A stretch of DNA of 64,000 nt from Escherichia coli (GTDB lineage: Bacteria; Pseudomonadota; Gammaproteobacteria; Enterobacterales; Enterobacteriaceae): the NCBI RefSeq assembly GCF_013122565.1, contig NZ_CP053258.1; one strand, 5' to 3'. The position numbers were made by a program, and so were the translations under genes. The notes under the pieces were generated by a model that was given only the letters and a program-made list of their open reading frames with translations, was not told the DNA's origin and did no database searches. This document shows positions 1-64,000 of the stretch, one piece after another; the stretch's first letter is position 1, and every line of letters starts with the position of its first letter.

Positions 1-837
1 CCCGGTGCTTACCAACGCGCTGACATCCGCATGGTTCAAAGACTGATGATCGGCCAGCGGTACACATTTTTCCGGTTGTACGCCGCACATCTTCAGCGTG
101 GCAAAAAAGCGCGGCGGATGCCCAATCCCCGCCATCGCCACTACATGTTCAAGCTGAGCAACGTCACAACGCGTACCGGTACGTAAATTCACCGCCTGAC
201 CCGGCAGCAGATGCATGGGGATTTCACCGCTGCGGGGGACACCGCCGTTGACGATTACCGCATCAACCGACTTTAAGCGCCCCGCTCGCTCACGCATTGG
301 CCCCGCCGGCAACCACCAGCCATTGCCAAAGCGACGCACACCATCAATAACGACAATTTCCACATCACGCGCCAGACGGTAATGCTGTAAACCGTCGTCG
401 GTTACGATGATCTGCACATCAGGGTGTTGCGCCAGAATGGCTTTTACCGCATCAGAACGCACGGGAGAAACCGCAACGGGCGCGCCAGTGCGTTGATAAA
501 TCAACACAGGTTCATCACCCGCCTGTGCTGTGGTGGTATCTGCCGACAATAACAGCGGATAAGATTCAGCCTTACCACCATATCCCCGCGATACGACCCC
601 CACGCGAATACCGCGCTGTTGCAACTGTTCCACCAGCCAGACAACGACCGGGGTTTTTCCGTTGCCGCCTGCGGTGAGATTACCAACCACGACAACCGGT
701 ACGGGGGCACGCCAGGCGCGCTTCAGTTTTAGTTTATAGCAAAGACGGATCGCGCCACTCACCAGGCCATACAAGCAGGAGAGTGGCAGCAATAGCCGCC
801 ACAAAGGGGATTCACCAGACCAGATTTTTTCGATCAT
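1..837 (-). CDS. lpxK: Tetraacyldisaccharide 4'-kinase (lipid A biosynthesis), 3' end beyond window
   Basis: Minus-strand translation from ATG at 835-837 gives [19 protein letters not shown]...; start overlaps msbA stop (ATGA at 834-837), the known msbA-lpxK arrangement. Runs off the left edge. Confidence 0.9.
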
Positions 838-2582
838 TGGCCAAACTGCATTTTGTGAAGTTGCGCGTAAACGCCACGGTGCTCAAGCAAATCGTTATGC
901 GTACCGCGTTCCACAATGACACCATCCTCGACGACCACGATTTCGTCTGCCTTTTCAATGGTAGACAAGCGGTGGGCAATCACCAGAGAGGTACGGTTTT
1001 TCTGCAACTCATCCAGTGCCGCCTGAATCGCACGTTCGGATTCGGTATCCAGAGCCGAGGTAGCTTCGTCCAGAATCAGAATCGGGCTATCACGCAGCAA
1101 GGCTCGAGCGATAGCAATACGCTGACGCTGACCGCCAGAGAGCAGCACGCCGTTTTCACCAATCACTGTATCGAGACCGTTATCCATCTTATTGATGAAG
1201 TCCATGGCGTAGGCCATACGCGCCGCTTCTTCAATTTGCTCACGGCTGTACTGTTCAGTCCGTGCGTAAGCAATGTTGTTAGCAACCGTATCGTTAAACA
1301 GATGGACATTCTGCGACACCAGAGCAACCTGGTTACGTAACGACGCCAGGGTATACTCGCGCAGATCGTGACCATCCATCAGGATTTCGCCTTCATCAAT
1401 ATCGTAAAAACGCGTGATCAGGCTGGCGATAGTTGATTTACCTGAACCAGAGCGTCCAACCAGAGCAACCGTCTTCCCTGCCGGAATTTTCAGGTTGATG
1501 TTACGCAATGCGGGTACGTCACGTCCCGGATAAGTAAAGGTGACATTGCGGAATTCCACGTCGCCAGTCGCACGCTCGATCACGCGCTTACCTTCGTCTT
1601 TCTCCTGCTCACTGTCCAGAATGGTAAACAGCGTCTGACAAGCCGCCATACCGCGCTGGAACTGGGCGTTAACGTTGGTCAGCGATTTCAGTGGACGCAT
1701 CAGTGCAATCATTGAAGAGAAAACAACGGTAATCGTACCGGCAGTCAGGCTATCCATGACACTTGGGAAGCTCGCCGCATACAGAACAAACGCCAGCGCC
1801 AAAGAGGCGATCAGCTGAATGATCGGATCAGAGATGGAAGAGGCTGAAACCATTTTCATCCCCTGAAGACGCATTCGGTTACTGACTTTATCGAAGCGTT
1901 TCGTTTCCACTTCCTGACCACCGAAAATCAATACTTCTTTGTGGCCCTTCAGCATTTGTTCTGCGCTGGTGGTCACCTGCCCCATTGTGTTCTGCATGTT
2001 TTTACTGATGTTACGAAAACGCTTCGATACAACGCGAATCGCAATCGAAACAATCGGTGCCAGCACAATCAAAATGATCGACAGTTGCCAGCTGTAATAG
2101 AACATCATGATGAACAGGCCGATGATCGACGCACCTTCACGCACAACAGTAATCAGTGCGCTGGAAGAAGAAGAAGCAACCTGTTCGGAATCGTAGGTGA
2201 TACGTGACAACAGCGTACCCGTTGACTGTTTGTCAAAAAATGAAACAGGCATTCCCATCATGTGACCAAACAGGCGGCGACGCATAGTCATTACCACCTT
2301 TCCTGATACCCAGGAGATACAGTAGCTGGAGACATAGCTGGTGATACCACGTAAAATCATCAGCCCGATCACCACCAGCGGCATCCACACCAGCACGGAG
2401 CGATCTGTTTTACCAAAGCCATCATCAAGAAGTGGCTTAAGGAGCGATAACATGAAGGTATCGCTGGCTGCGTTGAGGATTAACGCTACGCCCGCCACGA
2501 TCAGACCCGCTTTAAAAGGCGCAATGGTTGGCCACAGTCGGCGGAACGTCTGCCACGTAGAGAGATCTTTGTCGTTATGCAT
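834..2582 (-). CDS. msbA: Lipid A/LPS ABC exporter (flippase)
   Basis: 582 aa ORF; N-terminal membrane domain plus Walker [10 protein letters not shown] and ABC signature LSGGQRQR; matches E. coli MsbA by recall. Confidence 0.96.
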
Positions 2583-2618
2583 TCAAAAAACCAGCATTTG
2601 TTGAAATAGCCGCATATT

Positions 2619-4883
2619 CTACCCGTTATCCACTGGCACGCCAAACCACTGATGATACCAACGAGGTAAAATTTGCTCCCTGAGGCTGCTAATCCGCCAG
2701 CCTTGCGCTGAAAAATTGACCGCTATTTGCCCCTGATGAGGAGTATCAAGCCACGTATAACCCTGTTGTTGATAGCGATGTTTAACTTTGCTTGAGGGCA
2801 ATCGCCATGCGTTATAGCGCGATGCCGATGCGAGTGCCACTTTTCCATTCACCCGCTGAATTAATGGTAACGATGATGAGGTATTACTGCCATGGTGAGG
2901 TACCTGAAGCAATGTTGCCTGCACTTGCTGCCAGTAACGGCTTAGCATCTTTTGTTCAGCGGGGACTTCAATATCACCGGTTAGAAGAATGCTATTCGTC
3001 CCGTCATCAACCTTAACCACACAGGAATGGTTATTTCCTTTATCGTTGCTAGCTTGTAAAGGCCAGTGCACGCTGAAACGCAATCCTTGCCATTGCCACG
3101 CTTCGCCACGCACACAGGGCTGATGATGTTCCCAGTTTAACGGACTTCTGATCCATAACATCGGCCATGTGTGCAATATTGAGTCCAGCCCTCCCCGGTG
3201 ATCCAGATGTTCATGACTCAGAATAACGCCTTCCGGTTCAAGATTATGCCAGTGGAGCCAGGGGATAATCAGTTGTTGCCCACTATCCCCTTCAGGCCAG
3301 GCCAATCCCGTGTCATAGAGAATCGCTTTGCCGTTTCTGGCTATCACCATTGCCAGCCCTTGCCCGACATCAAGCATGTACACTTGCCACTCGTCAGGTC
3401 GAGGTTTTTGCCACAGCGGCCAGCACATCAGCAAGCCTACAGCCACACACATTGCTGGCAACGTTCGCCAGGCGTTTAATCGCCATACCACCAGTAAGAA
3501 CCATGGGGAAAATGATAGCCATTGCCAACGTTCAGCAATGTTGATCCACCCTTCTGGCAAACTCTTTAACCCCCAGAAAAGTAAAGCCAAAGACCGGTCG
3601 GCAAGAAACCATAACCCTTGCTCCAGGATTAACAGCCCGCTTAAATGCACAACCATCGCGGCGAGGATCAACGGAACCGTGATAAATGTCACCAAGGGAA
3701 TTGCTAATAGATTTGCAATAAACGAGGTCAGACTAATGCCATGAAATATGACGATTTGCACGGGCATAAGCAGAAGTGTGATTCCCAGTTGCAGATGGAT
3801 GAGGGAAACAACTGCACGCAATACCGGCGGCAGTTGCCACTCAGGACAGGGAAACCACTGATACCAAAATATCAATGCCGCGACCGCAGCGGCAGAGAGC
3901 CATAAACTTTGCGAGAGAATGGCAACAGGATCCATCAGCAAAATTGCCGCCAGACAACATATCCATACATCCCAGCCACTCCACTGTCGCCCACTTAACT
4001 TAAGCATTCCCCACGTAGCAAGCGCCACAACGGTACGCAATGCAGGAGGTTGCATTCCCGTCAGCCAGGCATAAAAAGCAGCACAGCAGATTCCGCCAAT
4101 TAATGGCATTTGCCAGTGGATCCAGCGCCCAGGCAGAAAAATTTGTCCACTGCGAATGAGTCCGGCAGCCAGCAACGCCGCAAAAGCGATGTGCAATCCC
4201 GATATCGCCATTAAATGCGCCGTTCCAGTATCACGCATGATATTTTTGATTTCTTTAGGGACGGATAACCGTTCCCCCATACCTAAACCAAGAATAACCG
4301 CATTCCACATATAGGGTTGCAGCGTTGTTTGTAGTGACGCCAGATACTGTGCCCGCAGGCTACAATTCGGTTCAATGACACTTGCCTGCAGAAAGCGGCC
4401 GGTGAGCGGCTGATGCTGGGCAATGGCATAACGCTGGCTATCAAAGCCGCCATCATTAAGTTGACCATGAACTGCACGAACTTTGAGTTTCATTGACCAC
4501 AGTTGTCCGGCACAAACCGCTTGCGGAAGATATTCGCCATACAGCACAAGGCCTGGCGCAGGGAATATACGTCGACCTTGTAGATAAGTAATTTGACCGT
4601 AATGAGTGGTCATGCCGTCAGTAGCAGTGATCTCAACAATTGCATCCTGCGTCGCGCCAGTTAAGGTTTCTCCTGCCCACAAAATTTGCTTTGCTGATAA
4701 TATGCCCCAAACGAAAAACAGCAACGTCAGCGCGATATAACGGACGGTTTTAACAGGGATAAATGCCAGTACGCAGGCGAAGAGAGTCAGAAACGCAAGG
4801 GTTAATGTCCCAGGCAATTGGGGCAAAATCAGCAACGGAAAAATTCCGCAAATTATGCATACGCCGACTGTCGTTATTTTCAT
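2619..4883 (-). CDS. ycaI: ComEC/Rec2-family inner membrane protein with metallo-beta-lactamase domain
   Basis: ORF track 2619..4961 (780 aa); internal ATG at 4881-4883 (MKITTVG...) gives 754 aa; polytopic N-terminus, HEHLDHRGG metal-binding motif. Confidence 0.85.
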   Translation of the reverse strand: MKITTVGVCIICGIFPLLILPQLPGTLTLAFLTLFACVLAFIPVKTVRYIALTLLFFVWGILSAKQILWAGETLTGATQDAIVEITATDGMTTHYGQITYLQGRRIFPAPGLVLYGEYLPQAVCAGQLWSMKLKVRAVHGQLNDGGFDSQRYAIAQHQPLTGRFLQASVIEPNCSLRAQYLASLQTTLQPYMWNAVILGLGMGERLSVPKEIKNIMRDTGTAHLMAISGLHIAFAALLAAGLIRSGQIFLPGRWIHWQMPLIGGICCAAFYAWLTGMQPPALRTVVALATWGMLKLSGRQWSGWDVWICCLAAILLMDPVAILSQSLWLSAAAVAALIFWYQWFPCPEWQLPPVLRAVVSLIHLQLGITLLLMPVQIVIFHGISLTSFIANLLAIPLVTFITVPLILAAMVVHLSGLLILEQGLWFLADRSLALLFWGLKSLPEGWINIAERWQWLSFSPWFLLVVWRLNAWRTLPAMCVAVGLLMCWPLWQKPRPDEWQVYMLDVGQGLAMVIARNGKAILYDTGLAWPEGDSGQQLIIPWLHWHNLEPEGVILSHEHLDHRGGLDSILHTWPMLWIRSPLNWEHHQPCVRGEAWQWQGLRFSVHWPLQASNDKGNNHSCVVKVDDGTNSILLTGDIEVPAEQKMLSRYWQQVQATLLQVPHHGSNTSSSLPLIQRVNGKVALASASRYNAWRLPSSKVKHRYQQQGYTWLDTPHQGQIAVNFSAQGWRISSLREQILPRWYHQWFGVPVDNG

Positions 4884-5038
4884 GCACCCCTCCCTGTTTA
4901 TGGAAAGTGTGCAACTTTGTTGAGCGGTTGTCTGGTGGGAATTTTGCGTTCCCCGAGGCACATTCAGAAGAATTTAACGAAAGGGTGAAAACTGCTCAAA
5001 ACTCTGCGAGGCAGCTTCCAGTTCCTGATTAGAGAAAT

Positions 5039-5062
5039 GAAAAAAGCACCCGACAGGTGCTT
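5039..5062 (-). terminator. Rho-independent terminator downstream of ihfB
   Basis: Hairpin agcaccCGACAggtgct with an A-tract on the plus strand (U-tract on minus) just 3' of the ihfB stop. Confidence 0.6.
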
Positions 5063-5089
5063 TTCTCGCGTTCAAGTTTGAGTAAAAAC

Positions 5090-5374
5090 TTAACCGTAAA
5101 TATTGGCGCGATCGCGCAGTTCTTTACCAGGTTTAAAGTGAGGAACGTATTTTCCTTCCAGTTCTACTTTATCGCCAGTCTTCGGATTACGTCCGGTACG
5201 TGGTGCGCGGTAGTGCAAAGAGAAACTGCCGAAACCGCGGATTTCAATACGCTCGCCCTGCGCAAGAGTCGAGGCCATATGCTCCAGCATCTCTTTTACT
5301 GCATCTTCAACCGTCTTGGCGGGAATGTGCGATTGCTGGGTGGCAAGTCTTTCTATCAATTCTGACTTGGTCAT
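5090..5374 (-). CDS. ihfB: Integration host factor beta subunit
   Basis: 94 aa [13 protein letters not shown]...; HU/IHF fold sequence, matches E. coli IhfB by recall. Confidence 0.97.
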
Positions 5375-5489
5375 GATTCCTCCGGTTCCTTAAAGGCAAA
5401 TTAAGCGGCTGCTGTTGCTGCATTGATTAAGGGCGGCCGTAGCCGCCCTTAGTGCTTGATTACAGGACGAAACCTGCAATCTGTCAAGT

Positions 5490-5524
5490 AAACTCAACAA
5501 ACTTCGGAATAAAAATCCCGAAGA
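5490..5524 (-). terminator. Rho-independent terminator downstream of rpsA
   Basis: Minus strand reads CTCTTCGGGATTTTTATTCCGAAGTTTGTTGAGTTT directly after the rpsA stop: a hairpin followed by a U-rich tract. Confidence 0.55.
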
Positions 5525-5533
5525 GTCAGAGAA

Positions 5534-7207
5534 TTACTCGCCTTTAGCTGCTTTGAAAGCTTCAGCCATTGCGTTGTTGGAGAAGTTTGCATCTTCCTGT
5601 TTGTTAACAGTTGCGATTGCATCTTTCTCGTCAGCTTCGTCTTTCGCACGAACAGACAGGCTGATTGCGCGGTTTTTACGATCAACGCCGGTGAATTTAG
5701 CTTCAACTTCGTCGCCAACGCTCAGAACCAGGGTAGCGTCTTCAACGCGGTCACGGGATGCTTCAGAAGCACGCAGGTAACCTTCAACGCCGTCAGCCAG
5801 TTCTACGGTTGCGCCTTTAGCGTCAACTGCAGTTACTTTACCGGTTACGATAGCGCCTTTCTTGTTCAGAGCAACCCAGTTGTTGAACGGATCTTCTGCG
5901 AGCTGTTTAACGCCCAGGGAGATACGTTCACGTTCTGCGTCGACCTGCAGAACAACTGCAGCGATTTCGTCGCCTTTTTTGTATTCACGAACTGCTTCTT
6001 CGCCTGCAACGTTCCAGGAGATGTCAGACAGGTGAACCAGGCCGTCGATGCCGCCGTCCAGGCCGATGAAGATACCGAAGTCAGTGATAGACTTGATTTT
6101 ACCTTCAACACGGTCGCCCTTGTTGTGGGTTTCCGCGAACTGCTGCCACGGGTTAGCTTTGCACTGTTTCAGACCCAGGGAGATACGACGACGTTCTTCG
6201 TCGATATCCAGAACCATAACTTCCACTACATCGCCAACGTTAACAACTTTGGACGGGTGGATGTTTTTGTTGGTCCAATCCATTTCGGAAACGTGTACCA
6301 GGCCTTCAACGCCTTCTTCGATTTCAACGAAGCAGCCGTAGTCGGTCAGGTTGGTCACGCGACCAGTCAGTTTGGTACCTTCCGGATAACGTTTAGCGAT
6401 AGCTACCCACGGATCTTCGCCCAGCTGTTTCAGGCCCAGGGATACACGGGTACGTTCGCGGTCGAACTTCAGCACTTTAACAGTGATTTCGTCGCCCACG
6501 TTGACGATTTCGCTCGGATGCTTAACGCGTTTCCAGGCCATGTCAGTGATGTGCAGCAGGCCGTCAACGCCGCCCAGATCAACGAATGCACCGTAGTCAG
6601 TGAGGTTCTTAACGATACCTTTAACTTCCATGCCTTCCTGCAGGTTTTCCAGCAGCTGATCGCGCTCTGCGCTGTTTTCGGATTCGATAACGGCACGACG
6701 AGAAACAACAACGTTGTTGCGCTTCTGATCCAGCTTGATTACTTTGAATTCAAGCTCTTTGCCTTCCAGGTGCAGAGTGTCACGCACCGGACGAACGTCT
6801 ACCAGAGAACCTGGCAGGAACGCACGAATACCGTTCAGCTCAACAGTGAAGCCGCCCTTAACTTTGCCGTTGATAACACCGGTAACAGTTTCAGCATCTT
6901 CGTAAGCTTTTTCCAGCGTGATCCAGGCTTCGTGACGTTTAGCTTTCTCACGGGACAGCAGAGTTTCACCGAAGCCGTCTTCTACTGCGTCCAGAGCAAC
7001 GTCAACTTCGTCACCTACCTGGATTTCCAGCTCGCCCTGGGCGTTTTTGAACTGCTCAGCCGGGATGGCGGACTCAGATTTCAGACCAGCGTCAACCAGT
7101 ACTACGTCTTTGTCGATAGCAACAACAACGCCACGAACGATAGAACCCGGGCGGGTTTCGATTTCTTTTAAGGACTCTTCAAAGAGTTGAGCAAAAGATT
7201 CAGTCAT
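5534..7207 (-). CDS. rpsA: 30S ribosomal protein S1
   Basis: 557 aa ORF with repeated S1 domains; matches E. coli RpsA by recall. The long plus-strand ORF 6032..7171 is its antisense artefact. Confidence 0.98.
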
Positions 7208-7317
7208 GTTTAATCTTCAGGTTTATATTTAACGTCCACCTGGCTCCATGCCGGATGGGGTTGTTTAACATACCCGCTGTCATTCCATTGCAACGGGGGT
7301 ACTGCAAATTCGGTCGC

Positions 7318-8001
7318 TTATGCGAGAGCCAATTTCTGGCGCGCGTATTGTAGCGCTTTTTCAATCACTTGCTCAATGCTTAAGGTGGTGGAATCCAACA
7401 CTAAAGCATCGGCTGCCGGAACCAGTGGCGCTACCGCTCGGTTACGATCGCGGTCGTCGCGTTCTTTGATCTCGGCCAAAAGGCGCTCAAAGTTAACACT
7501 AAAGCCCTTCTCCTGCAACTGTAGCATGCGGCGATGCGCACGTTCTTCCGAGGAGGCGTCAAGGAAAATTTTCACTGGCGCATCAGGGAATACCACCGTT
7601 CCCATGTCGCGGCCATCGGCAATCAGGCCTGGTAATTCGCGAAACGCGCGTTGGCGACGCAATAATGCTTCACGAACGCGTGGGAATGCCGCGACTTGTG
7701 AAGCTGCATTCGCCACTTCCTGAGTACGAATTTCGCCGCTGACATCTTCCCCTTCGAGGATCACTTCCAGATTGCCATTGGTCGACACAAAACGTACATC
7801 CAGATGGGATGCCAGCGGTACCAGCGCATCTTCCGACGCAACATCGACATGGTGATGTAATGCCGCTAGTGCCAGTACGCGATAAATTGCACCCGAATCC
7901 AGCAGATGCCATTGCAATGCTTCCGCCATAGCCTTACACAAGGTGCCTTTCCCTGCACCGCTTGGGCCATCAATGGTAATAACCGGGGCAATTGCCGTCA
8001 T
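7318..8001 (-). CDS. cmk: Cytidylate kinase
   Basis: 227 aa ORF with P-loop GPSGAGKGT; matches E. coli Cmk. Confidence 0.96.
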
Positions 8002-8173
8002 CTTTATCTCCTTAAAACAGGCGTACCGTTAACATAACCGCGCGCATTATACGCGCCGACGCCACAAATCGTTAACGTTGTGTGCAAAAACCAGTTTTGT
8101 CTGTATTCAGATGGGGATTTATTGCGCAATTATAGCGGGCTGGCAGAAGACCAGCCCGAAAGATGACAATGAT

Positions 8174-8938
8174 TTACTTACCAGAGGCGATACGATCACG
8201 GATGTGTTGCGCACGCTCTGTTGATGGTGGGTGAGAGTCAAACATGGACTGGGTGCGACCGCCATCCAGGCTAGCCAGTTTTTCAAAGCTGCCAACCAGC
8301 CCCTGGGTGCTGATGCCACGTTTCTTCAACAGATCAAAGGAGAAATCATCTGCTTCGGACTCTTTATCGCGGGAGTATTTCGCATTGATAGCGCCTTCTG
8401 CGATATCGCCTAATTGTGAGCGAGAAAGCTGGGAAGCCACACCGCTGGTAGCGGAAATCGCATCACGTGCGGCCACGATCGCATAAGAAGCTTTCATTTC
8501 AGCCAGAGAGTGACCCAACGCGACGTGGCCCAGTTCATGGCCCAGAACGCCTTCAATTTCGTTGTCGTTCATCATGTCCATCAGGCCACTGTAGACACGA
8601 ACACAGCCGTTCGCCATCGCCCATGCGTTGACGTCGCTGGTCATATAAACCTTATAGTTGACCGGCGTGCCATTAATATTGTTACCCAATGCTTTGGCGA
8701 TTTTTGCCAGACGTTTACCGTACTTGCTGGATTTACTTGCGACTTGATTGCCGCTGTCCATTTCGGCACAGCCCTGATTGGCAATCGCTTTTGCATCGGC
8801 ATCGCTTAATGTTGCTGCTTTATAGGCATTTAAACCGGAGCTGATAGCCATATTGGTATCAATACCGTGGGTATTTTGACACCCTGTCAGTAATGCTGCA
8901 GAGACCGCAATCGCCAGCAGTAATTTAGTATTCTTCAT
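8174..8938 (-). CDS. ycaL: M48-family metallopeptidase lipoprotein
   Basis: ORF track 8174..8962; internal ATG at 8936-8938 gives 254 aa MKNTKLLLAIAVSAALLTGC (lipobox) with HELGH zinc motif. Confidence 0.85.
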   Translation of the reverse strand: MKNTKLLLAIAVSAALLTGCQNTHGIDTNMAISSGLNAYKAATLSDADAKAIANQGCAEMDSGNQVASKSSKYGKRLAKIAKALGNNINGTPVNYKVYMTSDVNAWAMANGCVRVYSGLMDMMNDNEIEGVLGHELGHVALGHSLAEMKASYAIVAARDAISATSGVASQLSRSQLGDIAEGAINAKYSRDKESEADDFSFDLLKKRGISTQGLVGSFEKLASLDGGRTQSMFDSHPPSTERAQHIRDRIASGK

Positions 8939-9036
8939 GTGAATCATCCGTTGATTAATCATATATAAATATTATGTATCAACAACTTACATTGACAAGC
9001 GACGCTACCATTAATCAAAATGACTCACAAGGTCCG

Positions 9037-9067
9037 AAAAAAAACGCCGGCAATGTGCCGACGTTTT
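9037..9067 (-). terminator. Terminator downstream of aroA (possibly bidirectional)
   Basis: GC hairpin cgccggcAATGTgccgacg flanked by an A-tract and a T-tract, immediately 3' of the aroA stop. Confidence 0.5.
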
Positions 9068-9106
9068 GATAAAGAAAGATTTGGCTATTTATTGCCCGTT
9101 GTTCAT

Positions 9107-10390
9107 TCAGGCTGCCTGGCTAATCCGCGCCAGCTGCTCGAAATAATCCGGAAATGTTTTGGCCGTACATTTGGGATCAAGAATCGTCACTGGTGTATCT
9201 GACAACGCCACCAGCGAGAAACACATCGCCATCCGGTGATCATTGTATGTCGCGATCTCGGCAAAGTTCAGTTTTTCCGGTGGAGTGATACGAATGTAAT
9301 CGTGCCCCTCTGCTACTTCTGCACCGACTTTACGCAGTTCTGTTGCCATCGCAAACAGGCGATCGGTCTCTTTAACACGCCAGTTATAGATATTGCGCAG
9401 CGTGGTGGTGCCTTTTGCAAATAACGCCGCGGTGGCAATGGTCATCGCCGCATCGGGAATATGGTTCATATCCATATCAATAGCGTTCAGTTCACCACGC
9501 GTGCAGGAAATATAATCATCGCCCCAGCAAATGGTCGCGCCCATTTTTTCCAGCACATCAGCAAAGCGAATATCACCCTGCATACTGTTGCGTCCAATGC
9601 CGGTCACTTTTACAGTGCCGCCTTTGATTGCTGCTGCTGCCAGAAAGTAAGAAGCGGAAGATGCATCGCCTTCGACCAAATAAGTACCCGGAGACTGATA
9701 AGACTGCCCGCCTTTAACGACAAATTGTTGATAGTGCTGATTTTCAATTTCAACACCAAACGTCTTCATCAGATTGAGTGTGATGTCGATATAAGGTTTA
9801 GAAACCAGATCGCCTTTAATACGAATCACCGTATCTTCCGGCGCAAGAGGCGCAGTCATTAATAGTGCGGTGAGGAACTGGCTGGAAACAGAGCCATCAA
9901 CGTCAACGTTGCCGCCAGTAAAGCCGCCCTGTAAACGCAATGGCGGATAATTTTCTTGTTCCAGGTAAGTGATCTTCGCCCCGCCCAGGCGCAGCGCATC
10001 CACCAGATGACCAATCGGGCGCTCTTTCATACGCGGCTCACCGGTCAGCACAATATCATTGCTACCCAGACAAAGAGCTGCCGCCAGCGGACGCATTGCC
10101 GTTCCGGCGTTACCGAGGAACAACTCCAGGGCGCTTTTTGCGTGTAATGGACCGCCGTTACCGATAATTTCGCAACGCGTACGATCGGCTGAAAGCGTAT
10201 AGCTTACCCCTAACGCTGCTAATGCATTCAGCATATGGCGCACGTCATCGCTATCCAGCAGATTGGTTAATACTGTTTTGCCGTGTGCTAATGCCGCCAG
10301 CAATAAAGCGCGGTTAGAAACGCTCTTGGAACCGGGCAGATTAATAGTGCCATCGACACGAGCGATGGGTTGTAACGTCAGGGATTCCAT
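9107..10390 (-). CDS. aroA: 3-phosphoshikimate 1-carboxyvinyltransferase (EPSP synthase)
   Basis: 427 aa [38 protein letters not shown]...; classic EPSPS N-terminus. Confidence 0.97.
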
Positions 10391-10460
10391 GAACTCAACT
10401 CTCTACAACAGAAATAAAAACCCCACAGGCTGGCTGTGGGGATTAAGCAAAATTTCGGCA

Positions 10461-11549
10461 TTAGCCGTGACGGCGTTCGAACTCAACCATGAAGTCTGTC
10501 AGCGCTTTAACGCCTTCCAGTGGCATGGCGTTATAAATGGACGCGCGCATTCCGCCGACCACACGGTGACCTTTCAGTGCATGAAGGCCAGCAGCAAAAG
10601 ACTCTTCAAGGAACAATTTGTCAAGCGCACTGTCTGCCAACTGGAAGGGTACGTTCATCCGCGAACGGTTAGGTTTCGCCACGTCGTTGCGGTAGAAATC
10701 GCTGTTATCAATCACCCCATACAGCAGTTCTGCTTTTTGCTGATTGATTTTATCCATTGCACCTACACCGCCGTTCGCTTTCAGCCATTTAAAGACCAGA
10801 CCAGACAGATACCAGGCAAATGTCGGTGGCGTGTTAAACATGGAGTCGTTATCGTTGAGGATGGAATAATCCAGAATCGACGGACACGCGATATTCGCTT
10901 TGCCCAGCAAATCTTCACGAACGATGACGATTGTCAGGCCTGCCGGGCCGATATTTTTCTGCGCGCCAGCGTAAATCACACCATAACGGTTAACATCGAT
11001 TGGACGAGAAAGAATGGTTGAAGAGAAGTCGGCGGCAACCACCACATCTTTGCCGAAGTCTGGCGTTTCGTCGATGGCGATACCGTCGATGGTTTCATTC
11101 GGGCAGTAATGCATATAAGCAGCATTATCAGAGAGTTGCCATTCACGCATTGGCTTAACCGCGCGCAGACCATCAACAGTCACTTTGGCGTCAAAGACAT
11201 TAGGCGTGCAGTATTTTTTCGCTTCTTTAATGGCACTTGCCGCCCAGTAACCGGCATCAACATAATCTGCGGTGGTTTTATCACCGAGAATATTCAGCGG
11301 TACCGCAGCAAACTGACCGCGACCACCGCCATGGCAGAATAATACCTTGTAGTTGGAGGGGACATTAAGAAGATCGCGAAAATCCTTCTCGGCTTCCTCT
11401 GCAACCTGAATGAACTCTTTGCCACGGTGACTCACTTCCATCACCGACGTACCAAGACCGTTCCAGTCGCGCAGTTCCTGTTGAGCCTGTTTAAGCACCT
11501 CTGCCGGTAGCATTGCCGGACCAGAACTAAAATTGAAGATTTGAGCCAT
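10461..11549 (-). CDS. serC: Phosphoserine aminotransferase
   Basis: 362 aa [18 protein letters not shown]...; class V aminotransferase; upstream of aroA as in the serC-aroA operon. Confidence 0.97.
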
Positions 11550-11747
11550 TTCCCCTCACCACGTTGCGTTGCTATTAACCCGCGGTCAATCGATTGCGAC
11601 CACAGGTAATACATTATTCCTGTGGCTATCGGTTTTATCATTCAGTGACACACATCGCAATGAGTAAAACCGTTGAGGGCAAAAATGTGGCTTGCATCAC
11701 ACAAAAGAATCTCTCGGATTATTAGCAAAAAGCCGATGTTTTTACTG

Positions 11748-12440
11748 TCAGGTCACCCGTTTTGCCCGACTTGCCTTCGTCCATTCTGGATTTGCACAGC
11801 GCGGACATAATTGTTTTTCCCCCGCGTTCATATGAATGATTTCACTACAACGAATGCAGGCATAGTCCGCCGACTCCGGCACCACTTTGTAACGCTGCGT
11901 ACAATCACTGGGTAAAATAAGTAAACCCGGTTTCACCTTGTCATCTTCAAAGAAATAGACACTGATTTGCCCGTTGGTTTCGAGAATTGCCAGACGTACT
12001 TGCCCCAACTGCTCTACACCACGCAATCGTAGCTCCATAAAGAACTCAAATTCCGTCATGTTGGAGTTATTGAGTTTCGACCAGGCCAGCTCGCCATCTT
12101 CAATAATAACAACCGGCTTGCCTTCCAGAAGATCTTCCAGTTTTTCACTGTGCGCCATCAACCACATTACCAGGCGGTATAACAACGCCAGAGTCATAAA
12201 GACGATAAGTACCGGCACCATCGGCACATCATCATAAAACGCCACATCTCCCGCCGCTGAACCCAGCGTCAGAATGATTAACACTTCAAAAAGCGACATC
12301 TGCCGCACTCCGCGTCGTCCGGTCATTTTGAGGAACAAAAAGACCAGTACAAAGGTATAAAGACTACGTAGTGCAACTTCGCCAAGGAAATCAAAAGGCA
12401 CTTTATCAAATGCCATACGGTGGAGATCGAACGCCTTCAT
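11748..12440 (-). CDS. ycaP: Inner membrane protein, DUF421 family
   Basis: 230 aa ORF with N-terminal transmembrane helices; position and length match E. coli YcaP by recall. Confidence 0.8.
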   Translation of the reverse strand: MKAFDLHRMAFDKVPFDFLGEVALRSLYTFVLVFLFLKMTGRRGVRQMSLFEVLIILTLGSAAGDVAFYDDVPMVPVLIVFMTLALLYRLVMWLMAHSEKLEDLLEGKPVVIIEDGELAWSKLNNSNMTEFEFFMELRLRGVEQLGQVRLAILETNGQISVYFFEDDKVKPGLLILPSDCTQRYKVVPESADYACIRCSEIIHMNAGEKQLCPRCANPEWTKASRAKRVT

Positions 12441-12569
12441 TTTTATGCTCTTATCGTGGTTTATCCGCTAAAAGCATAGTCAACAGTTCATCGGCATGGC
12501 GGCGGTGATAGCGCCTTTGAGATAAAACCCGTATTATTGCGCGCTTTCCGTACGACTAAAGTGATTTTC

Positions 12570-14330
12570 ATGACGCAAACATTTATCCCCGGCAAAGATG
12601 CCGCTCTGGAAGATTCCATCGCTCGCTTCCAGCAAAAACTTTCAGACCTCGGCTTTCAGATTGAAGAGGCCTCCTGGCTGAATCCCGTGCCTAACGTCTG
12701 GTCTGTACATATTCGCGACAAAGAGTGCGCACTGTGTTTTACCAACGGTAAAGGCGCAACCAAAAAAGCAGCGCTGGCTTCTGCACTCGGTGAATATTTC
12801 GAGCGTCTCTCAACCAACTACTTTTTTGCTGATTTCTGGCTGGGCGAAACCATCGCCAACGGCCCGTTCGTACATTACCCCAACGAAAAATGGTTCCCTC
12901 TGACAGAAAATGACGATGTGCCAGAAGGGCTGCTCGATGACCGTCTGCGTGCTTTTTACGATCCGGAAAATGAACTGACCGGCAGCATGCTAATTGACCT
13001 GCAATCCGGTAACGAAGATCGTGGTATTTGCGGTCTGCCGTTTACACGCCAGTCTGATAATCAAACCGTTTATATTCCGATGAATATCATTGGTAACCTG
13101 TACGTTTCTAACGGTATGTCCGCTGGCAATACCCGCAACGAAGCGCGCGTTCAGGGATTATCTGAAGTTTTCGAACGCTACGTGAAAAACCGCATTATTG
13201 CTGAAAGCATCAGCCTGCCAGAGATCCCGGCAGAGGTGCTTGCGCGTTATCCAGCGGTGGTTGAAGCGATCGAAACACTGGAAGCGGAAGGTTTCCCGAT
13301 CTTCGCTTATGATGCCTCGCTTGGCGGTCAATATCCGGTGATCTGCGTGGTACTGTTCAATCCAGCTAATGGTACCTGCTTTGCATCCTTCGGTGCACAT
13401 CCTGATTTTGGCGTTGCACTGGAACGTACCGTGACCGAGTTGCTGCAAGGACGCGGTCTAAAAGATTTGGATGTGTTTACTCCGCCAACCTTCGATGATG
13501 ATGAAGTCGCTGAACATACTAACCTCGAAACGCACTTTATCGATTCCAGCGGTTTAATCTCCTGGGACCTGTTCAAGCAGGATGCCGATTATCCGTTTGT
13601 GGACTGGAGCTTCTCCGGCACCACGGAAGAAGAGTTTGCTACGCTGATGGCTATCTTCAACAAAGAAGATAAAGAAGTTTATATTGCCGATTACGAGCAT
13701 CTGGGCGTTTATGCTTGCCGCATTATCGTGCCTGGCATGTCCGATATTTATCCGGCAGAAGATCTGTGGCTGGCGAATAACAGCATGGGCAGCCATTTAC
13801 GTGAAACGATTCTTTCGCTCCCAGGCAGCGAGTGGGAAAAAGAAGATTACCTGAACCTTATCGAGCAACTGGATGAAGAAGGTTTTGATGACTTTACCCG
13901 CGTGCGTGAGCTATTGGGTCTGGCGACCGGGTCGGATAACGGTTGGTACACCCTGCGTATCGGTGAATTAAAAGCCATGCTGGCGCTGGCTGGTGGCGAT
14001 CTGGAACAGGCTCTGGTCTGGACCGAATGGACGATGGAGTTTAACTCATCAGTATTTAGTCCGGAACGCGCCAACTATTATCGCTGCCTGCAAACGTTGT
14101 TATTACTGGCGCAGGAAGAAGATCGCCAGCCGCTGCAATATTTGAATGCGTTTGTTCGCATGTACGGCGCAGATGCCGTGGAAGCCGCCAGTGCGGCAAT
14201 GAGCGGCGAAGCGGCGTTTTATGGCTTGCAACCAGTAGATAGCGATCTGCACGCGTTTGCTGCACATCAGTCGTTGTTGAAAGCCTACGAAAAGCTGCAG
14301 CGCGCCAAAGCAGCATTCTGGGCAAAATAA
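12570..14330 (+). CDS. ycaO: YcaO-domain protein (ribosomal protein S12 methylthiotransferase accessory factor)
   Basis: ORF track 12537..14330; ATG at 12570 (MTQTFIPGK...) gives 586 aa; stand-alone YcaO with no adjacent partner gene. Confidence 0.85.
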   Translation: MTQTFIPGKDAALEDSIARFQQKLSDLGFQIEEASWLNPVPNVWSVHIRDKECALCFTNGKGATKKAALASALGEYFERLSTNYFFADFWLGETIANGPFVHYPNEKWFPLTENDDVPEGLLDDRLRAFYDPENELTGSMLIDLQSGNEDRGICGLPFTRQSDNQTVYIPMNIIGNLYVSNGMSAGNTRNEARVQGLSEVFERYVKNRIIAESISLPEIPAEVLARYPAVVEAIETLEAEGFPIFAYDASLGGQYPVICVVLFNPANGTCFASFGAHPDFGVALERTVTELLQGRGLKDLDVFTPPTFDDDEVAEHTNLETHFIDSSGLISWDLFKQDADYPFVDWSFSGTTEEEFATLMAIFNKEDKEVYIADYEHLGVYACRIIVPGMSDIYPAEDLWLANNSMGSHLRETILSLPGSEWEKEDYLNLIEQLDEEGFDDFTRVRELLGLATGSDNGWYTLRIGELKAMLALAGGDLEQALVWTEWTMEFNSSVFSPERANYYRCLQTLLLLAQEEDRQPLQYLNAFVRMYGADAVEAASAAMSGEAAFYGLQPVDSDLHAFAAHQSLLKAYEKLQRAKAAFWAK

Positions 14331-14661
14331 AATCAAATAGCCTACGCAATGTAGGCTTAATGATTCGTCTGAGTTATATTATGGGGCATTTTTTTAATGC
14401 CCCGCTTTACATATATTTGCATTAATAAAATAATTGTAATTATAAAGTTAAATATCGGTAATTTGTATTTAATAAATACGATCGATATTGTTACTTTATT
14501 TGCCTGATGCTCCCTTTTAATTAACTGTTTTAGCGGAGGATGCAGAAAAAATTCAACTCATTTGTTAATTTTTAAAATTTATTTTTATTTGGATAATCAA
14601 ACATTTACTCCGTATTTGCATAAAAACCATGCGAGTTACGGGCCTATAAGCCAGGCGAGAT

Positions 14662-14676
14662 ATGATCTATATCAAT
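14662..14676 (+). promoter_or_regulatory. Candidate FNR site in the focA-pflB control region
   Basis: aTGATctatATCAAt is one mismatch from the FNR consensus TTGAT-N4-ATCAA, inside the AT-rich 400 bp upstream of focA; TATAAT lies about 10 bp downstream. Exact promoter assignment not resolved. Confidence 0.45.
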
Positions 14677-14735
14677 TTCTCATCTATAATGCTTTGTTAG
14701 TATCTCGTCGCCGACTTAATAAAGAGAGAGTTAGT

Positions 14736-15593
14736 GTGAAAGCTGACAACCCTTTTGATCTTTTACTTCCTGCTGCAATGGCCAAAGTGGCCGAAGAGGC
14801 GGGTGTCTATAAAGCAACGAAACATCCGCTTAAGACTTTCTATCTGGCGATTACTGCCGGTGTTTTCATCTCAATCGCATTCGTCTTCTATATCACAGCA
14901 ACCACTGGCACAGGCACAATGCCCTTCGGCATGGCAAAACTGGTTGGCGGCATTTGCTTCTCTCTGGGGCTGATTCTTTGTGTTGTCTGCGGAGCCGATC
15001 TCTTTACTTCCACAGTGTTGATTGTTGTTGCTAAGGCGAGTGGGCGCATCACCTGGGGTCAGTTGGCGAAAAACTGGCTAAATGTCTATTTCGGCAACCT
15101 GGTCGGCGCACTGCTGTTTGTACTTTTAATGTGGCTTTCCGGCGAGTATATGACCGCAAATGGTCAATGGGGACTAAACGTCCTACAAACCGCCGACCAC
15201 AAAGTGCACCATACTTTTATTGAGGCCGTCTGCCTTGGTATCCTGGCAAACCTGATGGTATGTCTGGCAGTATGGATGAGTTATTCTGGCCGTAGCCTGA
15301 TGGACAAAGCGTTCATTATGGTGCTGCCGGTCGCGATGTTTGTTGCCAGCGGTTTTGAGCACAGTATCGCAAACATGTTTATGATCCCGATGGGTATTGT
15401 AATCCGCGACTTCGCATCTCCGGAATTCTGGGCCGCTGTCGGTTCTGCACCGGAAAATTTTTCTCACCTGACCGTGATGAACTTCATCACTGATAACCTG
15501 ATTCCGGTTACGATCGGTAATATTATCGGCGGTGGTTTGTTGGTTGGGTTGACATACTGGGTCATTTATCTGCGTGAAAACGATCACCATTAA
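14736..15593 (+). CDS. focA: Formate channel
   Basis: GTG start at 14736 (VKADNPFDLLLPAAMAKV...), 285 aa, in frame with ORF track 14562..15593; FNT-family membrane protein directly upstream of pflB. Confidence 0.9.
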   Translation: MKADNPFDLLLPAAMAKVAEEAGVYKATKHPLKTFYLAITAGVFISIAFVFYITATTGTGTMPFGMAKLVGGICFSLGLILCVVCGADLFTSTVLIVVAKASGRITWGQLAKNWLNVYFGNLVGALLFVLLMWLSGEYMTANGQWGLNVLQTADHKVHHTFIEAVCLGILANLMVCLAVWMSYSGRSLMDKAFIMVLPVAMFVASGFEHSIANMFMIPMGIVIRDFASPEFWAAVGSAPENFSHLTVMNFITDNLIPVTIGNIIGGGLLVGLTYWVIYLRENDHH

Positions 15594-15647
15594 TGGTTGT
15601 CGAAGTACGCAGTAAATAAAAAATCCACTTAAGAAGGTAGGTGTTAC

Positions 15648-17930
15648 ATGTCCGAGCTTAATGAAAAGTTAGCCACAGCCTGGGAAGGTTTTACCAAAGG
15701 TGACTGGCAGAATGAAGTAAACGTCCGTGACTTCATTCAGAAAAACTACACTCCGTACGAGGGTGACGAGTCCTTCCTGGCTGGCGCTACTGAAGCGACC
15801 ACCACCCTGTGGGACAAAGTAATGGAAGGCGTTAAACTGGAAAACCGCACTCACGCGCCAGTTGACTTTGACACCGCTGTTGCTTCCACCATCACCTCTC
15901 ACGACGCTGGCTACATCAACAAAGCGTTGGAAAAAGTTGTTGGTCTGCAGACTGAAGCTCCGCTGAAACGTGCTCTTATCCCGTTCGGTGGTATCAAAAT
16001 GATCGAAGGTTCCTGCAAAGCGTACAACCGCGAACTGGACCCGATGATCAAAAAAATCTTCACTGAATACCGTAAAACTCACAACCAGGGCGTGTTCGAC
16101 GTTTACACTCCGGACATCCTGCGTTGCCGTAAATCCGGTGTTCTGACCGGTCTGCCAGATGCTTATGGCCGTGGTCGTATCATCGGTGACTACCGTCGCG
16201 TTGCACTGTACGGTATCGACTACCTGATGAAAGACAAATACGCTCAGTTCACCTCTCTGCAGGCTGATCTGGAAAACGGCGTAAACCTGGAACAGACTAT
16301 CCGTCTGCGCGAAGAAATCGCTGAACAGCACCGCGCTCTGGGTCAGATGAAAGAAATGGCTGCGAAATACGGCTACGACATCTCTGGTCCGGCTACCAAC
16401 GCTCAGGAAGCTATCCAGTGGACTTACTTCGGCTACCTGGCTGCTGTTAAGTCTCAGAACGGTGCTGCAATGTCCTTCGGTCGTACCTCCACCTTCCTGG
16501 ATGTGTACATCGAACGTGACCTGAAAGCTGGTAAGATCACCGAACAAGAAGCGCAGGAAATGGTTGACCACCTGGTCATGAAACTGCGTATGGTTCGCTT
16601 CCTGCGTACTCCGGAATACGATGAACTGTTCTCTGGCGACCCGATCTGGGCAACCGAATCTATCGGTGGTATGGGCCTTGACGGTCGTACCCTGGTTACC
16701 AAAAACAGCTTCCGTTTCCTGAACACCCTGTACACCATGGGTCCGTCTCCGGAACCGAACATGACCATTCTGTGGTCTGAAAAACTGCCGCTGAACTTCA
16801 AGAAATTCGCCGCTAAAGTGTCCATCGACACCTCTTCTCTGCAGTATGAGAACGATGACCTGATGCGTCCGGACTTCAACAACGATGACTACGCTATCGC
16901 TTGCTGCGTAAGCCCGATGATCGTTGGTAAACAAATGCAGTTCTTCGGTGCGCGTGCAAACCTGGCGAAAACCATGCTGTACGCAATCAACGGCGGCGTT
17001 GACGAAAAACTGAAAATGCAGGTTGGTCCGAAGTCTGAGCCGATCAAAGGCGATCTCCTGAACTACGATGAAGTGATGGAGCGCATGGATCACTTCATGG
17101 ACTGGCTGGCTAAACAGTACATCACTGCACTGAACATCATCCACTACATGCACGACAAGTACAGCTACGAAGCCTCTCTGATGGCGCTGCACGACCGTGA
17201 CGTTATCCGTACCATGGCGTGTGGTATCGCTGGTCTGTCCGTTGCTGCTGACTCCCTGTCTGCAATCAAATATGCGAAAGTTAAACCGATTCGTGACGAA
17301 GACGGTCTGGCTATCGACTTCGAAATCGAAGGCGAATACCCGCAGTTTGGTAACAACGATCCGCGTGTAGATGACCTGGCTGTTGACCTGGTAGAACGTT
17401 TCATGAAGAAAATTCAGAAACTGCACACCTACCGTGACGCTATCCCGACTCAGTCTGTTCTGACCATCACGTCTAACGTTGTGTATGGTAAGAAAACTGG
17501 TAACACCCCAGACGGTCGTCGTGCTGGCGCGCCGTTCGGACCGGGTGCTAACCCGATGCACGGTCGTGACCAGAAAGGTGCTGTAGCGTCTCTGACTTCC
17601 GTTGCTAAACTGCCGTTTGCTTACGCTAAAGATGGTATCTCCTACACCTTCTCTATCGTTCCGAACGCACTGGGTAAAGACGACGAAGTTCGTAAGACCA
17701 ACCTGGCTGGTCTGATGGATGGTTACTTCCACCACGAAGCGTCCATCGAAGGTGGTCAGCACCTGAACGTTAACGTGATGAACCGTGAAATGCTGCTCGA
17801 CGCGATGGAAAACCCGGAAAAATATCCGCAGCTGACCATCCGTGTATCTGGCTACGCAGTACGTTTCAACTCGCTGACTAAAGAACAGCAGCAGGACGTT
17901 ATTACTCGTACCTTCACTCAATCTATGTAA
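15648..17930 (+). CDS. pflB: Pyruvate formate-lyase (glycyl radical enzyme)
   Basis: 760 aa [18 protein letters not shown]... with C-terminal glycyl-radical motif RVSGYAV. Confidence 0.98.
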
Positions 17931-17972
17931 TTAGATTTGACTGAAATCGTACAGTAAAAAGCGTACAATAAA

Positions 17973-17998
17973 GGCTCCACGAAAGTGGGGCCTTTTTT
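17973..17998 (+). terminator. Rho-independent terminator of pflB
   Basis: ggctccacGAAAgtggggcc followed by TTTTTT, 43 nt after the pflB stop. Confidence 0.7.
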
Positions 17999-18121
17999 AG
18001 CACGAGAGCCTTTTTTGTCAGCTATCTATACTTTAAGGTGACTGCCAAAACAGACTCGACGTAGCCTTCGAGCTGCGCACCAACACGGCCTCAGATGGGC
18101 CACATCTGGAGAAACACCGCA

Positions 18122-18862
18122 ATGTCAGTTATTGGTCGCATTCACTCCTTTGAATCCTGTGGAACCGTAGACGGCCCGGGTATTCGCTTTATCACCTTTT
18201 TCCAGGGCTGCCTGATGCGCTGCCTGTATTGTCATAACCGCGACACCTGGGATACGCATGGCGGTAAAGAAGTTACCGTTGAAGATTTGATGAAGGAAGT
18301 GGTGACCTATCGCCACTTTATGAACGCTTCCGGCGGCGGCGTTACCGCATCCGGCGGTGAAGCAATCCTGCAAGCTGAGTTTGTTCGTGACTGGTTCCGC
18401 GCCTGCAAAAAAGAAGGCATTCATACCTGTCTGGACACCAACGGTTTTGTTCGTCGTTACGATCCGGTGATTGATGAACTGCTGGAAGTAACCGACCTGG
18501 TAATGCTCGATCTCAAACAAATGAACGACGAGATCCACCAAAATCTGGTTGGAGTTTCCAACCACCGCACGCTGGAGTTCGCCAAATATCTGGCGAACAA
18601 AAATGTGAAGGTGTGGATCCGCTACGTTGTTGTCCCAGGCTGGTCTGACGATGACGATTCAGCGCATCGCCTCGGTGAATTTACCCGTGATATGGGCAAC
18701 GTTGAGAAAATCGAACTCCTCCCCTACCACGAGCTGGGCAAACACAAATGGGTGGCAATGGGTGAAGAGTACAAACTCGACGGTGTTAAACCACCTAAGA
18801 AAGAGACCATGGAACGCGTGAAAGGCATTCTTGAGCAGTACGGTCATAAGGTAATGTTCTAA
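18122..18862 (+). CDS. pflA: Pyruvate formate-lyase activating enzyme (radical SAM)
   Basis: ATG at 18122 ([23 protein letters not shown]...), 246 aa; radical-SAM CxxxCxxC motif CLMRCLYC. Confidence 0.95.
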
Positions 18863-18872
18863 TTTCCCCGTA

Positions 18873-18906
18873 AAGCGGCAACTTTATTGAGTTGCCGCTT
18901 TTTTAT
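18873..18906 (+). terminator. Terminator after pflA
   Basis: aagcggcaactTTATTGagttgccgctt followed by TTTTAT. Confidence 0.6.
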
Positions 18907-18943
18907 TCCGCGCTTCATTCTGCTACAGCGTTTTTAACACATT

Positions 18944-19534
18944 TTATAGTGCATCTACCATATCCCGTACCTGAGATAATAACGACTGATAATAGCTCGC
19001 ATGAAGTTCTTGCCCATCGAATACCACTGTATTACACAAGAAAGTGACATCGGCATCTTCAATACCAAGATAACTGCACATATTTATCAAATAATCGCTT
19101 ATATTTTTTTCCCAGCCCATCTGGACAAATGATTCTTTGTCTCCTCCAACCAGCGCCACCCAACGAACTTTATTGAATGGTAATTTGTGCCCATCTCCAT
19201 AAGCCAGCCCATTATTCCATACTCTGTCAATATATCCTTTTAGCATTGCCGGGAAGCTGTACCACCAGAGAGGAAAAACCACCACTAACGTGTCATGTTC
19301 AAGCAGCTCTGAATAAAGCTGATGAACCTCTGGAGAATAACGTTTATCCATATTCTTCCAGTCTGGTTCATCTTCTGGCGTCATCACCGGGTTGAAATTA
19401 CGCCGATATAAATCGAGTTCCGTCACCTGTATTTTCCGCTCCATTGCCCGCTGATGGATCGCATCAGCAATATGTGCGGTCAATGAATCATGACGAGGAT
19501 GGGCCCATACCAAATAAATACGTTCAGACTGCAT
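18944..19534 (-). CDS. ycaK: Flavodoxin-like NAD(P)H dehydrogenase (quinone) family protein
   Basis: 196 aa ORF MQSERIYLVWAHPRHDSLTAH...; KefF/MdaB-like fold by recall. Confidence 0.8.
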   Translation of the reverse strand: MQSERIYLVWAHPRHDSLTAHIADAIHQRAMERKIQVTELDLYRRNFNPVMTPEDEPDWKNMDKRYSPEVHQLYSELLEHDTLVVVFPLWWYSFPAMLKGYIDRVWNNGLAYGDGHKLPFNKVRWVALVGGDKESFVQMGWEKNISDYLINMCSYLGIEDADVTFLCNTVVFDGQELHASYYQSLLSQVRDMVDAL

Positions 19535-19633
19535 AATTTTACCTCCACGTTAAGTTCTGGAGCGCACTTTACGCAGGCGGCATAATCATGTAAACGTGAT
19601 GATTCAGGATGAGTTAATGAAGGATTTTCACTA

Positions 19634-20542
19634 ATGCGGATGAATATGTCTGACTTTGCCACTTTCTTTGCTGTGGCCCGTAATCAAAGCTTTCGTGCAG
19701 CGGGCGATGAGTTAGGCTTATCCTCGTCCGCCATTAGCCATAGTATTAAAACACTGGAACAACGTCTTAAAATTCGCTTATTCAATCGGACAACCCGAAG
19801 CGTATCGTTAACGGAAGCGGGTTCTAATCTCTATGAACGATTGCGCCCAGCTTTCGACGAAATTCAGATCATGTTAGATGAAATGAATGATTTTCGTCTG
19901 ACACCGACAGGAACGCTCAAAATCAATGCCGCCCGGATAGCTGCACGTATATTTTTAATGCCTTTACTGGTTGGTTTCACACGTGAATATCCTGATATTA
20001 AAGTCGAGCTCACAACTGACGACTCTCTTATCGATATCGTCCAGCAGGGCTTTGACGCTGGCGTTCGACTTAGTGGCATCGTCGAAAAAGATATGATCAG
20101 CGTGGCGATCGGCCCGCCAGTGAAATTATGTGTAGCAGCAACGCCAGAGTACTTTACAAGATATGGCAAACCCCGCCATCCTCATGATCTGCTTAATCAT
20201 CAATGTGTTGTTTTTCGTTATCCCAGCGGTAAACCTTTCCACTGGCAATTTGCAAAGGATCTGGAAATTGCTGTCGCAGGGAATATCATTCTGGATGATG
20301 TTGATGCTGAACTGGATGCCGTTTTGATGGGGGCTGGTATCGGGTATCTGCTCTATGAACAGATCAAGGAGTACCTTGATACCGGTCGTTTAGAATGTGT
20401 ACTGGAAGACTGGATCACAGAGCGTCCAGGCTTCCAGGTCTATTACCCAAACCGCCAGTATATGTCCTGCGGCTTGCGCGCATTTCTCGATTATGTAAAA
20501 ACGGGCCAGATCTGCCAGAGTCAGCGTCACCGACCACAATAA
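19634..20542 (+). CDS. ycaN: LysR-family transcriptional regulator
   Basis: 302 aa ORF; N-terminal LysR HTH region (FATFFAVARNQSFRAAGDELGLSSSAISHSIKTLE...); divergent from ycaK. Confidence 0.8.
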   Translation: MRMNMSDFATFFAVARNQSFRAAGDELGLSSSAISHSIKTLEQRLKIRLFNRTTRSVSLTEAGSNLYERLRPAFDEIQIMLDEMNDFRLTPTGTLKINAARIAARIFLMPLLVGFTREYPDIKVELTTDDSLIDIVQQGFDAGVRLSGIVEKDMISVAIGPPVKLCVAATPEYFTRYGKPRHPHDLLNHQCVVFRYPSGKPFHWQFAKDLEIAVAGNIILDDVDAELDAVLMGAGIGYLLYEQIKEYLDTGRLECVLEDWITERPGFQVYYPNRQYMSCGLRAFLDYVKTGQICQSQRHRPQ

Positions 20543-21973
20543 TTATTTACTATTCGCTTTACGCGCCAGCAGCGGGAATATCAGTCCTAATCCTACCAGC
20601 ACAAACGGCGTTGCAACATTCAGCGCCAACTGGAAGGTCCACTCTGCAGTGAAGGCTTCCATTTTCGGGAAGATCCCCGTCAAACAGGCAAAGGCGGTAA
20701 AGGCAAAACACCAAATCCCGACGGTCATTGCCAGAGACTTATTACGAATAAAGACATATTCTGGTTTATATTTCTGCGCCAGGCGAACGACTGCAATAAA
20801 TGCAACAAATACCCATAAATAACGCAGCGGCATCACTACCGAGTTAAGATTCAACAGCCATTTATAGAGATTGTTCATATCACCGATGCCGAGAGTCGGC
20901 AGCATAATCAGGATCGCCACCAGCACCAGGGTCAGAAAATAGCCATTAACGGGCGTACCAGAAGCGTTGGTACGACATAAACTGGCAGGAATATATTTGC
21001 TGTCAGCGTCGCCTAATAGCACTTTAAGCGGGGCATCAATCGAGAATACCAGCGCAGCTACTTGTCCCAGGGTATTCGCAATGGCGTAAATCACCATTAA
21101 AGTATTCCCCATGTTGTAATACTCGCCCAGCTTCTGAAAGGCGTAATACTGACCGTTAGTCATTAAGTCATCCGGGATATTACGCGAGTCAAACATCATT
21201 CCCATCGCCAGTGAGCCCAGAATGGCACAAACCGCAACCATCACCGCCAGGCATAGCATCCCTTTTGGAAATTCTTTTCCTGGGTTGCGCGTTTGATTAA
21301 CGTAAGGAGAAATCTTCTCTGCTCCGCCAACCGCGAAAACCAGCATTGAAATAGTGGTAATGTAGGTAAAGTCGATATGAGGAATGAACGTTTCCCAGGT
21401 AATGTTTGTGGTCGCAATATGCACTTCAGTAATCGCAGGCGCGGTTACTGCCATCGCCACATACAGGAGCGACATAACAAACATCGCAATCCCTGCCACA
21501 GAACCGACGATTTTCAGCGATTTCATACCGCGTGAAGCAACCCACATAAAGAAGATAAACAGCACCAGCGTTAACCCCTGTAACGCTACGACTGAATATT
21601 CTTTGATTAGCGAACCGTCGCCTTTCATCGCCCAACCGAGCGCAATCAGAATTGCCTGGGGTTTTTGTGCCAGATAGGGAATATGCACCACCCAGTAGGT
21701 CCACGCGGCGAGATAAGCCAGTCCGGGTCCCATCGTGTGTTTAATCCAGGTACTGACCCCGCCCTTCCCATCTTTGAAGGTCGAGCCTAACTGTCCAACA
21801 ATTAGCGCATAAGGTGTGAAATAGAGCGCAAAGATAAACACCCATGAAAAAACAACCACCAGCCCCTGGTTGGCATAGTTATTAACAACATTGCCAAAAC
21901 CCCAGACAGTGATAAAAGACATCAGCGCAATGTTGTACCATCGCAGCTGTTTTTCCTGAACATTCCCAGCCAT
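20543..21973 (-). CDS. ycaM: APC-superfamily amino acid transporter
   Basis: ORF track 20543..22165; ATG at 21971-21973 (MAGNVQEKQLRWYNIALMSF...) gives 476 aa, about 12 TM segments. Confidence 0.8.
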   Translation of the reverse strand: MAGNVQEKQLRWYNIALMSFITVWGFGNVVNNYANQGLVVVFSWVFIFALYFTPYALIVGQLGSTFKDGKGGVSTWIKHTMGPGLAYLAAWTYWVVHIPYLAQKPQAILIALGWAMKGDGSLIKEYSVVALQGLTLVLFIFFMWVASRGMKSLKIVGSVAGIAMFVMSLLYVAMAVTAPAITEVHIATTNITWETFIPHIDFTYITTISMLVFAVGGAEKISPYVNQTRNPGKEFPKGMLCLAVMVAVCAILGSLAMGMMFDSRNIPDDLMTNGQYYAFQKLGEYYNMGNTLMVIYAIANTLGQVAALVFSIDAPLKVLLGDADSKYIPASLCRTNASGTPVNGYFLTLVLVAILIMLPTLGIGDMNNLYKWLLNLNSVVMPLRYLWVFVAFIAVVRLAQKYKPEYVFIRNKSLAMTVGIWCFAFTAFACLTGIFPKMEAFTAEWTFQLALNVATPFVLVGLGLIFPLLARKANSK

Positions 21974-22182
21974 AGACAAATCCTTCGCCAAAATTAAAGG
22001 GGCATCTGTAAAACGAGGGATTATGCGCGGCAAATAAGAAGTGCGGAAATAGCGAAATGCAAAATTATAACCTGCTGCACATTTTATTTTTAAACGAATA
22101 AAATTTGGAAAAAAGCAAGTCAGATAGAAGAAACAAAAAAGCAGAGTGTGAAACAGTAAGTTCACACTTTGCTTGAATTCAT

Positions 22183-23331
22183 TTACACGTGAGCAACGGG
22201 TTTCGGCGTATGACCGGCGTTGCGAAGCAACATCAGCAAATAGATAAACGATACGCTGGCGATCATGATAAACAATAAATTATCGGAGAAATTCTGCATT
22301 AGCATAGCGGTAAATGACGGGCCAAGCAGACTTCCCACGGTATAGCTCAACAGTAAGGCCTGGTTCATCGCCACCAGTTGATGATGTTCAACTTTCTCGC
22401 AAGCCCAGGCCATCGCCACCGGATATAGCGTAAAGCCAGCGGCACCGAGGATGAATAACGCTGGGGCCATCGCCGCCTGGCTAAGCATCGCGATACTGCC
22501 GAGAATGACGACAAAGACCTGAACACGCAACACCAGCAGTCGACCAAACTTATCCGCCAGACGTCCGATCGGCCATTGTCCGAGGATACCCGCACTGACC
22601 AGTACCGCCATCCAGAAACCAATGCTGGCATTGCTCACCCCTTTGTGATTGAGGTACAGCGGCATCAGGCCATATAGAGATCCCAGAACGATTCCTGAGA
22701 TAATGCAGCCATTCACGCCAAGCCGCGCCTGACGGAGTTTTAGCATTGACGTAATTGACGTCGAATCATGGTTTTCAGCCTGCTGATTCAGGACACGTGT
22801 AAACAACAGCGGTAAGATCCCTGCCAACGTCAAACCTGTAACCCACGGCAATACGCTCATCAGCTCGGTTGAGACTTTGCTGACCAGTAACTGGCCTAAA
22901 AATGTTCCCACGTAATAAACCATCATATACGCAGCAAGCAAACGCCCACGGTTACGTGACGTTCCACTGCACATCAGCGCGCTCTCAACGACTACCCAAA
23001 TCATGGCACAGCCGACGCCCGCGACAAAACGCCACGCCAACCAGCTCCAGAAACCAATCATCAGGCCAAGGCCGGCACAGCCAGCGGCAAAAATGAAGGA
23101 GGCCAGATAATAGCTGCGGTTAAAGCCAATGCGTTTAATGACATACCCTGTCAGCAATGTACCGACAAGGTTGCCGGTAAAATAGGATGAGCTGACAACG
23201 CCTACCTGCCATGTGGACATGTGTTCCTGGGCGAGCCAAAGCGGCACGAGTGTATTTAACACCGCGATCGCCAGAGTCAACAAAAGCAGGCCAGACAGCA
23301 AAAGCATGACAGGCCGGGTATACGTGGACAT
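22183..23331 (-). CDS. ycaD: MFS transporter
   Basis: 382 aa hydrophobic [26 protein letters not shown]... Confidence 0.85.
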
Positions 23332-23645
23332 GAATTAAAACCGTGAGGAAGTTCAAATTTCATGCGCATCATGCCACCGCCAAAAACATTGTCAATGGGT
23401 GAAAATACGCGCATATCGCAGCGGCGGTATTATCGATTTATATTACTCATTCATAACGCTAATGCTGAAGAGATGATTAGTCTCATCTGATTGTTTTTAT
23501 TGATCTAACACAAATTTCATACGCTTCGTTCAGTCGAAAAATTTCATGGTCACAGCAAACTCATATTTCCCGTCTATGCTTTCAGAGCAATGCATCGCGT
23601 CTGACCGATTTCAGACGTACCACTGACTCTCGAAAGGAGAAGAGG

Positions 23646-24272
23646 ATGACCAAACCGTATGTTCGTCTTGATAAAAATGATGCTGCCGTTTTGCTTGTTG
23701 ATCACCAGGCTGGTTTACTTTCCCTTGTACGGGATATCGAACCCGATAAGTTTAAAAATAACGTGCTGGCGCTGGGTGACCTGGCTAAGTATTTCAACTT
23801 ACCAACTATTCTTACCACCAGTTTTGAAACCGGTCCTAACGGCCCATTAGTTCCAGAACTGAAAGCACAATTCCCCGATGCACCTTACATTGCTCGCCCG
23901 GGCAATATTAACGCCTGGGATAACGAAGATTTTGTAAAAGCAGTCAAAGCGACAGGTAAAAAACAGTTAATTATTGCCGGTGTGGTAACCGAAGTTTGCG
24001 TGGCATTCCCGGCGCTTTCAGCCATTGAAGAGGGGTTTGATGTGTTTGTCGTGACTGACGCATCAGGGACCTTTAATGAAATTACCCGGCATTCGGCGTG
24101 GGATCGCATGTCGCAAGCTGGTGCGCAATTGATGACATGGTTCGGCGTGGCTTGCGAGCTGCACCGTGACTGGCGTAATGATATTGAAGGACTGGCGACG
24201 TTGTTCTCTAACCACATTCCTGATTATCGTAATTTGATGACCAGTTATGACACGTTAACGAAGCAGAAATAA
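23646..24272 (+). CDS. ycaC: Isochorismatase-family hydrolase
   Basis: 208 aa ORF MTKPYVRLDKNDAAVLLVDHQAGL...; cysteine-hydrolase fold with active-site Cys in VTEVCVAFP. Confidence 0.85.
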   Translation: MTKPYVRLDKNDAAVLLVDHQAGLLSLVRDIEPDKFKNNVLALGDLAKYFNLPTILTTSFETGPNGPLVPELKAQFPDAPYIARPGNINAWDNEDFVKAVKATGKKQLIIAGVVTEVCVAFPALSAIEEGFDVFVVTDASGTFNEITRHSAWDRMSQAGAQLMTWFGVACELHRDWRNDIEGLATLFSNHIPDYRNLMTSYDTLTKQK

Positions 24273-24307
24273 AAGAGAACCGGGGCCGAAACCCCGGTTG
24301 TTACTGA

Positions 24308-25171
24308 TTAGCTTGCGACGGCCATCCCCACGGTCATATGCAAACCATAGAATACGCCGCGACCGATTAATTCCCCTGCCAGAAGCAGAATGAATGAGAC
24401 AGATAGTAGCGGAACCGCAGGCTGATAACCTTTTAGCTGTGGTGCAATCCACAAGCACAGGGCAACAGCCAAAAGCACGATCCGCCAGGACATCAGCGCA
24501 CCATAGTCCGGCACCAGCGCTGCGGCCTGCTGCACAGAACTATGAATAGTCGCCAGCTCAGCGCCCTGCATCACTGACATCACTCCACTCACTACTAGTG
24601 CAAGTACAGAAATGGCTGGCAGCAGACGCATCGCCCAGCCATCGACGCCAGACAGACTCAGCAACAGGTAACCCAGTAACGGGCCGCCCATAAACATTGT
24701 CAGGAAGAAGCCCATCGGCGTCCAGATGCTGTACCAGGTCGGAACGGTATCAATGCTGTTATACACACGCACCATCATCCAGACAAAGATGACGCCAAGA
24801 ACCATCGTCACTACCAGCCACAGCGTACGCAATGCCGGTGACAGCTTTTTCAGCATTGCCAGCAACCAGCCGATGCCGCCTACGGCAAAAAAGATCGAAC
24901 CGCTGGCGATTTCGTTACTGAGTGCTGAAGCCCCTACCCGGTTGAGCGAGTTAAAAGCGCGCATCGGTGAACCAAGATGGAGCATAGAGGCGATAAAGCC
25001 AATGCCCATCAGCACCCATAAGCCAAACATGCAGGCGATAACACGCTGCTGGGCTTCTGCTCGCAGGTCGCCTTTGAGCAGCGCCAAAGCCAGAACGATA
25101 AAACCACCCGCCACACATTGCCCGAAGACCGTGAAGATCATCAGCGGCCATTCATGCCATCCACTTCCCAT
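24308..25171 (-). CDS. dmsC: DMSO reductase membrane anchor subunit
   Basis: ORF track 24308..25234; ATG at 25169-25171 (MGSGWHEWPLMIFTVFGQ...) gives 287 aa; polytopic; follows dmsB. Confidence 0.9.
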   Translation of the reverse strand: MGSGWHEWPLMIFTVFGQCVAGGFIVLALALLKGDLRAEAQQRVIACMFGLWVLMGIGFIASMLHLGSPMRAFNSLNRVGASALSNEIASGSIFFAVGGIGWLLAMLKKLSPALRTLWLVVTMVLGVIFVWMMVRVYNSIDTVPTWYSIWTPMGFFLTMFMGGPLLGYLLLSLSGVDGWAMRLLPAISVLALVVSGVMSVMQGAELATIHSSVQQAAALVPDYGALMSWRIVLLAVALCLWIAPQLKGYQPAVPLLSVSFILLLAGELIGRGVFYGLHMTVGMAVAS

Positions 25172-25172
25172 C

Positions 25173-25790
25173 TCACACCTCCTTCGGGTTTGCCAGATAG
25201 CCAGTGGTATCCCCGGTCGGGCGGCTATTGGCATTGGGTTTGATCACAATATTCGGTTTGGTAAAGTGAGCTCGCGGCAACGGCGCAACGGCCGCCAGAT
25301 CGCCATGTTTTTTACGCAGCTCGTCGATAGGGCCGAAATCCAGCGCCCGCAGCGGACAAGATTCAACACAGATCGGCTTTTTACCCTCCGCAACACGGTC
25401 ATAACAACCATCGCATTTGGTCATATGGCCTTTCGTTTCGTTATATTGCGGTGCGCCATACGGGCAAGCCATATGGCAGTAGCGGCAGCCAATGCACACA
25501 TCCTCATCGACCACAACAAAACCATCTTCACGTTTATGCATCGCACCGCTCGGGCAGACTTTAGTACAAGCCGGATCTTCGCAGTGGTTGCACGAGATCG
25601 ACAGATAGTAGGCAAACACGTTCTGGTGCCAGACACCGTTATCTTCCTGCCAGTCGCCACCAGCATATTCATAAATGCGGCGGAAGCTGACTTCTGGTGT
25701 CAAATCTTTGTAGTCTTTACAAGCCAGCTCGCAGGTTTTGCAACCGGTGCAACGGCTGGAATCAATAAAAAATCCATACTGGGTTGTCAT
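25173..25790 (-). CDS. dmsB: DMSO reductase iron-sulfur subunit
   Basis: 205 aa with four Cys-cluster ferredoxin motifs (CTGCKTCELAC, CNHCEDPAC, CIGCRYCHMAC, CDGC...). Confidence 0.95.
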   Translation of the reverse strand: MTTQYGFFIDSSRCTGCKTCELACKDYKDLTPEVSFRRIYEYAGGDWQEDNGVWHQNVFAYYLSISCNHCEDPACTKVCPSGAMHKREDGFVVVDEDVCIGCRYCHMACPYGAPQYNETKGHMTKCDGCYDRVAEGKKPICVESCPLRALDFGPIDELRKKHGDLAAVAPLPRAHFTKPNIVIKPNANSRPTGDTTGYLANPKEV

Positions 25791-25800
25791 CGGTTACTCC

Positions 25801-28245
25801 TTACACCTTTTCAACCTGAACAAGGTTTGTATGTGACGGATTCCCCTTAGCGAGAGGAGACGGACGTTGAGTGGTCAGTACGTTAATACAACCACCCTTA
25901 TCGACACGTTTTGCATCCGGGTCATACCAGGCACCTTCACCCAGTGCGACCACACCCGGCATCATTCGTGGCGTCACTTTCGCCTCAATATGAACCTCAC
26001 CACGATCGTTAAAGATCCTGACTTTATCGCCGTTGTGGATACCGCGTTTTTGGGCATCAAGCGGGTTGATCCACATTTCCTGACGGCAAGCCGCTTTCAG
26101 CACATCAACGTTGCCGTAAGTTGAGTGAACGCGAGATTTATAGTGGAAACCTGTAAGCTGCAGCGGATACTGTTTGTTCAGCGGATCCTGATAACTTTCA
26201 AAGCCCGGCGTGTAGATCGGCAGTGGATCGATCACATCGCCTTCTGGCAATTCCCAGGTAGCGGCAATGTCAGCCAGCGCCTGCGAATAAATCTCAATTT
26301 TGCCCGATGGCGTAGTCAGTGGGTTTGCCTGCGGATCTTCACGGAAGGCTTTATAAGCAACGTGATGCCCTTGTGGGTCGCGCTTTTTAAAGATCCCCTG
26401 CTTGCGGAACTCTTCAAACGTTGGCAGTTCAGGAATCGCTTCCCGCGACTGGGCATACAGATGCCGCATCCACTCTTCCTGGGTACGGCCTTCAGTAAAC
26501 TGTTGCTCAACGCCAAGACGTTTTGCCAGTTCGCTGGTCATTTCATAGATGGTCTTACATTCAAAGCGCGGTTTAATCACCTGATCGTTGAAAATCACGT
26601 AAGACATATTCCCGCAGGATGCATCCAGTGCAAAGTCCATCTGTTCGGAAGCGGTGCAGTCAGGCAGCAGGATGTCAGCATATTTCGCCGATGAGGTCAT
26701 GTGGCAGTCGATAACCACAATCAGCTCGCACTTCTTATCATCCTGGAGGATTTCATGGGTACGGTTGATTTCAGAATGCTGGTTAATCAGGCAGTTACCG
26801 GCATAGTTCCAGATCATTTTGATCGGCACATCCAGCTTATCTTTCCCGCGCACACCATCACGCAGCGCCGTCATTTCCGGGCCACGTTCAATGGCATCGG
26901 TCCACATAAACATAGAAATGCTGGTCTGGATCGGGTTTTCCAAGGTCGGCATACGGACAAACGGTAAGCTGTATGAACCTTCACGCGCGCCGCTGTTCCC
27001 TCCATTAATACCAACGTTACCGGTCAGAATCGCCAGCATCGAGATAGCACGGGTTGCGATTTCACCGTTAGCGTGACGCTGCGGGCCCCATCCCTGGCTG
27101 ATAAACGCCGGTTTGGTACTGCCGATTTCACGAGCCAGTTTGATGATTTTGTCTGCCGGAACACCGGTGATTTGCGAGGCCCATTCCGGTGTTTTAGCCA
27201 CGCCATCTGGCCCTTCACCCAGAATATAAGCTTTATAGTGGCCATTTTTCGGCGCACTGGCTGGCAGGGTTTTCTCATCGTAGCCAACGCAATATTTATC
27301 GAGGAATGCCTGATCCACCAGGTTTTCGGTGATCATGACATACGCCAGACCGTTAACCAGTGCGGCATCTGTTCCCGGACGAATAGGGATCCACTCATCT
27401 TCGCGCCCGGCACCGGTGTCGGTATAGCGCGGATCGATGATGATCATGCGGGCATTAGATTTCTGGCGTGCCTGTTCAAGATAGTAAGTCACCCCACCGC
27501 CACTCATTCGCGTTTCGCCAGGGTTATTACCAAACAGCACTACCAGTTTACTGTTTTCGATATCCGACGGGCTGTTACCATCTGCCCAGCCGCCGTAGGT
27601 ATAGTTCAAACCTTCCGCAATTTGCGCGGAAGAGTAGTCACCGTAATGGTTCAGATAACCGCCGCAGCAGTTCATCAGGCGCGCAACCAGGGTATTTCCC
27701 GGGGGCCAGGAGCGGGTCATGGTGCCGCCCAGCGTACCGGTGCCATAGTTCAGATAGATGGATTCGTTGCCGTACTCTTTGATCAGGCGCTGCATATTGG
27801 TCGCGATGATGTCGTAGGCTTCTTCCCAGCTAATGCGCTCGAATTTGCCTTCACCGCGCGCCCCGACTCGTTTCATCGGATATTTCAGGCGGTCCGGATT
27901 ATAGACACGGCGACGCATGGAACGCCCACGCAAACAGGCGCGAACCTGGTGCAGGCCGTCGTAATTGTCATCGCCGGTATTGTCCGTTTCGACATATTTG
28001 ATTTCACCGTCCACGACGTGCATACGTAGCGGGCAGCGACTACCACAGTTAACTGTACAGGCGCTCCAGATAACCTTTTCGTCTGATTTTGTTGGAATGG
28101 CGCTATCGACAGCGTGCGCAATCCGACTAAAAGGTAATGTTAATGCGCTGCTGGCCATTGCCAGGCCGCCGATCGCTGTCGTTTTTACCAAACCACGGCG
28201 ACTCACCTCAGCAGCCAATACCGCATCAGGGATTTTCGTTTTCAT
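25801..28245 (-). CDS. dmsA: DMSO reductase catalytic molybdopterin subunit (Tat-exported)
   Basis: 814 aa; twin-arginine signal (VSRRGLVKTTAIGG), N-terminal Cys cluster, molybdopterin oxidoreductase body. Confidence 0.95.
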   Translation of the reverse strand: MKTKIPDAVLAAEVSRRGLVKTTAIGGLAMASSALTLPFSRIAHAVDSAIPTKSDEKVIWSACTVNCGSRCPLRMHVVDGEIKYVETDNTGDDNYDGLHQVRACLRGRSMRRRVYNPDRLKYPMKRVGARGEGKFERISWEEAYDIIATNMQRLIKEYGNESIYLNYGTGTLGGTMTRSWPPGNTLVARLMNCCGGYLNHYGDYSSAQIAEGLNYTYGGWADGNSPSDIENSKLVVLFGNNPGETRMSGGGVTYYLEQARQKSNARMIIIDPRYTDTGAGREDEWIPIRPGTDAALVNGLAYVMITENLVDQAFLDKYCVGYDEKTLPASAPKNGHYKAYILGEGPDGVAKTPEWASQITGVPADKIIKLAREIGSTKPAFISQGWGPQRHANGEIATRAISMLAILTGNVGINGGNSGAREGSYSLPFVRMPTLENPIQTSISMFMWTDAIERGPEMTALRDGVRGKDKLDVPIKMIWNYAGNCLINQHSEINRTHEILQDDKKCELIVVIDCHMTSSAKYADILLPDCTASEQMDFALDASCGNMSYVIFNDQVIKPRFECKTIYEMTSELAKRLGVEQQFTEGRTQEEWMRHLYAQSREAIPELPTFEEFRKQGIFKKRDPQGHHVAYKAFREDPQANPLTTPSGKIEIYSQALADIAATWELPEGDVIDPLPIYTPGFESYQDPLNKQYPLQLTGFHYKSRVHSTYGNVDVLKAACRQEMWINPLDAQKRGIHNGDKVRIFNDRGEVHIEAKVTPRMMPGVVALGEGAWYDPDAKRVDKGGCINVLTTQRPSPLAKGNPSHTNLVQVEKV

Positions 28246-28415
28246 AATGGCTCACTCAAGCTTGCTCACGATTGATTCCAGTAACAAACCGTATTGTGTA
28301 ATTATTTCTATAGCAGTTCGCTATATAGGCTTGTATACATCGAATGATTTGAAAATCAAAGAGATAGGTAGATTTTCACTCGAAAGTAGTATTACGTGTA
28401 AGTGAGGAGTAATTA

Positions 28416-28429
28416 TTGTTCGGTATCAA
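28416..28429 (-). promoter_or_regulatory. FNR binding site of the dmsABC promoter
   Basis: Minus strand reads TTGATaccgAACAA, which I recall as the FNR half-consensus site described for dmsA; it lies about 170-185 bp upstream of the dmsA start. Confidence 0.6.
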
Positions 28430-28435
28430 AGGGAG

Positions 28436-28463
28436 ACAAAAAAAGCGCCCGCAGGCGCTTTTT
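28436..28463 (-). terminator. Terminator downstream of serS
   Basis: A-tract, hairpin agcgcccGCAgggcgct, then T-tract about 20 nt 3' of the serS stop; looks bidirectional. Confidence 0.6.
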
Positions 28464-28483
28464 AGATTCAGAAAAATTGGGTA

Positions 28484-29797
<1,314 letters not shown>

Positions 29798-29866
29798 TTA
29801 AATGGGAGATGTGGCCACAGCCTGCGACCACAGGGATACAGTAACAACATTACCGCAACGATAACA

Positions 29867-31210
29867 TTAACGGTAGCGTTTTATGGGGCTATTTTGATCC
29901 TGTTCAGCCAGCCAGGCGAGCTTTTCGCCAATCTTGCCTTCAAGGCCCCTGTTTGTCGGGAAATAATAGCGTGTTTGTGCTATTTCCGGCGGGAAGTAAA
30001 CCTCACCGGCAGCATAAGCGTTTGCTTCATCATGAGCGTAACGATATTCCTGCCCGTAGCCCATTTCCTTCATTAATTTCGTCGGCGCATTACGCAAATG
30101 AACCGGTACGTCATAATCCGGACGTTCGCGAGCATCTGCCAACGCGGCTTTAAACGCAGTGTAGACAGCGTTACTTTTTGGCGCGCAGGCCAGGTAAACA
30201 ATCGCCTGGGCAATGGCGCGTTCACCTTCCGCCGGGCCAACGCGAGTAAAGCAATCCCAGGCCGCAATTGCCACCTGCATCGCTCGTGGATCAGCATTAC
30301 CCACATCTTCAGACGCTATCGCCAAACAGCGACGCGCGACATATAACGGATCGCCACCGGCGGTAATAATTCGCGCATACCAGTATAGCGCCGCATCGGG
30401 TGCGCTACCACGTACCGACTTATGCAGTGCGGAAATGAGATCGTAAAAGCGATCGCCTTTGTTATCAAAGCGGGCGCTTCGCTCACCGGCGATTTCGGTC
30501 AGTAATTCAGGCTTCAGGACCCGCTTACCGCTATCATCGACTTCGGCCATATCCGCCATCATTTCCAGCGTATTTAACGCCCGGCGCGCGTCGCCATTCA
30601 CCAGTTCAGCAATGGCGCGTCGTGTTTCATCTGGCAGAACAATATCCTGACCACCATAGCCACGGGTTTTGTCTTCCATCGCCTGAGTTAGTACTTGCTC
30701 AATATCCTCTGTACTCAGGGATTTCAACAGATAGACACGGGCACGGGAAAGCAGTGCCGAATTAAGCTCAAACGACGGGTTTTCAGTGGTTGCGCCAATA
30801 AAAGTGATGGTGCCGTCTTCAATATGTGGCAGGAATGCATCCTGCTGGCTTTTGTTGAAACGGTGAACTTCGTCAACAAAAAGAATAGTGCGGCGACCTG
30901 CATTGCGGTTTTGCCGGGCGCGCTCGATCGCCTCGCGAATCTCTTTCACGCCAGAGGTGACGGCAGAAATACGTTCCACATCAGCGTTCGCATAGCGGGC
31001 AATCACTTCAGCGAGGGTTGTTTTGCCGGTACCCGGTGGCCCCCAGAGGATCATAGAATGTAAATGCCCGGCTTCGATAGCGCGCGGCAACGGCTTCCCC
31101 GCAGCCAGCAAATGTTGCTGACCGATATACTGTGCTAAATTTTCTGGCCGCATACGCGCGGCCAGAGGTTGAAAAGTATTATCCGAAAAATCGAGCGACA
31201 GATTGCTCAC
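29867..31210 (-). CDS. rarA: Replication-associated recombination protein A (AAA+ ATPase)
   Basis: 447 aa, GTG start; Walker [10 protein letters not shown]. Confidence 0.95.
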
Positions 31211-31220
31211 TCAGGTGCCT

Positions 31221-31832
31221 CTACTTACGTTGATCATCTACCGTGACGCCTTGCGGCGGGGTGAAGGTAAATTTCGCTGCATCCACAGCCCCATTTTGCT
31301 GGGATTTCAGCTGATAACTGCTGCGCTGATCGTCCTGCTCCACCGCGCTAAACTGATGGATTGTGCCATCACGTCCCACGTTAATGGTGAACTGCTTCAG
31401 ATTGCCATTGCTGGCTTTCGGCGTCAGGACAAAATCATCGCCATTCTGTTTGATATTGTACTGCTGCCAGTCGCTGGACTGGTTGCGGGCAATCAGCATA
31501 AACGGCGTATTACCGGTGGCATCTTTCAGCCAGGTTGCCGTAGCTTGCTCAACGAACGGGTTATAGAACCACAGTGTTTTACCGTCAGAAACCAGAATGC
31601 TTTCATCAGGTTGTGTCATATGCCAGTTGAATAAGTTTGGACGTTTCACCCACAGATCGCCCTGACCTTCCTGCACCGCCGCGCCGCTACCGTCAGTCAC
31701 TTTTTGTGTGAAGCTGGCGTGGAAGCTGCTGACTTTATCCAGGCGGCTTTTCAGATCGCTTGCGGCATCAGCCCAAACGCTGCTTGCTACTAAGCTTGAG
31801 AGTAATGCACAGGTGATGGCAATTTTTTTCAT
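31221..31832 (-). CDS. lolA: Periplasmic lipoprotein chaperone
   Basis: ORF track 31221..31835 (MMKKIAIT...); second ATG gives 203 aa with a signal peptide ...SSVWA. Confidence 0.93.
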
Positions 31833-31986
31833 CATTATTCCTCAAATTACGTCACTCCCGATCGGGAGTTCCCTCTACTCTCTATTCCAGGCTAATAATC
31901 AGCTTGAGGAAAGAAGAAAATACTGAATTTTCAGTTGATAGAGTGCCGGATGCGACGCTACCGCGCCTTATCCGGCAATGCATTAA

Positions 31987-34900
31987 TTAGTCAAACGGCG
32001 GTGGGGCCAGCACTTCACGATTACCGTTGTGCCCCTGTTCGCTGACAATCCCCTGCGCTTCCATCTGTTCGATAATACGCGCTGCACGGTTATAACCAAT
32101 GCGGAACTGACGCTGTACGCCTGAAATTGACGCTTTGCGTTTTTCAGTGACAAACTGCACCGCCTGATCGAACAACGGATCCAGTTCTTCAGCGCCATCG
32201 AAACCGCCCGCGCCACCTTCGCTTTCGCTGTCGGAGGTGATGCCATCAACATACTGTGGGCGACCACGCGCTTTCCAGTCCTGCACCACGGCATGAACTT
32301 CCTGATCGCGAACAAAAGCACCATGGACACGTACCGGTAACGTGGAGTTCGGCCCAGAGTAGAGCATATCCCCCATACCCAGCAGTGATTCCGCACCAGC
32401 CTGATCAAGAATGGTACGTGAGTCAATCTTACTGGATACGGTAAAGGCGATACGGGTCGGAATATTCGCTTTAATCAGACCAGTAATAACATCAACCGAT
32501 GGACGCTGAGTTGCCAGTACGAGGTGGATACCCGCGGCACGGGCTTTTTGCGCCAGACGTGCTATCAGCTCTTCCACTTTTTTACCTACCGTCATCATCA
32601 GGTCGGCAAATTCGTCCACCAACACCACAATGTATGGTTCTTTTTTCAGCACCGGATGCTGGGCGTCCATACTGTCACCCGGCTTCCAGTACGGGTCTGG
32701 AATCGGACGCATCATGCGATCGGCTTCAGCAATTTTTTCGTTATAACCCGCCAGATTACGCACACCCAGCGCAGACATCAGTTTATAACGACGCTCCATC
32801 TCGTTAACACACCAGCGCAGCGCGTTGGCGGCATCTTTCATATCAGTAACGACTTCCGTTAACAGGTGCGGAATGCCTTCATAAACCGAAAGCTCCAGCA
32901 TTTTCGGGTCGATCATGATGAAACGCACATCTTCTGGCTGCGCTTTATAAAGCATGCTCAGGATCATCGCGTTCACACCGACAGACTTACCGGAACCGGT
33001 AGTCCCCGCAACCAACAAGTGCGGCATTTTCGCCAGATCGGCAACCACCGGCTCACCGGCGATATCTTTACCCAGCACCACGGTTAATGGCGACGGATTA
33101 TCGCGGAATTTGGCGTTATCCAAAACTTCGCGCAGATATACGGTTTGTCGTTTTTTATTCGGTAACTCCAGACCTACATAGGGTTTGCCAGGAATAACTT
33201 CAACGACACGCACCGCCACCGTCGAAAGTGAACGGGCAAGGTCCCGTGACAAGTTAGAAATGCGCGCCGCTTTTACGCCAGGAGCCAAGTTAAGTTCAAA
33301 GCGAGTGATAACTGGCCCCGGAGAGTAATTGACGACATCGGCTTTAATACGGAAATCAGCCAGACGCGCTTCCACCAGGCGCGCCATTTGTTCAAGCGCA
33401 AAGGCATCTACCGGCTCCACTTCGCTCGGCGGAGGTGTCAGCAAATCCAGAGAAGGCAGCGGCGTCGTCGGTTTATGCAACGGACGGCTGTCGCCATTAC
33501 GCATCAACAGCGGATGAAGCAGGGTATCCTGCGGCTGTGGCGCAACTGGCTGTTGTGGCTGCTGATACTGCGGCTGCGGTGCAACCGGTTGTTGCGGCTG
33601 CTGATACTGCGGCTGCGGTGCAACCGGTTGTTGCGGCTGTTGATACTGCGGCTGCGGCGCAACTGGTTGTTGCGGCTGCTGATATTGCTGCTGTGGCGCA
33701 ACCGGTTGTTGCGGCTGCTGATATTGTGGCTGCGGCGCAACCTGCTGTTGTGGCTGCTGATACTGCGGCTGCGGCGCAACCGGCTGTTGCGGCTGCTGAT
33801 ATTGCTGCTGTGGCGCAACCGGTTGTTGCGGCTGCTGTACAGGTTCAACAATTGGCGTAAACAGCGGTTCGTGTGGACCATCATCCAGCAACGCTTTCAT
33901 TGGCGAAAATTCAAAATCATCCAGCGAGAACGGATTCGCCCCAGCCGGTTGTTCGCCGGAATAACGTTGTTGTTGAGTTTGCGCAAACTGACGAGCCAGT
34001 TCAGCCTCTGCCGCAGCATCTGCATCTTCTGCGTTTACGGGCACATCATGTTGATACTGTTCGCCATAGCGTTGCTGCTGTGTCTGGGCGAACTGACGTG
34101 CCAGTTCATCCTGCTGCATCGCATCGATTTCATCATCGTTGTACTGATCGCCAGAATCGTACTGATTGCGCTGGGCTTCACGGGCTTTTTCTTCCGCCGC
34201 ACGCTGTGAGGGCAGCTTAATACCGTAAGACGCCAATTCACGACGAGTTGGCACGCGGATACGTTTCGGTCGTGGCAACTGCGGGCCAATCCCCTCTTTG
34301 ACCTGCGGACGCGGTCCACCGCTATTTGCCAGACTGAAGACTGGCGCGGCAACGGTTGCGGCAGCCCCCGTCGCCAGTGTCGCTTTTTTCACGCCAGATG
34401 CCAGCGGAGAAACAGCGGCAGCGGCTTCTACTGGAGGTACTGCTGCAACAGAAGGTGCTTTCAGCGAAGATTTGATCGGTTCTGGTTCTTTAACCGGTTC
34501 TGGAATCGGTTGATACCAGGCCGCAAGTTGTTCACGTTCACGGGCTCGCTTCTCTTCCACTTCTTCAAAGTAGTAAAGCGGCGGACGCGCGGGTTTTGTC
34601 TCTTCTACAACGGGTTCAGGCTCCACAACAGGCTGCTGTTCAACAGGTTGCGGCTGTTGGTACAACGGCTCCTGAGCGGCTGGCTGCTGATAAGTTTGCT
34701 CAGTCTGGTATGTAGACTGTGGAGCAAAAGTGGATTGCTGCTCTTCGGCTTGCCAGGCGTTACCTGCCACCGGTTGTTCTGGCGCAGGGGCATAATACGG
34801 CTGTTGCGCAGGCTGTTCCGGCGCAGTTGCGTAATACGGTTGCTGAACAGGTTGTTCCGCCGCAGGAGCGTAGTAAGGTTGTTGCGCAGGTTGTTCAGCT

Positions 34901-36132
34901 GCAGGTGCATAATACGGCTGATGCGGCTGTACTGGTTGTTGCAGCGGCTCATTATATTGCACTGCAGGCTGCGCATATTGTGACTGCTGTGGGTAACCTT
35001 CCGGTGCAGGAGCAATAACCGGCTCTCCCGTTTGTGGACCCGGTACAGGCTGCCAGGCTACTGTAGGTTGCGAAGGTGGAACATCAACAGAGGCAACAGG
35101 CGGCGTCTGAGTCACAGGTTCAACCGACGCAGCCCAGCTTTGTGTCGCCGTGGTAGCAGCAGCTGCTACAGCGACAGGTTCGGTAATTGGCGCACCGTTT
35201 AATAATGGATCGTATTCGTCATATTCTGGCTGCGTTGCACGATTGCCCGAAAATAGGACGTCGTCAGGGTCGGCAACCACACCGCGTGCAGTGTAGGTAA
35301 TCTCTTCTTCATCATCCATCCGCTTACCGGAGAACAGCGCAGCATCTGTTTGCCGCCCCATCGGATTAATGAATTTTTCCGCCAACCGTTTACGACGCGC
35401 TAGCGCGCCGCGAAGAATACGGGCACGGCGTGATTCATGCTGTTTGCCGTGATTTTCATCTTCATACTCTTCGTCGTCTTCATACTCATCTTCATCGACC
35501 CAGGTATCATCGCGACGGGTACGATTACTGGCGAAGGTGAGAATGTTTAAAATCCAGCCGCCGAGTTTTTCAGCAATGGTCACCCATGACCAACCGGTGA
35601 ACAACGTCAGGCCCGCTGCCCAAACGCAGAGCAGCGCAATAGTTCCCCCGCTACTGTGTAGCAGTGGTTGTAGCGTAGTGCTTAGTAAGCTGCCAATGAC
35701 GCCACCGGAGGCAAAATACCAGATATCGTCAGCGTTGATTGCCGCCAGACCACAGGAGGTAAGGATGAGCGCCAAAACGCCAATGATGCGTAGCGAAACG
35801 GCAAAATAATCAATGTATTCGTCGCTGGACTGATGACGCCAGGCAAACCAACAACCGCCGACAATAATGACGGGAATGGTGTAAGCCATCACGCCAAAAA
35901 TAAAGAACAGCGTATCTGCCAGCCATGCACCGGGCATTCCACCTAAATTATGGATAGGTTCATGCCAGGCCGTTTGCGACCAGCTGGGGTCCGAAGGGTT
36001 AAAGCTTAGTAAGGCAGCCATCAACCAGACGGCAAACAGGACAATAAGGATCAGCAACGCCTCCAGAAGGCGGCGGCCGCTACTTAACTTTGTCAATGTG
36101 ACTTCTTTGTCTTCAGTGTATTCCTGGCTCAA
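31987..36132 (-). CDS. ftsK: DNA translocase FtsK (divisome / chromosome dimer resolution)
   Basis: 1381 aa, TTG start; N-terminal TM domain, Pro/Gln-rich linker with tandem 13-aa repeats, C-terminal motor with Walker A GTTGSGKS and gamma domain. Confidence 0.95.
33525..33845 (-). repeat. About 8 tandem copies of a 39-bp repeat inside ftsK (encodes [10 protein letters not shown](P/Q)QY units)
   Basis: Plus strand shows ctgcggctgcggYgcaaccggttgttgcggctgctgata repeated head-to-tail with minor variants. Confidence 0.9.
34770..34925 (-). repeat. About 4 tandem copies of a second 39-bp repeat inside ftsK (encodes PYYAPA(A/P)EQP(A/V)QQ units)
   Basis: Plus strand shows ggttgttcYgg/cgcaggRgcataatacggctgttgcgca-like units repeated four times. 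Confidence 0.85.
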
Positions 36133-36266
36133 GAAAGGCTCTCCAGGTTACAGGCTTTTCCTGCCCGATGCTAAAACGGACAACAGTACCAGGTTACCCC
36201 AGTACTGTTGCTGTATGGATTAACAGGAGTGTAATCAAAATACGCCGATTTTGCACCTGTTCCGTG

Positions 36267-36761
36267 TTAGCGCGTCTTTATAACCAGACGATTACTCTGC
36301 TTGACTTCTTCCATAACAACGTATGTCCGTGTGTCATTGACGCCAGGCAGACGCAGCAGGGTTTCCCCCAGCAACTTACGGTAAGCTGACATATCCGGCA
36401 CGCGTGTTTTCAACAGGTAGTCGAAATCACCAGATACTAAATGACACTCCTGAATTTCTTCAAGTTTTTGTACAGCGGTATTGAATTGTTCAAACACATC
36501 CGGTGCGCCACGATTCAGAGTAATCTCAACGAATACCAGAAGTGATGCATCCAGATAATGGGGGTTCAGCAGCGCAGTATAGCCCTGAATAAACCCTTGT
36601 CTTTCCAGCCGACGCACACGCTCAAGGCACGGCGTTGGGGAAAGTCCCACACGTTTAGAAAGCTCGACGTTAGAAATACGCCCATCCTTTTGCAACTCAT
36701 TAAGAATGTTACGATCGATACGGTCGAGATCTTTGCCAGGGCGCTTCTTGCTATCTACCAT
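36267..36761 (-). CDS. lrp: Leucine-responsive regulatory protein
   Basis: ORF track 36267..36815; ATG at 36759-36761 (MVDSKKRPGKDLDRIDRNILNELQKDGRISNVELSKRVGLSPTPCLERV...) gives 164 aa. Confidence 0.96.
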   Translation of the reverse strand: MVDSKKRPGKDLDRIDRNILNELQKDGRISNVELSKRVGLSPTPCLERVRRLERQGFIQGYTALLNPHYLDASLLVFVEITLNRGAPDVFEQFNTAVQKLEEIQECHLVSGDFDYLLKTRVPDMSAYRKLLGETLLRLPGVNDTRTYVVMEEVKQSNRLVIKTR

Positions 36762-37188
36762 TATTATTGTCTCTCTGTATTCCTTCCCTACTCCTGTCTG
36801 ACCCTGAAACATCACTGTTCAGAGTCGCTACCCGTCACGATAGACCGAAATCATGAAGATTCACGGCGCGCAATGCCTGGGTCTACGGTGAGAAGACCGT
36901 TGCCTTGTGGCAGCTATCGACATCACGAATGGCGTCTGTCCACGCCATACGTAGATTTCACTAGCACGGTAAACATGGTATTTACATGCATGGTTATGCG
37001 CATATAAGAATACTGTTTTTTTTCTTCCTCGAATGTTTTCGCAAAACACCAGGGGATTGTCAAAGCAAAACATCGATTTTTAGTACAACATGCCAGATAT
37101 TCATTAACAGGGGCGTTTATTCATCATTTAATCGGCTTATAAAGCGGGAAATTTAAGTAGCAGAGGTGATAATGACGGGAGAATTTGA

Positions 37189-38271
<1,083 letters not shown>

Positions 38272-38393
38272 TTTTACAAATCAGTAACAAAAGTAAAGAA
38301 GGCGACACCATGCGACTATGGGTCGCCTTTATTTTTTCCTCGTTGTAACATTGCTCTGCAAATAATTCTGATAACTCACCTGCTAAGCGTGCA

Positions 38394-40160
38394 ATGAATA
38401 AATCCCGTCAAAAAGAGTTAACCCGCTGGTTAAAACAGCAAAGCGTCATCTCCCAACGTTGGCTGAATATTTCTCGTCTGCTGGGCTTTGTGAGCGGCAT
38501 ATTGATCATTGCCCAGGCCTGGTTCATGGCGCGAATTCTGCAACATATGATTATGGAGAATATTCCCCGTGAAGCCCTGCTGCTTCCCTTTACGTTACTG
38601 GTTCTGACCTTTGTACTGCGCGCATGGGTGGTCTGGTTACGCGAACGGGTGGGTTATCACGCCGGGCAGCATATCCGCTTTGCCATCCGCCGTCAGGTTC
38701 TCGACCGTCTGCAACAAGCAGGGCCAGCGTGGATTCAGGGTAAACCTGCGGGGAGCTGGGCGACGCTGGTACTCGAGCAAATTGACGATATGCATGATTA
38801 CTATGCACGCTACCTGCCGCAAATGGCGCTGGCAGTGTCGGTGCCGTTGCTGATTGTGGTGGCGATCTTCCCCTCTAACTGGGCTGCGGCGCTCATTCTG
38901 CTGGGCACTGCTCCGTTAATTCCGTTGTTTATGGCGCTGGTTGGAATGGGGGCTGCCGATGCTAACCGACGTAACTTTCTCGCTCTTGCTCGCTTAAGTG
39001 GGCATTTCCTCGATCGCCTGCGCGGCATGGAAACATTGCGTATTTTTGGTCGTGGTGAAGCTGAAATTGAAAGTATTCGTTCTGCTTCGGAAGATTTCCG
39101 CCAACGGACAATGGAAGTGCTACGGCTGGCGTTTTTATCCTCCGGCATTCTCGAATTTTTTACCTCGCTATCAATTGCTCTGGTGGCGGTCTACTTTGGT
39201 TTTTCCTATCTCGGCGAGCTGGATTTTGGTCATTACGATACTGGCGTGACGCTGGCTGCGGGTTTTCTGGCCCTGATCCTTGCGCCAGAGTTTTTCCAGC
39301 CATTACGCGATCTCGGTACGTTTTATCATGCTAAAGCCCAGGCTGTTGGTGCAGCTGACAGTCTGAAAACGTTTATGGAAACCCCGCTCGCCCATCCGCA
39401 ACGTGGTGAGGCGGAATTAGCATCGACCGATCCGCTGACCATTGAGGCCGAGGATCTGTTTATCACGTCGCCGGAAGGTAAAACGCTGGCCGGACCGCTG
39501 AACTTTACTTTGCCAGCAGGCCAACGTGCAGTGTTGGTTGGTCGTAGCGGTTCAGGTAAAAGCTCACTGCTGAACGCGCTTTCTGGTTTTCTCTCATATC
39601 AGGGATCATTACGAATCAACGGGATAGAATTACGCGATTTATCACCAGAATCATGGCGTAAACATCTCTCCTGGGTTGGGCAAAACCCACAATTACCGGC
39701 AGCAACATTGCGGGATAACGTACTACTGGCGCGACCTGATGCCAGCGAACAAGAACTACAAGCAGCGCTGGATAACGCCTGGGTCAGCGAGTTTCTACCG
39801 CTCCTGCCACAAGGCGTTGATACGCCTGTTGGCGACCAGGCTGCCCGCCTTTCCGTGGGGCAGGCGCAGCGCGTGGCGGTGGCCCGTGCGTTACTAAATC
39901 CCTGTTCGCTATTACTGTTGGATGAACCCGCTGCCAGCCTTGATGCTCACAGTGAACAGCGCGTAATGGAGGCGCTGAATGCCGCCTCTCTGCGCCAGAC
40001 AACGTTAATGGTCACCCACCAGTTAGAAGATCTTGCTGACTGGGATGTCATTTGGGTTATGCAGGATGGCCGGATTATTGAGCAAGGACGTTACGCGGAA
40101 TTAAGTGTGGCTGGTGGTCCATTCGCCACATTACTGGCCCATCGTCAGGAGGAGATTTAA
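38394..40160 (+). CDS. cydD: Cysteine/glutathione ABC exporter subunit needed for cytochrome bd assembly
   Basis: 588 aa; six TM segments plus NBD with Walker [10 protein letters not shown]. Confidence 0.93.
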   Translation: MNKSRQKELTRWLKQQSVISQRWLNISRLLGFVSGILIIAQAWFMARILQHMIMENIPREALLLPFTLLVLTFVLRAWVVWLRERVGYHAGQHIRFAIRRQVLDRLQQAGPAWIQGKPAGSWATLVLEQIDDMHDYYARYLPQMALAVSVPLLIVVAIFPSNWAAALILLGTAPLIPLFMALVGMGAADANRRNFLALARLSGHFLDRLRGMETLRIFGRGEAEIESIRSASEDFRQRTMEVLRLAFLSSGILEFFTSLSIALVAVYFGFSYLGELDFGHYDTGVTLAAGFLALILAPEFFQPLRDLGTFYHAKAQAVGAADSLKTFMETPLAHPQRGEAELASTDPLTIEAEDLFITSPEGKTLAGPLNFTLPAGQRAVLVGRSGSGKSSLLNALSGFLSYQGSLRINGIELRDLSPESWRKHLSWVGQNPQLPAATLRDNVLLARPDASEQELQAALDNAWVSEFLPLLPQGVDTPVGDQAARLSVGQAQRVAVARALLNPCSLLLLDEPAASLDAHSEQRVMEALNAASLRQTTLMVTHQLEDLADWDVIWVMQDGRIIEQGRYAELSVAGGPFATLLAHRQEEI

Positions 40161-41882
40161 ATGCGCGCTTTGCTACCCTATCTGGCACTGTATAAACGTC
40201 ATAAATGGATGTTAAGTCTTGGTATTGTGCTGGCAATTGTGACGCTGCTCGCCAGTATCGGTCTGTTGACACTTTCCGGCTGGTTCCTCTCGGCCTCAGC
40301 GGTTGCGGGGGTTGCCGGACTGTACAGCTTCAACTATATGCTACCCGCTGCGGGCGTGCGTGGTGCAGCAATCACCCGTACTGCCGGGCGTTATTTTGAA
40401 CGTCTGGTAAGTCACGACGCGACTTTCCGCGTGTTGCAGCATCTGCGCATTTACACCTTCAGCAAATTGTTGCCCCTCTCCCCTGCCGGACTGGCGCGCT
40501 ATCGTCAGGGCGAATTGCTCAACCGCGTGGTGGCGGATGTTGATACGCTCGATCATCTTTACCTGCGCGTTATCTCGCCGCTGGTGGGCGCTTTTGTGGT
40601 GATTATGGTGGTGACAATCGGGTTAAGTTTCCTTGATTTCACCCTCGCCTTTACGCTGGGCGGCATTATGTTACTGACGCTTTTCCTGATGCCACCGCTG
40701 TTTTATCGTGCGGGAAAAAGCACCGGGCAAAATCTGACTCATCTTCGCGGACAGTATCGCCAACAACTGACGGCCTGGCTGCAAGGGCAAGCTGAGCTGA
40801 CCATTTTTGGTGCCAGCGATCGTTATCGCACGCAACTAGAGAATACAGAAATTCAATGGCTGGAAGCGCAACGCCGTCAATCTGAACTGACCGCATTGTC
40901 GCAAGCGATAATGCTGCTCATTGGCGCGTTAGCGGTGATCCTGATGCTGTGGATGGCGTCTGGCGGCGTTGGCGGCAATGCTCAACCCGGCGCGTTAATT
41001 GCCCTGTTTGTCTTTTGCGCGTTAGCCGCGTTTGAAGCACTGGCACCAGTAACGGGTGCATTTCAGCATCTGGGGCAAGTCATTGCCTCTGCCGTTCGGA
41101 TCACTGATTTAACGGATCAAAAACCGGAGGTCACCTTCCCTGATACCCAAACTCGTGTTGCCGATCGCGTTTCGCTGACGTTACGGGATGTTCAGTTCAC
41201 TTATCCGGAGCAATCTCAACAGGCACTTAAAGGGATTTCTCTTCAGGTAAACGCCGGGGAACATATAGCGATTCTCGGGCGAACCGGATGCGGCAAATCA
41301 ACACTGTTACAACTGCTGACCCGCGCATGGAACCCGCAACAGGGCGAGATTTTGCTTAACGATAGCCCCATAGCCAGCCTGAATGAAGCGGCTCTACGAC
41401 AGACCATCAGCGTTGTTCCCCAGCGAGTGCATCTGTTTAGCGCCACGCTGCGTGATAATCTGTTACTCGCCTCACCTGGCAGTAGTGATGAGGCTCTGGC
41501 GGAGATCTTGCGTCGAGTTGGTCTGGAGAAGCTGCTCGAGGATGCAGGTCTCAACAGTTGGTTAGGTGAAGGCGGACGCCAGCTCTCCGGTGGAGAACTG
41601 CGCCGTCTGGCTATCGCCCGTGCGCTGTTACATGATGCGCCGCTGGTATTGTTGGATGAACCTACAGAAGGCTTAGATGCCACAACCGAAAGTCAGATCC
41701 TTGAATTGCTTACAGAAATGATGCGTGAGAAAACGGTGTTAATGGTCACCCATCGACTTCGGGGACTCTCTCGTTTCCAACAAATAATAGTTATGGACAA
41801 CGGGCAAATTATTGAGCAAGGTACTCACGCAGAACTGCTTGCCAGACAGGGGCGTTATTACCAGTTCAAGCAGGGTTTGTAA
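40161..41882 (+). CDS. cydC: Cysteine/glutathione ABC exporter subunit
   Basis: 573 aa; starts immediately after the cydD stop; Walker A GRTGCGKST, signature LSGGELRR. Confidence 0.93.
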   Translation: MRALLPYLALYKRHKWMLSLGIVLAIVTLLASIGLLTLSGWFLSASAVAGVAGLYSFNYMLPAAGVRGAAITRTAGRYFERLVSHDATFRVLQHLRIYTFSKLLPLSPAGLARYRQGELLNRVVADVDTLDHLYLRVISPLVGAFVVIMVVTIGLSFLDFTLAFTLGGIMLLTLFLMPPLFYRAGKSTGQNLTHLRGQYRQQLTAWLQGQAELTIFGASDRYRTQLENTEIQWLEAQRRQSELTALSQAIMLLIGALAVILMLWMASGGVGGNAQPGALIALFVFCALAAFEALAPVTGAFQHLGQVIASAVRITDLTDQKPEVTFPDTQTRVADRVSLTLRDVQFTYPEQSQQALKGISLQVNAGEHIAILGRTGCGKSTLLQLLTRAWNPQQGEILLNDSPIASLNEAALRQTISVVPQRVHLFSATLRDNLLLASPGSSDEALAEILRRVGLEKLLEDAGLNSWLGEGGRQLSGGELRRLAIARALLHDAPLVLLDEPTEGLDATTESQILELLTEMMREKTVLMVTHRLRGLSRFQQIIVMDNGQIIEQGTHAELLARQGRYYQFKQGL

Positions 41883-41923
41883 GCTATTATTGAACGATCC
41901 GACTTGCGTGGAGTTTTGCGGTC

Positions 41924-42628
41924 ATGCGCCTGGTTCAGCTTTCTCGCCATTCAATAGCCTTCCCTTCCCCGGAAGGCGCATTACGTGAGCCTAACGGCCT
42001 GCTGGCACTGGGGGGCGATCTTAGCCCTGCGCGCCTGTTAATGGCTTACCAGCGTGGTATTTTTCCGTGGTTTTCTCCAGGCGACCCCATCCTCTGGTGG
42101 TCGCCCGATCCTCGCGCGGTGCTTTGGCCTGAATCACTGCATATCAGCCGTAGTATGAAGCGATTTCATAAACGCTCGCCCTATCGTGTCACGATGAATT
42201 ACGCTTTTGGTCAGGTCATTGAAGGCTGTGCCAGCGATCGCGAAGAAGGAACCTGGATCACGCGTGGCGTGGTCGAAGCCTACCATCGCCTTCACGAACT
42301 CGGTCATGCCCACTCCATTGAAGTCTGGCGTGAAGATGAGCTTGTCGGCGGTATGTACGGCGTGGCCCAGGGAACGCTATTTTGTGGCGAGTCCATGTTC
42401 AGCCGGATGGAAAATGCGTCTAAAACGGCGCTTCTGGTATTCTGTGAGGAATTTATCGGTCATGGCGGTAAGCTTATCGACTGCCAGGTCCTTAACGATC
42501 ACACAGCATCGCTTGGTGCCTGCGAAATTCCCCGCCGGGATTATCTGAATTATCTCAACCAAATGCGCCTCGGACGCTTGCCGAATAATTTCTGGGTACC
42601 ACGATGCTTGTTTTCACCACAAGAATGA
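41924..42628 (+). CDS. aat: Leucyl/phenylalanyl-tRNA--protein transferase
   Basis: 234 aa [53 protein letters not shown]... Confidence 0.93.
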
Positions 42629-42909
42629 ATGTTTTCGGCACATTTCTCCCCAGAGTGTTATAATTGCGGTCGCAGAGTTGGTTACGCTCATTACCCCGCT
42701 GCCGATAAGGAATTTTTCGCGTCAGGTAACGCCCATCGTTTATCTCACCGCTCCCTTATACGTTGCGCTTTTGGTGCGGCTTAGCCGTGTGTTTTCGGAG
42801 TAATGTGCCGAACCTGTTTGTTGCGATTTAGCGCGCAAATCTTTACTTATTTACAGAACTTCGGCATTATCTTGCCGGTTCAAATTACGGTAGTGATACC
42901 CCAGAGGAT

Positions 42910-43131
<222 letters not shown>

Positions 43132-43162
43132 TTGTTTTACCGCCTGATGGGCGAAGAGAAAG

Positions 43163-43190
43163 AACGAGTAAAAGGTCGGTTTAACCGGCC
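43163..43190 (+). terminator. Rho-independent terminator of infA
   Basis: aaaaggtcggttTAaaccggcc followed by TTTTTATTTT, about 30 nt after the infA stop. Confidence 0.7.
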
Positions 43191-43312
43191 TTTTTATTTT
43201 GTGATATGTATGAAGTACTTTGGAAGTATAAGTCCATATCTTGTCTCGATGTAGATATACTGCACAAGTTGTTTACAGTATGAGCAAACAATAATTATCA
43301 TTAAAATTCTTC

Positions 43313-43341
43313 TTGACCGTTTTACTCCAACTCCCTATAGT
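43313..43341 (+). promoter_or_regulatory. Sigma-70 promoter of tRNA-Ser (serW)
   Basis: -35 TTGACC, 17-bp spacer, -10 TATAGT, then a GC-rich discriminator (agcgcccc) typical of stable-RNA promoters; about 40 nt upstream of the mature tRNA 5' end. Confidence 0.6.
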
Positions 43342-43384
43342 AGCGCCCCGTTGCCACCCATGAGGTTTGGCAGCAAAACAATTT

Positions 43385-43472
43385 GGTGAGGTGTCCGAGT
43401 GGCTGAAGGAGCACGCCTGGAAAGTGTGTATACGGCAACGTATCGGGGGTTCGAATCCCCCCCTCACCGCCA
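43385..43472 (+). tRNA. serW: tRNA-Ser (anticodon GGA)
   Basis: 88-nt sequence GGTGAGGTGTCCGAGTGGCTGAAGGAGCACGCCTGGAAAGTGTGTATACGGCAACGTATCGGGGGTTCGAATCCCCCCCTCACCGCCA: long variable arm, GGA anticodon, encoded CCA end. Confidence 0.95.
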
Positions 43473-43483
43473 TATTTAAAGAA

Positions 43484-43512
43484 GAGCTCGTACGAAAGTA
43501 CGAGCTTTTTTT
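43484..43512 (+). terminator. Rho-independent terminator of serW
   Basis: gagctcgtacGAAAgtacgagc followed by TTTTTTT immediately after the tRNA. Confidence 0.8.
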
Positions 43513-43630
43513 CGCATAATGCACTCCAGGGGGGTGAGAAGCCCCGACCGGGGTTCGACAACTGGCGCAGCCAGTTGGACAGACCACGAACGCAGTGAGT
43601 GGGCTGCCCGCAGGGCGAGCGAAGCGAGTC

Positions 43631-43695
43631 AATCCCCCCCTCACCGCCATATTTAAAGAAGAACTCGTACGAAAGTACGGGCTTTTTTTTCGCAT
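43631..43695 (+). repeat. Direct duplicate of the tRNA-Ser 3' end plus terminator (copy 2)
   Basis: aatcccccctcaccgccatatttaaagaagaActcgtacgaaagtacgGgcttttttttcgcat repeats positions about 43455-43518 with 2-3 substitutions. Confidence 0.8.
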
Positions 43696-43841
43696 TTTAT
43701 CTGCCTGTACGGCAGTGAATATGGTGGGCGGGTGGAGTATGTTACCAGTGAATTTCTAAGCTGCCAGTACGGCAGTGAACGTTCGCTGCAACCGCTAGCC
43801 AAGACGGTAGGTTTTTCTAAGCTGCCTGTACGGCAGTGAAC
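43693..43841 (-). CRISPR. Orphan type I-F CRISPR mini-array (3 repeats, 2 spacers), no adjacent cas genes
   Basis: 28-bp repeats at 43693-43720 (degenerate), 43753-43780 and 43814-43841; plus strand reads TTTCTAAGCTGCC(T/A)GTACGGCAGTGAAC, the reverse complement of the E. coli I-F repeat GTTCACTGCCGTACAGGCAGCTTAGAAA. Spacers are 32 and 33 bp. AT-rich putative leader at 43842-44054. Confidence 0.8.
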
Positions 43842-44054
43842 TCAAATACTACACGTTTAGCCCGTTGTTAATAAAGCAAAACCATCTCATTCTCATGCTA
43901 CCACCCTTTTTTATCCTTACCTTCCCGCAGCACTAATTATCAACAACTTACCATCATTATTAAAAAAAGGGTCTGAACCTCCTCCACCCCATAAACAAAA
44001 AGTCCGTAACCTCTTTCGAGATTACGGACTTCATCAACCTACCTGACAATCAGA

Positions 44055-46331
44055 TTAATGCGCTGCTTCCGCCTTGTGCTTTTGTGCACTCTGGAATCCG
44101 TAAGTCAGCTCATTTTTCTCTTTATCCAGCGCGACGGTGACCTGACCGCCGTCCACCAGCGAACCAAACAACAGTTCGTTGGCGAGCGGTTTTTTCAGGT
44201 TGTCCTGGATGACACGCGCCATCGGACGTGCGCCCATTGCCCGGTCGTAACCTTTCTCGGCCAGCCAGTTACGCGCTTCCTGGCTCACTTCCAGAGAAAC
44301 ACCTTTCTGATCCAGCTGAACCTGCAACTCGACGATGAATTTATCCACCACCTGATGGATCACGTCAGTTGACAGATGATCGAACCAGATAATGTTGTCG
44401 AGACGGTTACGAAATTCCGGTGTAAAGATCTTCTTGATCTCTTCCATCGCATCGGTGCTGTTATCCTGGTGGATAAGACCAATGGATTTGCGCTCAGTTT
44501 CCCGTACCCCGGCGTTAGTGGTCATCACCAGCACCACGTTACGGAAGTCCGCTTTGCGTCCGTTGTTATCGGTCAGCGTACCGTTGTCCATCACCTGCAA
44601 CAGAATATTGAACACGTCCGGATGCGCTTTCTCGATTTCGTCCAGCAGCAGCACCGCATGTGGATGCTTGATTACCGCATCGGTCAGCAAACCGCCCTGA
44701 TCAAAACCAACGTATCCCGGAGGCGCACCAATCAGACGGCTGACGGTATGGCGTTCCATATACTCGGACATATCAAAGCGCAGCAGCTCAATGCCCAACG
44801 CTTTCGAAAGCTGTACCGTCACCTCTGTTTTCCCGACCCCGGTAGGGCCGGCAAACAGGAACGAACCGACCGGTTTATGTTCGTGACCTAAACCTGCACG
44901 AGCCATCTTAATGGCTTCAGTCAGCGCCTCAATGGCATTATCCTGACCGAAGACCAGCATTTTCAGGCGATCGCCGAGGTTTTTCAGGGTATCACGATCA
45001 CTCTGAGAAACACTCTTCTCTGGAATGCGTGCAATACGGGCCACCACGGACTCAATATCCGCCACATTTACGGTTTTCTTGCGTTTGCTTACCGGCATCA
45101 GGCGTGCGCGAGCGCCCGCTTCGTCGATAACATCAATCGCTTTATCCGGCAGATGACGATCGTTAATGTATTTCACCGCCAGCTCTACCGCCGCACGCAC
45201 CGCTTTTGCGGTATAACGCACGTCGTGGTGCGCTTCATACTTCGGTTTCAGGCCATTGATGATTTGAACAGTTTCTTCGATCGACGGTTCAGTAATATCA
45301 ATTTTCTGGAAGCGACGCGCCAGAGCACGGTCTTTCTCGAAAATGTTGCTGAACTCCTGATAGGTTGTCGAACCAATTACGCGAATTTTACCGCTGGAGA
45401 GCAACGGTTTGATCAGGTTAGCCGCATCGACCTGACCACCAGACGCTGCACCCGCACCGATAATGGTGTGGATCTCATCAATAAACAGGATGCTGTTAGT
45501 GTCCTGCTCCAGCTGCTTGAGCAACGCTTTAAAACGTTTTTCAAAGTCGCCGCGATATTTTGTGCCCGCTAACAGAGAACCGATATCGAGAGAATAAATC
45601 GTACAGTCAGCCATCACTTCCGGCACATCACCCTGAACAATTCGCCAGGCAAGACCTTCTGCAATCGCGGTTTTACCGACACCAGACTCCCCCACCAGCA
45701 GCGGGTTGTTTTTACGGCGACGGCAGAGAACCTGAATAGCACGCTCCAGCTCTTTCTCACGACCAATCAGTGGGTCGATTCCGCCCACACGCGCAAGCTG
45801 GTTCAGGTTCGTCGTGAAATTCTCCATACGTTCCTCCCCACCAGCTTGTTCTTCGCTGTTTGGCTGGCTGCCAGGATCAGAAGACTGTGTCGGCTCGTCT
45901 TTACGCGTGCCATGAGAGATAAAGTTCACCACATCGAGACGGCTGACTTCATGTTTACGCAACAGATATGCCGCCTGCGACTCCTGTTCGCTAAAGATAG
46001 CGACCAGAACGTTTGCACCGGTAACCTCATTGCGACCGGAGGACTGGACATGGAAGACCGCACGTTGCAGTACACGCTGAAAACTCAGCGTCGGCTGTGT
46101 GTCGCGCTCCTCTTCACTGGCAGGCAGAACGGGTGTGGTTTGTTCAATAAAGGCTTCCAGTTCCTGACGGAGCGCAACCAAATCCACAGAACACGCTTCC
46201 AGCGCCTCCCGGGCAGATGGGTTACTGAGCAGCGCCAGTAACAAGTGCTCGACGGTCATAAACTCATGACGGTGCTCGCGCGCTCTGGCGAAAGCCATAT
46301 TTAAACTGAGTTCCAGTTCTTGATTGAGCAT
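44055..46331 (-). CDS. clpA: ATP-dependent Clp protease ATP-binding subunit ClpA
   Basis: ORF track 44055..46346; ATG at 46329-46331 ([19 protein letters not shown]...) gives 758 aa; two AAA+ modules ([16 protein letters not shown]). Confidence 0.97.
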
Positions 46332-46361
46332 AGGCACCTCCCCCAATTTTTATGCCTGCAT

Positions 46362-46682
46362 TCAGGCTTTTTCTAGCGTACACAGCAATGGATGCTCATT
46401 CTCCCTCGCGTACTTGTTCACCATCGCCACTTTGGTTTCTGCAACCTCGGCGGTAAAGACTCCGCAAATGGCCTTCCCCTGGTAGTGAACAGCGAGCATC
46501 AATTGCGTTGCACGTTCTACATCATAAGAAAAGAATTTTTGTAACACGTCAATAACAAACTCCATCGGAGTGTAATCATCATTGACTAATATCACTTTAT
46601 ACATAGATGGCGGTTTTAGCGCGTCGCGAACTTTTTCTTCCGCCAGTTGATCAAAGTCCAGCCAGTCGTTCGTTTTACCCAT
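46362..46682 (-). CDS. clpS: ClpA adaptor for N-end rule substrates
   Basis: 106 aa [46 protein letters not shown]...; 30 nt upstream of clpA. Confidence 0.96.
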
Positions 46683-47004
46683 TGTCAGTTATCATCTTCG
46701 GTTACGGTTATCGGCAGAACGCCCTGCCGCTGACAAGAGCTTATTTGCCTGACCAATCTACTCCATATGATAGATAACTATCATCTATCGTTGGCATCAG
46801 CGACATCTGTCACATTCCTGTCAATAGCGTTAACTGCTTCAAATTTTTGATTCATACCTGCCCCCTGGCCCCTGTCAAATGCTTGACGGCTCGCCCTAAT
46901 TCTCTAAATTGTATTTCTAGAGTTGGCGAGGTTTTGAACAGCCCCCTCTCTGACCCCGGTTTATTCCATCTTACTTGTATAAGATTTGCGAAGGATGTCG
47001 AAGC

Positions 47005-47229
47005 ATGGAAAAGGGTACTGTTAAGTGGTTCAACAATGCCAAAGGGTTTGGTTTCATCTGCCCTGAAGGCGGCGGCGAAGATATTTTCGCTCATTATTCC
47101 ACCATTCAGATGGATGGTTACAGAACGCTAAAAGCTGGACAATCGGTTCAGTTTGATGTCCACCAGGGGCCAAAAGGCAATCACGCCAGTGTTATTGTGC
47201 CCGTCGAAGTAGAAGCGGCAGTCGCATAG
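47005..47229 (+). CDS. cspD: Cold-shock-domain protein CspD
   Basis: ORF track 46975..47229; ATG at 47005 (MEKGTVKWFNNAKGFGFICPEGGGEDIFAHYS...) gives 74 aa. Confidence 0.95.
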   Translation: MEKGTVKWFNNAKGFGFICPEGGGEDIFAHYSTIQMDGYRTLKAGQSVQFDVHQGPKGNHASVIVPVEVEAAVA

Positions 47230-47266
47230 CTCTTCTGTCTCATTGTGTACATCCTAAAGGCAAAAT

Positions 47267-47294
47267 GCCAGCCCGATCGGCTGGCATTTTTATC
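47267..47294. terminator. Bidirectional terminator between convergent cspD and macB
   Basis: aaaatGCCAGCCCGATCGGGCTGGCattttt: perfect 9-bp stem flanked by an A-tract and a T-tract. Confidence 0.75.
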
Positions 47295-47301
47295 TCAAAA
47301 A

Positions 47302-49248
47302 TTACTCTCGTGCCAGAGCATCTACTGGATCCAGTCGTGCCGCATTTCGTGCGGGTAACCAGCCAAATAAAATCCCGGTGACCGTCGAGCAGAGAAACGC
47401 CAGCAGCAGCGCCAACGGTGAAAAACCAATCTCCCAGCCGGGTAAGAAAAGCTGTAAGGTGAAAGCAATTAACAGTGACAGTGTTATTCCCAACGCGCCA
47501 CCGACCAGGCAAACCAGTACGGCTTCGATCAGGAACTGTTGCAAAACATCGCTTGCTCGCGCACCTACAGCCATGCGAATGCCAATTTCCCGCGTCCGCT
47601 CGGTCACTGACACCAGCATAATATTCATTACACCAATACCGCCCACCACCAGCGAAATCACCGCCACCAGCGTCAGAAACAGTTGTAAAGTACGTGTGGT
47701 CTTTTCAACAGTTTTCAAGACGCCGTCCATGTTCCAGGTAAAGAAATCCTTCTTACCGTGGCGCAGTGAAAGTAAACGCGTGAGTTGCTGTTCCGCCTCG
47801 GCGCTGTCAAATCCTTCTTTTACCCTGACAGTAATGGAGTTAAGCCACGACTGGCCCATAACTCGCCCGGACATCGTGCTGTAAGGTAGCCAGACACGCA
47901 GCACTTTACTGCTACCAAACATCGACTGTTTTTCTTCCGCCACACCAATGACTCTGGCGGGCATGTTTCCGACCAGAATCACCTCGCCAACCACATCGGC
48001 TTTATGGGGGAAAAGCTGGCGGCGAGTATTACTGTCGAGAACCACGACCTGCGCACGACCGTTCAGCTGCTCCTGATTAAAGGTGTTCCCTTCACTGAAG
48101 GTCATGCCATAGACATTAAAATAATCGCCGCTCACGCCATTGGCACTGGCAGCAACATCAACATTGTTATAACGCAGGCGCAGGTTTTGCGAGACGGCAG
48201 GTGTGGCTGAAGCGACCCACGGTTGTTTTTGGATGGCGATTAAGTCATCGTACTTCAGCGCCTGCTGATATTGCGGATCGTCATCGCCAAAATCTTTCCC
48301 GGGATAGACATCAATAGTATTCGTACCAATAGAACGAATATCCGCCAGCACCATTTGTTTGGCGGCGTCGCCCACCACGACAATGGAAACCACCGACGCA
48401 ATACCGATTATAATCCCCAGCATGGTCAGTAAAGTACGCATTTTATTCGCTGCCAGCGCCCGCCATGCCATCGTCAGCGCCTCATTAAAACCGCTGACAA
48501 ACTGCCGCCAGCCAGACGCCGTGTTGACAACAGGTTCCGTCCCGCCAGCAACATTCACTTGTTCAATGGCGGGAGGATTGCGCACAATTTCTCCGTCGCG
48601 AATTTCGATCACCCGCTCGGCCTGAGCAGCGACCTGCGGATCGTGGGTGACGATAATCACCGTATGCCCGCGATCACGCAGCTGATGCAGGATCGCCATC
48701 ACCTCTTCGCCAGAATGGCTGTCCAGTGCGCCGGTCGGTTCATCGGCAAGAATTACCTGACCGCCGTTCATCAATGCCCGCGCGATGCTGACGCGCTGTT
48801 GCTGACCACCCGAAAGCTGTGCCGGATAATACTCTGTACGGTCTTCCAGCCCCAGTCGTTGCAGCAACTCCTGGGCGCGAAGCAGCCGCTGTTTCCGCTC
48901 AAGACCAGCATAGACGGCAGGTACTTCAACGTTCTGCTCGGCGGTTAAATGTGAAAGCAAATGGTAACGCTGGAAAATAAAGCCGAAATGCTCGCGGCGC
49001 AGTTGTGCCAGCTCATCGGCGTCCAGCGTGGCAACATCCTGACCGGCTACGCGATAGGTGCCGCTGGTGGCCTTATCCAGGCAGCCGAGAATATTCATCA
49101 GGGTCGATTTACCGGAACCCGAAGCGCCGACAATCGCTACCATCTCACCGGCATAAATATCGAGGGTGATGCCCTTCAGCACCTCAACCTGCTCATCACC
49201 GGCAGGATAGCTGCGACGAATATCCTTTAATTCGAGCAAGGGTGTCAT
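47302..49248 (-). CDS. macB: Macrolide ABC exporter, fused ATPase/permease
   Basis: 648 aa; N-terminal NBD ([18 protein letters not shown]), C-terminal FtsX-like permease; start overlaps macA stop. Confidence 0.95.
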
Positions 49249-50360
49249 TGCGCAGCTCCTGGTTTGGCCTCACCAATCACCACTTCATCGCCCGCTTCCA
49301 GCCCTTTGACAATCTCAACATCGGTATCGTTACGTGCGCCAATCGTCACTTCACGCTCGCGTGTTTCACCATTACGCAACAATTTGACTTTATAACGATT
49401 ATCGCCAACCGGATCGCCTAACGCCGACAGAGGGATCGTCAGCACATTTTTCACATCGGTGAGCTGAATATGCACTTGCGCAGTCATATCCAGCCGCAGC
49501 AAACCATTGGGGTTGGGGACTTCAAAACGGGCGTAATAGAAAATAGCGTCGTTAACCTTTTCCGGCGTCGGTAGTACATCCTTGATTTGCCCCTCGTAGC
49601 GCGTCAGTGGATCGCCAAGTACCGTAAACCAGGCTTTTTGCCCCGGCTTCAGGTGGATTACATCTGCTTCAGAAACCTGCGCTTTTACCAGCATGGTGCT
49701 CATATCTGCCAGCGTCAGAATGTTCGGTGCTTGTTGTGCGGCAATCACCGTCTGGCCTTGCAGAGTGGTGATTTGCGTGACTTCCCCGGCCATCGGGGCA
49801 ACGATGCGAGTGTAATCGAGATTGGTTTTAGCCGTATCGAGAGAAGCCTGATTGCGCTTGATTTGCGCGTCAATGGTGCCAATTTGCGCCTGTTTCACAG
49901 CCATCTCCGTCGCGGCGGTGTCGAGATCCTGCTGTGAAACCGCCTGCGTTTGTGCAAGACGTTGCTGACGGGAATATGTCACCCGCGCCAGTTTCAGCTC
50001 CGCTTCCGCCTGCTGCCGCTGCGCGCGTAGCTCCATCAGCGTTGCTTCCACCTCCTTGATCTGGTTTTCAGCCTGTTCAGGATCAATAACCCCTAAAAGC
50101 TGGTCTTTTTTAACTTTATCGCCAATCGCCACCGACAGCGTTTTCAACTGACCGCTGACCTGCGCGCCCACGTCAACCTTACGCAGCGCGTCCAGCTTTC
50201 CGGTCGCCAGCACGCTTTGCTGTAAATCACCGGGGCGCACAATCAGCGTCTGATAAGTCGGAACGGGTGCGTTAAGAATTCTCCATAACGTAATCAGTCC
50301 GGCGATGACTATCACCAGCGCAATAACGTAACGCTTCTTCACGGTTTTCCGCTTTTTCAT
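49245..50360 (-). CDS. macA: Macrolide efflux membrane fusion protein
   Basis: ORF track 49245..50387; ATG at 50358-50360 ([18 protein letters not shown]...) gives 371 aa. Confidence 0.93.
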
Positions 50361-50474
50361 AAATATTCTGAATACTCCATATGCCAATCCGGGTCATTAA
50401 CTTCAACGAAATATCAACAAAACCCTAAAATTTACGTTAGTAATCACACTATTGATGTTTGGTTAAGATACGCA

Positions 50475-51467
50475 ATGATGAAATCGACGTCATGTACAAC
50501 CATTGATTTCATGAATATGTCGCAGCTAACTGAACGGACCTTTACGCCATCTGAATCTCGCAGCAGCCTGTCACTTTTTCTTAGTCTGGCACGTGGACAG
50601 TGTCGGCCGGGTAAATTCTGGCATCGCCGTAGTTTTCGCCAGAAATTTTTGCTGCGCTCGTTGATTATGCCGCGTTTAAGCGTTGAGTGGATGAACGAAC
50701 TTTCACACTGGCCTAATCTCAATGTGTTGTTAACGCGCCAGCCGCGACTGCCTGTACGTCTGCATCGCCCTTACCTTGCGGCGAATCTTAGCCGTAAGCA
50801 ATTGCTGGAGGCGTTACGTTACCATTATGCGTTACTCCGCGGGTGTATGTCGGCGGAAGAATTCAGCTTATATTTGAATACCCCCGGGCTGCAACTGGTG
50901 AAGCTGGAAGGCAAAAACGGCGAGCAGTTCACGCTTGAGCTGACCATGATGATCTCAATGGATAAAGAAGGTGACAGCACAATCCTGTTCCGCAACAGCG
51001 AAGGTATTCCTCTGGCAGAGATCACGTTTACCCTGTGTGAATATCAGGGGAAAAGAACGATGTTTATTGGCGGACTGCAAGGCGCAAAATGGGAAATCCC
51101 ACATCAGGAAATCCAGAATGCGACGAAAGCCTGCCACGGGCTATTTCCCAAACGCCTCGTGATGGAAGCGGCCTGTCTGTTTGCCCAACGTTTGCAGGTA
51201 GAGCAGATTATTGCCGTCAGCAATGAAACGCATATTTACCGCAGCCTGCGTTATCGCGATAAAGAAGGCAAGATCCATGCCGATTACAACGCTTTCTGGG
51301 AATCGGTTGGCGGCGTATGTGATGCTGAACGCCATTACCGCCTTCCAGCACAGATAGCACGAAAAGAGATTGCCGAAATCGCCAGTAAAAAACGGGCTGA
51401 ATACCGTCGGCGCTATGAGATGCTCGACGCTATTCAGCCACAAATGGCCACGATGTTTCGCGGTTAA
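50475..51467 (+). CDS. ybjX: VirK-like protein (DUF535 family)
   Basis: 330 aa ORF; family assignment is from recall of E. coli YbjX / Salmonella VirK, not a search; 3' end overlaps the convergent ybjD by 4 nt. Confidence 0.75.
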   Translation: MMKSTSCTTIDFMNMSQLTERTFTPSESRSSLSLFLSLARGQCRPGKFWHRRSFRQKFLLRSLIMPRLSVEWMNELSHWPNLNVLLTRQPRLPVRLHRPYLAANLSRKQLLEALRYHYALLRGCMSAEEFSLYLNTPGLQLVKLEGKNGEQFTLELTMMISMDKEGDSTILFRNSEGIPLAEITFTLCEYQGKRTMFIGGLQGAKWEIPHQEIQNATKACHGLFPKRLVMEAACLFAQRLQVEQIIAVSNETHIYRSLRYRDKEGKIHADYNAFWESVGGVCDAERHYRLPAQIARKEIAEIASKKRAEYRRRYEMLDAIQPQMATMFRG

Positions 51468-53122
51468 TCCGCGCGACCGCGCGCCAGCCACAGCACGCGT
51501 GAGAACATTTTTTTCAGCAGCGTCGGTACGGAGTCCACACCACGACGTCCGGCCTCCATTGCCACTTCAATGGCAAGATCGGGTTTGGAAGAGCGATGGA
51601 TCGCTTTCGAGATAATTTTGCGCAGATTCATCGGTACATTTTCCGGGATTTGCGCCACGCGGTGGAACACATCGGAAAATCCCTGGCGATACATAAAATG
51701 TTCCATATCCAGCGCCGGTAACGCCGTTAAATGTTCTCGTTCGGCTTCCCGATCATTATTCAACAGGCTGCGTACCGTAGCGGCATATTTCTTCCCTGCT
51801 TCATCGCCATCGACCAGTACATGCCATTCAATCCCCATTCGCCGGGCAAATTTAACCAGTGGCTTTAGCCCGGACTGGGCAAACTCAATGACCTTGATCC
51901 CTTCGGCATCAAAATGATGTCCGCACTGACGCGCCAGTTCATTTATAACCCAGGTTTCCGTTTCCCCTTCCACCAGCAACCAGCAGCGAGCAAACAGCGA
52001 TGACGGACGATTAAAACGAATGTGAAAAGAGATGCGGCGGCTGTCTTCGGTGCTCAAGCCACTTGGCCCCAGACGCCAGGCGGCAACACGAGAAGATTCA
52101 CGCACCAGGCGGCAAACATGTTCCACTGGAGTTAACGAAAGCAGCTCGCCAGAGTTGGTGGTAGCAATACGTTGTAAAGGCAAAAGATTCAACAGATGCC
52201 AGGCAACTGAAAGCATAATGGGGTGTAAACGCGTTTCTGGATCTTCGATCAGCAACAATGGACGGGCGTCTTTATCCAGTCGCAATGTGCCTTTTGCCTG
52301 CAATAAAGTAGCAAACAGGCCGAGCAAAATAACCCGATACGAGCGCCCTCCAGGTCGGTCAATCATCCGGTTGATGATGTCCAGATAGCGCCAGCTTCGT
52401 TGCTCATTGCTGGCCCGCCGCCGCATTAAACGATATCGCGCCTGTCCAGCCCCCTGCTCAGAGAAATAATGCTCAAGCAACTGCACCATTGCGGAAAGTC
52501 CCTGACGAATCTGTCCATCAGAGAGATTTTGCGGATGTGAGGACAACTCACGGGCGAGGAAATCGAGCTGGCGCGCGGTGACTTCCACATTGGGGACATT
52601 TGGCACCGTGCCGTTACGAATACGGCGCATAAAACGGGCATCACGCAAGCGCAGCACCGGCATTAAACGCACCAGATGGCGTGCCTGATCGTTAATATCC
52701 TCAACATCAATCGGATGTCCGTCTTTATCGAGAAAACTGCGCAGTGTCATCACGCTGCCGTCTTCCGCACTCTCCCCTTCCAGACGATAAAAAATACGGT
52801 GATAGCCATCGGTGCATGGCGTCCAGCACGCTTCCAGCGGTCGATAGCGGCGAACCCGATGTCGGCCTGGCAGCGATTCGCGGAAGGTCAAAATAATATG
52901 CAGATGATGTTCCCGACCGTTGATATCTCCCGGCGGGAACCAGAAATCGTCGCGCTCAAAATGGTAGAGATCTGATTCTGGCGATAGCAGCAGGGTTAAG
53001 GCGTCCAGCAAGCTGGATTTACCCCACGCGTTCTCCCCAATCAGGACGTTGTTTTGTTCCAGCATCAACGACAAACGGTTGATACCGCGAAAACCCACAA
53101 TTTCAACGCGCTCAAGAATCAT
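51464..53122 (-). CDS. ybjD: OLD-family protein: N-terminal ABC-type ATPase plus C-terminal Toprim nuclease-like domain
   Basis: 552 aa; Walker A GENAWGKSS near the N-terminus, acidic LLVEGETE Toprim-like motif in the C-terminal third. Confidence 0.85.
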   Translation of the reverse strand: MILERVEIVGFRGINRLSLMLEQNNVLIGENAWGKSSLLDALTLLLSPESDLYHFERDDFWFPPGDINGREHHLHIILTFRESLPGRHRVRRYRPLEACWTPCTDGYHRIFYRLEGESAEDGSVMTLRSFLDKDGHPIDVEDINDQARHLVRLMPVLRLRDARFMRRIRNGTVPNVPNVEVTARQLDFLARELSSHPQNLSDGQIRQGLSAMVQLLEHYFSEQGAGQARYRLMRRRASNEQRSWRYLDIINRMIDRPGGRSYRVILLGLFATLLQAKGTLRLDKDARPLLLIEDPETRLHPIMLSVAWHLLNLLPLQRIATTNSGELLSLTPVEHVCRLVRESSRVAAWRLGPSGLSTEDSRRISFHIRFNRPSSLFARCWLLVEGETETWVINELARQCGHHFDAEGIKVIEFAQSGLKPLVKFARRMGIEWHVLVDGDEAGKKYAATVRSLLNNDREAEREHLTALPALDMEHFMYRQGFSDVFHRVAQIPENVPMNLRKIISKAIHRSSKPDLAIEVAMEAGRRGVDSVPTLLKKMFSRVLWLARGRAD

Positions 53123-53547
53123 ATCCCCTCCAGAAATATGTGACTTATCCTTTACGCTGGCAGTATAACGGGAAAGGCCTTGCTAATACGTGATGACATC
53201 ACATTTAAGCATGGCAAATGTCTGAAAAATGAGCGAATAATCGCGTTATACTCCCTCTTGCTGATAAGTCTGCAAAAACAACAAAATCAAATAATTAGCA
53301 TGATAAATTATTTTTTATTACGCCTAAAGGATTAAATCTTTTGCTTGCACTACACTGTCAATCAGACAAATGACTATATGGGGCAACCCGCTGTTGCCCT
53401 AAATCAAATTTACTGGATTTATTTATCTGGTGAATGGCTCACCTTCGTTTTTAAAATAGCCGCGCATTATTTCCGTCGTCACTTATTTACGACGACCCTA
53501 TATAACGACCATATTTTTCACAGGGTCAATTTTTAATTGAGGTGGAT

Positions 53548-54243
53548 ATGTTCAGAAAATTAGCAGCTGAATGTTTTGGTACTTTCTGGCTTGTTTTTGG
53601 TGGCTGTGGTAGTGCTATTCTGGCCGCAGGCTTCCCGGAATTAGGCATCGGTTTTGCCGGCGTGGCGCTGGCATTCGGTTTGACCGTTCTGACGATGGCC
53701 TTTGCTGTTGGTCACATTTCTGGTGGTCATTTTAACCCGGCGGTCACTATTGGTTTATGGGCTGGCGGACGTTTTCCGGCAAAAGAAGTCGTTGGCTACG
53801 TAATTGCCCAAGTTGTCGGCGGTATTGTTGCAGCGGCGCTGCTGTATTTAATTGCCAGTGGTAAAACGGGTTTTGACGCGGCAGCCAGCGGTTTTGCTTC
53901 TAACGGTTATGGCGAGCATTCACCAGGCGGTTATTCCATGCTTTCCGCGCTGGTAGTTGAACTGGTATTGAGTGCAGGTTTCCTGTTGGTGATCCACGGC
54001 GCAACCGACAAATTCGCTCCGGCAGGTTTTGCGCCGATCGCGATTGGTCTGGCCTTAACCCTGATTCACTTAATCAGTATTCCGGTGACTAACACTTCTG
54101 TTAACCCGGCGCGCAGCACCGCGGTTGCCATCTTCCAGGGCGGCTGGGCATTAGAACAACTGTGGTTCTTCTGGGTGGTGCCAATTGTCGGCGGCATTAT
54201 CGGTGGTCTGATTTACCGGACTCTACTGGAAAAGCGTAATTAA
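53548..54243 (+). CDS. aqpZ: Aquaporin Z
   Basis: ATG at 53548 ([19 protein letters not shown]...) gives 231 aa; two NPA motifs (HFNPAVT, VNPARS). Confidence 0.96.
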
Positions 54244-54289
54244 TTAGTATTGGCATTTTATCTGCCCTGGTTATTTTATCTTCGACGTT

Positions 54290-54540
54290 ACAAACCGCAC
54301 GGGTGTTGGTGGCGTCAAAATCGCTGAAGCGTTCCCCGAAGGCCGGGGCAGCCCACATGGATGTGGGCTGAGGGCGCGTCTTACAGGGACGTTACCTCGC
54401 GCCCGACCCGGTAGCCGAAGGGGATAAGCTGAAGGTACCGCGCAGCGGCGATTTTGTTCGCCAGAGCCCGGGGGTGCAGGGGGCGGCGGCGACTGGCCGC
54501 CCCCTGCGCGCTCCCTGCGCCAGTGGCTTTATATGGCATT
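54290..54540. other. GC-rich intergenic element with several perfect hairpins
   Basis: Perfect inverted repeats cagcccacat/atgtgggctg (about 54349-54370), cagggggcggc/gccgccccctg (about 54477-54506) and gggcgcg/cgcgccc with a 19-nt loop (about 54372-54404); GC content far above flanks. Function unknown. Confidence 0.5.
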
Positions 54541-54701
54541 GCACATGAAAGGAGCGCAACAATGCTAAACGCTCATATAGAATTAAAAATCCCCCTCTGA
54601 TGCATAACATTTCCTTTTAATTGCAACTTTACTCGTCCTTCCGCTTTCAGTAGTGTGTCATCGCGCATTTCGACTTCTTTCTTTGCAAGGACTGGGTTTT
54701 C

Positions 54702-55601
54702 ATGTTTTCTGGGCTGTTAATCATTTTGGTTCCCCTGATTGTGGGTTACCTCATTCCTCTTCGCCAAAAAGCTGCATTAAGAGTTATTAATCAGCTATTA
54801 AGCTGGATGGTTTACCTCATTCTCTTTTTTATGGGTATCAGTCTGGCGTTTCTCGATAACCTCGCCAGTAACCTGTTGGCGATTCTGCATTATTCTGCCG
54901 TCAGTATTACCGTTATTTTACTGTGTAATATTGCCGCCCTGATGTGGCTGGAGCGCGGTCTGCCGTGGCGCAATCACCATCAGCAAGAAAAACTCCCATC
55001 GCGTATTGCGATGGCACTGGAGTCGCTAAAACTGTGCGGCGTAGTAGTGATTGGTTTTGCCATTGGTCTGAGTGGACTGGCTTTCTTACAACACGCGACC
55101 GAAGCCAGTGAATACACCTTAATTCTGCTACTTTTCCTCGTCGGTATTCAGTTGCGCAATAATGGCATGACCTTAAAGCAGATTGTCCTTAATCGCCGGG
55201 GAATGATTGTCGCCGTGGTGGTGGTTGTCAGTTCATTAATTGGTGGTTTAATTAACGCCTTTATTCTTGATCTCCCCATCAATACCGCGCTGGCAATGGC
55301 CTCCGGTTTCGGCTGGTATTCTCTTTCCGGTATTTTATTGACCGAATCTTTTGGTCCGGTAATCGGGAGCGCGGCGTTTTTTAATGATCTGGCCCGTGAA
55401 CTGATTGCTATTATGTTGATCCCTGGGCTGATTCGCCGCAGCCGCTCTACTGCACTGGGCTTATGCGGTGCCACATCAATGGATTTCACCCTGCCCGTTC
55501 TTCAACGTACTGGCGGACTGGATATGGTCCCGGCGGCAATTGTTCACGGTTTTATTCTTAGCCTGTTAGTGCCGATCCTCATCGCCTTTTTCTCTGCATA
55601 A
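54702..55601 (+). CDS. ybjE: Lysine exporter LysO
   Basis: 299 aa polytopic membrane protein MFSGLLIILVPLIVGYLIPL... Confidence 0.85.
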   Translation: MFSGLLIILVPLIVGYLIPLRQKAALRVINQLLSWMVYLILFFMGISLAFLDNLASNLLAILHYSAVSITVILLCNIAALMWLERGLPWRNHHQQEKLPSRIAMALESLKLCGVVVIGFAIGLSGLAFLQHATEASEYTLILLLFLVGIQLRNNGMTLKQIVLNRRGMIVAVVVVVSSLIGGLINAFILDLPINTALAMASGFGWYSLSGILLTESFGPVIGSAAFFNDLARELIAIMLIPGLIRRSRSTALGLCGATSMDFTLPVLQRTGGLDMVPAAIVHGFILSLLVPILIAFFSA

Positions 55602-55744
55602 TACCTCTCTGGCGGTAGATCCCTGCCGCCAAAATTGCGCTAAATCAATCTCCCTTAAAGTTGCATGAAAAATCCCTTTTATCCCCGCGTTAAGCGTCTT
55701 AACCTTAAACATGTATATTAAATATAACTTTAAAAGGTGTGATC

Positions 55745-57397
55745 ATGTTTTGTGTGCAATGTGAACAAACTATCCGTACTCCGGCAGGAAACGGCTGCTC
55801 ATACGCGCAGGGGATGTGTGGTAAAACGGCGGAAACCTCTGACCTTCAGGATTTACTCATCGCGACGCTGCAAGGGCTTTCGGCCTGGGCGGTAAAAGCG
55901 CGTGAATACGGCATCATCAACCACGATGTAGACAGCTTTGCGCCACGCGCATTTTTCTCAACCCTGACCAACGTTAACTTCGATTCTCCACGTATTGTCG
56001 GCTACGCTCGTGAAGCGATTGCCCTGCGCGAGGCGCTGAAAGCACAATGCCTGGCTGTAGATGCCAACGCCTGCGTCGATAATCCGATGGCTGACCTGCA
56101 ACTGGAGAGCGACGATCTCGGCGAGCTGCAACGTCAGGCAGCTGAATTTACGCCAAATAAAGATAAAGCGGCGATTGGCGAAAACATTCTCGGCCTGCGT
56201 CTGCTGTGCCTGTATGGCCTGAAAGGTGCGGCGGCCTATATGGAACACGCCCACGTTCTCGGTCAATACGACAACGATATTTATGCCCAGTACCATAAAA
56301 TCATGGCGTGGCTGGGGACCTGGCCTGCCGATATGAACGCGCTTCTTGAGTGTTCAATGGAAATCGGCCAGATGAACTTCAAAGTGATGAGCATTCTGGA
56401 TGCAGGCGAAACCGGTAAATACGGTCACCCGACGCCAACCCAGGTCAACGTCAAAGCGACGGCGGGTAAATGCATCCTGATTTCCGGTCACGATCTCAAA
56501 GATCTCTACAACCTGCTGGAACAGACCGAAGGCACGGGCGTTAATGTCTACACCCACGGCGAAATGCTGCCTGCGCATGGCTACCCGGAGCTGCGTAAAT
56601 TCAAGCATCTGGTCGGTAACTACGGCAGCGGCTGGCAGAATCAGCAAGTTGAGTTCGCTCGCTTCCCTGGCCCTATCGTGATGACGTCGAACTGCATCAT
56701 CGATCCAACCGTAGGCGCTTATGACGATCGTATCTGGACCCGCAGCATCGTTGGCTGGCCGGGTGTGCGTCATCTGGATGGCGAAGATTTTTCTGCGGTC
56801 ATCGCCCAGGCGCAACAAATGGCGGGCTTCCCGTACAGCGAAATTCCGCACCTGATCACCGTGGGCTTTGGCCGCCAGACGCTGCTTGGCGCAGCGGATA
56901 CGCTGATTGATCTGGTGAGCCGTGAAAAACTGCGTCATATCTTCCTGCTTGGTGGCTGTGACGGCGCACGCGGCGAGCGCCACTACTTCACCGATTTCGC
57001 CACCAGCGTGCCGGATGACTGCCTGATCCTGACTCTCGCCTGTGGTAAATATCGCTTTAACAAACTTGAGTTTGGCGATATCGAAGGTCTGCCGCGTCTG
57101 GTAGATGCAGGTCAATGTAACGATGCTTACTCAGCAATTATTCTGGCGGTAACGCTGGCAGAAAAACTGGGCTGCGGTGTCAACGATCTGCCGCTGTCGC
57201 TGGTGCTCTCCTGGTTTGAACAGAAAGCGATCGTCATTCTGCTGACGCTGCTTTCTCTGGGCGTGAAAAATATCGTCACCGGCCCGACTGCACCTGGTTT
57301 CCTGACACCAGACCTGCTGGCGGTGCTGAACGAGAAATTCGGCCTGCGTTCTATCACCACTGTTGAAGAAGACATGAAGCAACTGTTGAGCGCGTAA
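55745..57397 (+). CDS. hcp: Hybrid-cluster protein (hydroxylamine reductase)
   Basis: ORF track 55739..57397; ATG at 55745 ([27 protein letters not shown]...) gives 550 aa; N-terminal Cys cluster. Confidence 0.94.
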
Positions 57398-57408
57398 GGA
57401 GTTTGTCG

Positions 57409-58377
57409 ATGACGATGCCAACGAATCAATGCCCGTGGCGGATGCAGGTTCATCACATTAAGCAAGAAACGCCGGATGTGTGGACGATTTCCCTGATTTG
57501 CCACGATTACTACCCATATCGCGCCGGGCAATATGCACTGGTCAGCGTGCGGAACTCAGCGGAAACGCTGCGTGCTTACACCATTTCCTCCACGCCAGGC
57601 GTGAGTGAATACATCAGCCTGACCGTGCGGCGGATTGATGACGGTGTCGGCTCCCAGTGGCTGACGCGCGATGTAAAACGCGGTGATTATCTCTGGCTTT
57701 CGGACGCGATGGGGGTATTTACCTGTGACGATAAAGCAGAAGATAAATTCCTGTTGCTGGCGGCAGGCTGCGGCGTCACGCCGATTATGTCGATGCGTCG
57801 CTGGCTGGCGAAGAACCGTCCACAGGCCGATGTGCAGGTGATCTACAATGTGCGTACGCCGCAGGATGTTATTTTCGCCGATGAGTGGCGTAACTATCCG
57901 GTAACGCTGGTGGCGGAAAATAACGTTACCGAAGGCTTTATCGCTGGTCGTCTCACTCGCGAACTGCTGGCAAGCGTTCCTGATTTAGCCTCACGTACCG
58001 TGATGACTTGTGGTCCAGCACCGTATATGGATTGGGTAGAACAGGAAGTGAAGGCGCTCGGCGTGACGCGTTTCTTTAAAGAGAAATTCTTCACCCCAGT
58101 AGCGGAAGCGGCGACCAGCGGTCTGAAATTCACCAAACTGCAACCGGCACGAGAATTTTACGCCCCGGTTGGCACTACGCTACTGAAGGCGCTGGAAAGC
58201 AATAACGTTCCGGTTGTCGCCGCCTGCCGCGCGGGTGTTTGCGGCTGCTGTAAGACGAAAGTGGTTTCCGGTGAATATACGGTGAGCAGTACAATGACGC
58301 TGACCGACGCCGAAATCGCTGAAGGTTACGTACTGGCCTGCTCCTGCCATCCGCAGGGGGATTTGGTTCTCGCATAA
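57409..58377 (+). CDS. hcr: NADH oxidoreductase partner of Hcp
   Basis: ATG at 57409 (MTMPTNQCPWRMQVHHI...) gives 322 aa; C-terminal 2Fe-2S motif CRAGVCGCCKTK. Confidence 0.94.
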   Translation: MTMPTNQCPWRMQVHHIKQETPDVWTISLICHDYYPYRAGQYALVSVRNSAETLRAYTISSTPGVSEYISLTVRRIDDGVGSQWLTRDVKRGDYLWLSDAMGVFTCDDKAEDKFLLLAAGCGVTPIMSMRRWLAKNRPQADVQVIYNVRTPQDVIFADEWRNYPVTLVAENNVTEGFIAGRLTRELLASVPDLASRTVMTCGPAPYMDWVEQEVKALGVTRFFKEKFFTPVAEAATSGLKFTKLQPAREFYAPVGTTLLKALESNNVPVVAACRAGVCGCCKTKVVSGEYTVSSTMTLTDAEIAEGYVLACSCHPQGDLVLA

Positions 58378-58509
58378 TCGCCTTATGCCCGATGATATTC
58401 CTTTCATCGGGCTATTTAACCGTTAGTGCCTCCTTTTTCTCCCATCCCTTCCCCCTCCGTCAGATGAACTAAACTTGTTACCGTTATCACATTCAGGAGA
58501 TGGAGAACC

Positions 58510-60228
58510 ATGAAACAAACGGTTGCAGCTTATATCGCCAAAACACTCGAATCGGCAGGCGTGAAACGCATCTGGGGAGTCACGGGCGACTCTCTGAACG
58601 GTCTTAGCGACAGTCTTAATCGCATGGGCACCATCGAGTGGATGTCCACCCGCCATGAAGAAGTGGCGGCGTTTGCCGCTGGCGCTGAAGCACAACTTTC
58701 AGGAGAACTGGCGGTCTGTGCCGGATCTTGCGGCCCCGGCAACCTGCACTTAATCAACGGCCTGTTCGATTGCCACCGCAATCACGTTCCGGTACTGGCG
58801 ATTGCCGCTCATATTCCCTCCAGCGAAATTGGCAGCGGCTATTTCCAGGAAACCCACCCACAAGAGCTATTCCGCGAATGTAGTCACTATTGCGAGCTGG
58901 TTTCCAGCCCGGAGCAGATCCCACAAGTGCTGGCAATTGCTATGCGCAAAGCGGTGCTTAACCGTGGCGTTTCTGTTGTTGTGTTACCGGGCGACGTGGC
59001 GTTAAAACCTGCACCAGAAGGGGCAACTACCCACTGGTATCATGCGCCACAGCCAGTCGTGACGCCGGAAGAAGAAGAGTTACGCAAACTGGCGCAACTG
59101 CTGCGTTATTCCAGCAATATCGCCCTGATGTGTGGCAGCGGCTGCGCGGGAGCGCATAAAGAGTTAGTTGAGTTTGCCGGTAAAATTAAAGCGCCTATTG
59201 TTCATGCCCTGCGCGGTAAAGAGCATGTCGAATACGATAATCCGTATGATGTCGGAATGACCGGGTTAATCGGCTTCTCGTCAGGTTTCCATACCATGAT
59301 GAACGCCGACACGTTAGTGCTACTCGGCACGCAATTTCCGTACCGCGCGTTCTACCCGACCGATGCCAAAATTATTCAGATTGATATCAATCCAGCCAGC
59401 ATCGGCGCTCACAGCAAGGTGGATATGGCACTGGTCGGCGATATCAAATCGACTCTGCGTGCATTGCTGCCACTGGTGGAAGAAAAAACCGATCGCAAGT
59501 TTCTGGATAAAGCGCTGGAAGATTACCGCGATGCCCGCAAAGGGCTGGACGATTTAGCTAAACCGAGCGAGAAAGCCATTCACCCGCAATATCTGGCGCA
59601 GCAAATTAGTCATTTTGCCGCCGATGACGCCATCTTTACCTGTGACGTCGGCACGCCAACGGTATGGGCGGCACGTTATCTGAAAATGAATGGCAAGCGT
59701 CGCCTGTTAGGTTCGTTTAACCACGGTTCGATGGCTAACGCCATGCCGCAGGCGCTGGGCGCGCAGGCAACCGAGCCAGAACGCCAGGTGGTCGCCATGT
59801 GCGGCGATGGCGGTTTTAGCATGTTGATGGGCGATTTCCTCTCAGTAGTGCAGATGAAACTGCCGGTGAAAATTATCGTCTTTAATAACAGTGTGCTGGG
59901 CTTTGTGGCGATGGAGATGAAAGCCGGAGGCTACCTGACAGACGGTACTGAGCTGCACGACACCAACTTTGCCCGTATCGCCGAAGCATGCGGCATTACG
60001 GGTATCCGTGTAGAAAAAGCGTCTGAAGTTGATGAAGCCCTGCAACGCGCCTTCTCCATCGACGGTCCGGTATTGGTGGATGTGGTGGTCGCCAAAGAAG
60101 AGTTAGCCATTCCACCGCAGATCAAACTTGAACAGGCCAAAGGTTTCAGCCTGTATATGCTGCGCGCAATCATCAGCGGACGCGGTGATGAAGTGATCGA
60201 ACTGGCGAAAACGAACTGGCTAAGGTAA
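58510..60228 (+). CDS. poxB: Pyruvate oxidase (ubiquinone-dependent, TPP/FAD)
   Basis: 572 aa [37 protein letters not shown]... Confidence 0.97.
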
Positions 60229-60264
60229 AAAGGGTGGCATTTCCCGTCATAATAAGGACATGCC

Positions 60265-61266
60265 ATGATTGATTTACGCAGTGATACCGTTACCCGACCG
60301 AGCCGCGCCATGCTCGAAGCGATGATGGCCGCCCCGGTTGGGGACGACGTTTACGGAGACGACCCTACCGTTAATGCTCTGCAGGACTATGCGGCAGAGC
60401 TTTCCGGTAAAGAAGCCGCCATTTTTCTGCCTACCGGCACTCAGGCCAACCTGGTCGCTCTGCTCAGTCACTGCGAACGTGGCGAAGAGTATATTGTCGG
60501 TCAGGCCGCGCATAACTATCTGTTTGAAGCCGGTGGCGCGGCGGTGCTGGGCAGTATTCAACCGCAACCCATCGACGCGGCTGCCGACGGCACGCTACCG
60601 CTGGATAAAGTGGCGATGAAAATCAAACCCGACGATATCCATTTCGCCCGCACCAAATTACTCAGTCTGGAAAACACCCACAACGGCAAAGTGCTGCCGC
60701 GTGAATACCTTAAAGAAGCATGGGAATTTACCCGCGAGCGCAATCTGGCGCTGCATGTTGACGGTGCGCGCATCTTTAACGCCGTGGTGGCTTACGGCTG
60801 CGAACTGAAAGAGATCACGCAATATTGTGATTCGTTCACCATTTGCCTGTCGAAAGGTCTTGGGACGCCAGTCGGTTCATTACTCGTCGGTAATCGTGAT
60901 TACATTAAACGTGCCATTCGCTGGCGGAAAATGACCGGCGGTGGGATGCGCCAGTCCGGCATTCTGGCTGCCGCCGGGCTGTATGCCCTGAAAAATAACG
61001 TTGCACGCTTGCAGGAAGACCACGACAACGCTGCCTGGATGGCGGAGCAGCTGCGTGAAGCAGGCGCGGATGTGATGCGTCAGGACACCAATATGCTGTT
61101 TGTTCGCGTCGGGGAAGAAAATGCTGCCGCGTTAGGCGAATACATGAAAGCGAGAAACGTGCTGATTAACGCCTCGCCGATAGTCCGCCTGGTGACCCAT
61201 CTTGACGTCTCGCGCGCTCAGCTGGCGGAAGTCGCCGCCCACTGGCGCGCATTCCTGGCGCGTTAA
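60265..61266 (+). CDS. ltaE: Low-specificity L-threonine aldolase
   Basis: 333 aa [43 protein letters not shown]... Confidence 0.94.
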
Positions 61267-61276
61267 GGAGGGAGAC

Positions 61277-62707
61277 GTGCCGCAACGCATTTTAGTTCTC
61301 GGTGCCAGTGGCTACATTGGTCAGCATCTGGTGCGCACACTCAGCCAGCAAGGACATCAGATCCTGGCGGCGGCACGTCATGTCGACAGGCTTGCAAAGC
61401 TGCAACTGGCAAACGTCAGTTGCCATAAAGTCGATCTCAGCTGGCCAGATAACCTTCCGGCCCTGTTGCAGGATATCGATACGGTCTATTTTCTGGTGCA
61501 CAGCATGGGCGAAGGCGGCGATTTTATCGCTCAGGAGCGCCAGGTGGCTCTCAACGTCCGCGATGCGCTACGTGAAGTACCAGTTAAGCAATTAATCTTT
61601 CTCAGTTCGTTGCAGGCCCCGCCACATGAGCAGTCGGATCATCTGCGTGCTCGTCAGGCTACGGCGGATATTCTTCGTGAAGCAGGTGTCCCGGTGACCG
61701 AACTTCGGGCCGGAATTATCGTTGGCGCAGGTTCCGCGGCGTTCGAAGTCATGCGCGATATGGTCTACAACCTGCCAGTCTTAACGCCTCCGCGCTGGGT
61801 TCGTTCACGCACCACGCCCATTGCGCTGGAAAACTTGCTGCACTATCTGGTGGCGCTGTTAGATCATCCGGCCAGCAAACACCGCATCTTCGAAGCCGCC
61901 GGACCAGAGGTGCTCAGTTATCAGCAACAGTTTGAACATTTTATGGCGGTGAGCGGTAAGCGCCGCTGGTTGATCCCCATCCCCCTCCCCACCCGCTGGA
62001 TTTCGGTGTGGTTTCTCAATGTGATTACTTCCGTACCGCCCACCACCGCCAGGGCGTTGATTCAGGGGCTGAAACACGATCTGCTGGCGGATGATACCGC
62101 GCTACGTGCACTCATCCCACAACGGCTGATCGCTTTCGATGACGCGGTACGTAGCACGTTGAAAGAGGAAGAAAAACTGGTCAACTCCAGCGACTGGGGC
62201 TACGACGCTCAGGCCTTTGCCCGCTGGCGACCGGAGTACGGTTATTTCGCCAAACAGGCGGGGTTTACCGTTAAAACGTCCGCCAGCCTTGCTGCTTTAT
62301 GGCAGGTAGTGAACCAAATCGGCGGTAAAGAGCGTTATTTCTTTGGCAATATTTTGTGGCAGACACGGGCGTTGATGGACCGCGCGATCGGTCATAAGCT
62401 GGCGAAAGGCCGCCCGGAGCGCGAATATTTACAGACTGGCGATGCGGTGGATAGCTGGAAAGTCATTGTCGTTGAACCGGAAAAACAACTTACGTTGTTA
62501 TTTGGCATGAAAGCGCCGGGGCTGGGACGACTGTGTTTTAGCCTGGAAGATAAAGGCGACTATCGTACTATCGATGTCCGCGCTTTCTGGCATCCGCACG
62601 GTATGCCGGGGCTGTTTTACTGGTTATTGATGATCCCCGCGCATCTGTTTATTTTTCGCGGAATGGCAAAACAAATCGCCAGACTGGCAGAACAAAGCAC
62701 AGATTAA
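61277..62707 (+). CDS. ybjT: NAD(P)-binding Rossmann-fold protein with C-terminal DUF2867-like domain
   Basis: GTG start at 61277 ([19 protein letters not shown]...) gives 476 aa, in frame with ORF track 61202..62707. Confidence 0.8.
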
Positions 62708-62805
62708 TCGACAAAACCTGCGTTATTCTTTCATGTTTCCCATTGCATCATGGGGGAAATCACGGAAGAATGCGCACGTTATTTTCTCAACAACAGTGGA
62801 TTGAT

Positions 62806-63819
62806 ATGAAGGTACTGGTTACCGGCGCCACCAGCGGCTTAGGTCGAAACGCGGTAGAGTTTTTATGCCAGAAAGGCATCAGCGTGCGAGCGACCGGTCG
62901 CAACGAGGCAATGGGTAAATTGCTGGAAAAAATGGGCGCAGAGTTTGTTCCGGCGGATCTGACCGAGCTGGTTTCATCACAAGCTAAAGTGATGCTCGCG
63001 GGCATTGATACGCTGTGGCACTGCTCCAGCTTTACCTCGCCCTGGGGGACACAACAGGCTTTCGATCTGGCTAACGTTCGCGCCACTCGCCGCCTGGGTG
63101 AATGGGCTGTCGCCTGGGGTGTGCGTAACTTTATTCATATCTCTTCCCCCTCCCTGTACTTCGATTATCACCACCATCGCGATATTAAAGAAGATTTTCG
63201 CCCTCACCGCTTCGCCAACGAGTTTGCCCGCAGCAAAGCAGCCAGCGAAGAGGTGATCAATATGCTTTCGCAGGCGAATCCACAAACGCGCTTTACTATT
63301 CTGCGCCCACAAAGTCTGTTCGGACCGCACGATAAAGTCTTTATCCCCCGTCTGGCGCATATGATGCACCACTATGGCAGCATTCTGTTACCGCATGGCG
63401 GCAGTGCGCTGGTCGATATGACGTACTATGAAAATGCCGTGCACGCCATGTGGCTGGCAAGCCAGGAAGCCTGCGATAAGCTACATTCCGGGCGTGTGTA
63501 CAACATCACCAACGGCGAGCATCGCACACTGCGCAGCATCGTGCAGAAGCTGATCGACGAATTGAATATTGACTGTCGTATTCGTTCCGTCCCTTACCCG
63601 ATGCTGGATATGATCGCCCGCAGCATGGAGCGTTTAGGCCGCAAGTCAGCAAAAGAGCCGCCGCTGACCCACTACGGCGTCTCCAAGTTGAATTTTGACT
63701 TTACGCTGGATATTACGCGTGCGCAGGAAGAGTTAGGTTATCAGCCAGTCATCACCCTGGATGAAGGTATCGAGAAAACTGCCGCCTGGCTACGCGACCA
63801 CGGAAAACTGCCGCGCTAA
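62806..63819 (+). CDS. ybjS: NAD-dependent epimerase/dehydratase family protein
   Basis: ORF track 62743..63819; ATG at 62806 ([20 protein letters not shown]...) gives 337 aa. Confidence 0.82.
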
Positions 63820-64000
63820 TCCTGCCCGTATTTCTCCAGCAACGCTTCGGCAATCGCCTGAGTTTCTGCATCCGCTTCGCCGTTATATAACGTCGGGCGG
63901 AAATGCATCTGGAACGCCATAATCACGCGCCGCTGCTCGCGCGGTGTCATATCAGGCTTTACGTCATAACCGTAGCGCGCCAAAAGCTCCAGCAATGACG
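63816..64000 (-). CDS. amiD: N-acetylmuramoyl-L-alanine amidase AmiD, C-terminal end only (5' end beyond window)
   Basis: Minus-strand translation ends ...[59 protein letters not shown]-stop, with the stop overlapping the ybjS stop by 4 nt (convergent). Confidence 0.8.

Follow-up and report, generated by a model that had tools for sequence, protein, structure and literature searches.

YbjD of Escherichia coli, a stand-alone OLD-family protein with a predicted Class 2-type nuclease end, is encoded by a vertically inherited core gene

The product of E. coli ybjD is probably (we would put it at about 0.6) a functional stand-alone OLD enzyme that pairs a Class 2-type nuclease and GajA-like gating with the status of a non-mobile core gene. 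Its coding sequence occupies positions 51464–53122, on the minus strand, of the window (the whole 64-kb stretch of DNA that was analyzed). It starts with an ATG preceded by GGAGG at 5 nt upstream and specifies 552 amino acids and a stop codon; the ORF list and Pfam identify an OLD-family ATPase–Toprim protein. This reading frame is E. coli ybjD, and in the colinear strain SBF45 it bears the RefSeq label “ybjD: ATP-dependent endonuclease.” The gene is real, annotated, and already published as encoding an OLD protein (PMC6755086, PMC13261556), so the OLD identity, as originally predicted, matters little by itself. It is nevertheless one of the approximately 15% of E. coli K-12 genes without known function, and it poses a puzzle: from Escherichia to Vibrio, a nuclease of a defence family persists as a core gene that evolves slowly, and its active site is invariant yet dispensable for the only known phenotype, one of overexpression. 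The answer would show whether bacteria recruit defence-type enzymes for housekeeping, as archaea did in the case of Cran1.

The original prediction had recognized an ABC-type ATPase by its Walker A motif, GENAWGKSS, and a Toprim-like domain by its acidic motif, LVEGETE. The HMM search that it proposed as a check locates both domains, with scores far above chance: Pfam DUF2813 spans residues 1–375 (E 2.1e-160) and OLD-like_TOPRIM residues 376–440 (E 3.8e-16). AAA_15, AAA_21, and SMC_N are matched as well; in NCBIfam no model reaches its cut-off, and the only matches are P-loop fragments of RecF, PtuA, and MADS3. Residues 1–375 (51998–53122, minus strand, as are the segments that follow) comprise the N-terminal ATPase, of ABC type, into which a helical region of the dimerization type is inserted; the AF2 model displays a beta-rich P-loop core with helices at residues 180–277. 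The Walker A motif lies at residues 29–37 (53012–53038) and includes K35. The Walker B motif and D-loop, LLLIEDPETRLHP, occupy residues 289–301 (52220–52258), with LLLIEDPE at 289–296; E293 and H300, which flank D294 in this segment, can be mapped by analogy to E276 and H283 of the Thermus scotoductus (Ts) OLD.

The Toprim nuclease core, residues 376–475 (51698–51997), has the E..E, DxD, and D/S/T-x-E acidic ligands that mark the OLD family. The predicted metal ligands are E385 and E389 of the LVEGETE motif (residues 383–389), D438 and D440 of a DGD sequence, and D472 and E474. Their spacing agrees with that of E377/D381 and D431/D433 in Ts OLD and of D541/E543 in P2 Old. A C-terminal helical domain of Class 2 type follows at residues 473–548 (51479–51706) and carries an invariant K513–P514 pair, the K513 codon being at 51584–51586. 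In 48 diverse YbjD relatives, with identities down to 28%, the seven nuclease residues (the six acidic ligands and K513) are invariant without exception. The ATPase residues are under looser conservation: G29 and E30 are invariant, but position 35 is Lys in 43 sequences, Arg in four, and Ser in one, while E293 is found in 44/48, an acidic residue at 294 in 42/48, and H300 in 47/48. Given this looser conservation of the ATPase residues, some members may hydrolyze ATP weakly or not at all.

Comparison of the AF2 model (pLDDT 86) with known structures agrees with the proposed OLD-family architecture. The best matches, with E values from 1e-14 to 1e-19, include Ts OLD (7e-18) and retron-Eco8 OLD, and the top full-length match is Gabija GajA of Bacillus cereus VD045 (8sm3, 8u7i, 8x5i; E 1e-19, TMq 0.53–0.59). 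YbjD also belongs with GajA by profile. In PADLOC the GajA model PDLC00094 scores 267 bits (E 7e-80), other GajA models 117–138 bits, and Old 84 bits; the match to AriA is confined to the P-loop region, residues 1–51. For the C-terminal region taken separately, Foldseek gives TMq values of 0.72–0.74 to 6nk8 and 6njw and of 0.39 to 6p74, and profile scores of 29.3 and 27.5 bits versus 18.1 likewise favor the Class 2 type. On the evidence of the AlphaFold models (pLDDT 86 and 95.5), the nuclease end of YbjD belongs structurally to the Gabija/Class 2 type, with its C-terminal helical domain and conserved lysine.

The literature places YbjD elsewhere. Schiltz 2019 assigned it to Class 1 (PMC6755086), and this label rests on gene context (PMC6755086, PMC13261556). 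Like the Class 1 OLDs (P2 Old, Ts OLD [6p74], and Vibrio cholerae OLD), YbjD is encoded by a stand-alone gene with no partner in cis, fuses ATPase to Toprim, and retains the acidic metal ligands. The Class 1 Toprim, as seen in the Ts OLD structure, has neither the Insert-3 helix nor the C-terminal helical domain (PMC7049728), whereas YbjD is predicted to have the helical domain. Class 1 enzymes place a basic residue about seven positions after the metal-B Glu (R487 in Ts OLD, K550 in P2 Old); the nearest equivalent in YbjD, R479, is variable (Arg in 9/48), and the invariant basic residue is instead K513, 39 residues past E474. Variable neighbourhoods and horizontal spread are further traits of Class 1 (PMC12796447), and P2 Old and V. 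cholerae OLD reside on mobile elements, but the slot of ybjD in the core chromosome is fixed.

No other class accommodates YbjD in full. The helicase partner expected of Class 2/GajA is absent within 8 kb at every ybjD-type locus examined. The Class 2 OLDs of Burkholderia pseudomallei and Xanthomonas campestris (6nk8, 6njv/6njw/6njx) share only about 20% identity with YbjD, which is also set apart from them by an N-terminal region that constitutes its own Pfam family, DUF2813. Class 3 OLDs adjoin a reverse transcriptase and a retron ncRNA; here no reverse transcriptase is annotated, and no Rfam family matches within 45000–60000, the ybjD–aqpZ intergenic region included. In Class 4 (PARIS AriA/AriB) the ATPase and Toprim are on two genes, whereas YbjD is one 552-aa fusion. 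The mismatch suggests that the context-based classification of OLD proteins needs phylogenetic or structural revision.

GajA and YbjD have in common the plan of ATPase, dimerization insert, Toprim, and helical domain, and GajA provides the model for the mechanism that we propose. In this scheme a two-metal Toprim nuclease is fused to the ABC-type ATPase at the N terminus and its helical oligomerization insert, and the C-terminal helical domain, as predicted from the Class 2 architecture of GajA and the Burkholderia OLD, would complete the active site by supplying K513. Nucleotide at the P-loop would keep the homo-oligomer inactive. Loss of this restraint, or some trigger, would license DNA binding, and E385/E389, D438/D440, and D472/E474, with K513, could then carry out metal-dependent nicking or cleavage. 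ATP binding restrains GajA, and the K35A mutant of YbjD is more toxic but retains protection, a result for which GajA has been cited as precedent for ATP restraint (PMC13261556). We assume the nuclease and ATPase activities from homologues, and we only infer what YbjD acts on, how it oligomerizes, what triggers it in its native setting, and that ATP gates it. YbjD differs from the Gabija enzyme in having no GajB, in lying outside defence islands, and, in contrast also to P2 Old and PARIS, in not being mobile; its identity to GajA is only 12%–16%, and anti-phage activity at native levels was not detected (PMC13261556).

The distribution of ybjD is that of a vertically inherited core gene, which is unusual for a gene of defence type. 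It is present and intact in 5424/5426 complete E. coli genomes. Gene order in the window, ycaQ to amiD, follows that of the core E. coli chromosome, and the GC content of ybjD (52.9%, versus 51.0% for the window) gives no sign of foreign origin. The original prediction had described a single gene without helicase or other partner, in a conserved core context rather than a new island, and the only defence-like candidate in the window. All of this stands: the immediate neighbours are ybjX (VirK/DUF535) and aqpZ, and nowhere in the 64 kb does the annotation list another defence gene, helicase and reverse transcriptase included. Conservation of the locus extends across Enterobacterales. A single slot, hcp–lysO–(aqpZ)–ybjD–(ybjX)–macAB, is occupied in 80 species-representative loci of this order among the matches listed, and also in Yersinia; the relatives in two Vibrio species occupy a terC–ushA slot. 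Protein identity, 90% between E. coli and Salmonella, declines along with host relatedness as far as Aeromonas and Vibrio, and dN/dS within Enterobacteriaceae is 0.016–0.067, similar to the values for macB, lysO, and hcp. These features suggest that ybjD, which has no helicase in cis, has stayed in the same chromosomal slot at least since the Enterobacterales ancestor.

A GajB-type helicase is found neither in the 80 Enterobacterales loci among the matches listed nor in eight contexts of distant relatives, a ninth sequence being too short to show its neighbours. The neighbours of distant relatives include the housekeeping genes dxs, nrdAB/cysS, and ushA and, once, PolB. Since every relative examined is without the helicase, the solo state is ancient and stable. 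A search of the phage collection for copies of ybjD yielded as its sole match a 2-kb unannotated record spanning 98 aa; P2 Old was not picked up by tblastn in that collection. Apparent plasmid copies proved to be mislabelled chromosomes, chromids, or chromosomal fragments.

One might suppose that ybjD is an orphaned gajA, left inert after the loss of gajB. The Class 2-type C-terminal region and the best HMM matches, to GajA, in a protein with no helicase would be explained, as would the lack of a phenotype on deletion (PMC13261556). This is nevertheless very improbable. The low dN/dS and high Salmonella identity, the catalytic residues kept in all 48 relatives, the nearly universal intact gene, the detected transcript (PMC13261556), and the antiquity of the solo state all oppose it, and the selection data effectively refute it.

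The proposal that YbjD is a dedicated anti-phage system deserves more attention. In Atahualpa 2026, overexpressed YbjD had weak effects against phages, whereas its deletion had none (PMC13261556); the name oldB has been proposed for YbjD as a single-gene Class 1 OLD defence. Such a system would sense infection and halt phage replication, as P2 Old and V. cholerae OLD do. Induction at a non-toxic level reduced plaquing of Bas18 and Bas20 and gave smaller plaques of Bas64–68 (PMC13261556), the characterized bacterial members of the family are defence proteins, and ybjD stands alone, as Class 1 genes do. We nonetheless consider a dedicated anti-phage role doubtful. Deletion at native expression levels had no effect against 68 BASEL phages, and the partial protection conferred by overexpression required the ATPase region while the Toprim domain and its acidic residues were dispensable (PMC13261556). 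The effect is narrow and Toprim-independent, though nowhere is YbjD more conserved than at its nuclease residues. Because the only reported phenotype is independent of these residues, our nuclease-centred mechanism also leaves the published anti-phage effect unexplained. Furthermore, the gene is core, syntenic, slowly evolving, outside any defence island, and not carried by phages or genuine plasmids, the opposite of typical defence genes. Finally, the toxicity of YbjD is RecBC-independent, unlike that of P2 Old (PMC13261556).

A second explanation is that YbjD is a domesticated OLD enzyme that acts in housekeeping maintenance of DNA or chromosomes, for example by processing DNA of aberrant structure, possibly aided in trans by an SF1 helicase of the host; the phage effects of overexpression would then be incidental to its binding of DNA. 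We regard this as no more probable than the anti-phage role, and hold it only tentatively. The ABC ATPase of YbjD is of the RecF/Rad50/SMC type, and distant relatives sit among housekeeping genes. According to a Salmonella transposon screen as cited in PMC7049728, an old homologue is conditionally essential under temperature stress. A parallel would be Cran1, an OLD-family ATPase of Sulfolobales (PMC12796447). Like YbjD, the Cran1 clade combines a fixed locus, vertical inheritance within an order rather than scattered horizontal spread, and strong purifying selection; Cran1 also carries a helical insertion in its Toprim domain, serves the cell cycle by means of its ATPase rather than its nuclease, and gives an overexpression phenotype that is ATPase-dependent and nuclease-independent (PMC12796447). 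The parallel is one of analogy only. Cran1 is an archaeal protein, is essential, and has been shown to act in the cell cycle (PMC12796447), whereas ybjD is non-essential, its transcript being detected but no repair or growth phenotype reported in E. coli (PMC13261556). YbjD and DUF2813 go unnamed in the supplement of the Cran1 paper. Nor does any conserved neighbour of ybjD indicate a pathway.

It is conceivable, if less probable than our main reading of a gated Class 2-type enzyme, that the DUF2813 clade represents a distinct vertical lineage of OLD proteins, in which a Class 2/Gabija-type nuclease has adopted a solo core lifestyle and whose native task, in place of mobile phage defence of the classical sort, is housekeeping genome maintenance or a surveillance in which a host helicase takes part in trans. 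If so, YbjD would be the bacterial counterpart of Cran1, and the context-based “Class 1” label would lump unrelated lineages. In that case ybjD, which occurs in essentially every E. coli, is unlikely to be included in the 0.45% of genomes published for Class 1 OLDs. Several of the present observations go unmentioned in Atahualpa 2026: the invariance of the nuclease residues beside looser ATPase residues, the single syntenic slot with its dN/dS values, the absence from phages, and the conserved TTAA overlap described below.

The divergent ybjD–aqpZ intergenic region (53123–53547) has to contain the ybjD promoter, but the promoter scan found no match to the sigma-70 consensus there, and its inverted repeats are weak. 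No LexA-type box lies upstream of ybjD with one mismatch allowed, and matches across the window are at chance level. Against the housekeeping explanation, this region offers neither a LexA box nor a recognizable regulated promoter.

On the other side, ybjX (50511–51467, plus strand) converges on ybjD. A 4-nt overlap of the two 3' ends had been claimed and can be read directly as TTAA at 51464–51467: the ybjX stop is the TAA at 51465–51467, and the TAA of ybjD is the reverse complement of 51464–51466. The overlap has no room for an intergenic terminator, and the terminator scan found no terminator-like site at the junction. ybjX was considered as a functional partner of ybjD and ruled out. It is dispensable next to ybjD, being missing in Klebsiella, Raoultella, Superficieibacter, Pectobacterium, and Brenneria, and its dN/dS (0.07–0.26) exceeds that of ybjD in 8/9 comparable pairs. 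Where a convergent ybjX is present, the TTAA stop overlap is retained in 44 of 58 loci, and the pair has been catalogued as a convergent excludon (PMC12288877).

The ybjD reading frame (51464..53122, minus strand, 552 codons) starts at an ATG with GGAGG 5 nt upstream. The OLD architecture originally predicted for its product, an ATPase joined to a Toprim domain, is borne out far beyond chance by Pfam, which places DUF2813 on residues 1-375 (E 2.1e-160) and OLD-like_TOPRIM on residues 376-440 (E 3.8e-16); generic P-loop families also match. The search for a Toprim domain, chosen as a possible refutation, thus finds one. Both quoted motifs are present, the Walker A sequence GENAWGKSS at residues 29-37, with K35 as its lysine, and LVEGETE at residues 383-389. 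PADLOC ranks GajA first (267 bits), then Old (84 bits) and AriA; NCBIfam gave 0 models at cut-off. The setting is a conserved core region and no island, as had been proposed: the 2.6-kb segment ybjX-ybjD-aqpZ is found, normally in single copy, in 5424 of 5426 complete E. coli genomes, where the three genes are annotated in a row (ybjD as 'ATP-dependent endonuclease'), and the entire 64-kb window, ycaQ to amiD, has core genes only and is colinear with strain SBF45. The GC content of ybjD (52.9% vs 51.0% for the window) is unremarkable. With nothing else annotated as defence within the 64 kb, ybjD remains the sole defence-like candidate. The feature is real and was rightly described and interpreted; it had been published before, so that it is no new finding.

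Direct characterisation of ybjD, with the proposed name oldB, was reported by Atahualpa et al. in 2026 (PMC13261556). In that work the gene is expressed, and the Keio deletion shows no plaque phenotype on BASEL phages; arabinose-induced ybjD lowered plaquing by Bas18 and Bas20 and made plaques of Bas64-68 smaller. This phage effect was unaltered by removal of Toprim (residues 1-377 left) or by acidic-residue mutation, and was lost on deletion of the ATPase region; K35A kept protection and raised toxicity, which is RecBC-independent, in contrast to P2 Old. The paper mentions neither a helical domain, nor a structural model, nor core-genome conservation. As cited in PMC7049728, the ybjD homologue of Salmonella was reportedly conditionally essential under temperature stress in a transposon screen. 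Up-regulation of ybjD, among other genes, by a cathelicidin-derived peptide in UPEC is weak evidence (PMC6737244).

Comparison with residues defined for Thermus and P2 OLD assigns to the ATPase Walker A K35, Walker B E293-D294, D-loop H300 and an asparagine, N323, at the H-loop position, and to Toprim E385, D438 and D440 (metal A) and E389, D472 and E474 (metal B). Across 48 aligned full-length family representatives (28-54% identity, from a library clustered at 50% identity), each of the six metal-site residues is invariant (48/48), as is K513, together with P514. At position 35, 43 sequences have K, 4 have R and one has S; an acidic residue occupies position 294 in 42/48, and at position 323, 34 sequences have N and 7 have H. 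Judged from this alignment, the nuclease site is the most constrained part of YbjD, with the ATPase residues less strictly conserved. Such constraint fits poorly with a Toprim domain that is dispensable for the sole reported phenotype. An invariant nuclease site but a Toprim-independent phenotype points to a native function that experiments have yet to reveal, a view also suggested in the 2026 paper (PMC13261556).

A template-free AlphaFold2 model, for which the family alignment was the only input, is confident over the full length (pLDDT 86, pTM 0.85), and the structural comparison originally proposed as a check returns OLD-family proteins as best PDB matches: Gabija GajA (E 1e-19, TMq 0.53-0.59), the Class 1 OLD of Thermus scotoductus (Ts OLD, 6p74; E 7e-18, TMq 0.44) and retron-Eco8 OLD (E about 1e-14, TMq 0.42-0.50). 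Beyond the Toprim strands, a short helix (458-464) is followed in the model by four more that span 473-548, one of which has K513 at its start; Ts OLD instead uses R487, 7 residues past the metal-B glutamate (PMC7049728). Residues 372-552 were modelled separately (pLDDT 95.5) and compared with solved structures. They match the Class 2 C-terminal regions (CTRs) of B. pseudomallei (6nk8; TMq 0.72; 17.4, 164/181 at 2.4 Å; profile 29.3 bits) and X. campestris (6njv/6njw/6njx; TMq 0.69-0.74; profile 27.5 bits) more closely than Gabija GajA (TMq 0.45-0.60; 12.6, 153) or Ts OLD (TMq 0.39; 12.0, 129; profile 18.1 bits).

The OLD survey of Schiltz et al. (2019), seeded with YbjD, counted the E. coli gene in 'Class 1', the stand-alone genes (PMC6755086). 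Since the C-terminal match is closer to Class 2 CTRs than to Ts OLD, YbjD would be Class 1 by gene context only, with a nuclease module predicted to be structurally Class 2 (Gabija-type), although ybjD lacks the adjacent UvrD-like helicase that defines Class 2. The reported occurrence of Class 1 OLDs in 0.45% of genomes, a DefenseFinder figure (PMC13261556, PMC12392090), is hard to square with YbjD as Class 1, YbjD being present at every Enterobacterales locus examined. In our judgement that figure, and the DefenseFinder Old model, are unlikely to count the YbjD clade, because ybjD is in essentially every E. coli (5424/5426).

The reading with the best support makes YbjD a functional OLD enzyme, in which the Toprim nuclease would be controlled by an ABC-type nucleotide-binding module bearing a helical oligomerisation insert, and K513 would, on the model, complete the two-metal site of the nuclease. 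ATP binding probably restrains activity, because K35A is more toxic, GajA sets a precedent for inhibition by ATP, and conservation is weaker at the hydrolysis residues than at those of the nuclease. Substrate, trigger and oligomeric state we infer. A helicase-less gene with a Class 2-type nuclease module, the invariance of its nuclease site and inheritance that is strictly vertical add a testable angle; they do not make ybjD a new kind of system.

A single slot, hcp-lysO-(aqpZ)-ybjD-(ybjX)-macAB, holds ybjD from Escherichia through Serratia, Pectobacterium and Yersinia; two Vibrio species have a slot of their own, terC-ushA followed by the YbjD relative. Amino-acid identity to the window's YbjD declines in step with host phylogeny, from 97-100% in Escherichia through about 90% in Salmonella and Citrobacter, about 85% in Klebsiella and Enterobacter, 65-68% in Serratia, Pectobacterium and Yersinia, 56% in Proteus and 45% in Aeromonas to 42-43% in Vibrio. 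Pairwise dN/dS (NG86) is 0.016-0.067 against Enterobacteriaceae, a range shared with macB, lysO, aqpZ and hcp, and ~0.12 against Serratia, where dS is near saturation, so that distant-pair ratios are approximate. These selection data exclude a non-functional relic. The family numbers 335 clusters (50% identity) at E <= 1e-30 and extends to the betaproteobacterium Chitinilyticum and to Binatia. No YbjD-type gene occurs among 50,697 phage records, and supposed 'plasmid' copies were rejected as mislabelled chromosomes, chromids or chromosomal fragments with the same neighbours.

Defence genes are typically patchy and mobile, and the distribution of ybjD is the opposite; it resembles that of Cran1, a Sulfolobales OLD protein for which Yang et al. 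arrived at a non-defence role from a like pattern (PMC12796447). Defence as the native role, which the phage effect of induced ybjD favours and this inheritance does not, is a tentative proposal; a housekeeping role, suggested by the Cran1 parallel, is equally tentative.

Six giant YbjD-like relatives (P0149, P0162, P0163, P0165, P0175 and P0196; 1187-1867 aa) carry big insertions within the DUF2813 ATPase region, and in some the part beyond Toprim extends for as much as ~1100 aa and matches nothing in Pfam. All named members come from Anaerobiospirillum (Succinivibrionaceae).

The original description of a single gene without a helicase partner holds at the window locus and beyond it: no helicase lies beside ybjD in Salmonella, the best 80 genome matches (all Enterobacterales), Yersinia, one Vibrio or seven distant relatives, an eighth being left out of the tally as its 2.2-kb contig shows no flanks. 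The distant relatives are all solo, amid ordinary genes: between pgpA and dxs, ushA and cof, cysS and nrdB, vapBC and PolB, or LOG and SulP, after an alpha/beta hydrolase, and on a short contig with unannotated flanks. In a metagenomic contig (L092, 832-4882; L093, 801-4851), the sole context seen with a DNA-metabolism neighbour, a family-B DNA polymerase lies 47 nt downstream of the DUF2813-OLD gene on the same strand, and a PhdYeFM/PIN (vapBC-type) toxin-antitoxin pair precedes it; the cluster of this contig includes a Candidatus Binatia protein.

No LexA box was found upstream of ybjD, and a promoter scan of the 425-bp divergent aqpZ-ybjD region (53123-53547) found no consensus sigma-70 promoter; a regulatory clue is therefore lacking. 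This region, used by other laboratories as a neutral chromosomal integration site (PMC9203016), has only weak inverted repeats (53159-53173 with 53241-53255; 53376-53387 with 53393-53404). The window has a single perfect palindrome of the LexA-box-like form CTGT-N8-ACAG, CTGTATGGATTAACAG at 36211-36226, ~150 nt inside ftsK (32305-36372, minus strand) as counted from its annotated 5' end; across the window the pattern is matched about as often as chance predicts. The ftsK gene has an SOS-inducible promoter (dinH).

The overlap with convergent ybjX is exactly 4 nt, as first described: 51464-51467 reads TTAA, a TAA stop on either strand. It is kept in 44/58 loci with convergent ybjX, as far as Serratia, and is mutationally locked, because changing any of the four bases would destroy a stop codon. 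A terminator scan found no terminator-like site at the junction, consistent with the convergent transcriptional overlap of ybjD-ybjX in the ExcludonFinder list (PMC12288877). As a partner, ybjX was rejected: it is missing beside ybjD in Klebsiella, Raoultella, Superficieibacter, Pectobacterium and Brenneria, its identity is 44-60% where that of ybjD is 80-90%, and its dN/dS (0.07-0.26) exceeds that of ybjD in 8/9 comparable pairs. This VirK/DUF535 gene (50511-51467) evolves far faster than its neighbours (flanking genes 80-95% identical) and has been lost repeatedly across Enterobacterales; aqpZ is also variably present, being missing in Salmonella, for example. At four Kluyvera-type loci (L040, L043, L044 and L048), ~1.1 kb of extra DNA between ybjD and ybjX replaces the 4-nt overlap.

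Follow-up and report, generated by a model that had tools for sequence, protein, structure and literature searches.

The locus lies in a 64,000-nucleotide stretch of Escherichia coli DNA (the window) and comprises ybjX, the divergent macAB genes, the convergent ybjD gene and the control elements between them (Table 1). An uninterrupted plus-strand open reading frame (ORF) of 330 aa was read in the window at 50475..51467; the MG1655 reference annotates b0877 to the same extent and likewise leaves 114 bp between it and macA. The ybjX product matches DUF535 (Pfam PF04393) with 342 bits (E = 3e-102; gathering cut-off, 27 bits) over profile positions 2-280 of 281, and all the family motifs were found in it: HRPY, HY, KEGE, IGGLQG, ATK..GL.PK, AVSN, ADY..FW and SKKR.EYRRRY. 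This match and the RefSeq name bear out the original prediction, which had called the gene VirK-like. It had also placed ybjX between macAB and ybjD, and the macA / ybjX / ybjD order is indeed kept in 5,424 of 5,426 complete E. coli genomes. The same synteny is present in Salmonella, Citrobacter, Kluyvera and two further Enterobacteriaceae (a scan of genome contigs gave 13 loci, without Salmonella; the Salmonella, Kluyvera and C. freundii loci were added through protein look-ups).

Table 1. Features of the ybjX locus, in window coordinates.
Feature	Position	Strand	Basis and remarks
macB (47302-49248) and macA (49245-50360; ATG 50360)	47302..50360	-	HlyD_D23, MacB_PCD, ABC_tran, FtsX; RefSeq names
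Distal PhoP box TGTTGA-TATTT-CGTTGA	50403..50419	-	Positional homologue of the second Salmonella box TTGTTTAGATACGGTTTAC
macA transcription start site (A)	50433	-	Shigella primer extension placed on the window; 73 nt upstream of the macA ATG
Proximal PhoP box TATTGA-TGTTT-GGTTAA	50450..50466	+	Half-sites identical to the footprinted Salmonella box GTATTGACGATTGGTTAAT
Legacy "N-terminal extension" of ybjX	50475..50510	+	36 nt, non-coding; holds the -10 hexamer, the start site and the 18-nt 5' UTR
ybjX -10 hexamer TGAAAT	50479..50484	+	Shigella mutagenesis; T..AAT invariant across 10 species
ybjX transcription start site (T)	50493	+	Shigella primer extension; K-12 ybjXp; window base identical to K-12
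ybjX coding sequence	50511..51467	+	318 aa; PGAP, start-codon mutagenesis (PMC12562796), DUF535; TAA stop 51465-51467
Candidate intrinsic terminator of ybjD	51387..51441	-	In the 3' end of the ybjX coding sequence; stem GGCUGAAUA.CGUCG / CGACG.UAUUCAGCC, then G and UUUUUU
Stop-codon overlap TTAA	51464..51467		ybjX TAA 51465-51467; ybjD TAA 51464-51466 (-)
ybjD (proposed name oldB)	51464..53122	-	Pfam DUF2813 and OLD-like_TOPRIM; PADLOC GajA and Old models; PMC13261556

The macAB genes form an ABC-type tripartite efflux operon, divergent from ybjX, and the stand-alone ybjD gene encodes a class 1 OLD protein, with an N-terminal ABC-type ATPase (DUF2813/AAA_15) and, at the C-terminus, a Toprim domain. 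The dN/dS of ybjX is 0.06-0.07, indicating purifying selection. Shigella flexneri and K-12 carry the same gene (b0877) with the same neighbours (PMC12562796, PMC2760140). Comparison with K-12 showed 13 nucleotide differences across the old ybjX ORF, with six amino-acid changes, and nothing functional that differs; the PhoP boxes, the -10 hexamer, both transcription start sites (TSS) and both start codons are identical. The region is an ordinary E. coli core gene, ybjX, together with its control region, and its PhoP control has already been published.

The 5' end of ybjX has to be moved. A start at 50475, giving 330 aa, was part of the original prediction and corresponds to the old K-12 annotation; the PGAP annotation, the TSS and mutagenesis all argue against it. 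RefSeq PGAP begins the gene at 50511 (318 aa), and an alternative ATG at 50517 (316 aa, the form followed here for residue numbers) is the sole invariant ATG in a 10-species alignment. These ATGs are codons 13 and 15 of the old ORF, and the orthologues begin at one or the other. The K-12 ybjXp TSS corresponds to +18 of the old ATG, and the mis-annotation was already pointed out in 2009 (Mendoza-Vargas et al. 2009, PMC2760140). Primer extension in Shigella likewise placed the TSS 18 bp past the old ATG, with later ATGs at +19 and +25, and an M13L/M15L double mutant abolished the protein (PMC12562796). ATG 50475 sits within the promoter, with the proximal PhoP box on one side and the -10 hexamer on the other; since it is upstream of the ybjX transcript, that mRNA cannot encode the 330-aa form.

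That the real protein should nevertheless be the 330-aa product annotated in MG1655 is hardly credible. The frame is open from 50475 and the reference annotates it still, Citrobacter likewise keeps the in-frame extension open, and Salmonella ybjX has a second, PhoP-independent TSS. Against this, besides the TSS of both K-12 and Shigella, the loss of protein in the double mutant and the starts used by PGAP and the orthologues, the equivalent ATG is missing in E. albertii, and the 12-codon extension showed no protein-level conservation in the 10-species alignment. The K-12 differences are also concentrated there: 3 of the 13 fall inside these 36 nt, all of them non-synonymous, so that three of the six amino-acid differences belong to an untranslated extension. 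A peptide unique to the 330-aa form would cover MMKSTSCTTIDF, and the shorter forms begin with MNMSQ... or MSQ....

With translation from 50511 or 50517, the non-coding gap to macA is 150 or 156 bp. The divergence of the two genes stands as originally described, but the 114-bp gap given with it rested on the mis-annotated start. Analyses of the macA-ybjX intergenic region should take 150-156 bp, with the ybjX promoter lying partly within the old ORF; the MG1655 reference still carries a start that was disproved in 2009 and, once more, in 2025.

By its layout, the ybjX promoter can be classed with the "architecture II" type of PhoP promoters, and its PhoP dependence is established by experiment in Shigella and Salmonella. 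A direct box was found, separated from the downstream -10 hexamer by exactly 12 nt; a second box, 30 nt upstream of this one, is inverted with respect to ybjX. In Shigella, reporters and mutants showed that ybjX transcription depends on phoP, phoQ, Mg2+ and the PhoP box, and promoter activity was lost when the -10 hexamer was changed to CGAATT (PMC12562796). In Salmonella, both ybjX boxes were footprinted and mutated, and the transcript was mapped with S1 (Zwir et al. 2012, PMC3335776). The Salmonella enterica gene (somA; PMC3335776) shares the two-box layout, the synteny, the 4-nt stop overlap and identical proximal half-sites. In E. coli the distal box is the weaker one (TGTTGA..CGTTGA, against TGTTTA..GGTTTA in Salmonella), and the Salmonella YbjX protein is just 58% identical, versus 83-94% for the neighbours.

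The proximal box is conserved in the 10-species alignment and in the Salmonella and Citrobacter loci, and the core bases of the distal box are invariant in 10 species. The gap between the boxes is 29-30 nt in all five non-Escherichia loci that have both (30 nt in Salmonella, Citrobacter R56, RIT691 and Enterobacteriaceae 89; 29 nt in C. freundii). Kluyvera is the exception among the genera examined; in all the others the box is kept, as are its 12-nt distance from the -10 hexamer and the spacing of 29-30 nt between the boxes. The joint box pattern has just two matches in the 64 kb, a count that describes uniqueness in the window and not independent significance, as the pattern was written post hoc from both sites. 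Experiments in close relatives show ybjX to be driven by a sigma-70 promoter that is weak, lacks a usable -35 (its -10 is TGAAAT) and needs phosphorylated PhoP, which occupies the proximal box at the -35 position and the inverted box 30 nt upstream. The transcript begins at T 50493 and is translated from ATG 50511 or 50517, with a short leader of 18-24 nt that has no Shine-Dalgarno sequence.

The same elements reach into the macA promoter. The divergent ybjX and macA start sites are 59 bp apart, and in Shigella the -35 regions of the two promoters overlap (PMC12562796). On the macA side, the proximal box spans -17 to -33 of the promoter on the other strand, where TTAACC, the reading of its GGTTAA half, is the best candidate for the macA -35, and the distal box falls within the macA transcript, from +15 to +31. 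Because two PhoP boxes and back-to-back promoters are present, shared PhoP regulation of ybjX and macAB is built into the sequence; with this geometry, PhoP or RNA polymerase at one promoter would be expected to affect the other, and the region may work as a single bidirectional, PhoP-sensitive switch. The original prediction had held shared regulation to be plausible, with nothing in the sequence to prove it: the first part is supported by the boxes and by the Shigella and Salmonella experiments, and the second undersells the boxes. Promoter mapping, which it had called for, was published in 2025 (Coluccia et al. 2025, PMC12562796).

In Salmonella, PhoP has been shown to bind the DNA upstream of macA and to influence macAB expression, and the direction of the effect is contradictory, with repression in a 2006 report and activation in PMC7446830. 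For Salmonella macA the main promoter lies 504 nt upstream, within ybjX, and the promoter geometry of E. coli and Shigella may therefore not generalise. The -10 sequence of this distal promoter, CATACT, is not conserved in E. coli. Two candidates for a similar site were rejected: the E. coli copy of TTTCAA-18-CATACT, in which GGGGGT replaces CATACT, and a minus-strand promoter-like site in ybjX (50853..50824, 9/12 match), one such site being found versus 1.6 expected by chance.

At the other end of ybjX, direct reading confirmed that the gene converges on ybjD with overlapping stop codons, as originally described, the ORFs sharing 4 nt. The overlap, as TTAA, CTAA or CTAG, is found in Escherichia spp., Citrobacter, Salmonella, Kluyvera and two further Enterobacteriaceae. 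A palindrome across the stop codons (CGCGG-TTAAT-CCGCG) is not conserved in other Escherichia. The terminator-like hairpin of ybjD has a folding energy of -51.5 kcal/mol (z = -2.8), was partly caught by the terminator scan and is identical in K-12. It was not recovered in the RNAalifold consensus of 12 loci, and Citrobacter spp., Kluyvera and RIT691 have an interrupted U-run; as stem and U-run are unconserved beyond Escherichia, the hairpin is a putative terminator at the level of that genus. No plus-strand terminator was found past ybjX, where the fold is no better than that of shuffled sequences (z = -0.84). YbjX has no PADLOC match, and so there is no evidence of it as a defence partner of the OLD protein.

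The overlap is probably a compact arrangement that has been inherited, one with no demonstrated regulatory role. An improbable alternative, in line with the transcriptional interference that the original prediction had held plausible, is that the packing couples the two genes, so that PhoP-induced ybjX, having no terminator, reads antisense into ybjD and lowers the amount of a potentially toxic OLD protein, or the reverse. Several observations fit such coupling: the overlap is kept in at least five genera and has survived a tandem duplication in Kluyvera, no terminator-like site follows ybjX on the plus strand, and a good terminator-like hairpin for ybjD lies within ybjX. Rho would normally stop untranslated antisense RNA, however, and the overlap may simply be kept by selection on both C-termini, YbjD always ending in RGRAD or RGKAD. 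The hairpin and U-run are moreover lost outside Escherichia, the U-run following from conserved KK codons. Over-expression of YbjD is cytotoxic, which favours coupling, but the sole paper on ybjD, which reports this, regards ybjX and ybjD as independent, unrelated genes (PMC13261556). Still less probable is a single PhoP-driven macA-ybjX-ybjD unit, in which macAB and ybjX would fire from mutually exclusive promoters, ybjD/oldB would be damped by antisense transcription in envelope stress, and the overlap and terminator would be conserved for that purpose.

The AF2 model of YbjX is confident (pLDDT 94.8, pTM 0.92) and globular. Its N-terminal part is helical and specific to the family, and its alpha/beta/alpha core is GNAT-like, with the mixed beta-sheet and flanking helices of the GNAT fold. 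Relative to GNAT proteins, YbjX carries an extra N-terminal helical region of roughly 120 residues and a long C-terminal helix; identity to the superfamily is 2-16%, with no profile-level sequence match. None of 114 DUF535 members matches any Acetyltransf_* Pfam model, even at E <= 1, and for YbjX there was no PDB sequence match at E <= 10 and no functional match in the NCBIfam and PADLOC searches. Fourteen positions are at least 90% conserved among 114 diverse members (R84, Y86, H103, E151, G152, G185, Q188, G189, T203, G208, P211, Y257, W261 and R293). By inspection, neither of the conserved loops IGGLQG and ATK..GL.PK fits the pattern Q/R-x-x-G-x-G/A of motif A, the pyrophosphate-binding loop that in GNAT proteins joins beta4 and alpha3.

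The best overall explanation, to which we give a probability of about 0.8, is that of a core gene, ybjX, with a PhoP-dependent control region shared with macAB and encoding a GNAT-like cytoplasmic protein. YbjX is a basic, soluble protein with a mass of about 36 kDa; it would most likely bind acyl-CoA or a similar acyl donor and may modify or regulate a cytoplasmic step of outer-membrane or LPS biogenesis, a role that would explain why cells losing ybjX and virK are leaky and polymyxin-sensitive. Alternatively, the core could be non-catalytic, a sensor of acyl-CoA or another ligand or an adaptor regulating a partner, by analogy with the C-terminal domain of M. tuberculosis isocitrate lyase 2 (ICL2), which binds acetyl-CoA allosterically. 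We regard this as possible but rather unlikely. The 114 members without a sequence-level acetyltransferase match, the canonical CoA pyrophosphate loop that is not evident and the lack of a lipid A change with the Klebsiella paralogue are in line with it. Yet the TM-scores obtained with ICL2 are low (0.25) and are equalled by those of NatD-type enzymes, and the fourteen conserved positions, gathered in few motifs, resemble an active site or a defined binding site, which fits both options.

The literature on DUF535 proteins reports no enzymatic activity or ligand for any member. Distant DUF535 genes have varied neighbours (an RND pump, IS elements, a CCA-adding enzyme), among which no lipid A gene recurs; for the high-GC Massilia loci the ORF lists were uninformative. 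As YbjX/VirK proteins aid tolerance to polymyxin and antimicrobial peptides in several pathogens, a defined substrate would be useful. The window gives no new handle on it, and its importance goes little beyond bookkeeping.

The phenotypes agree with the link that the original prediction had drawn between VirK proteins and envelope stress or antimicrobial peptides. Salmonella ybjX and virK mutants are polymyxin-sensitive, and in Shigella the two genes together keep the outer membrane impermeable, the double mutant being sensitive to novobiocin and polymyxin; there, a single ybjX deletion has no phenotype and a virK single mutant does (PMC12562796). All these phenotypes concern the envelope, and YbjX could for that reason be placed in the envelope, as an outer-membrane protein or as a periplasmic chaperone, and act directly on the outer membrane or on autotransporters, as proposed for APEC YbjX, EAEC VirK and Klebsiella VirK. 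EAEC VirK has been reported to be periplasmic, and the Klebsiella VirK paralogue to be in the outer membrane, with lipid A unchanged (PMC13109725). For YbjX such a location is nonetheless improbable: no signal peptide or hydrophobic segment was detected (maximum Kyte-Doolittle value 1.02, 19-residue window), and the confident globular alpha/beta/alpha model has the fold of a cytoplasmic enzyme. In Shigella, YbjX-His and VirK-His were moreover recovered in the cytoplasmic fraction, with controls (PMC12562796).

VirK, encoded in the operon shf-rfbU-virK-msbB2 of the Shigella virulence plasmid and found also in Salmonella and Klebsiella, shares with YbjX the Pfam family, PhoP activation and a superimposable predicted fold, at about 34% identity. 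The two differ in origin and setting, virK being horizontally acquired and part of an LPS-modification operon, whereas ybjX is ancestral and lies beside macAB. When over-expressed, YbjX cross-complements a Shigella virK mutant.

The block clpA-clpS-cspD / macB-macA / ybjX / ybjD / aqpZ-lysO-hcp occupies approximately 44-57 kb of the window and is E. coli chromosomal. A 4-kb query around ybjX was matched by 5,424 of 5,426 complete E. coli genomes with 95-99.4% identity, and macB, macA, ybjX and ybjD were annotated in every case. The ybjX product matches the DUF535 (VirK/YbjX) family over its full length (342 bits, E=3e-102; gathering cut-off 27), and the gene, family and neighbours named in the original prediction were borne out, with macA and ybjD oriented as claimed. 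In the matching strain's locus, the clpS-cspD interval carries a minus-strand RefSeq annotation for YljB, a small protein of 24 aa (L001 582-656; window equivalent approximately 46780-46860). The aqpZ gene was found only as fragments in Escherichia sp. strain MOD1-EC7003 (L003 7021-7236) and is missing between ybjD and lysO in the Salmonella locus (L015 6606-6807), while E. albertii macA (L005 2730-3850) matched as two pieces abutting at 3260-3263, which may be a frameshift.

Features of the ybjX locus in window coordinates
Feature	Position	Strand	Description
macB	after macA	-	ABC ATPase + MacB_PCD + FtsX
macA	ATG at 50360	-	HlyD-type adaptor, divergent from ybjX
Distal PhoP box TGTTGA-TATTT-CGTTGA	50403-50419	-	positional homologue of the second Salmonella box; 30 nt from proximal box
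macA TSS	50433	-	Shigella TSS mapped onto the window
Proximal PhoP box TATTGA-TGTTT-GGTTAA	50450-50466	+	both half-sites equal to the footprinted Salmonella ybjX box
ybjX legacy ORF	50475..51467	+	open, 330 aa
ybjX -10 hexamer	50479-50484	+	exactly 12 nt after the end of the proximal PhoP box
Candidate ybjD terminator	51441..51387	-	14-bp interrupted stem, then G-UUUUUU; -51.5 kcal/mol, z=-2.8
Overlapping ybjX/ybjD stop codons	51464-51467	both	palindrome TTAA, direct reading
ybjD	51464..53122	-	DUF2813 ATPase + OLD-like Toprim; convergent with ybjX

The ybjX start at 50475 and the 114-bp gap to macA proposed earlier are true to the legacy annotation (MG1655 reference b0877, 993 nt, has the same start and gap), but are 36-42 nt off at the 5' end. 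RefSeq PGAP places the start in other strains 36 nt further in, at window position 50511, giving 318 aa. A genome-wide study of K-12 transcription start sites (TSS) mapped ybjXp at +18 of the annotated ATG and concluded that YbjX starts at codon 13, like all orthologues (PMC2760140). In Shigella flexneri, primer extension showed that transcription starts at a T lying 18 bp past the annotated ATG, and changing the -10 TGAAAT to CGAATT abolished promoter activity (PMC12562796). In the same species no YbjX protein was produced when the Met13 and Met15 codons were both mutated, an effect of neither single mutation; these ATGs are at +19 and +25 of the transcript (PMC12562796), and therefore the TSS corresponds to window position 50493. 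When this region was aligned across ten species (Escherichia spp., Citrobacter spp. and two further Enterobacteriaceae), the ATG at 50517 was invariant, the codon at 50511 was ATG in Escherichia only and TTG in Citrobacter, and ATA replaced the ATG at 50475 in E. albertii. The 12 'codons' of the extension lacked protein-level conservation, and the MSQLTE following them was conserved. Across the old ORF the window differs from K-12 at 13 nucleotides; the first 36 nt contain three of these, all of which would be non-synonymous. TSS mapping, start-codon mutants, alignment and K-12 differences show that the 330-aa form is an annotation artefact. With the start at 50511 or 50517, the non-coding gap between macA and ybjX is therefore 150 or 156 bp. 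The 5' UTR is 18-24 nt long, without a Shine-Dalgarno sequence, and the ATG at 50475 lies between the proximal PhoP box and the -10 hexamer.

The proximal box of Salmonella ybjX, GTATTGACGATTGGTTAAT, was footprinted with DNase (PMC3335776), and the 12-nt distance from box to -10 defines PhoP-activated promoters of architectures I and II (PMC3335776). Expression of ybjX in Shigella requires phoP, phoQ and low Mg2+, and is reduced when the AT of the first half-site is mutated (PMC12562796). Salmonella ybjX has a second, inverted PhoP box 30 nt upstream, mutation of which cuts expression more than 8-fold (PMC3335776). The core of its counterpart in the window (T.AAC......T.AAC on the plus strand) was invariant in all ten aligned species, and the two-box layout was present in 5/5 non-Escherichia loci with both boxes, separated by 30 nt in Salmonella, Citrobacter R56, RIT691 and Enterobacteriaceae 89, and by 29 nt in C. 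freundii. A pattern search did not find this layout in the Kluyvera locus. A joint pattern for both boxes, written post hoc, detected only these two sites in the 64 kb. [quoted passage not shown]

Shared regulation of macAB and ybjX, considered plausible in the original prediction, is real, and its interpretation was right in substance for macAB. It had stated that nothing in the sequence proves it; shared regulation can in fact be read from the two PhoP boxes and the back-to-back start sites, and the promoter mapping it proposed is already published for both genes (PMC12562796). In Shigella, macA transcription begins at an A located 73 nt ahead of its ATG (PMC12562796), which leaves 59 bp between the divergent start sites in the window (58 according to PMC12562796). 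Numbered from the macA TSS, the proximal box occupies -17 to -33, with its GGTTAA half reading TTAACC on the macA strand as the best -35 candidate, and the distal box occupies +15 to +31 of the transcript. This geometry leads us to infer that RNA polymerases bound at the two promoters must have overlapping footprints, and that PhoP, whichever box it occupies, must affect initiation or early elongation at macA.

The sign of the PhoP effect on macAB is disputed. PhoP binding upstream of macA is known from Salmonella, where repression was first reported (2006; see PMC7446830, PMC3809562). Later chromosomal fusions showed that low Mg2+, acid pH and the peptide C18G induce macAB in a PhoP-dependent manner, and the same work put the main macA TSS inside ybjX, 504 nt upstream of the ATG (PMC7446830, PMC3809562). 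A plausible minus-strand promoter, TTTCAA-18-CATACT, was found at that site (L015 3855-4409). The E. coli counterpart (window 50855-50925) has GGGGGT in place of the -10, and the promoter is not conserved. The long antisense macA leader is thus probably confined to Salmonella. Another minus-strand site inside ybjX directed toward macA, CCGACA-18-CATAAT (50824-50853), did not exceed chance expectation (one site against 1.6 expected in shuffles).

A 4-nt stop-stop overlap (TTAA, CTAA or CTAG) was found in every locus recovered, namely Escherichia spp., three Citrobacter sp., C. freundii, Salmonella, Kluyvera and two more distant Enterobacteriaceae. In these loci the YbjX C-terminus is variable (MFRG, IFKR, MVQR, MFHH) and that of YbjD is always RGRAD or RGKAD. 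The overlap is kept in Kluyvera, where a second, tandem DUF535 gene adjoins ybjD; the pair lies between macA and ybjD (L016 4001-4954 and 5129-6085), with 67% and 50% identity to E. coli YbjX. A longer palindrome centred on the stops, CGCGG-TTAAT-CCGCG (51456-51470), is not kept in other Escherichia species and is probably incidental. No terminator-like element was detected by a terminator scan of the plus strand after ybjX, and the fold downstream was no better than that of shuffled sequence (z=-0.84). On the opposite strand, a terminator-like hairpin lies 23 nt past the ybjD stop, within codons of the conserved YbjX C-terminal helix (SKKRAEYRRRYEMLDAIQ), and is unchanged in K-12. Its stem is not maintained outside Escherichia, and the U-run is broken wherever AAGAAG encodes KK; the hairpin is regarded as a candidate ybjD terminator within this genus alone. 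For the convergent pair, interference is at most a possibility. The sole ybjD study describes a stand-alone class 1 OLD protein, for which a link to ybjX is unlikely (PMC13261556), and YbjX matched no PADLOC defence model.

An exhaustive profile search recovered 1,678 cluster representatives at E<=0.001. When 114 diverse members were aligned, no column was invariant and 14 positions reached at least 90% conservation, located in HRPY, HY, KEGE, IGGLQG, ATK..GL.PK, ADY..FW and the basic helix SKKR.EYRRRY; an additional motif, AVSN, is a majority consensus only. The AlphaFold2 model from this alignment (pLDDT 94.8, pTM 0.92) has a helical N-terminal region to approximately residue 120, a core of five antiparallel strands plus a short sixth with flanking helices, and a long C-terminal helix. 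The top Foldseek match was the acetyl-CoA-binding, non-catalytic C-terminal domain of M. tuberculosis ICL2, followed by NatD, with low TM-scores (0.25-0.33 on query). This modelling independently reproduces the GNAT-like assignment of YbjX made by VAST in Shigella in 2025 (PMC12562796). There is no sequence-level GNAT membership: a PDB sequence search gave no match at E<=10, none of the 114 members matched Pfam acetyltransferase models at E<=1, YbjX matched no NCBIfam model, and the canonical Q/R-x-x-G-x-G/A loop is not evident. That YbjX is a non-catalytic sensor is a serious alternative to a GNAT-type activity.

YbjX lacks a hydrophobic segment (maximum Kyte-Doolittle value over 19 residues, 1.02) and is basic (K+R 46 vs D+E 32), which fits the cytoplasmic location obtained by fractionation in Shigella (PMC12562796) and speaks against outer-membrane or periplasmic roles, which other studies have suggested for YbjX/VirK. 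In Shigella, loss of ybjX alone gives no phenotype; a mutant lacking both ybjX and virK is highly susceptible to novobiocin and polymyxin B, induces more IL-8 and IL-1beta and survives poorly in macrophages, and over-expressed YbjX complements a virK mutant (PMC12562796). Most likely, YbjX would be a cytoplasmic acyl-donor-binding GNAT-type protein, which would modify or regulate a step of outer-membrane/LPS biogenesis.

Everything essential on this locus is already published: the ybjX TSS and mis-annotated start (2009, 2025), the PhoP boxes (2010, 2012, 2025), the overlapping macA/ybjX promoters (2025), PhoP control of macAB (2006, 2020), the GNAT-like fold, cytoplasmic location and envelope phenotypes of YbjX (2025), and ybjD as an OLD protein (2026). 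The additions made here are minor, and comprise explicit window coordinates, evidence that the second box and its spacing are kept across genera, the position of the boxes with respect to the macA TSS, the conserved stop overlap, the candidate ybjD terminator inside ybjX, and the lack of a sequence-level GNAT signal.

Comparison of window positions 50517-51464 with the Salmonella, Kluyvera and six other loci (L015, L016, L008-L012 and L017) showed that YbjX is by far the most divergent, fastest-evolving protein of an otherwise well-conserved syntenic block. Identity between E. coli and Salmonella is 58% for YbjX and 83-94% for CspD, MacB, MacA and YbjD. The dN/dS within Escherichia and Citrobacter is 0.06-0.07 for ybjX and 0.01-0.04 for its neighbours; ybjX is clearly under purifying selection, 2-7 times weaker than on the neighbours. 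Among distant paralogues, a DUF535 gene with 36% identity follows an RND efflux operon (adaptor and ACR_tran; L019 1-4996, L020 2-2493) at a distance of ~465 nt and adjoins speD/speE-like genes, being a second, independent DUF535 gene beside an efflux pump. Transposase genes, IS1-type among them, flank another paralogue of 33% identity (L021, L022), which suggests mobile copies of the family.

Follow-up and report, generated by a model that had tools for sequence, protein, structure and literature searches.

The window analysed here is a stretch of 64,000 nucleotides from Escherichia coli (contig NZ_CP053258.1, assembly GCF_013122565.1). The element under study lies, as the original prediction had placed it, between aqpZ and ybjE (lysO), both of which are encoded on the plus strand. 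The features of the locus are listed below.

53542-54243, + strand: aqpZ, the upstream flanking gene
54250-54277, + strand: promoter-like site TTGGCA-16-TATTTT just 5' of the element, from a consensus scan; speculative
54288-54562, + strand: high-identity body of the repeat unit (an A-type copy), from megablast, aligned with the K-12 and yohP-dusC copies
54392-54610, - strand: open reading frame of 72 aa over the element; not a gene (no Pfam match, frame-breaking indels)
54702-55601, + strand: lysO (ybjE), the downstream flanking gene

The base composition of the intergenic region is uneven. In 100-nt windows the GC content was 0.64-0.72 across 54300-54549 and 0.33-0.44 on either side; the element (54288-54562) has a value of 0.647, the remaining aqpZ-lysO intergenic DNA 0.393 and the whole window 0.51. 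The GC-rich block of ~250 bp that had been noticed from the letters alone is borne out by these values (65% against 39% in the rest of the intergenic region), and the block does occupy 54290-54540 as proposed, while the repeat itself is slightly longer, extending from 54288 to 54562. At least three perfect inverted repeats had been claimed and four are present, of 12 bp (54476-54487/54496-54507; I2), 10 bp (54349-54358/54361-54370), 7 bp (54372-54378/54398-54404; I11) and 7 bp (54508-54514/54551-54557; I12).

Several ordinary identities were examined for this DNA. No Pfam match was obtained for any of the four overlapping open reading frames, and frame-breaking indels between copies led to the rejection of a protein-coding identity; the earlier reading of the minus-strand frame as a GC artefact is reasonable, as this frame lacks a Pfam match and is disrupted by 1-2-nt indels among the copies. 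No intrinsic terminator-like site was predicted in 54100-54760 on either strand, which agrees with the view that the block is no simple terminator; an aqpZ terminator was rejected on the same prediction and on the lack of a T-run. The consensus scan returned one promoter-like site against 0.4 expected, this site has no counterpart in the K-12 copy, and no conserved promoter or terminator was found at the element. Searches by blastn-short with two REP consensus sequences gave no match in 54244-54701, whereas the same queries matched REP-like sequence at 31949-31976 in the window. The segment ggcgcgtcttacagg, previously thought to resemble REP, is instead the 5' half of a hairpin described below (H2), and the REP/BIME candidate was discarded; no standard REP/BIME cluster was found at this locus.

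A dispersed repeat with a copy between aqpZ and lysO

The aqpZ-lysO intergenic region was used as a megablast query against 5,426 complete E. coli genomes. This identified 22,269 matching places in 5,425 of the genomes (median of 4 per genome, maximum of 9), with a collinear match to the whole region in only 895, so that the interval is both repeated elsewhere and strain-variable, the two outcomes between which a BLASTN search had been proposed to decide. The recurring part corresponds to query positions 45-319, equivalent to window 54288-54562, and is 91-94% identical at other loci; weaker homology among copies extends beyond this body, to ~54246-54600. No second copy was found within the window by blastn or by our own covariance model. 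The aqpZ-lysO block is one copy of a ~300-bp dispersed, non-coding repeat of the Enterobacteriaceae.

In K-12 MG1655 the aqpZ-lysO copy is 91.6% identical and inverted relative to the flanking genes, another copy is located between yohP and dusC, and the total comprises two intact copies and one remnant (yegH-asmA). The intact copies are at the following K-12 coordinates.

915,009-915,283, + strand: K-12 MG1655 intact copy, aqpZ-lysO
~2,229,215-2,229,375, - strand: K-12 MG1655 intact copy, yohP-dusC

Klebsiella copies were 83-86% identical, with up to 13 places per record. Scanning species-representative genomes with a pattern for the hairpin H1, CAGCCYRCATGGATGYRGGCTG, yielded 55 loci in Escherichia species, Pseudescherichia, Pseudocitrobacter, Enterobacter, Kluyvera, Klebsiella and Raoultella, and additionally in three Lachnospiraceae MAG contigs. 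Our covariance model further detected a diverged 'B-type' copy, scoring 24-66 bits, head-to-head with most A-type copies; such A/B pairs occur in Kluyvera, Pseudocitrobacter, Enterobacter and Pseudescherichia, with a spacer of 55-115 nt.

The suggestion that the block is a remnant of foreign DNA did not hold. No matches were found in phage, and the 'plasmid' matches that were inspected (H37 and H42) are chromosomal fragments labelled as plasmids; typing of the uninspected 'plasmid' records as large and non-mobilizable suggests that these are likewise chromosomal. Phage or plasmid cargo was consequently rejected as an identity.

The repeat resembles REP/BIME, ERIC/IRU, boxC and RSA in being short, palindromic, intergenic, multi-copy and near gene 3' ends, and it shares with enterobacterial intergenic repeats that it is strain-variable and sometimes REP-adjacent; it differs from REP in having no REP sequence match. 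True REPs are found directly beside copies in Klebsiella and at yegH-asmA. 'RSA', described by Bachellier and colleagues in 1999, is reportedly palindromic, ~152 bp long and present in K-12 in ~6 copies; the present repeat might be the same DNA. A systematic survey of stem-loop repeats in E. coli does not list the family, its only entries being PU-BIME, ERIC, BoxC and Eco-1 (PMC2267715), and a literature search found no paper carrying the H1 hairpin sequence. A clear REP at yegH-asmA is missing from the K-12 RefSeq feature table. Since this table lacks REPs even there, the fact that nothing is annotated in RefSeq carries no weight.

A conserved and strand-specific fold

Forty-eight distinct enterobacterial copies were aligned and a structure was drawn by hand. 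Its parts are listed below in window coordinates.

54310-54463, + strand: Domain I, a TwoAYGGAY-like rod, from the RF01731 match, our own model R1 and pair counts
54310-54314/54459-54463, + strand: P1a, Domain I
54316-54324/54448-54456, + strand: P1b, Domain I
54325-54330/54428-54433, + strand: helix B with tandem G.A, Domain I
54333-54347/54407-54424, + strand: P2, Domain I
54349-54370, + strand: hairpin H1, CAGCCCACAUGGAUGUGGGCUG, loop CAUGGAUG, GGA at 54359-54361; perfect 10-bp inverted repeat
54372-54404, + strand: hairpin H2, GGGCGCG...CGCGCCC with an upper stem, loop ACAGGGACG, GGA at 54387-54389; I11
54439-54447, + strand: side hairpin H3 (CGC-GCA-GCG) at a three-way junction
54476-54507, + strand: Domain II, a 12-bp G+C-rich hairpin lacking a trailing T-run; I2
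54508-54564, + strand: Domain III, in which GCGCUCC (54508-54514) pairs with GGAGCGC (54551-54557); I12

Model R1 scored 188.8 bits at 54307-54467. Across the 48 copies 98.1% of cells form a standard pair, compared with 91.1% after shuffling, and the observed value was reached in none of 500 shuffles; when the partners were slid as a control only 36-41% of cells were paired. The covariation score was 0.235, against 0.108 for shuffled alignments (again reached in 0 of 500) and at most 0.054 for slid partners. Compensatory, two-sided changes were found at 15 of the 52 pairs. As related sequences can beat shuffles without any structure, the slid control and the count of two-sided pairs constitute the stronger evidence.

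The compensatory changes are spread over the rod. P1a and P1b together have 14 pairs, of which six are compensatory. At alignment columns 86/95, a pair of H1, 28 copies have G-C and 20 have A-U, where H1 was ascertained with a pattern letting only two of its pairs vary; a pair in the upper stem of H2 is split between A-U (27 copies) and G-C (21 copies), and the middle pair of H3 is G-C in 39 and A-U in nine. Helix B contains a conserved 5'-GA-3' opposite 5'-GA-3', and these tandem G.A pairs are flanked by three covarying pairs (UA 26/CG 18; GC 32/AU 12; GC 26/AU 17/UA 3). An alternative pairing of CUGAAGCG with CGCGCAGCGG, given by RNAalifold and by the MFE/Rfam-style fold, was replaced by helix B and H3, which were preferred because they are the sole arrangement with two-sided compensation.

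Domains II and III lie 3' of the rod. In 28 copies, five of the 12 pairs of Domain II are compensatory, and the closing helix of Domain III is invariant in 28/28. Domain III buries a Shine-Dalgarno-like AAAGGAG (54548-54554), which is followed by an ATG at 54562-54564; most of the Escherichia, Kluyvera and Pseudocitrobacter copies carry an A/GTG 7-12 nt past the GGAG, and a start codon is lacking from those of Klebsiella. The short open reading frames past the start codon differ between copies and were therefore not read as genes.

For 54288-54575 the plus strand has a folding energy of -150 kcal/mol (z = -4.56; none of 200 dinucleotide shuffles folded as well), which is 17 kcal/mol better than the minus strand (-133.2 kcal/mol, z = -3.53). 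Among paired cells of the 48 copies G.U occurred 69 times and A.C twice, indicating selection on one strand, the plus strand of the window; this excess rules out a symmetric palindrome of double-stranded DNA. Folded single-stranded DNA also tolerates G.T wobbles, and strand asymmetry alone is no proof of RNA. There is little doubt that the family has a conserved, strand-specific fold, and the structured RNA put forward as one candidate in the original prediction is backed by the folding and covariation (15/52 pairs compensatory over 48 copies) and by kinship to a known RNA motif.

Kinship to the TwoAYGGAY motif

A permissive Rfam scan of the window, a check that like BLASTN had been rightly proposed beforehand, gave one meaningful match, to TwoAYGGAY (RF01731), at 54315-54454, with a score of 27.6 bits (E = 0.21) and the full model, 1-168, aligned; the gathering score of RF01731 is 43 bits and the window copy is below it. 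Other Rfam families matched with E of at least 1 through eukaryotic or archaeal models and were dismissed as chance hits. A homologous Kluyvera copy (L034), which aligns with the E. coli element along its whole length, reached 54.2 bits with RF01731 and exceeded the gathering score. Lachnospiraceae copies scored 72.3-78.9 bits with RF01731 and 44-54 bits with our own enterobacterial model, and the same 24-nt H1 hairpin, CAGCCCACATGGATGTGGGCTGAG, is present in E. coli and in Lachnospiraceae TwoAYGGAY RNAs. The shared hairpin and the Kluyvera score argue that the enterobacterial repeat is a diverged TwoAYGGAY branch that is mostly missed by Rfam.

As described by Weinberg et al. (2010; PMC2864571), TwoAYGGAY consists of two hairpins whose loops read AYGGAY and which are enclosed by a P1 that is often very long. 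It was reported from gamma-Proteobacteria, Clostridiales and the human gut, and its authors considered it 'probably an RNA' without a cis-regulatory role; tandem G.A pairs have also been reported for it (PMC4333381). The element has the adjacent GGA-loop hairpins, the long closing P1 and the tandem G.A, and like TwoAYGGAY it is multi-copy and intergenic with no conserved gene partner. The H1 loop AUGGAU fits AYGGAY, whereas in the H2 loop of the window, AGGGAC, the Y position is occupied by G; the copies taken together have A-N-GGA-N as their H2 loop, which is AUGGAU in Kluyvera L034 and in L043, an unclassified gut Enterobacteriaceae genome. Further differences are that the E. coli P1 is ~13 positions per side shorter than the model, that H3 and the 3' Domains II and III (~100 nt) of enterobacterial copies are not in the Rfam model, and that enterobacterial copies form head-to-head A/B pairs in several genera. 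Homology of the element to TwoAYGGAY is considered highly likely.

The hairpin loops resemble CsrA-binding sites

The H2 loop conforms to CA-N-GGA-N-G in all 48 copies. The CA, GGA and G are invariant, while the first N is represented by all four bases and the second by three. In the window the two hairpins present ACAUGGAUGU (H1) and ACAGGGACGU (H2), with the GGA triplets at 54359 and 54387, a spacing of 28 nt; outside the two loops GGA is not enriched in the element, with four on the plus strand, approximately the chance level. The motif recurs in the B-type copies, which were found by the covariance model and not selected via an exact-pattern search; their loops are CAUGGAUG, CAGGGAUG, ACAGGGACG or CAGGAG.

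The CsrA consensus obtained by SELEX is reportedly RUACARGGAUGU (Dubey, 2005), that of RsmE is reported to be (A/U)CANGGANG(U/A) (Schubert, 2007), and one CsrA dimer reportedly bridges sites 10-63 nt apart (Mercante, 2009). Both loops of the window fit the (A/U)CANGGANG(U/A) CsrA/RsmE consensus, and their 28-nt spacing is inside the 10-63 nt range.

Using motif scanning, Gardner and Eldai (2015) proposed TwoAYGGAY as a CsrA-binding RNA and termed this a 'testable prediction' (PMC4333381), and no experimental follow-up of the proposal was found in the literature. In the CsrA CLIP-seq supplements searched (Potts et al., 2017), from which the peak table is perhaps missing, ybjE and dusC are entered as 'No' and no coordinate falls within the K-12 element.

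The element resembles CsrB, CsrC, McaS and RsmX/Y/Z in that its loops match CANGGANG and that it has two sites at a dimer-bridging spacing. It differs from CsrB and CsrC in having only two sites compared with 13-22, and from the CsrA-sequestering RNAs generally in having no identified UvrY/GacA-type promoter or terminator, no sequence homology or Rfam hit to them, and a dispersed repeat distribution where those RNAs are single-copy genes. Palindromes are present 5' of Pseudescherichia copies (CTGTAAGACCGAAACTTACAG) and 5' of Enterobacter copies (CTTACAGGAAGCTGTGAG). No UvrY/GacA box is claimed for them, as they vary in half-site order and spacing, covary in the manner of RNA hairpins and are missing in E. 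coli copies. Judged on the loop sequences, CsrA is a possible ligand, and we propose it tentatively.

Genomic position, inversion and loss of the core

When the flanking genes of 48 loci were oriented relative to the element, 21 were (+,-), 15 (-,-), 12 (+,+) and none (-,+). The element therefore always abuts at least one gene 3' end and was never found between divergent genes (0/48). In tandem contexts it was antisense in 15 and co-directional in 12, with no sense preference. No conserved neighbour or partner gene was found, and unrelated housekeeping genes flank the copies in both Enterobacteriaceae and Lachnospiraceae.

Both orientations were observed, with the flanks unchanged, at three loci: aqpZ-lysO, yohP-dusC and yegH-asmA. 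At aqpZ-lysO the element is forward in the window strain, O157:H7 and 09-02E and reversed in K-12, VTB96933v and 81009. At yohP-dusC it is forward in Ecol_867 and reversed in K-12, with a junction that extends into the last dusC codons, and at yegH-asmA the orientation in locus L056 is opposite to that in L019 and L044. A leader of ~45 nt and a trailer of ~35 nt invert with the core and are ~60% similar between alleles, which suggests that the inversions are old or were independent events. An inverted REP pair brackets only the reverse allele at yegH-asmA, nothing convincing in the way of flanking inverted repeats was found at the inversion boundaries of aqpZ-lysO and yohP-dusC, and none of the mechanisms tested accounts for the three-locus pattern.

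Of 60 E. coli genomes taken at even steps down the ranking, none had an empty aqpZ-lysO site; the site spans 619-795 bp in them, and the insertion at this locus is therefore old. Several alleles occur here, and the lysO-adjacent region is constant in all. The two-hairpin core has been lost in three cases, from aqpZ-lysO of 09-02E and of 81009 (ST131-type) and from the K-12 yegH-asmA remnant, by slippage between short direct repeats, and no sign of selection against the loss was seen in these three. Single copies are thus dispensable. They are polymorphic as well, so that the behaviour of the family is that of a repeat which spreads or recombines and not that of a fixed gene. The element does not end in inverted repeats (TTACAAAC... 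and ...GGAGCGCAACAA), and no duplicated flank that would represent a target-site duplication is visible when copies at different loci are aligned; the hallmarks of a MITE or IS-derived element are thus lacking. Nor was a transposase, reverse transcriptase or recombinase seen in association with it.

Discussion

The proposed explanation is that the conserved unit is a folded single strand, the plus strand of the window, in which Domain I is a diverged TwoAYGGAY-type RNA and which in enterobacterial copies also includes Domain II and the Shine-Dalgarno-burying Domain III. The element would act as an RNA once transcribed, which we consider probable, and in the window strain transcription could be provided by read-through from aqpZ, since there is no terminator between aqpZ and lysO. 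The twin CA-N-GGA-N-G loops, 28 nt apart, may bind one CsrA dimer or another dimeric RNA-binding protein, which would thereby be titrated or else be held on the host transcript. A role tied to the host transcript fits poorly with the parity of sense and antisense copies in tandem contexts. The analysis shows the repeat status, the fold, its strand, the kinship to TwoAYGGAY and the loop motif; that the element is transcribed, binds CsrA or affects either aqpZ or lysO is inferred. Taken as a whole, a TwoAYGGAY-type repeat acting as RNA via twin CsrA-type loops is the best explanation available, and the balance for and against it is even. A more elaborate version would regard the copies as portable RNA modules, ~300-nt cassettes with a high-affinity dual CsrA site that would spread and flip at gene 3' ends with neither terminal repeats, target duplication nor a linked enzyme, and whose orientation would bring neighbouring transcripts into the CsrA regulon or take them out of it; this complete reading, including spread and switching, is unlikely.

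The repeat may instead be a selfish, non-autonomous mobile or recombining element, with a fold and loops that serve its own propagation and no host function; a trans-acting enzyme could, for example, recognise folded single-stranded DNA or an RNA intermediate. This is a serious possibility, if short of an even one, and can coexist with the RNA/CsrA explanation. It would account for multiple dispersed copies, for several alleles at one locus (aqpZ-lysO), opposite orientations at three and repeated core loss by slippage, for the complete avoidance of divergent gene pairs (0/48) and the frequent adjacency to REPs, and for the occurrence of the same 24 nt in gut Firmicutes and E. coli with no conserved neighbour gene in either phylum; compensatory changes that separate multi-copy subfamilies are also expected if selection acts on master copies. 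Set against these observations are ends that carry no terminal inverted repeats or target-site duplications, the failure to see an associated transposase, reverse transcriptase or recombinase, the lack of phage copies or of evidence for genuine plasmid copies, and an insertion at aqpZ-lysO that is old, with no empty site in 60 genomes. In addition, the tandem G.A inside a helix is an RNA motif. A REP/BIME-type palindrome cluster, stabilising mRNA 3' ends or serving as a gyrase/IHF site, would share the intergenic, palindromic character of the element and its constant position at a gene 3' end, and true REPs adjoin the Klebsiella and yegH-asmA copies. This reading is extremely improbable given that the REP query that finds REP-like sequence elsewhere in the window has no match in 54244-54701, that the unit is ~300 bp with three distinct domains where REPs are 35-40-bp units in alternating orientation, and that the G.U to A.C ratio of 69 to 2 points to selection on one strand.

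Two further explanations retain an RNA but assign it a conventional gene or leader function. A free-standing sRNA gene with its own promoter and 3' end, either a sponge similar to CsrB or McaS or an sRNA derived from a 3' UTR, is improbable. The fold is strand-specific, a promoter-like site precedes the element (54250-54277) and the 55-115-nt spacer of the head-to-head pairs could hold a bidirectional promoter, but K-12 does not share the promoter-like site, none of the domains is followed by an intrinsic terminator and no Rfam sRNA family was matched. The element is also missing from the Hfq interactome and 3'-end tables searched, a limited set of RIL-seq/CLASH and 3'-end data in which no intergenic feature was found at either aqpZ-lysO or yohP-dusC. 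A cis-regulatory leader or riboswitch for lysO, or a terminator for aqpZ, can be given very little credence. The element does lie between both genes, on their strand, and Domain III buries a Shine-Dalgarno-like sequence; this sequence, however, is 140 nt upstream of the lysO start, the lysO-adjacent region is constant in all alleles, and a terminator with a T-run is lacking. K-12 and many other strains carry the element inverted at aqpZ-lysO and other copies flank unrelated genes, and on these grounds the leader or riboswitch was rejected, as was any cis-regulator dedicated to lysO. Nothing suggests a dedicated regulatory role for aqpZ or lysO.

The TwoAYGGAY motif class and the idea that it binds CsrA are already known. 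In our searches no published description was found of what appear to be a sub-threshold E. coli and Klebsiella branch with extra domains, head-to-head A/B pairs and an orientation polymorphism. Most of what is known of TwoAYGGAY, an orphan motif from 2010 onwards, comes from gut metagenomes and from Clostridia that are hard to handle, and the only functional idea for it is CsrA binding, published in 2015. The analysis flags a structured repeat, polymorphic in orientation at three loci, in the best-annotated bacterial genome. A diverged branch of the TwoAYGGAY fold, overlooked by standard annotation, is present in nearly every E. coli, and since K-12 MG1655 has intact copies, the function of TwoAYGGAY becomes testable in the organism in which CsrA is best understood.

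Head-to-head pairs of element copies

Element copies were paired head to head in Kluyvera, Pseudocitrobacter, Enterobacter and Pseudescherichia, whereas those in E. coli were solitary. In each pair, a much more diverged B-type copy lay on the strand opposite an A-type copy with the 5′ ends facing, the distance between these ends being 55–115 nt, and about 150 nt in L043, a contig from an unclassified gut Enterobacteriaceae genome. The spacer in L043 was filled by three tandem units, every one of which contained a weak promoter-like arrangement, TTCAGA-17-TTAAAT. The pairs and the repeat were located as follows.

L043, 1538–1697 (−) and 1850–2008 (+): head-to-head pair
L043, 1690–1830: tandem repeat in the spacer of this pair, three copies of a ∼50 bp unit (TTCAGAATGATTGGTTTTGGTTGTTAAATTAAGGGCAAGRCTGAGCAGTT)
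L061, L018, L049, L034, L016 and L023–L030 (further loci): head-to-head pairs

Allele edges and a truncated copy in K-12

At yohP-dusC the polymorphic cassette extends into the dusC coding sequence (930–960 in locus L067 compared with 3320–3350 in locus L003), the protein terminating in IEKL in K-12 and in IDKLR in Ecol_867. The aqpZ-lysO alleles share TAATTA and then diverge at once; the two allele classes also have different final sense codons in aqpZ (window 54226–54243, locus L001 3853–3870), giving a protein end of EKRN in the window and EKRD in K-12. The yegH-asmA intergenic region of K-12 carries a remnant that has lost its core between ACCCGAT direct repeats and is followed by an obvious REP that has no entry in the RefSeq feature table.

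L068, 2500–2640 (NC_000913.3, about 2,139,500–2,139,640): 5′-truncated element remnant belonging to a second subfamily

Other matches in the window and in MAG contigs

At 31949–31976 of the window, both REP consensus queries gave short matches, which suggest an ordinary REP element unrelated to the aqpZ-lysO repeat. A weak match to our covariance model at 39827–39897 (10.6 bits, E = 1.2, 70% GC) is probably due to chance. Element copies were also present in three MAG contigs (L011, L033 and L017), which bear the labels Desulfacinum, Sporobacter termitidis and 'Proteobacteria'. These copies were indistinguishable from those of Klebsiella or E. coli, and the contigs are most likely enterobacterial sequences contaminating the MAG bins.
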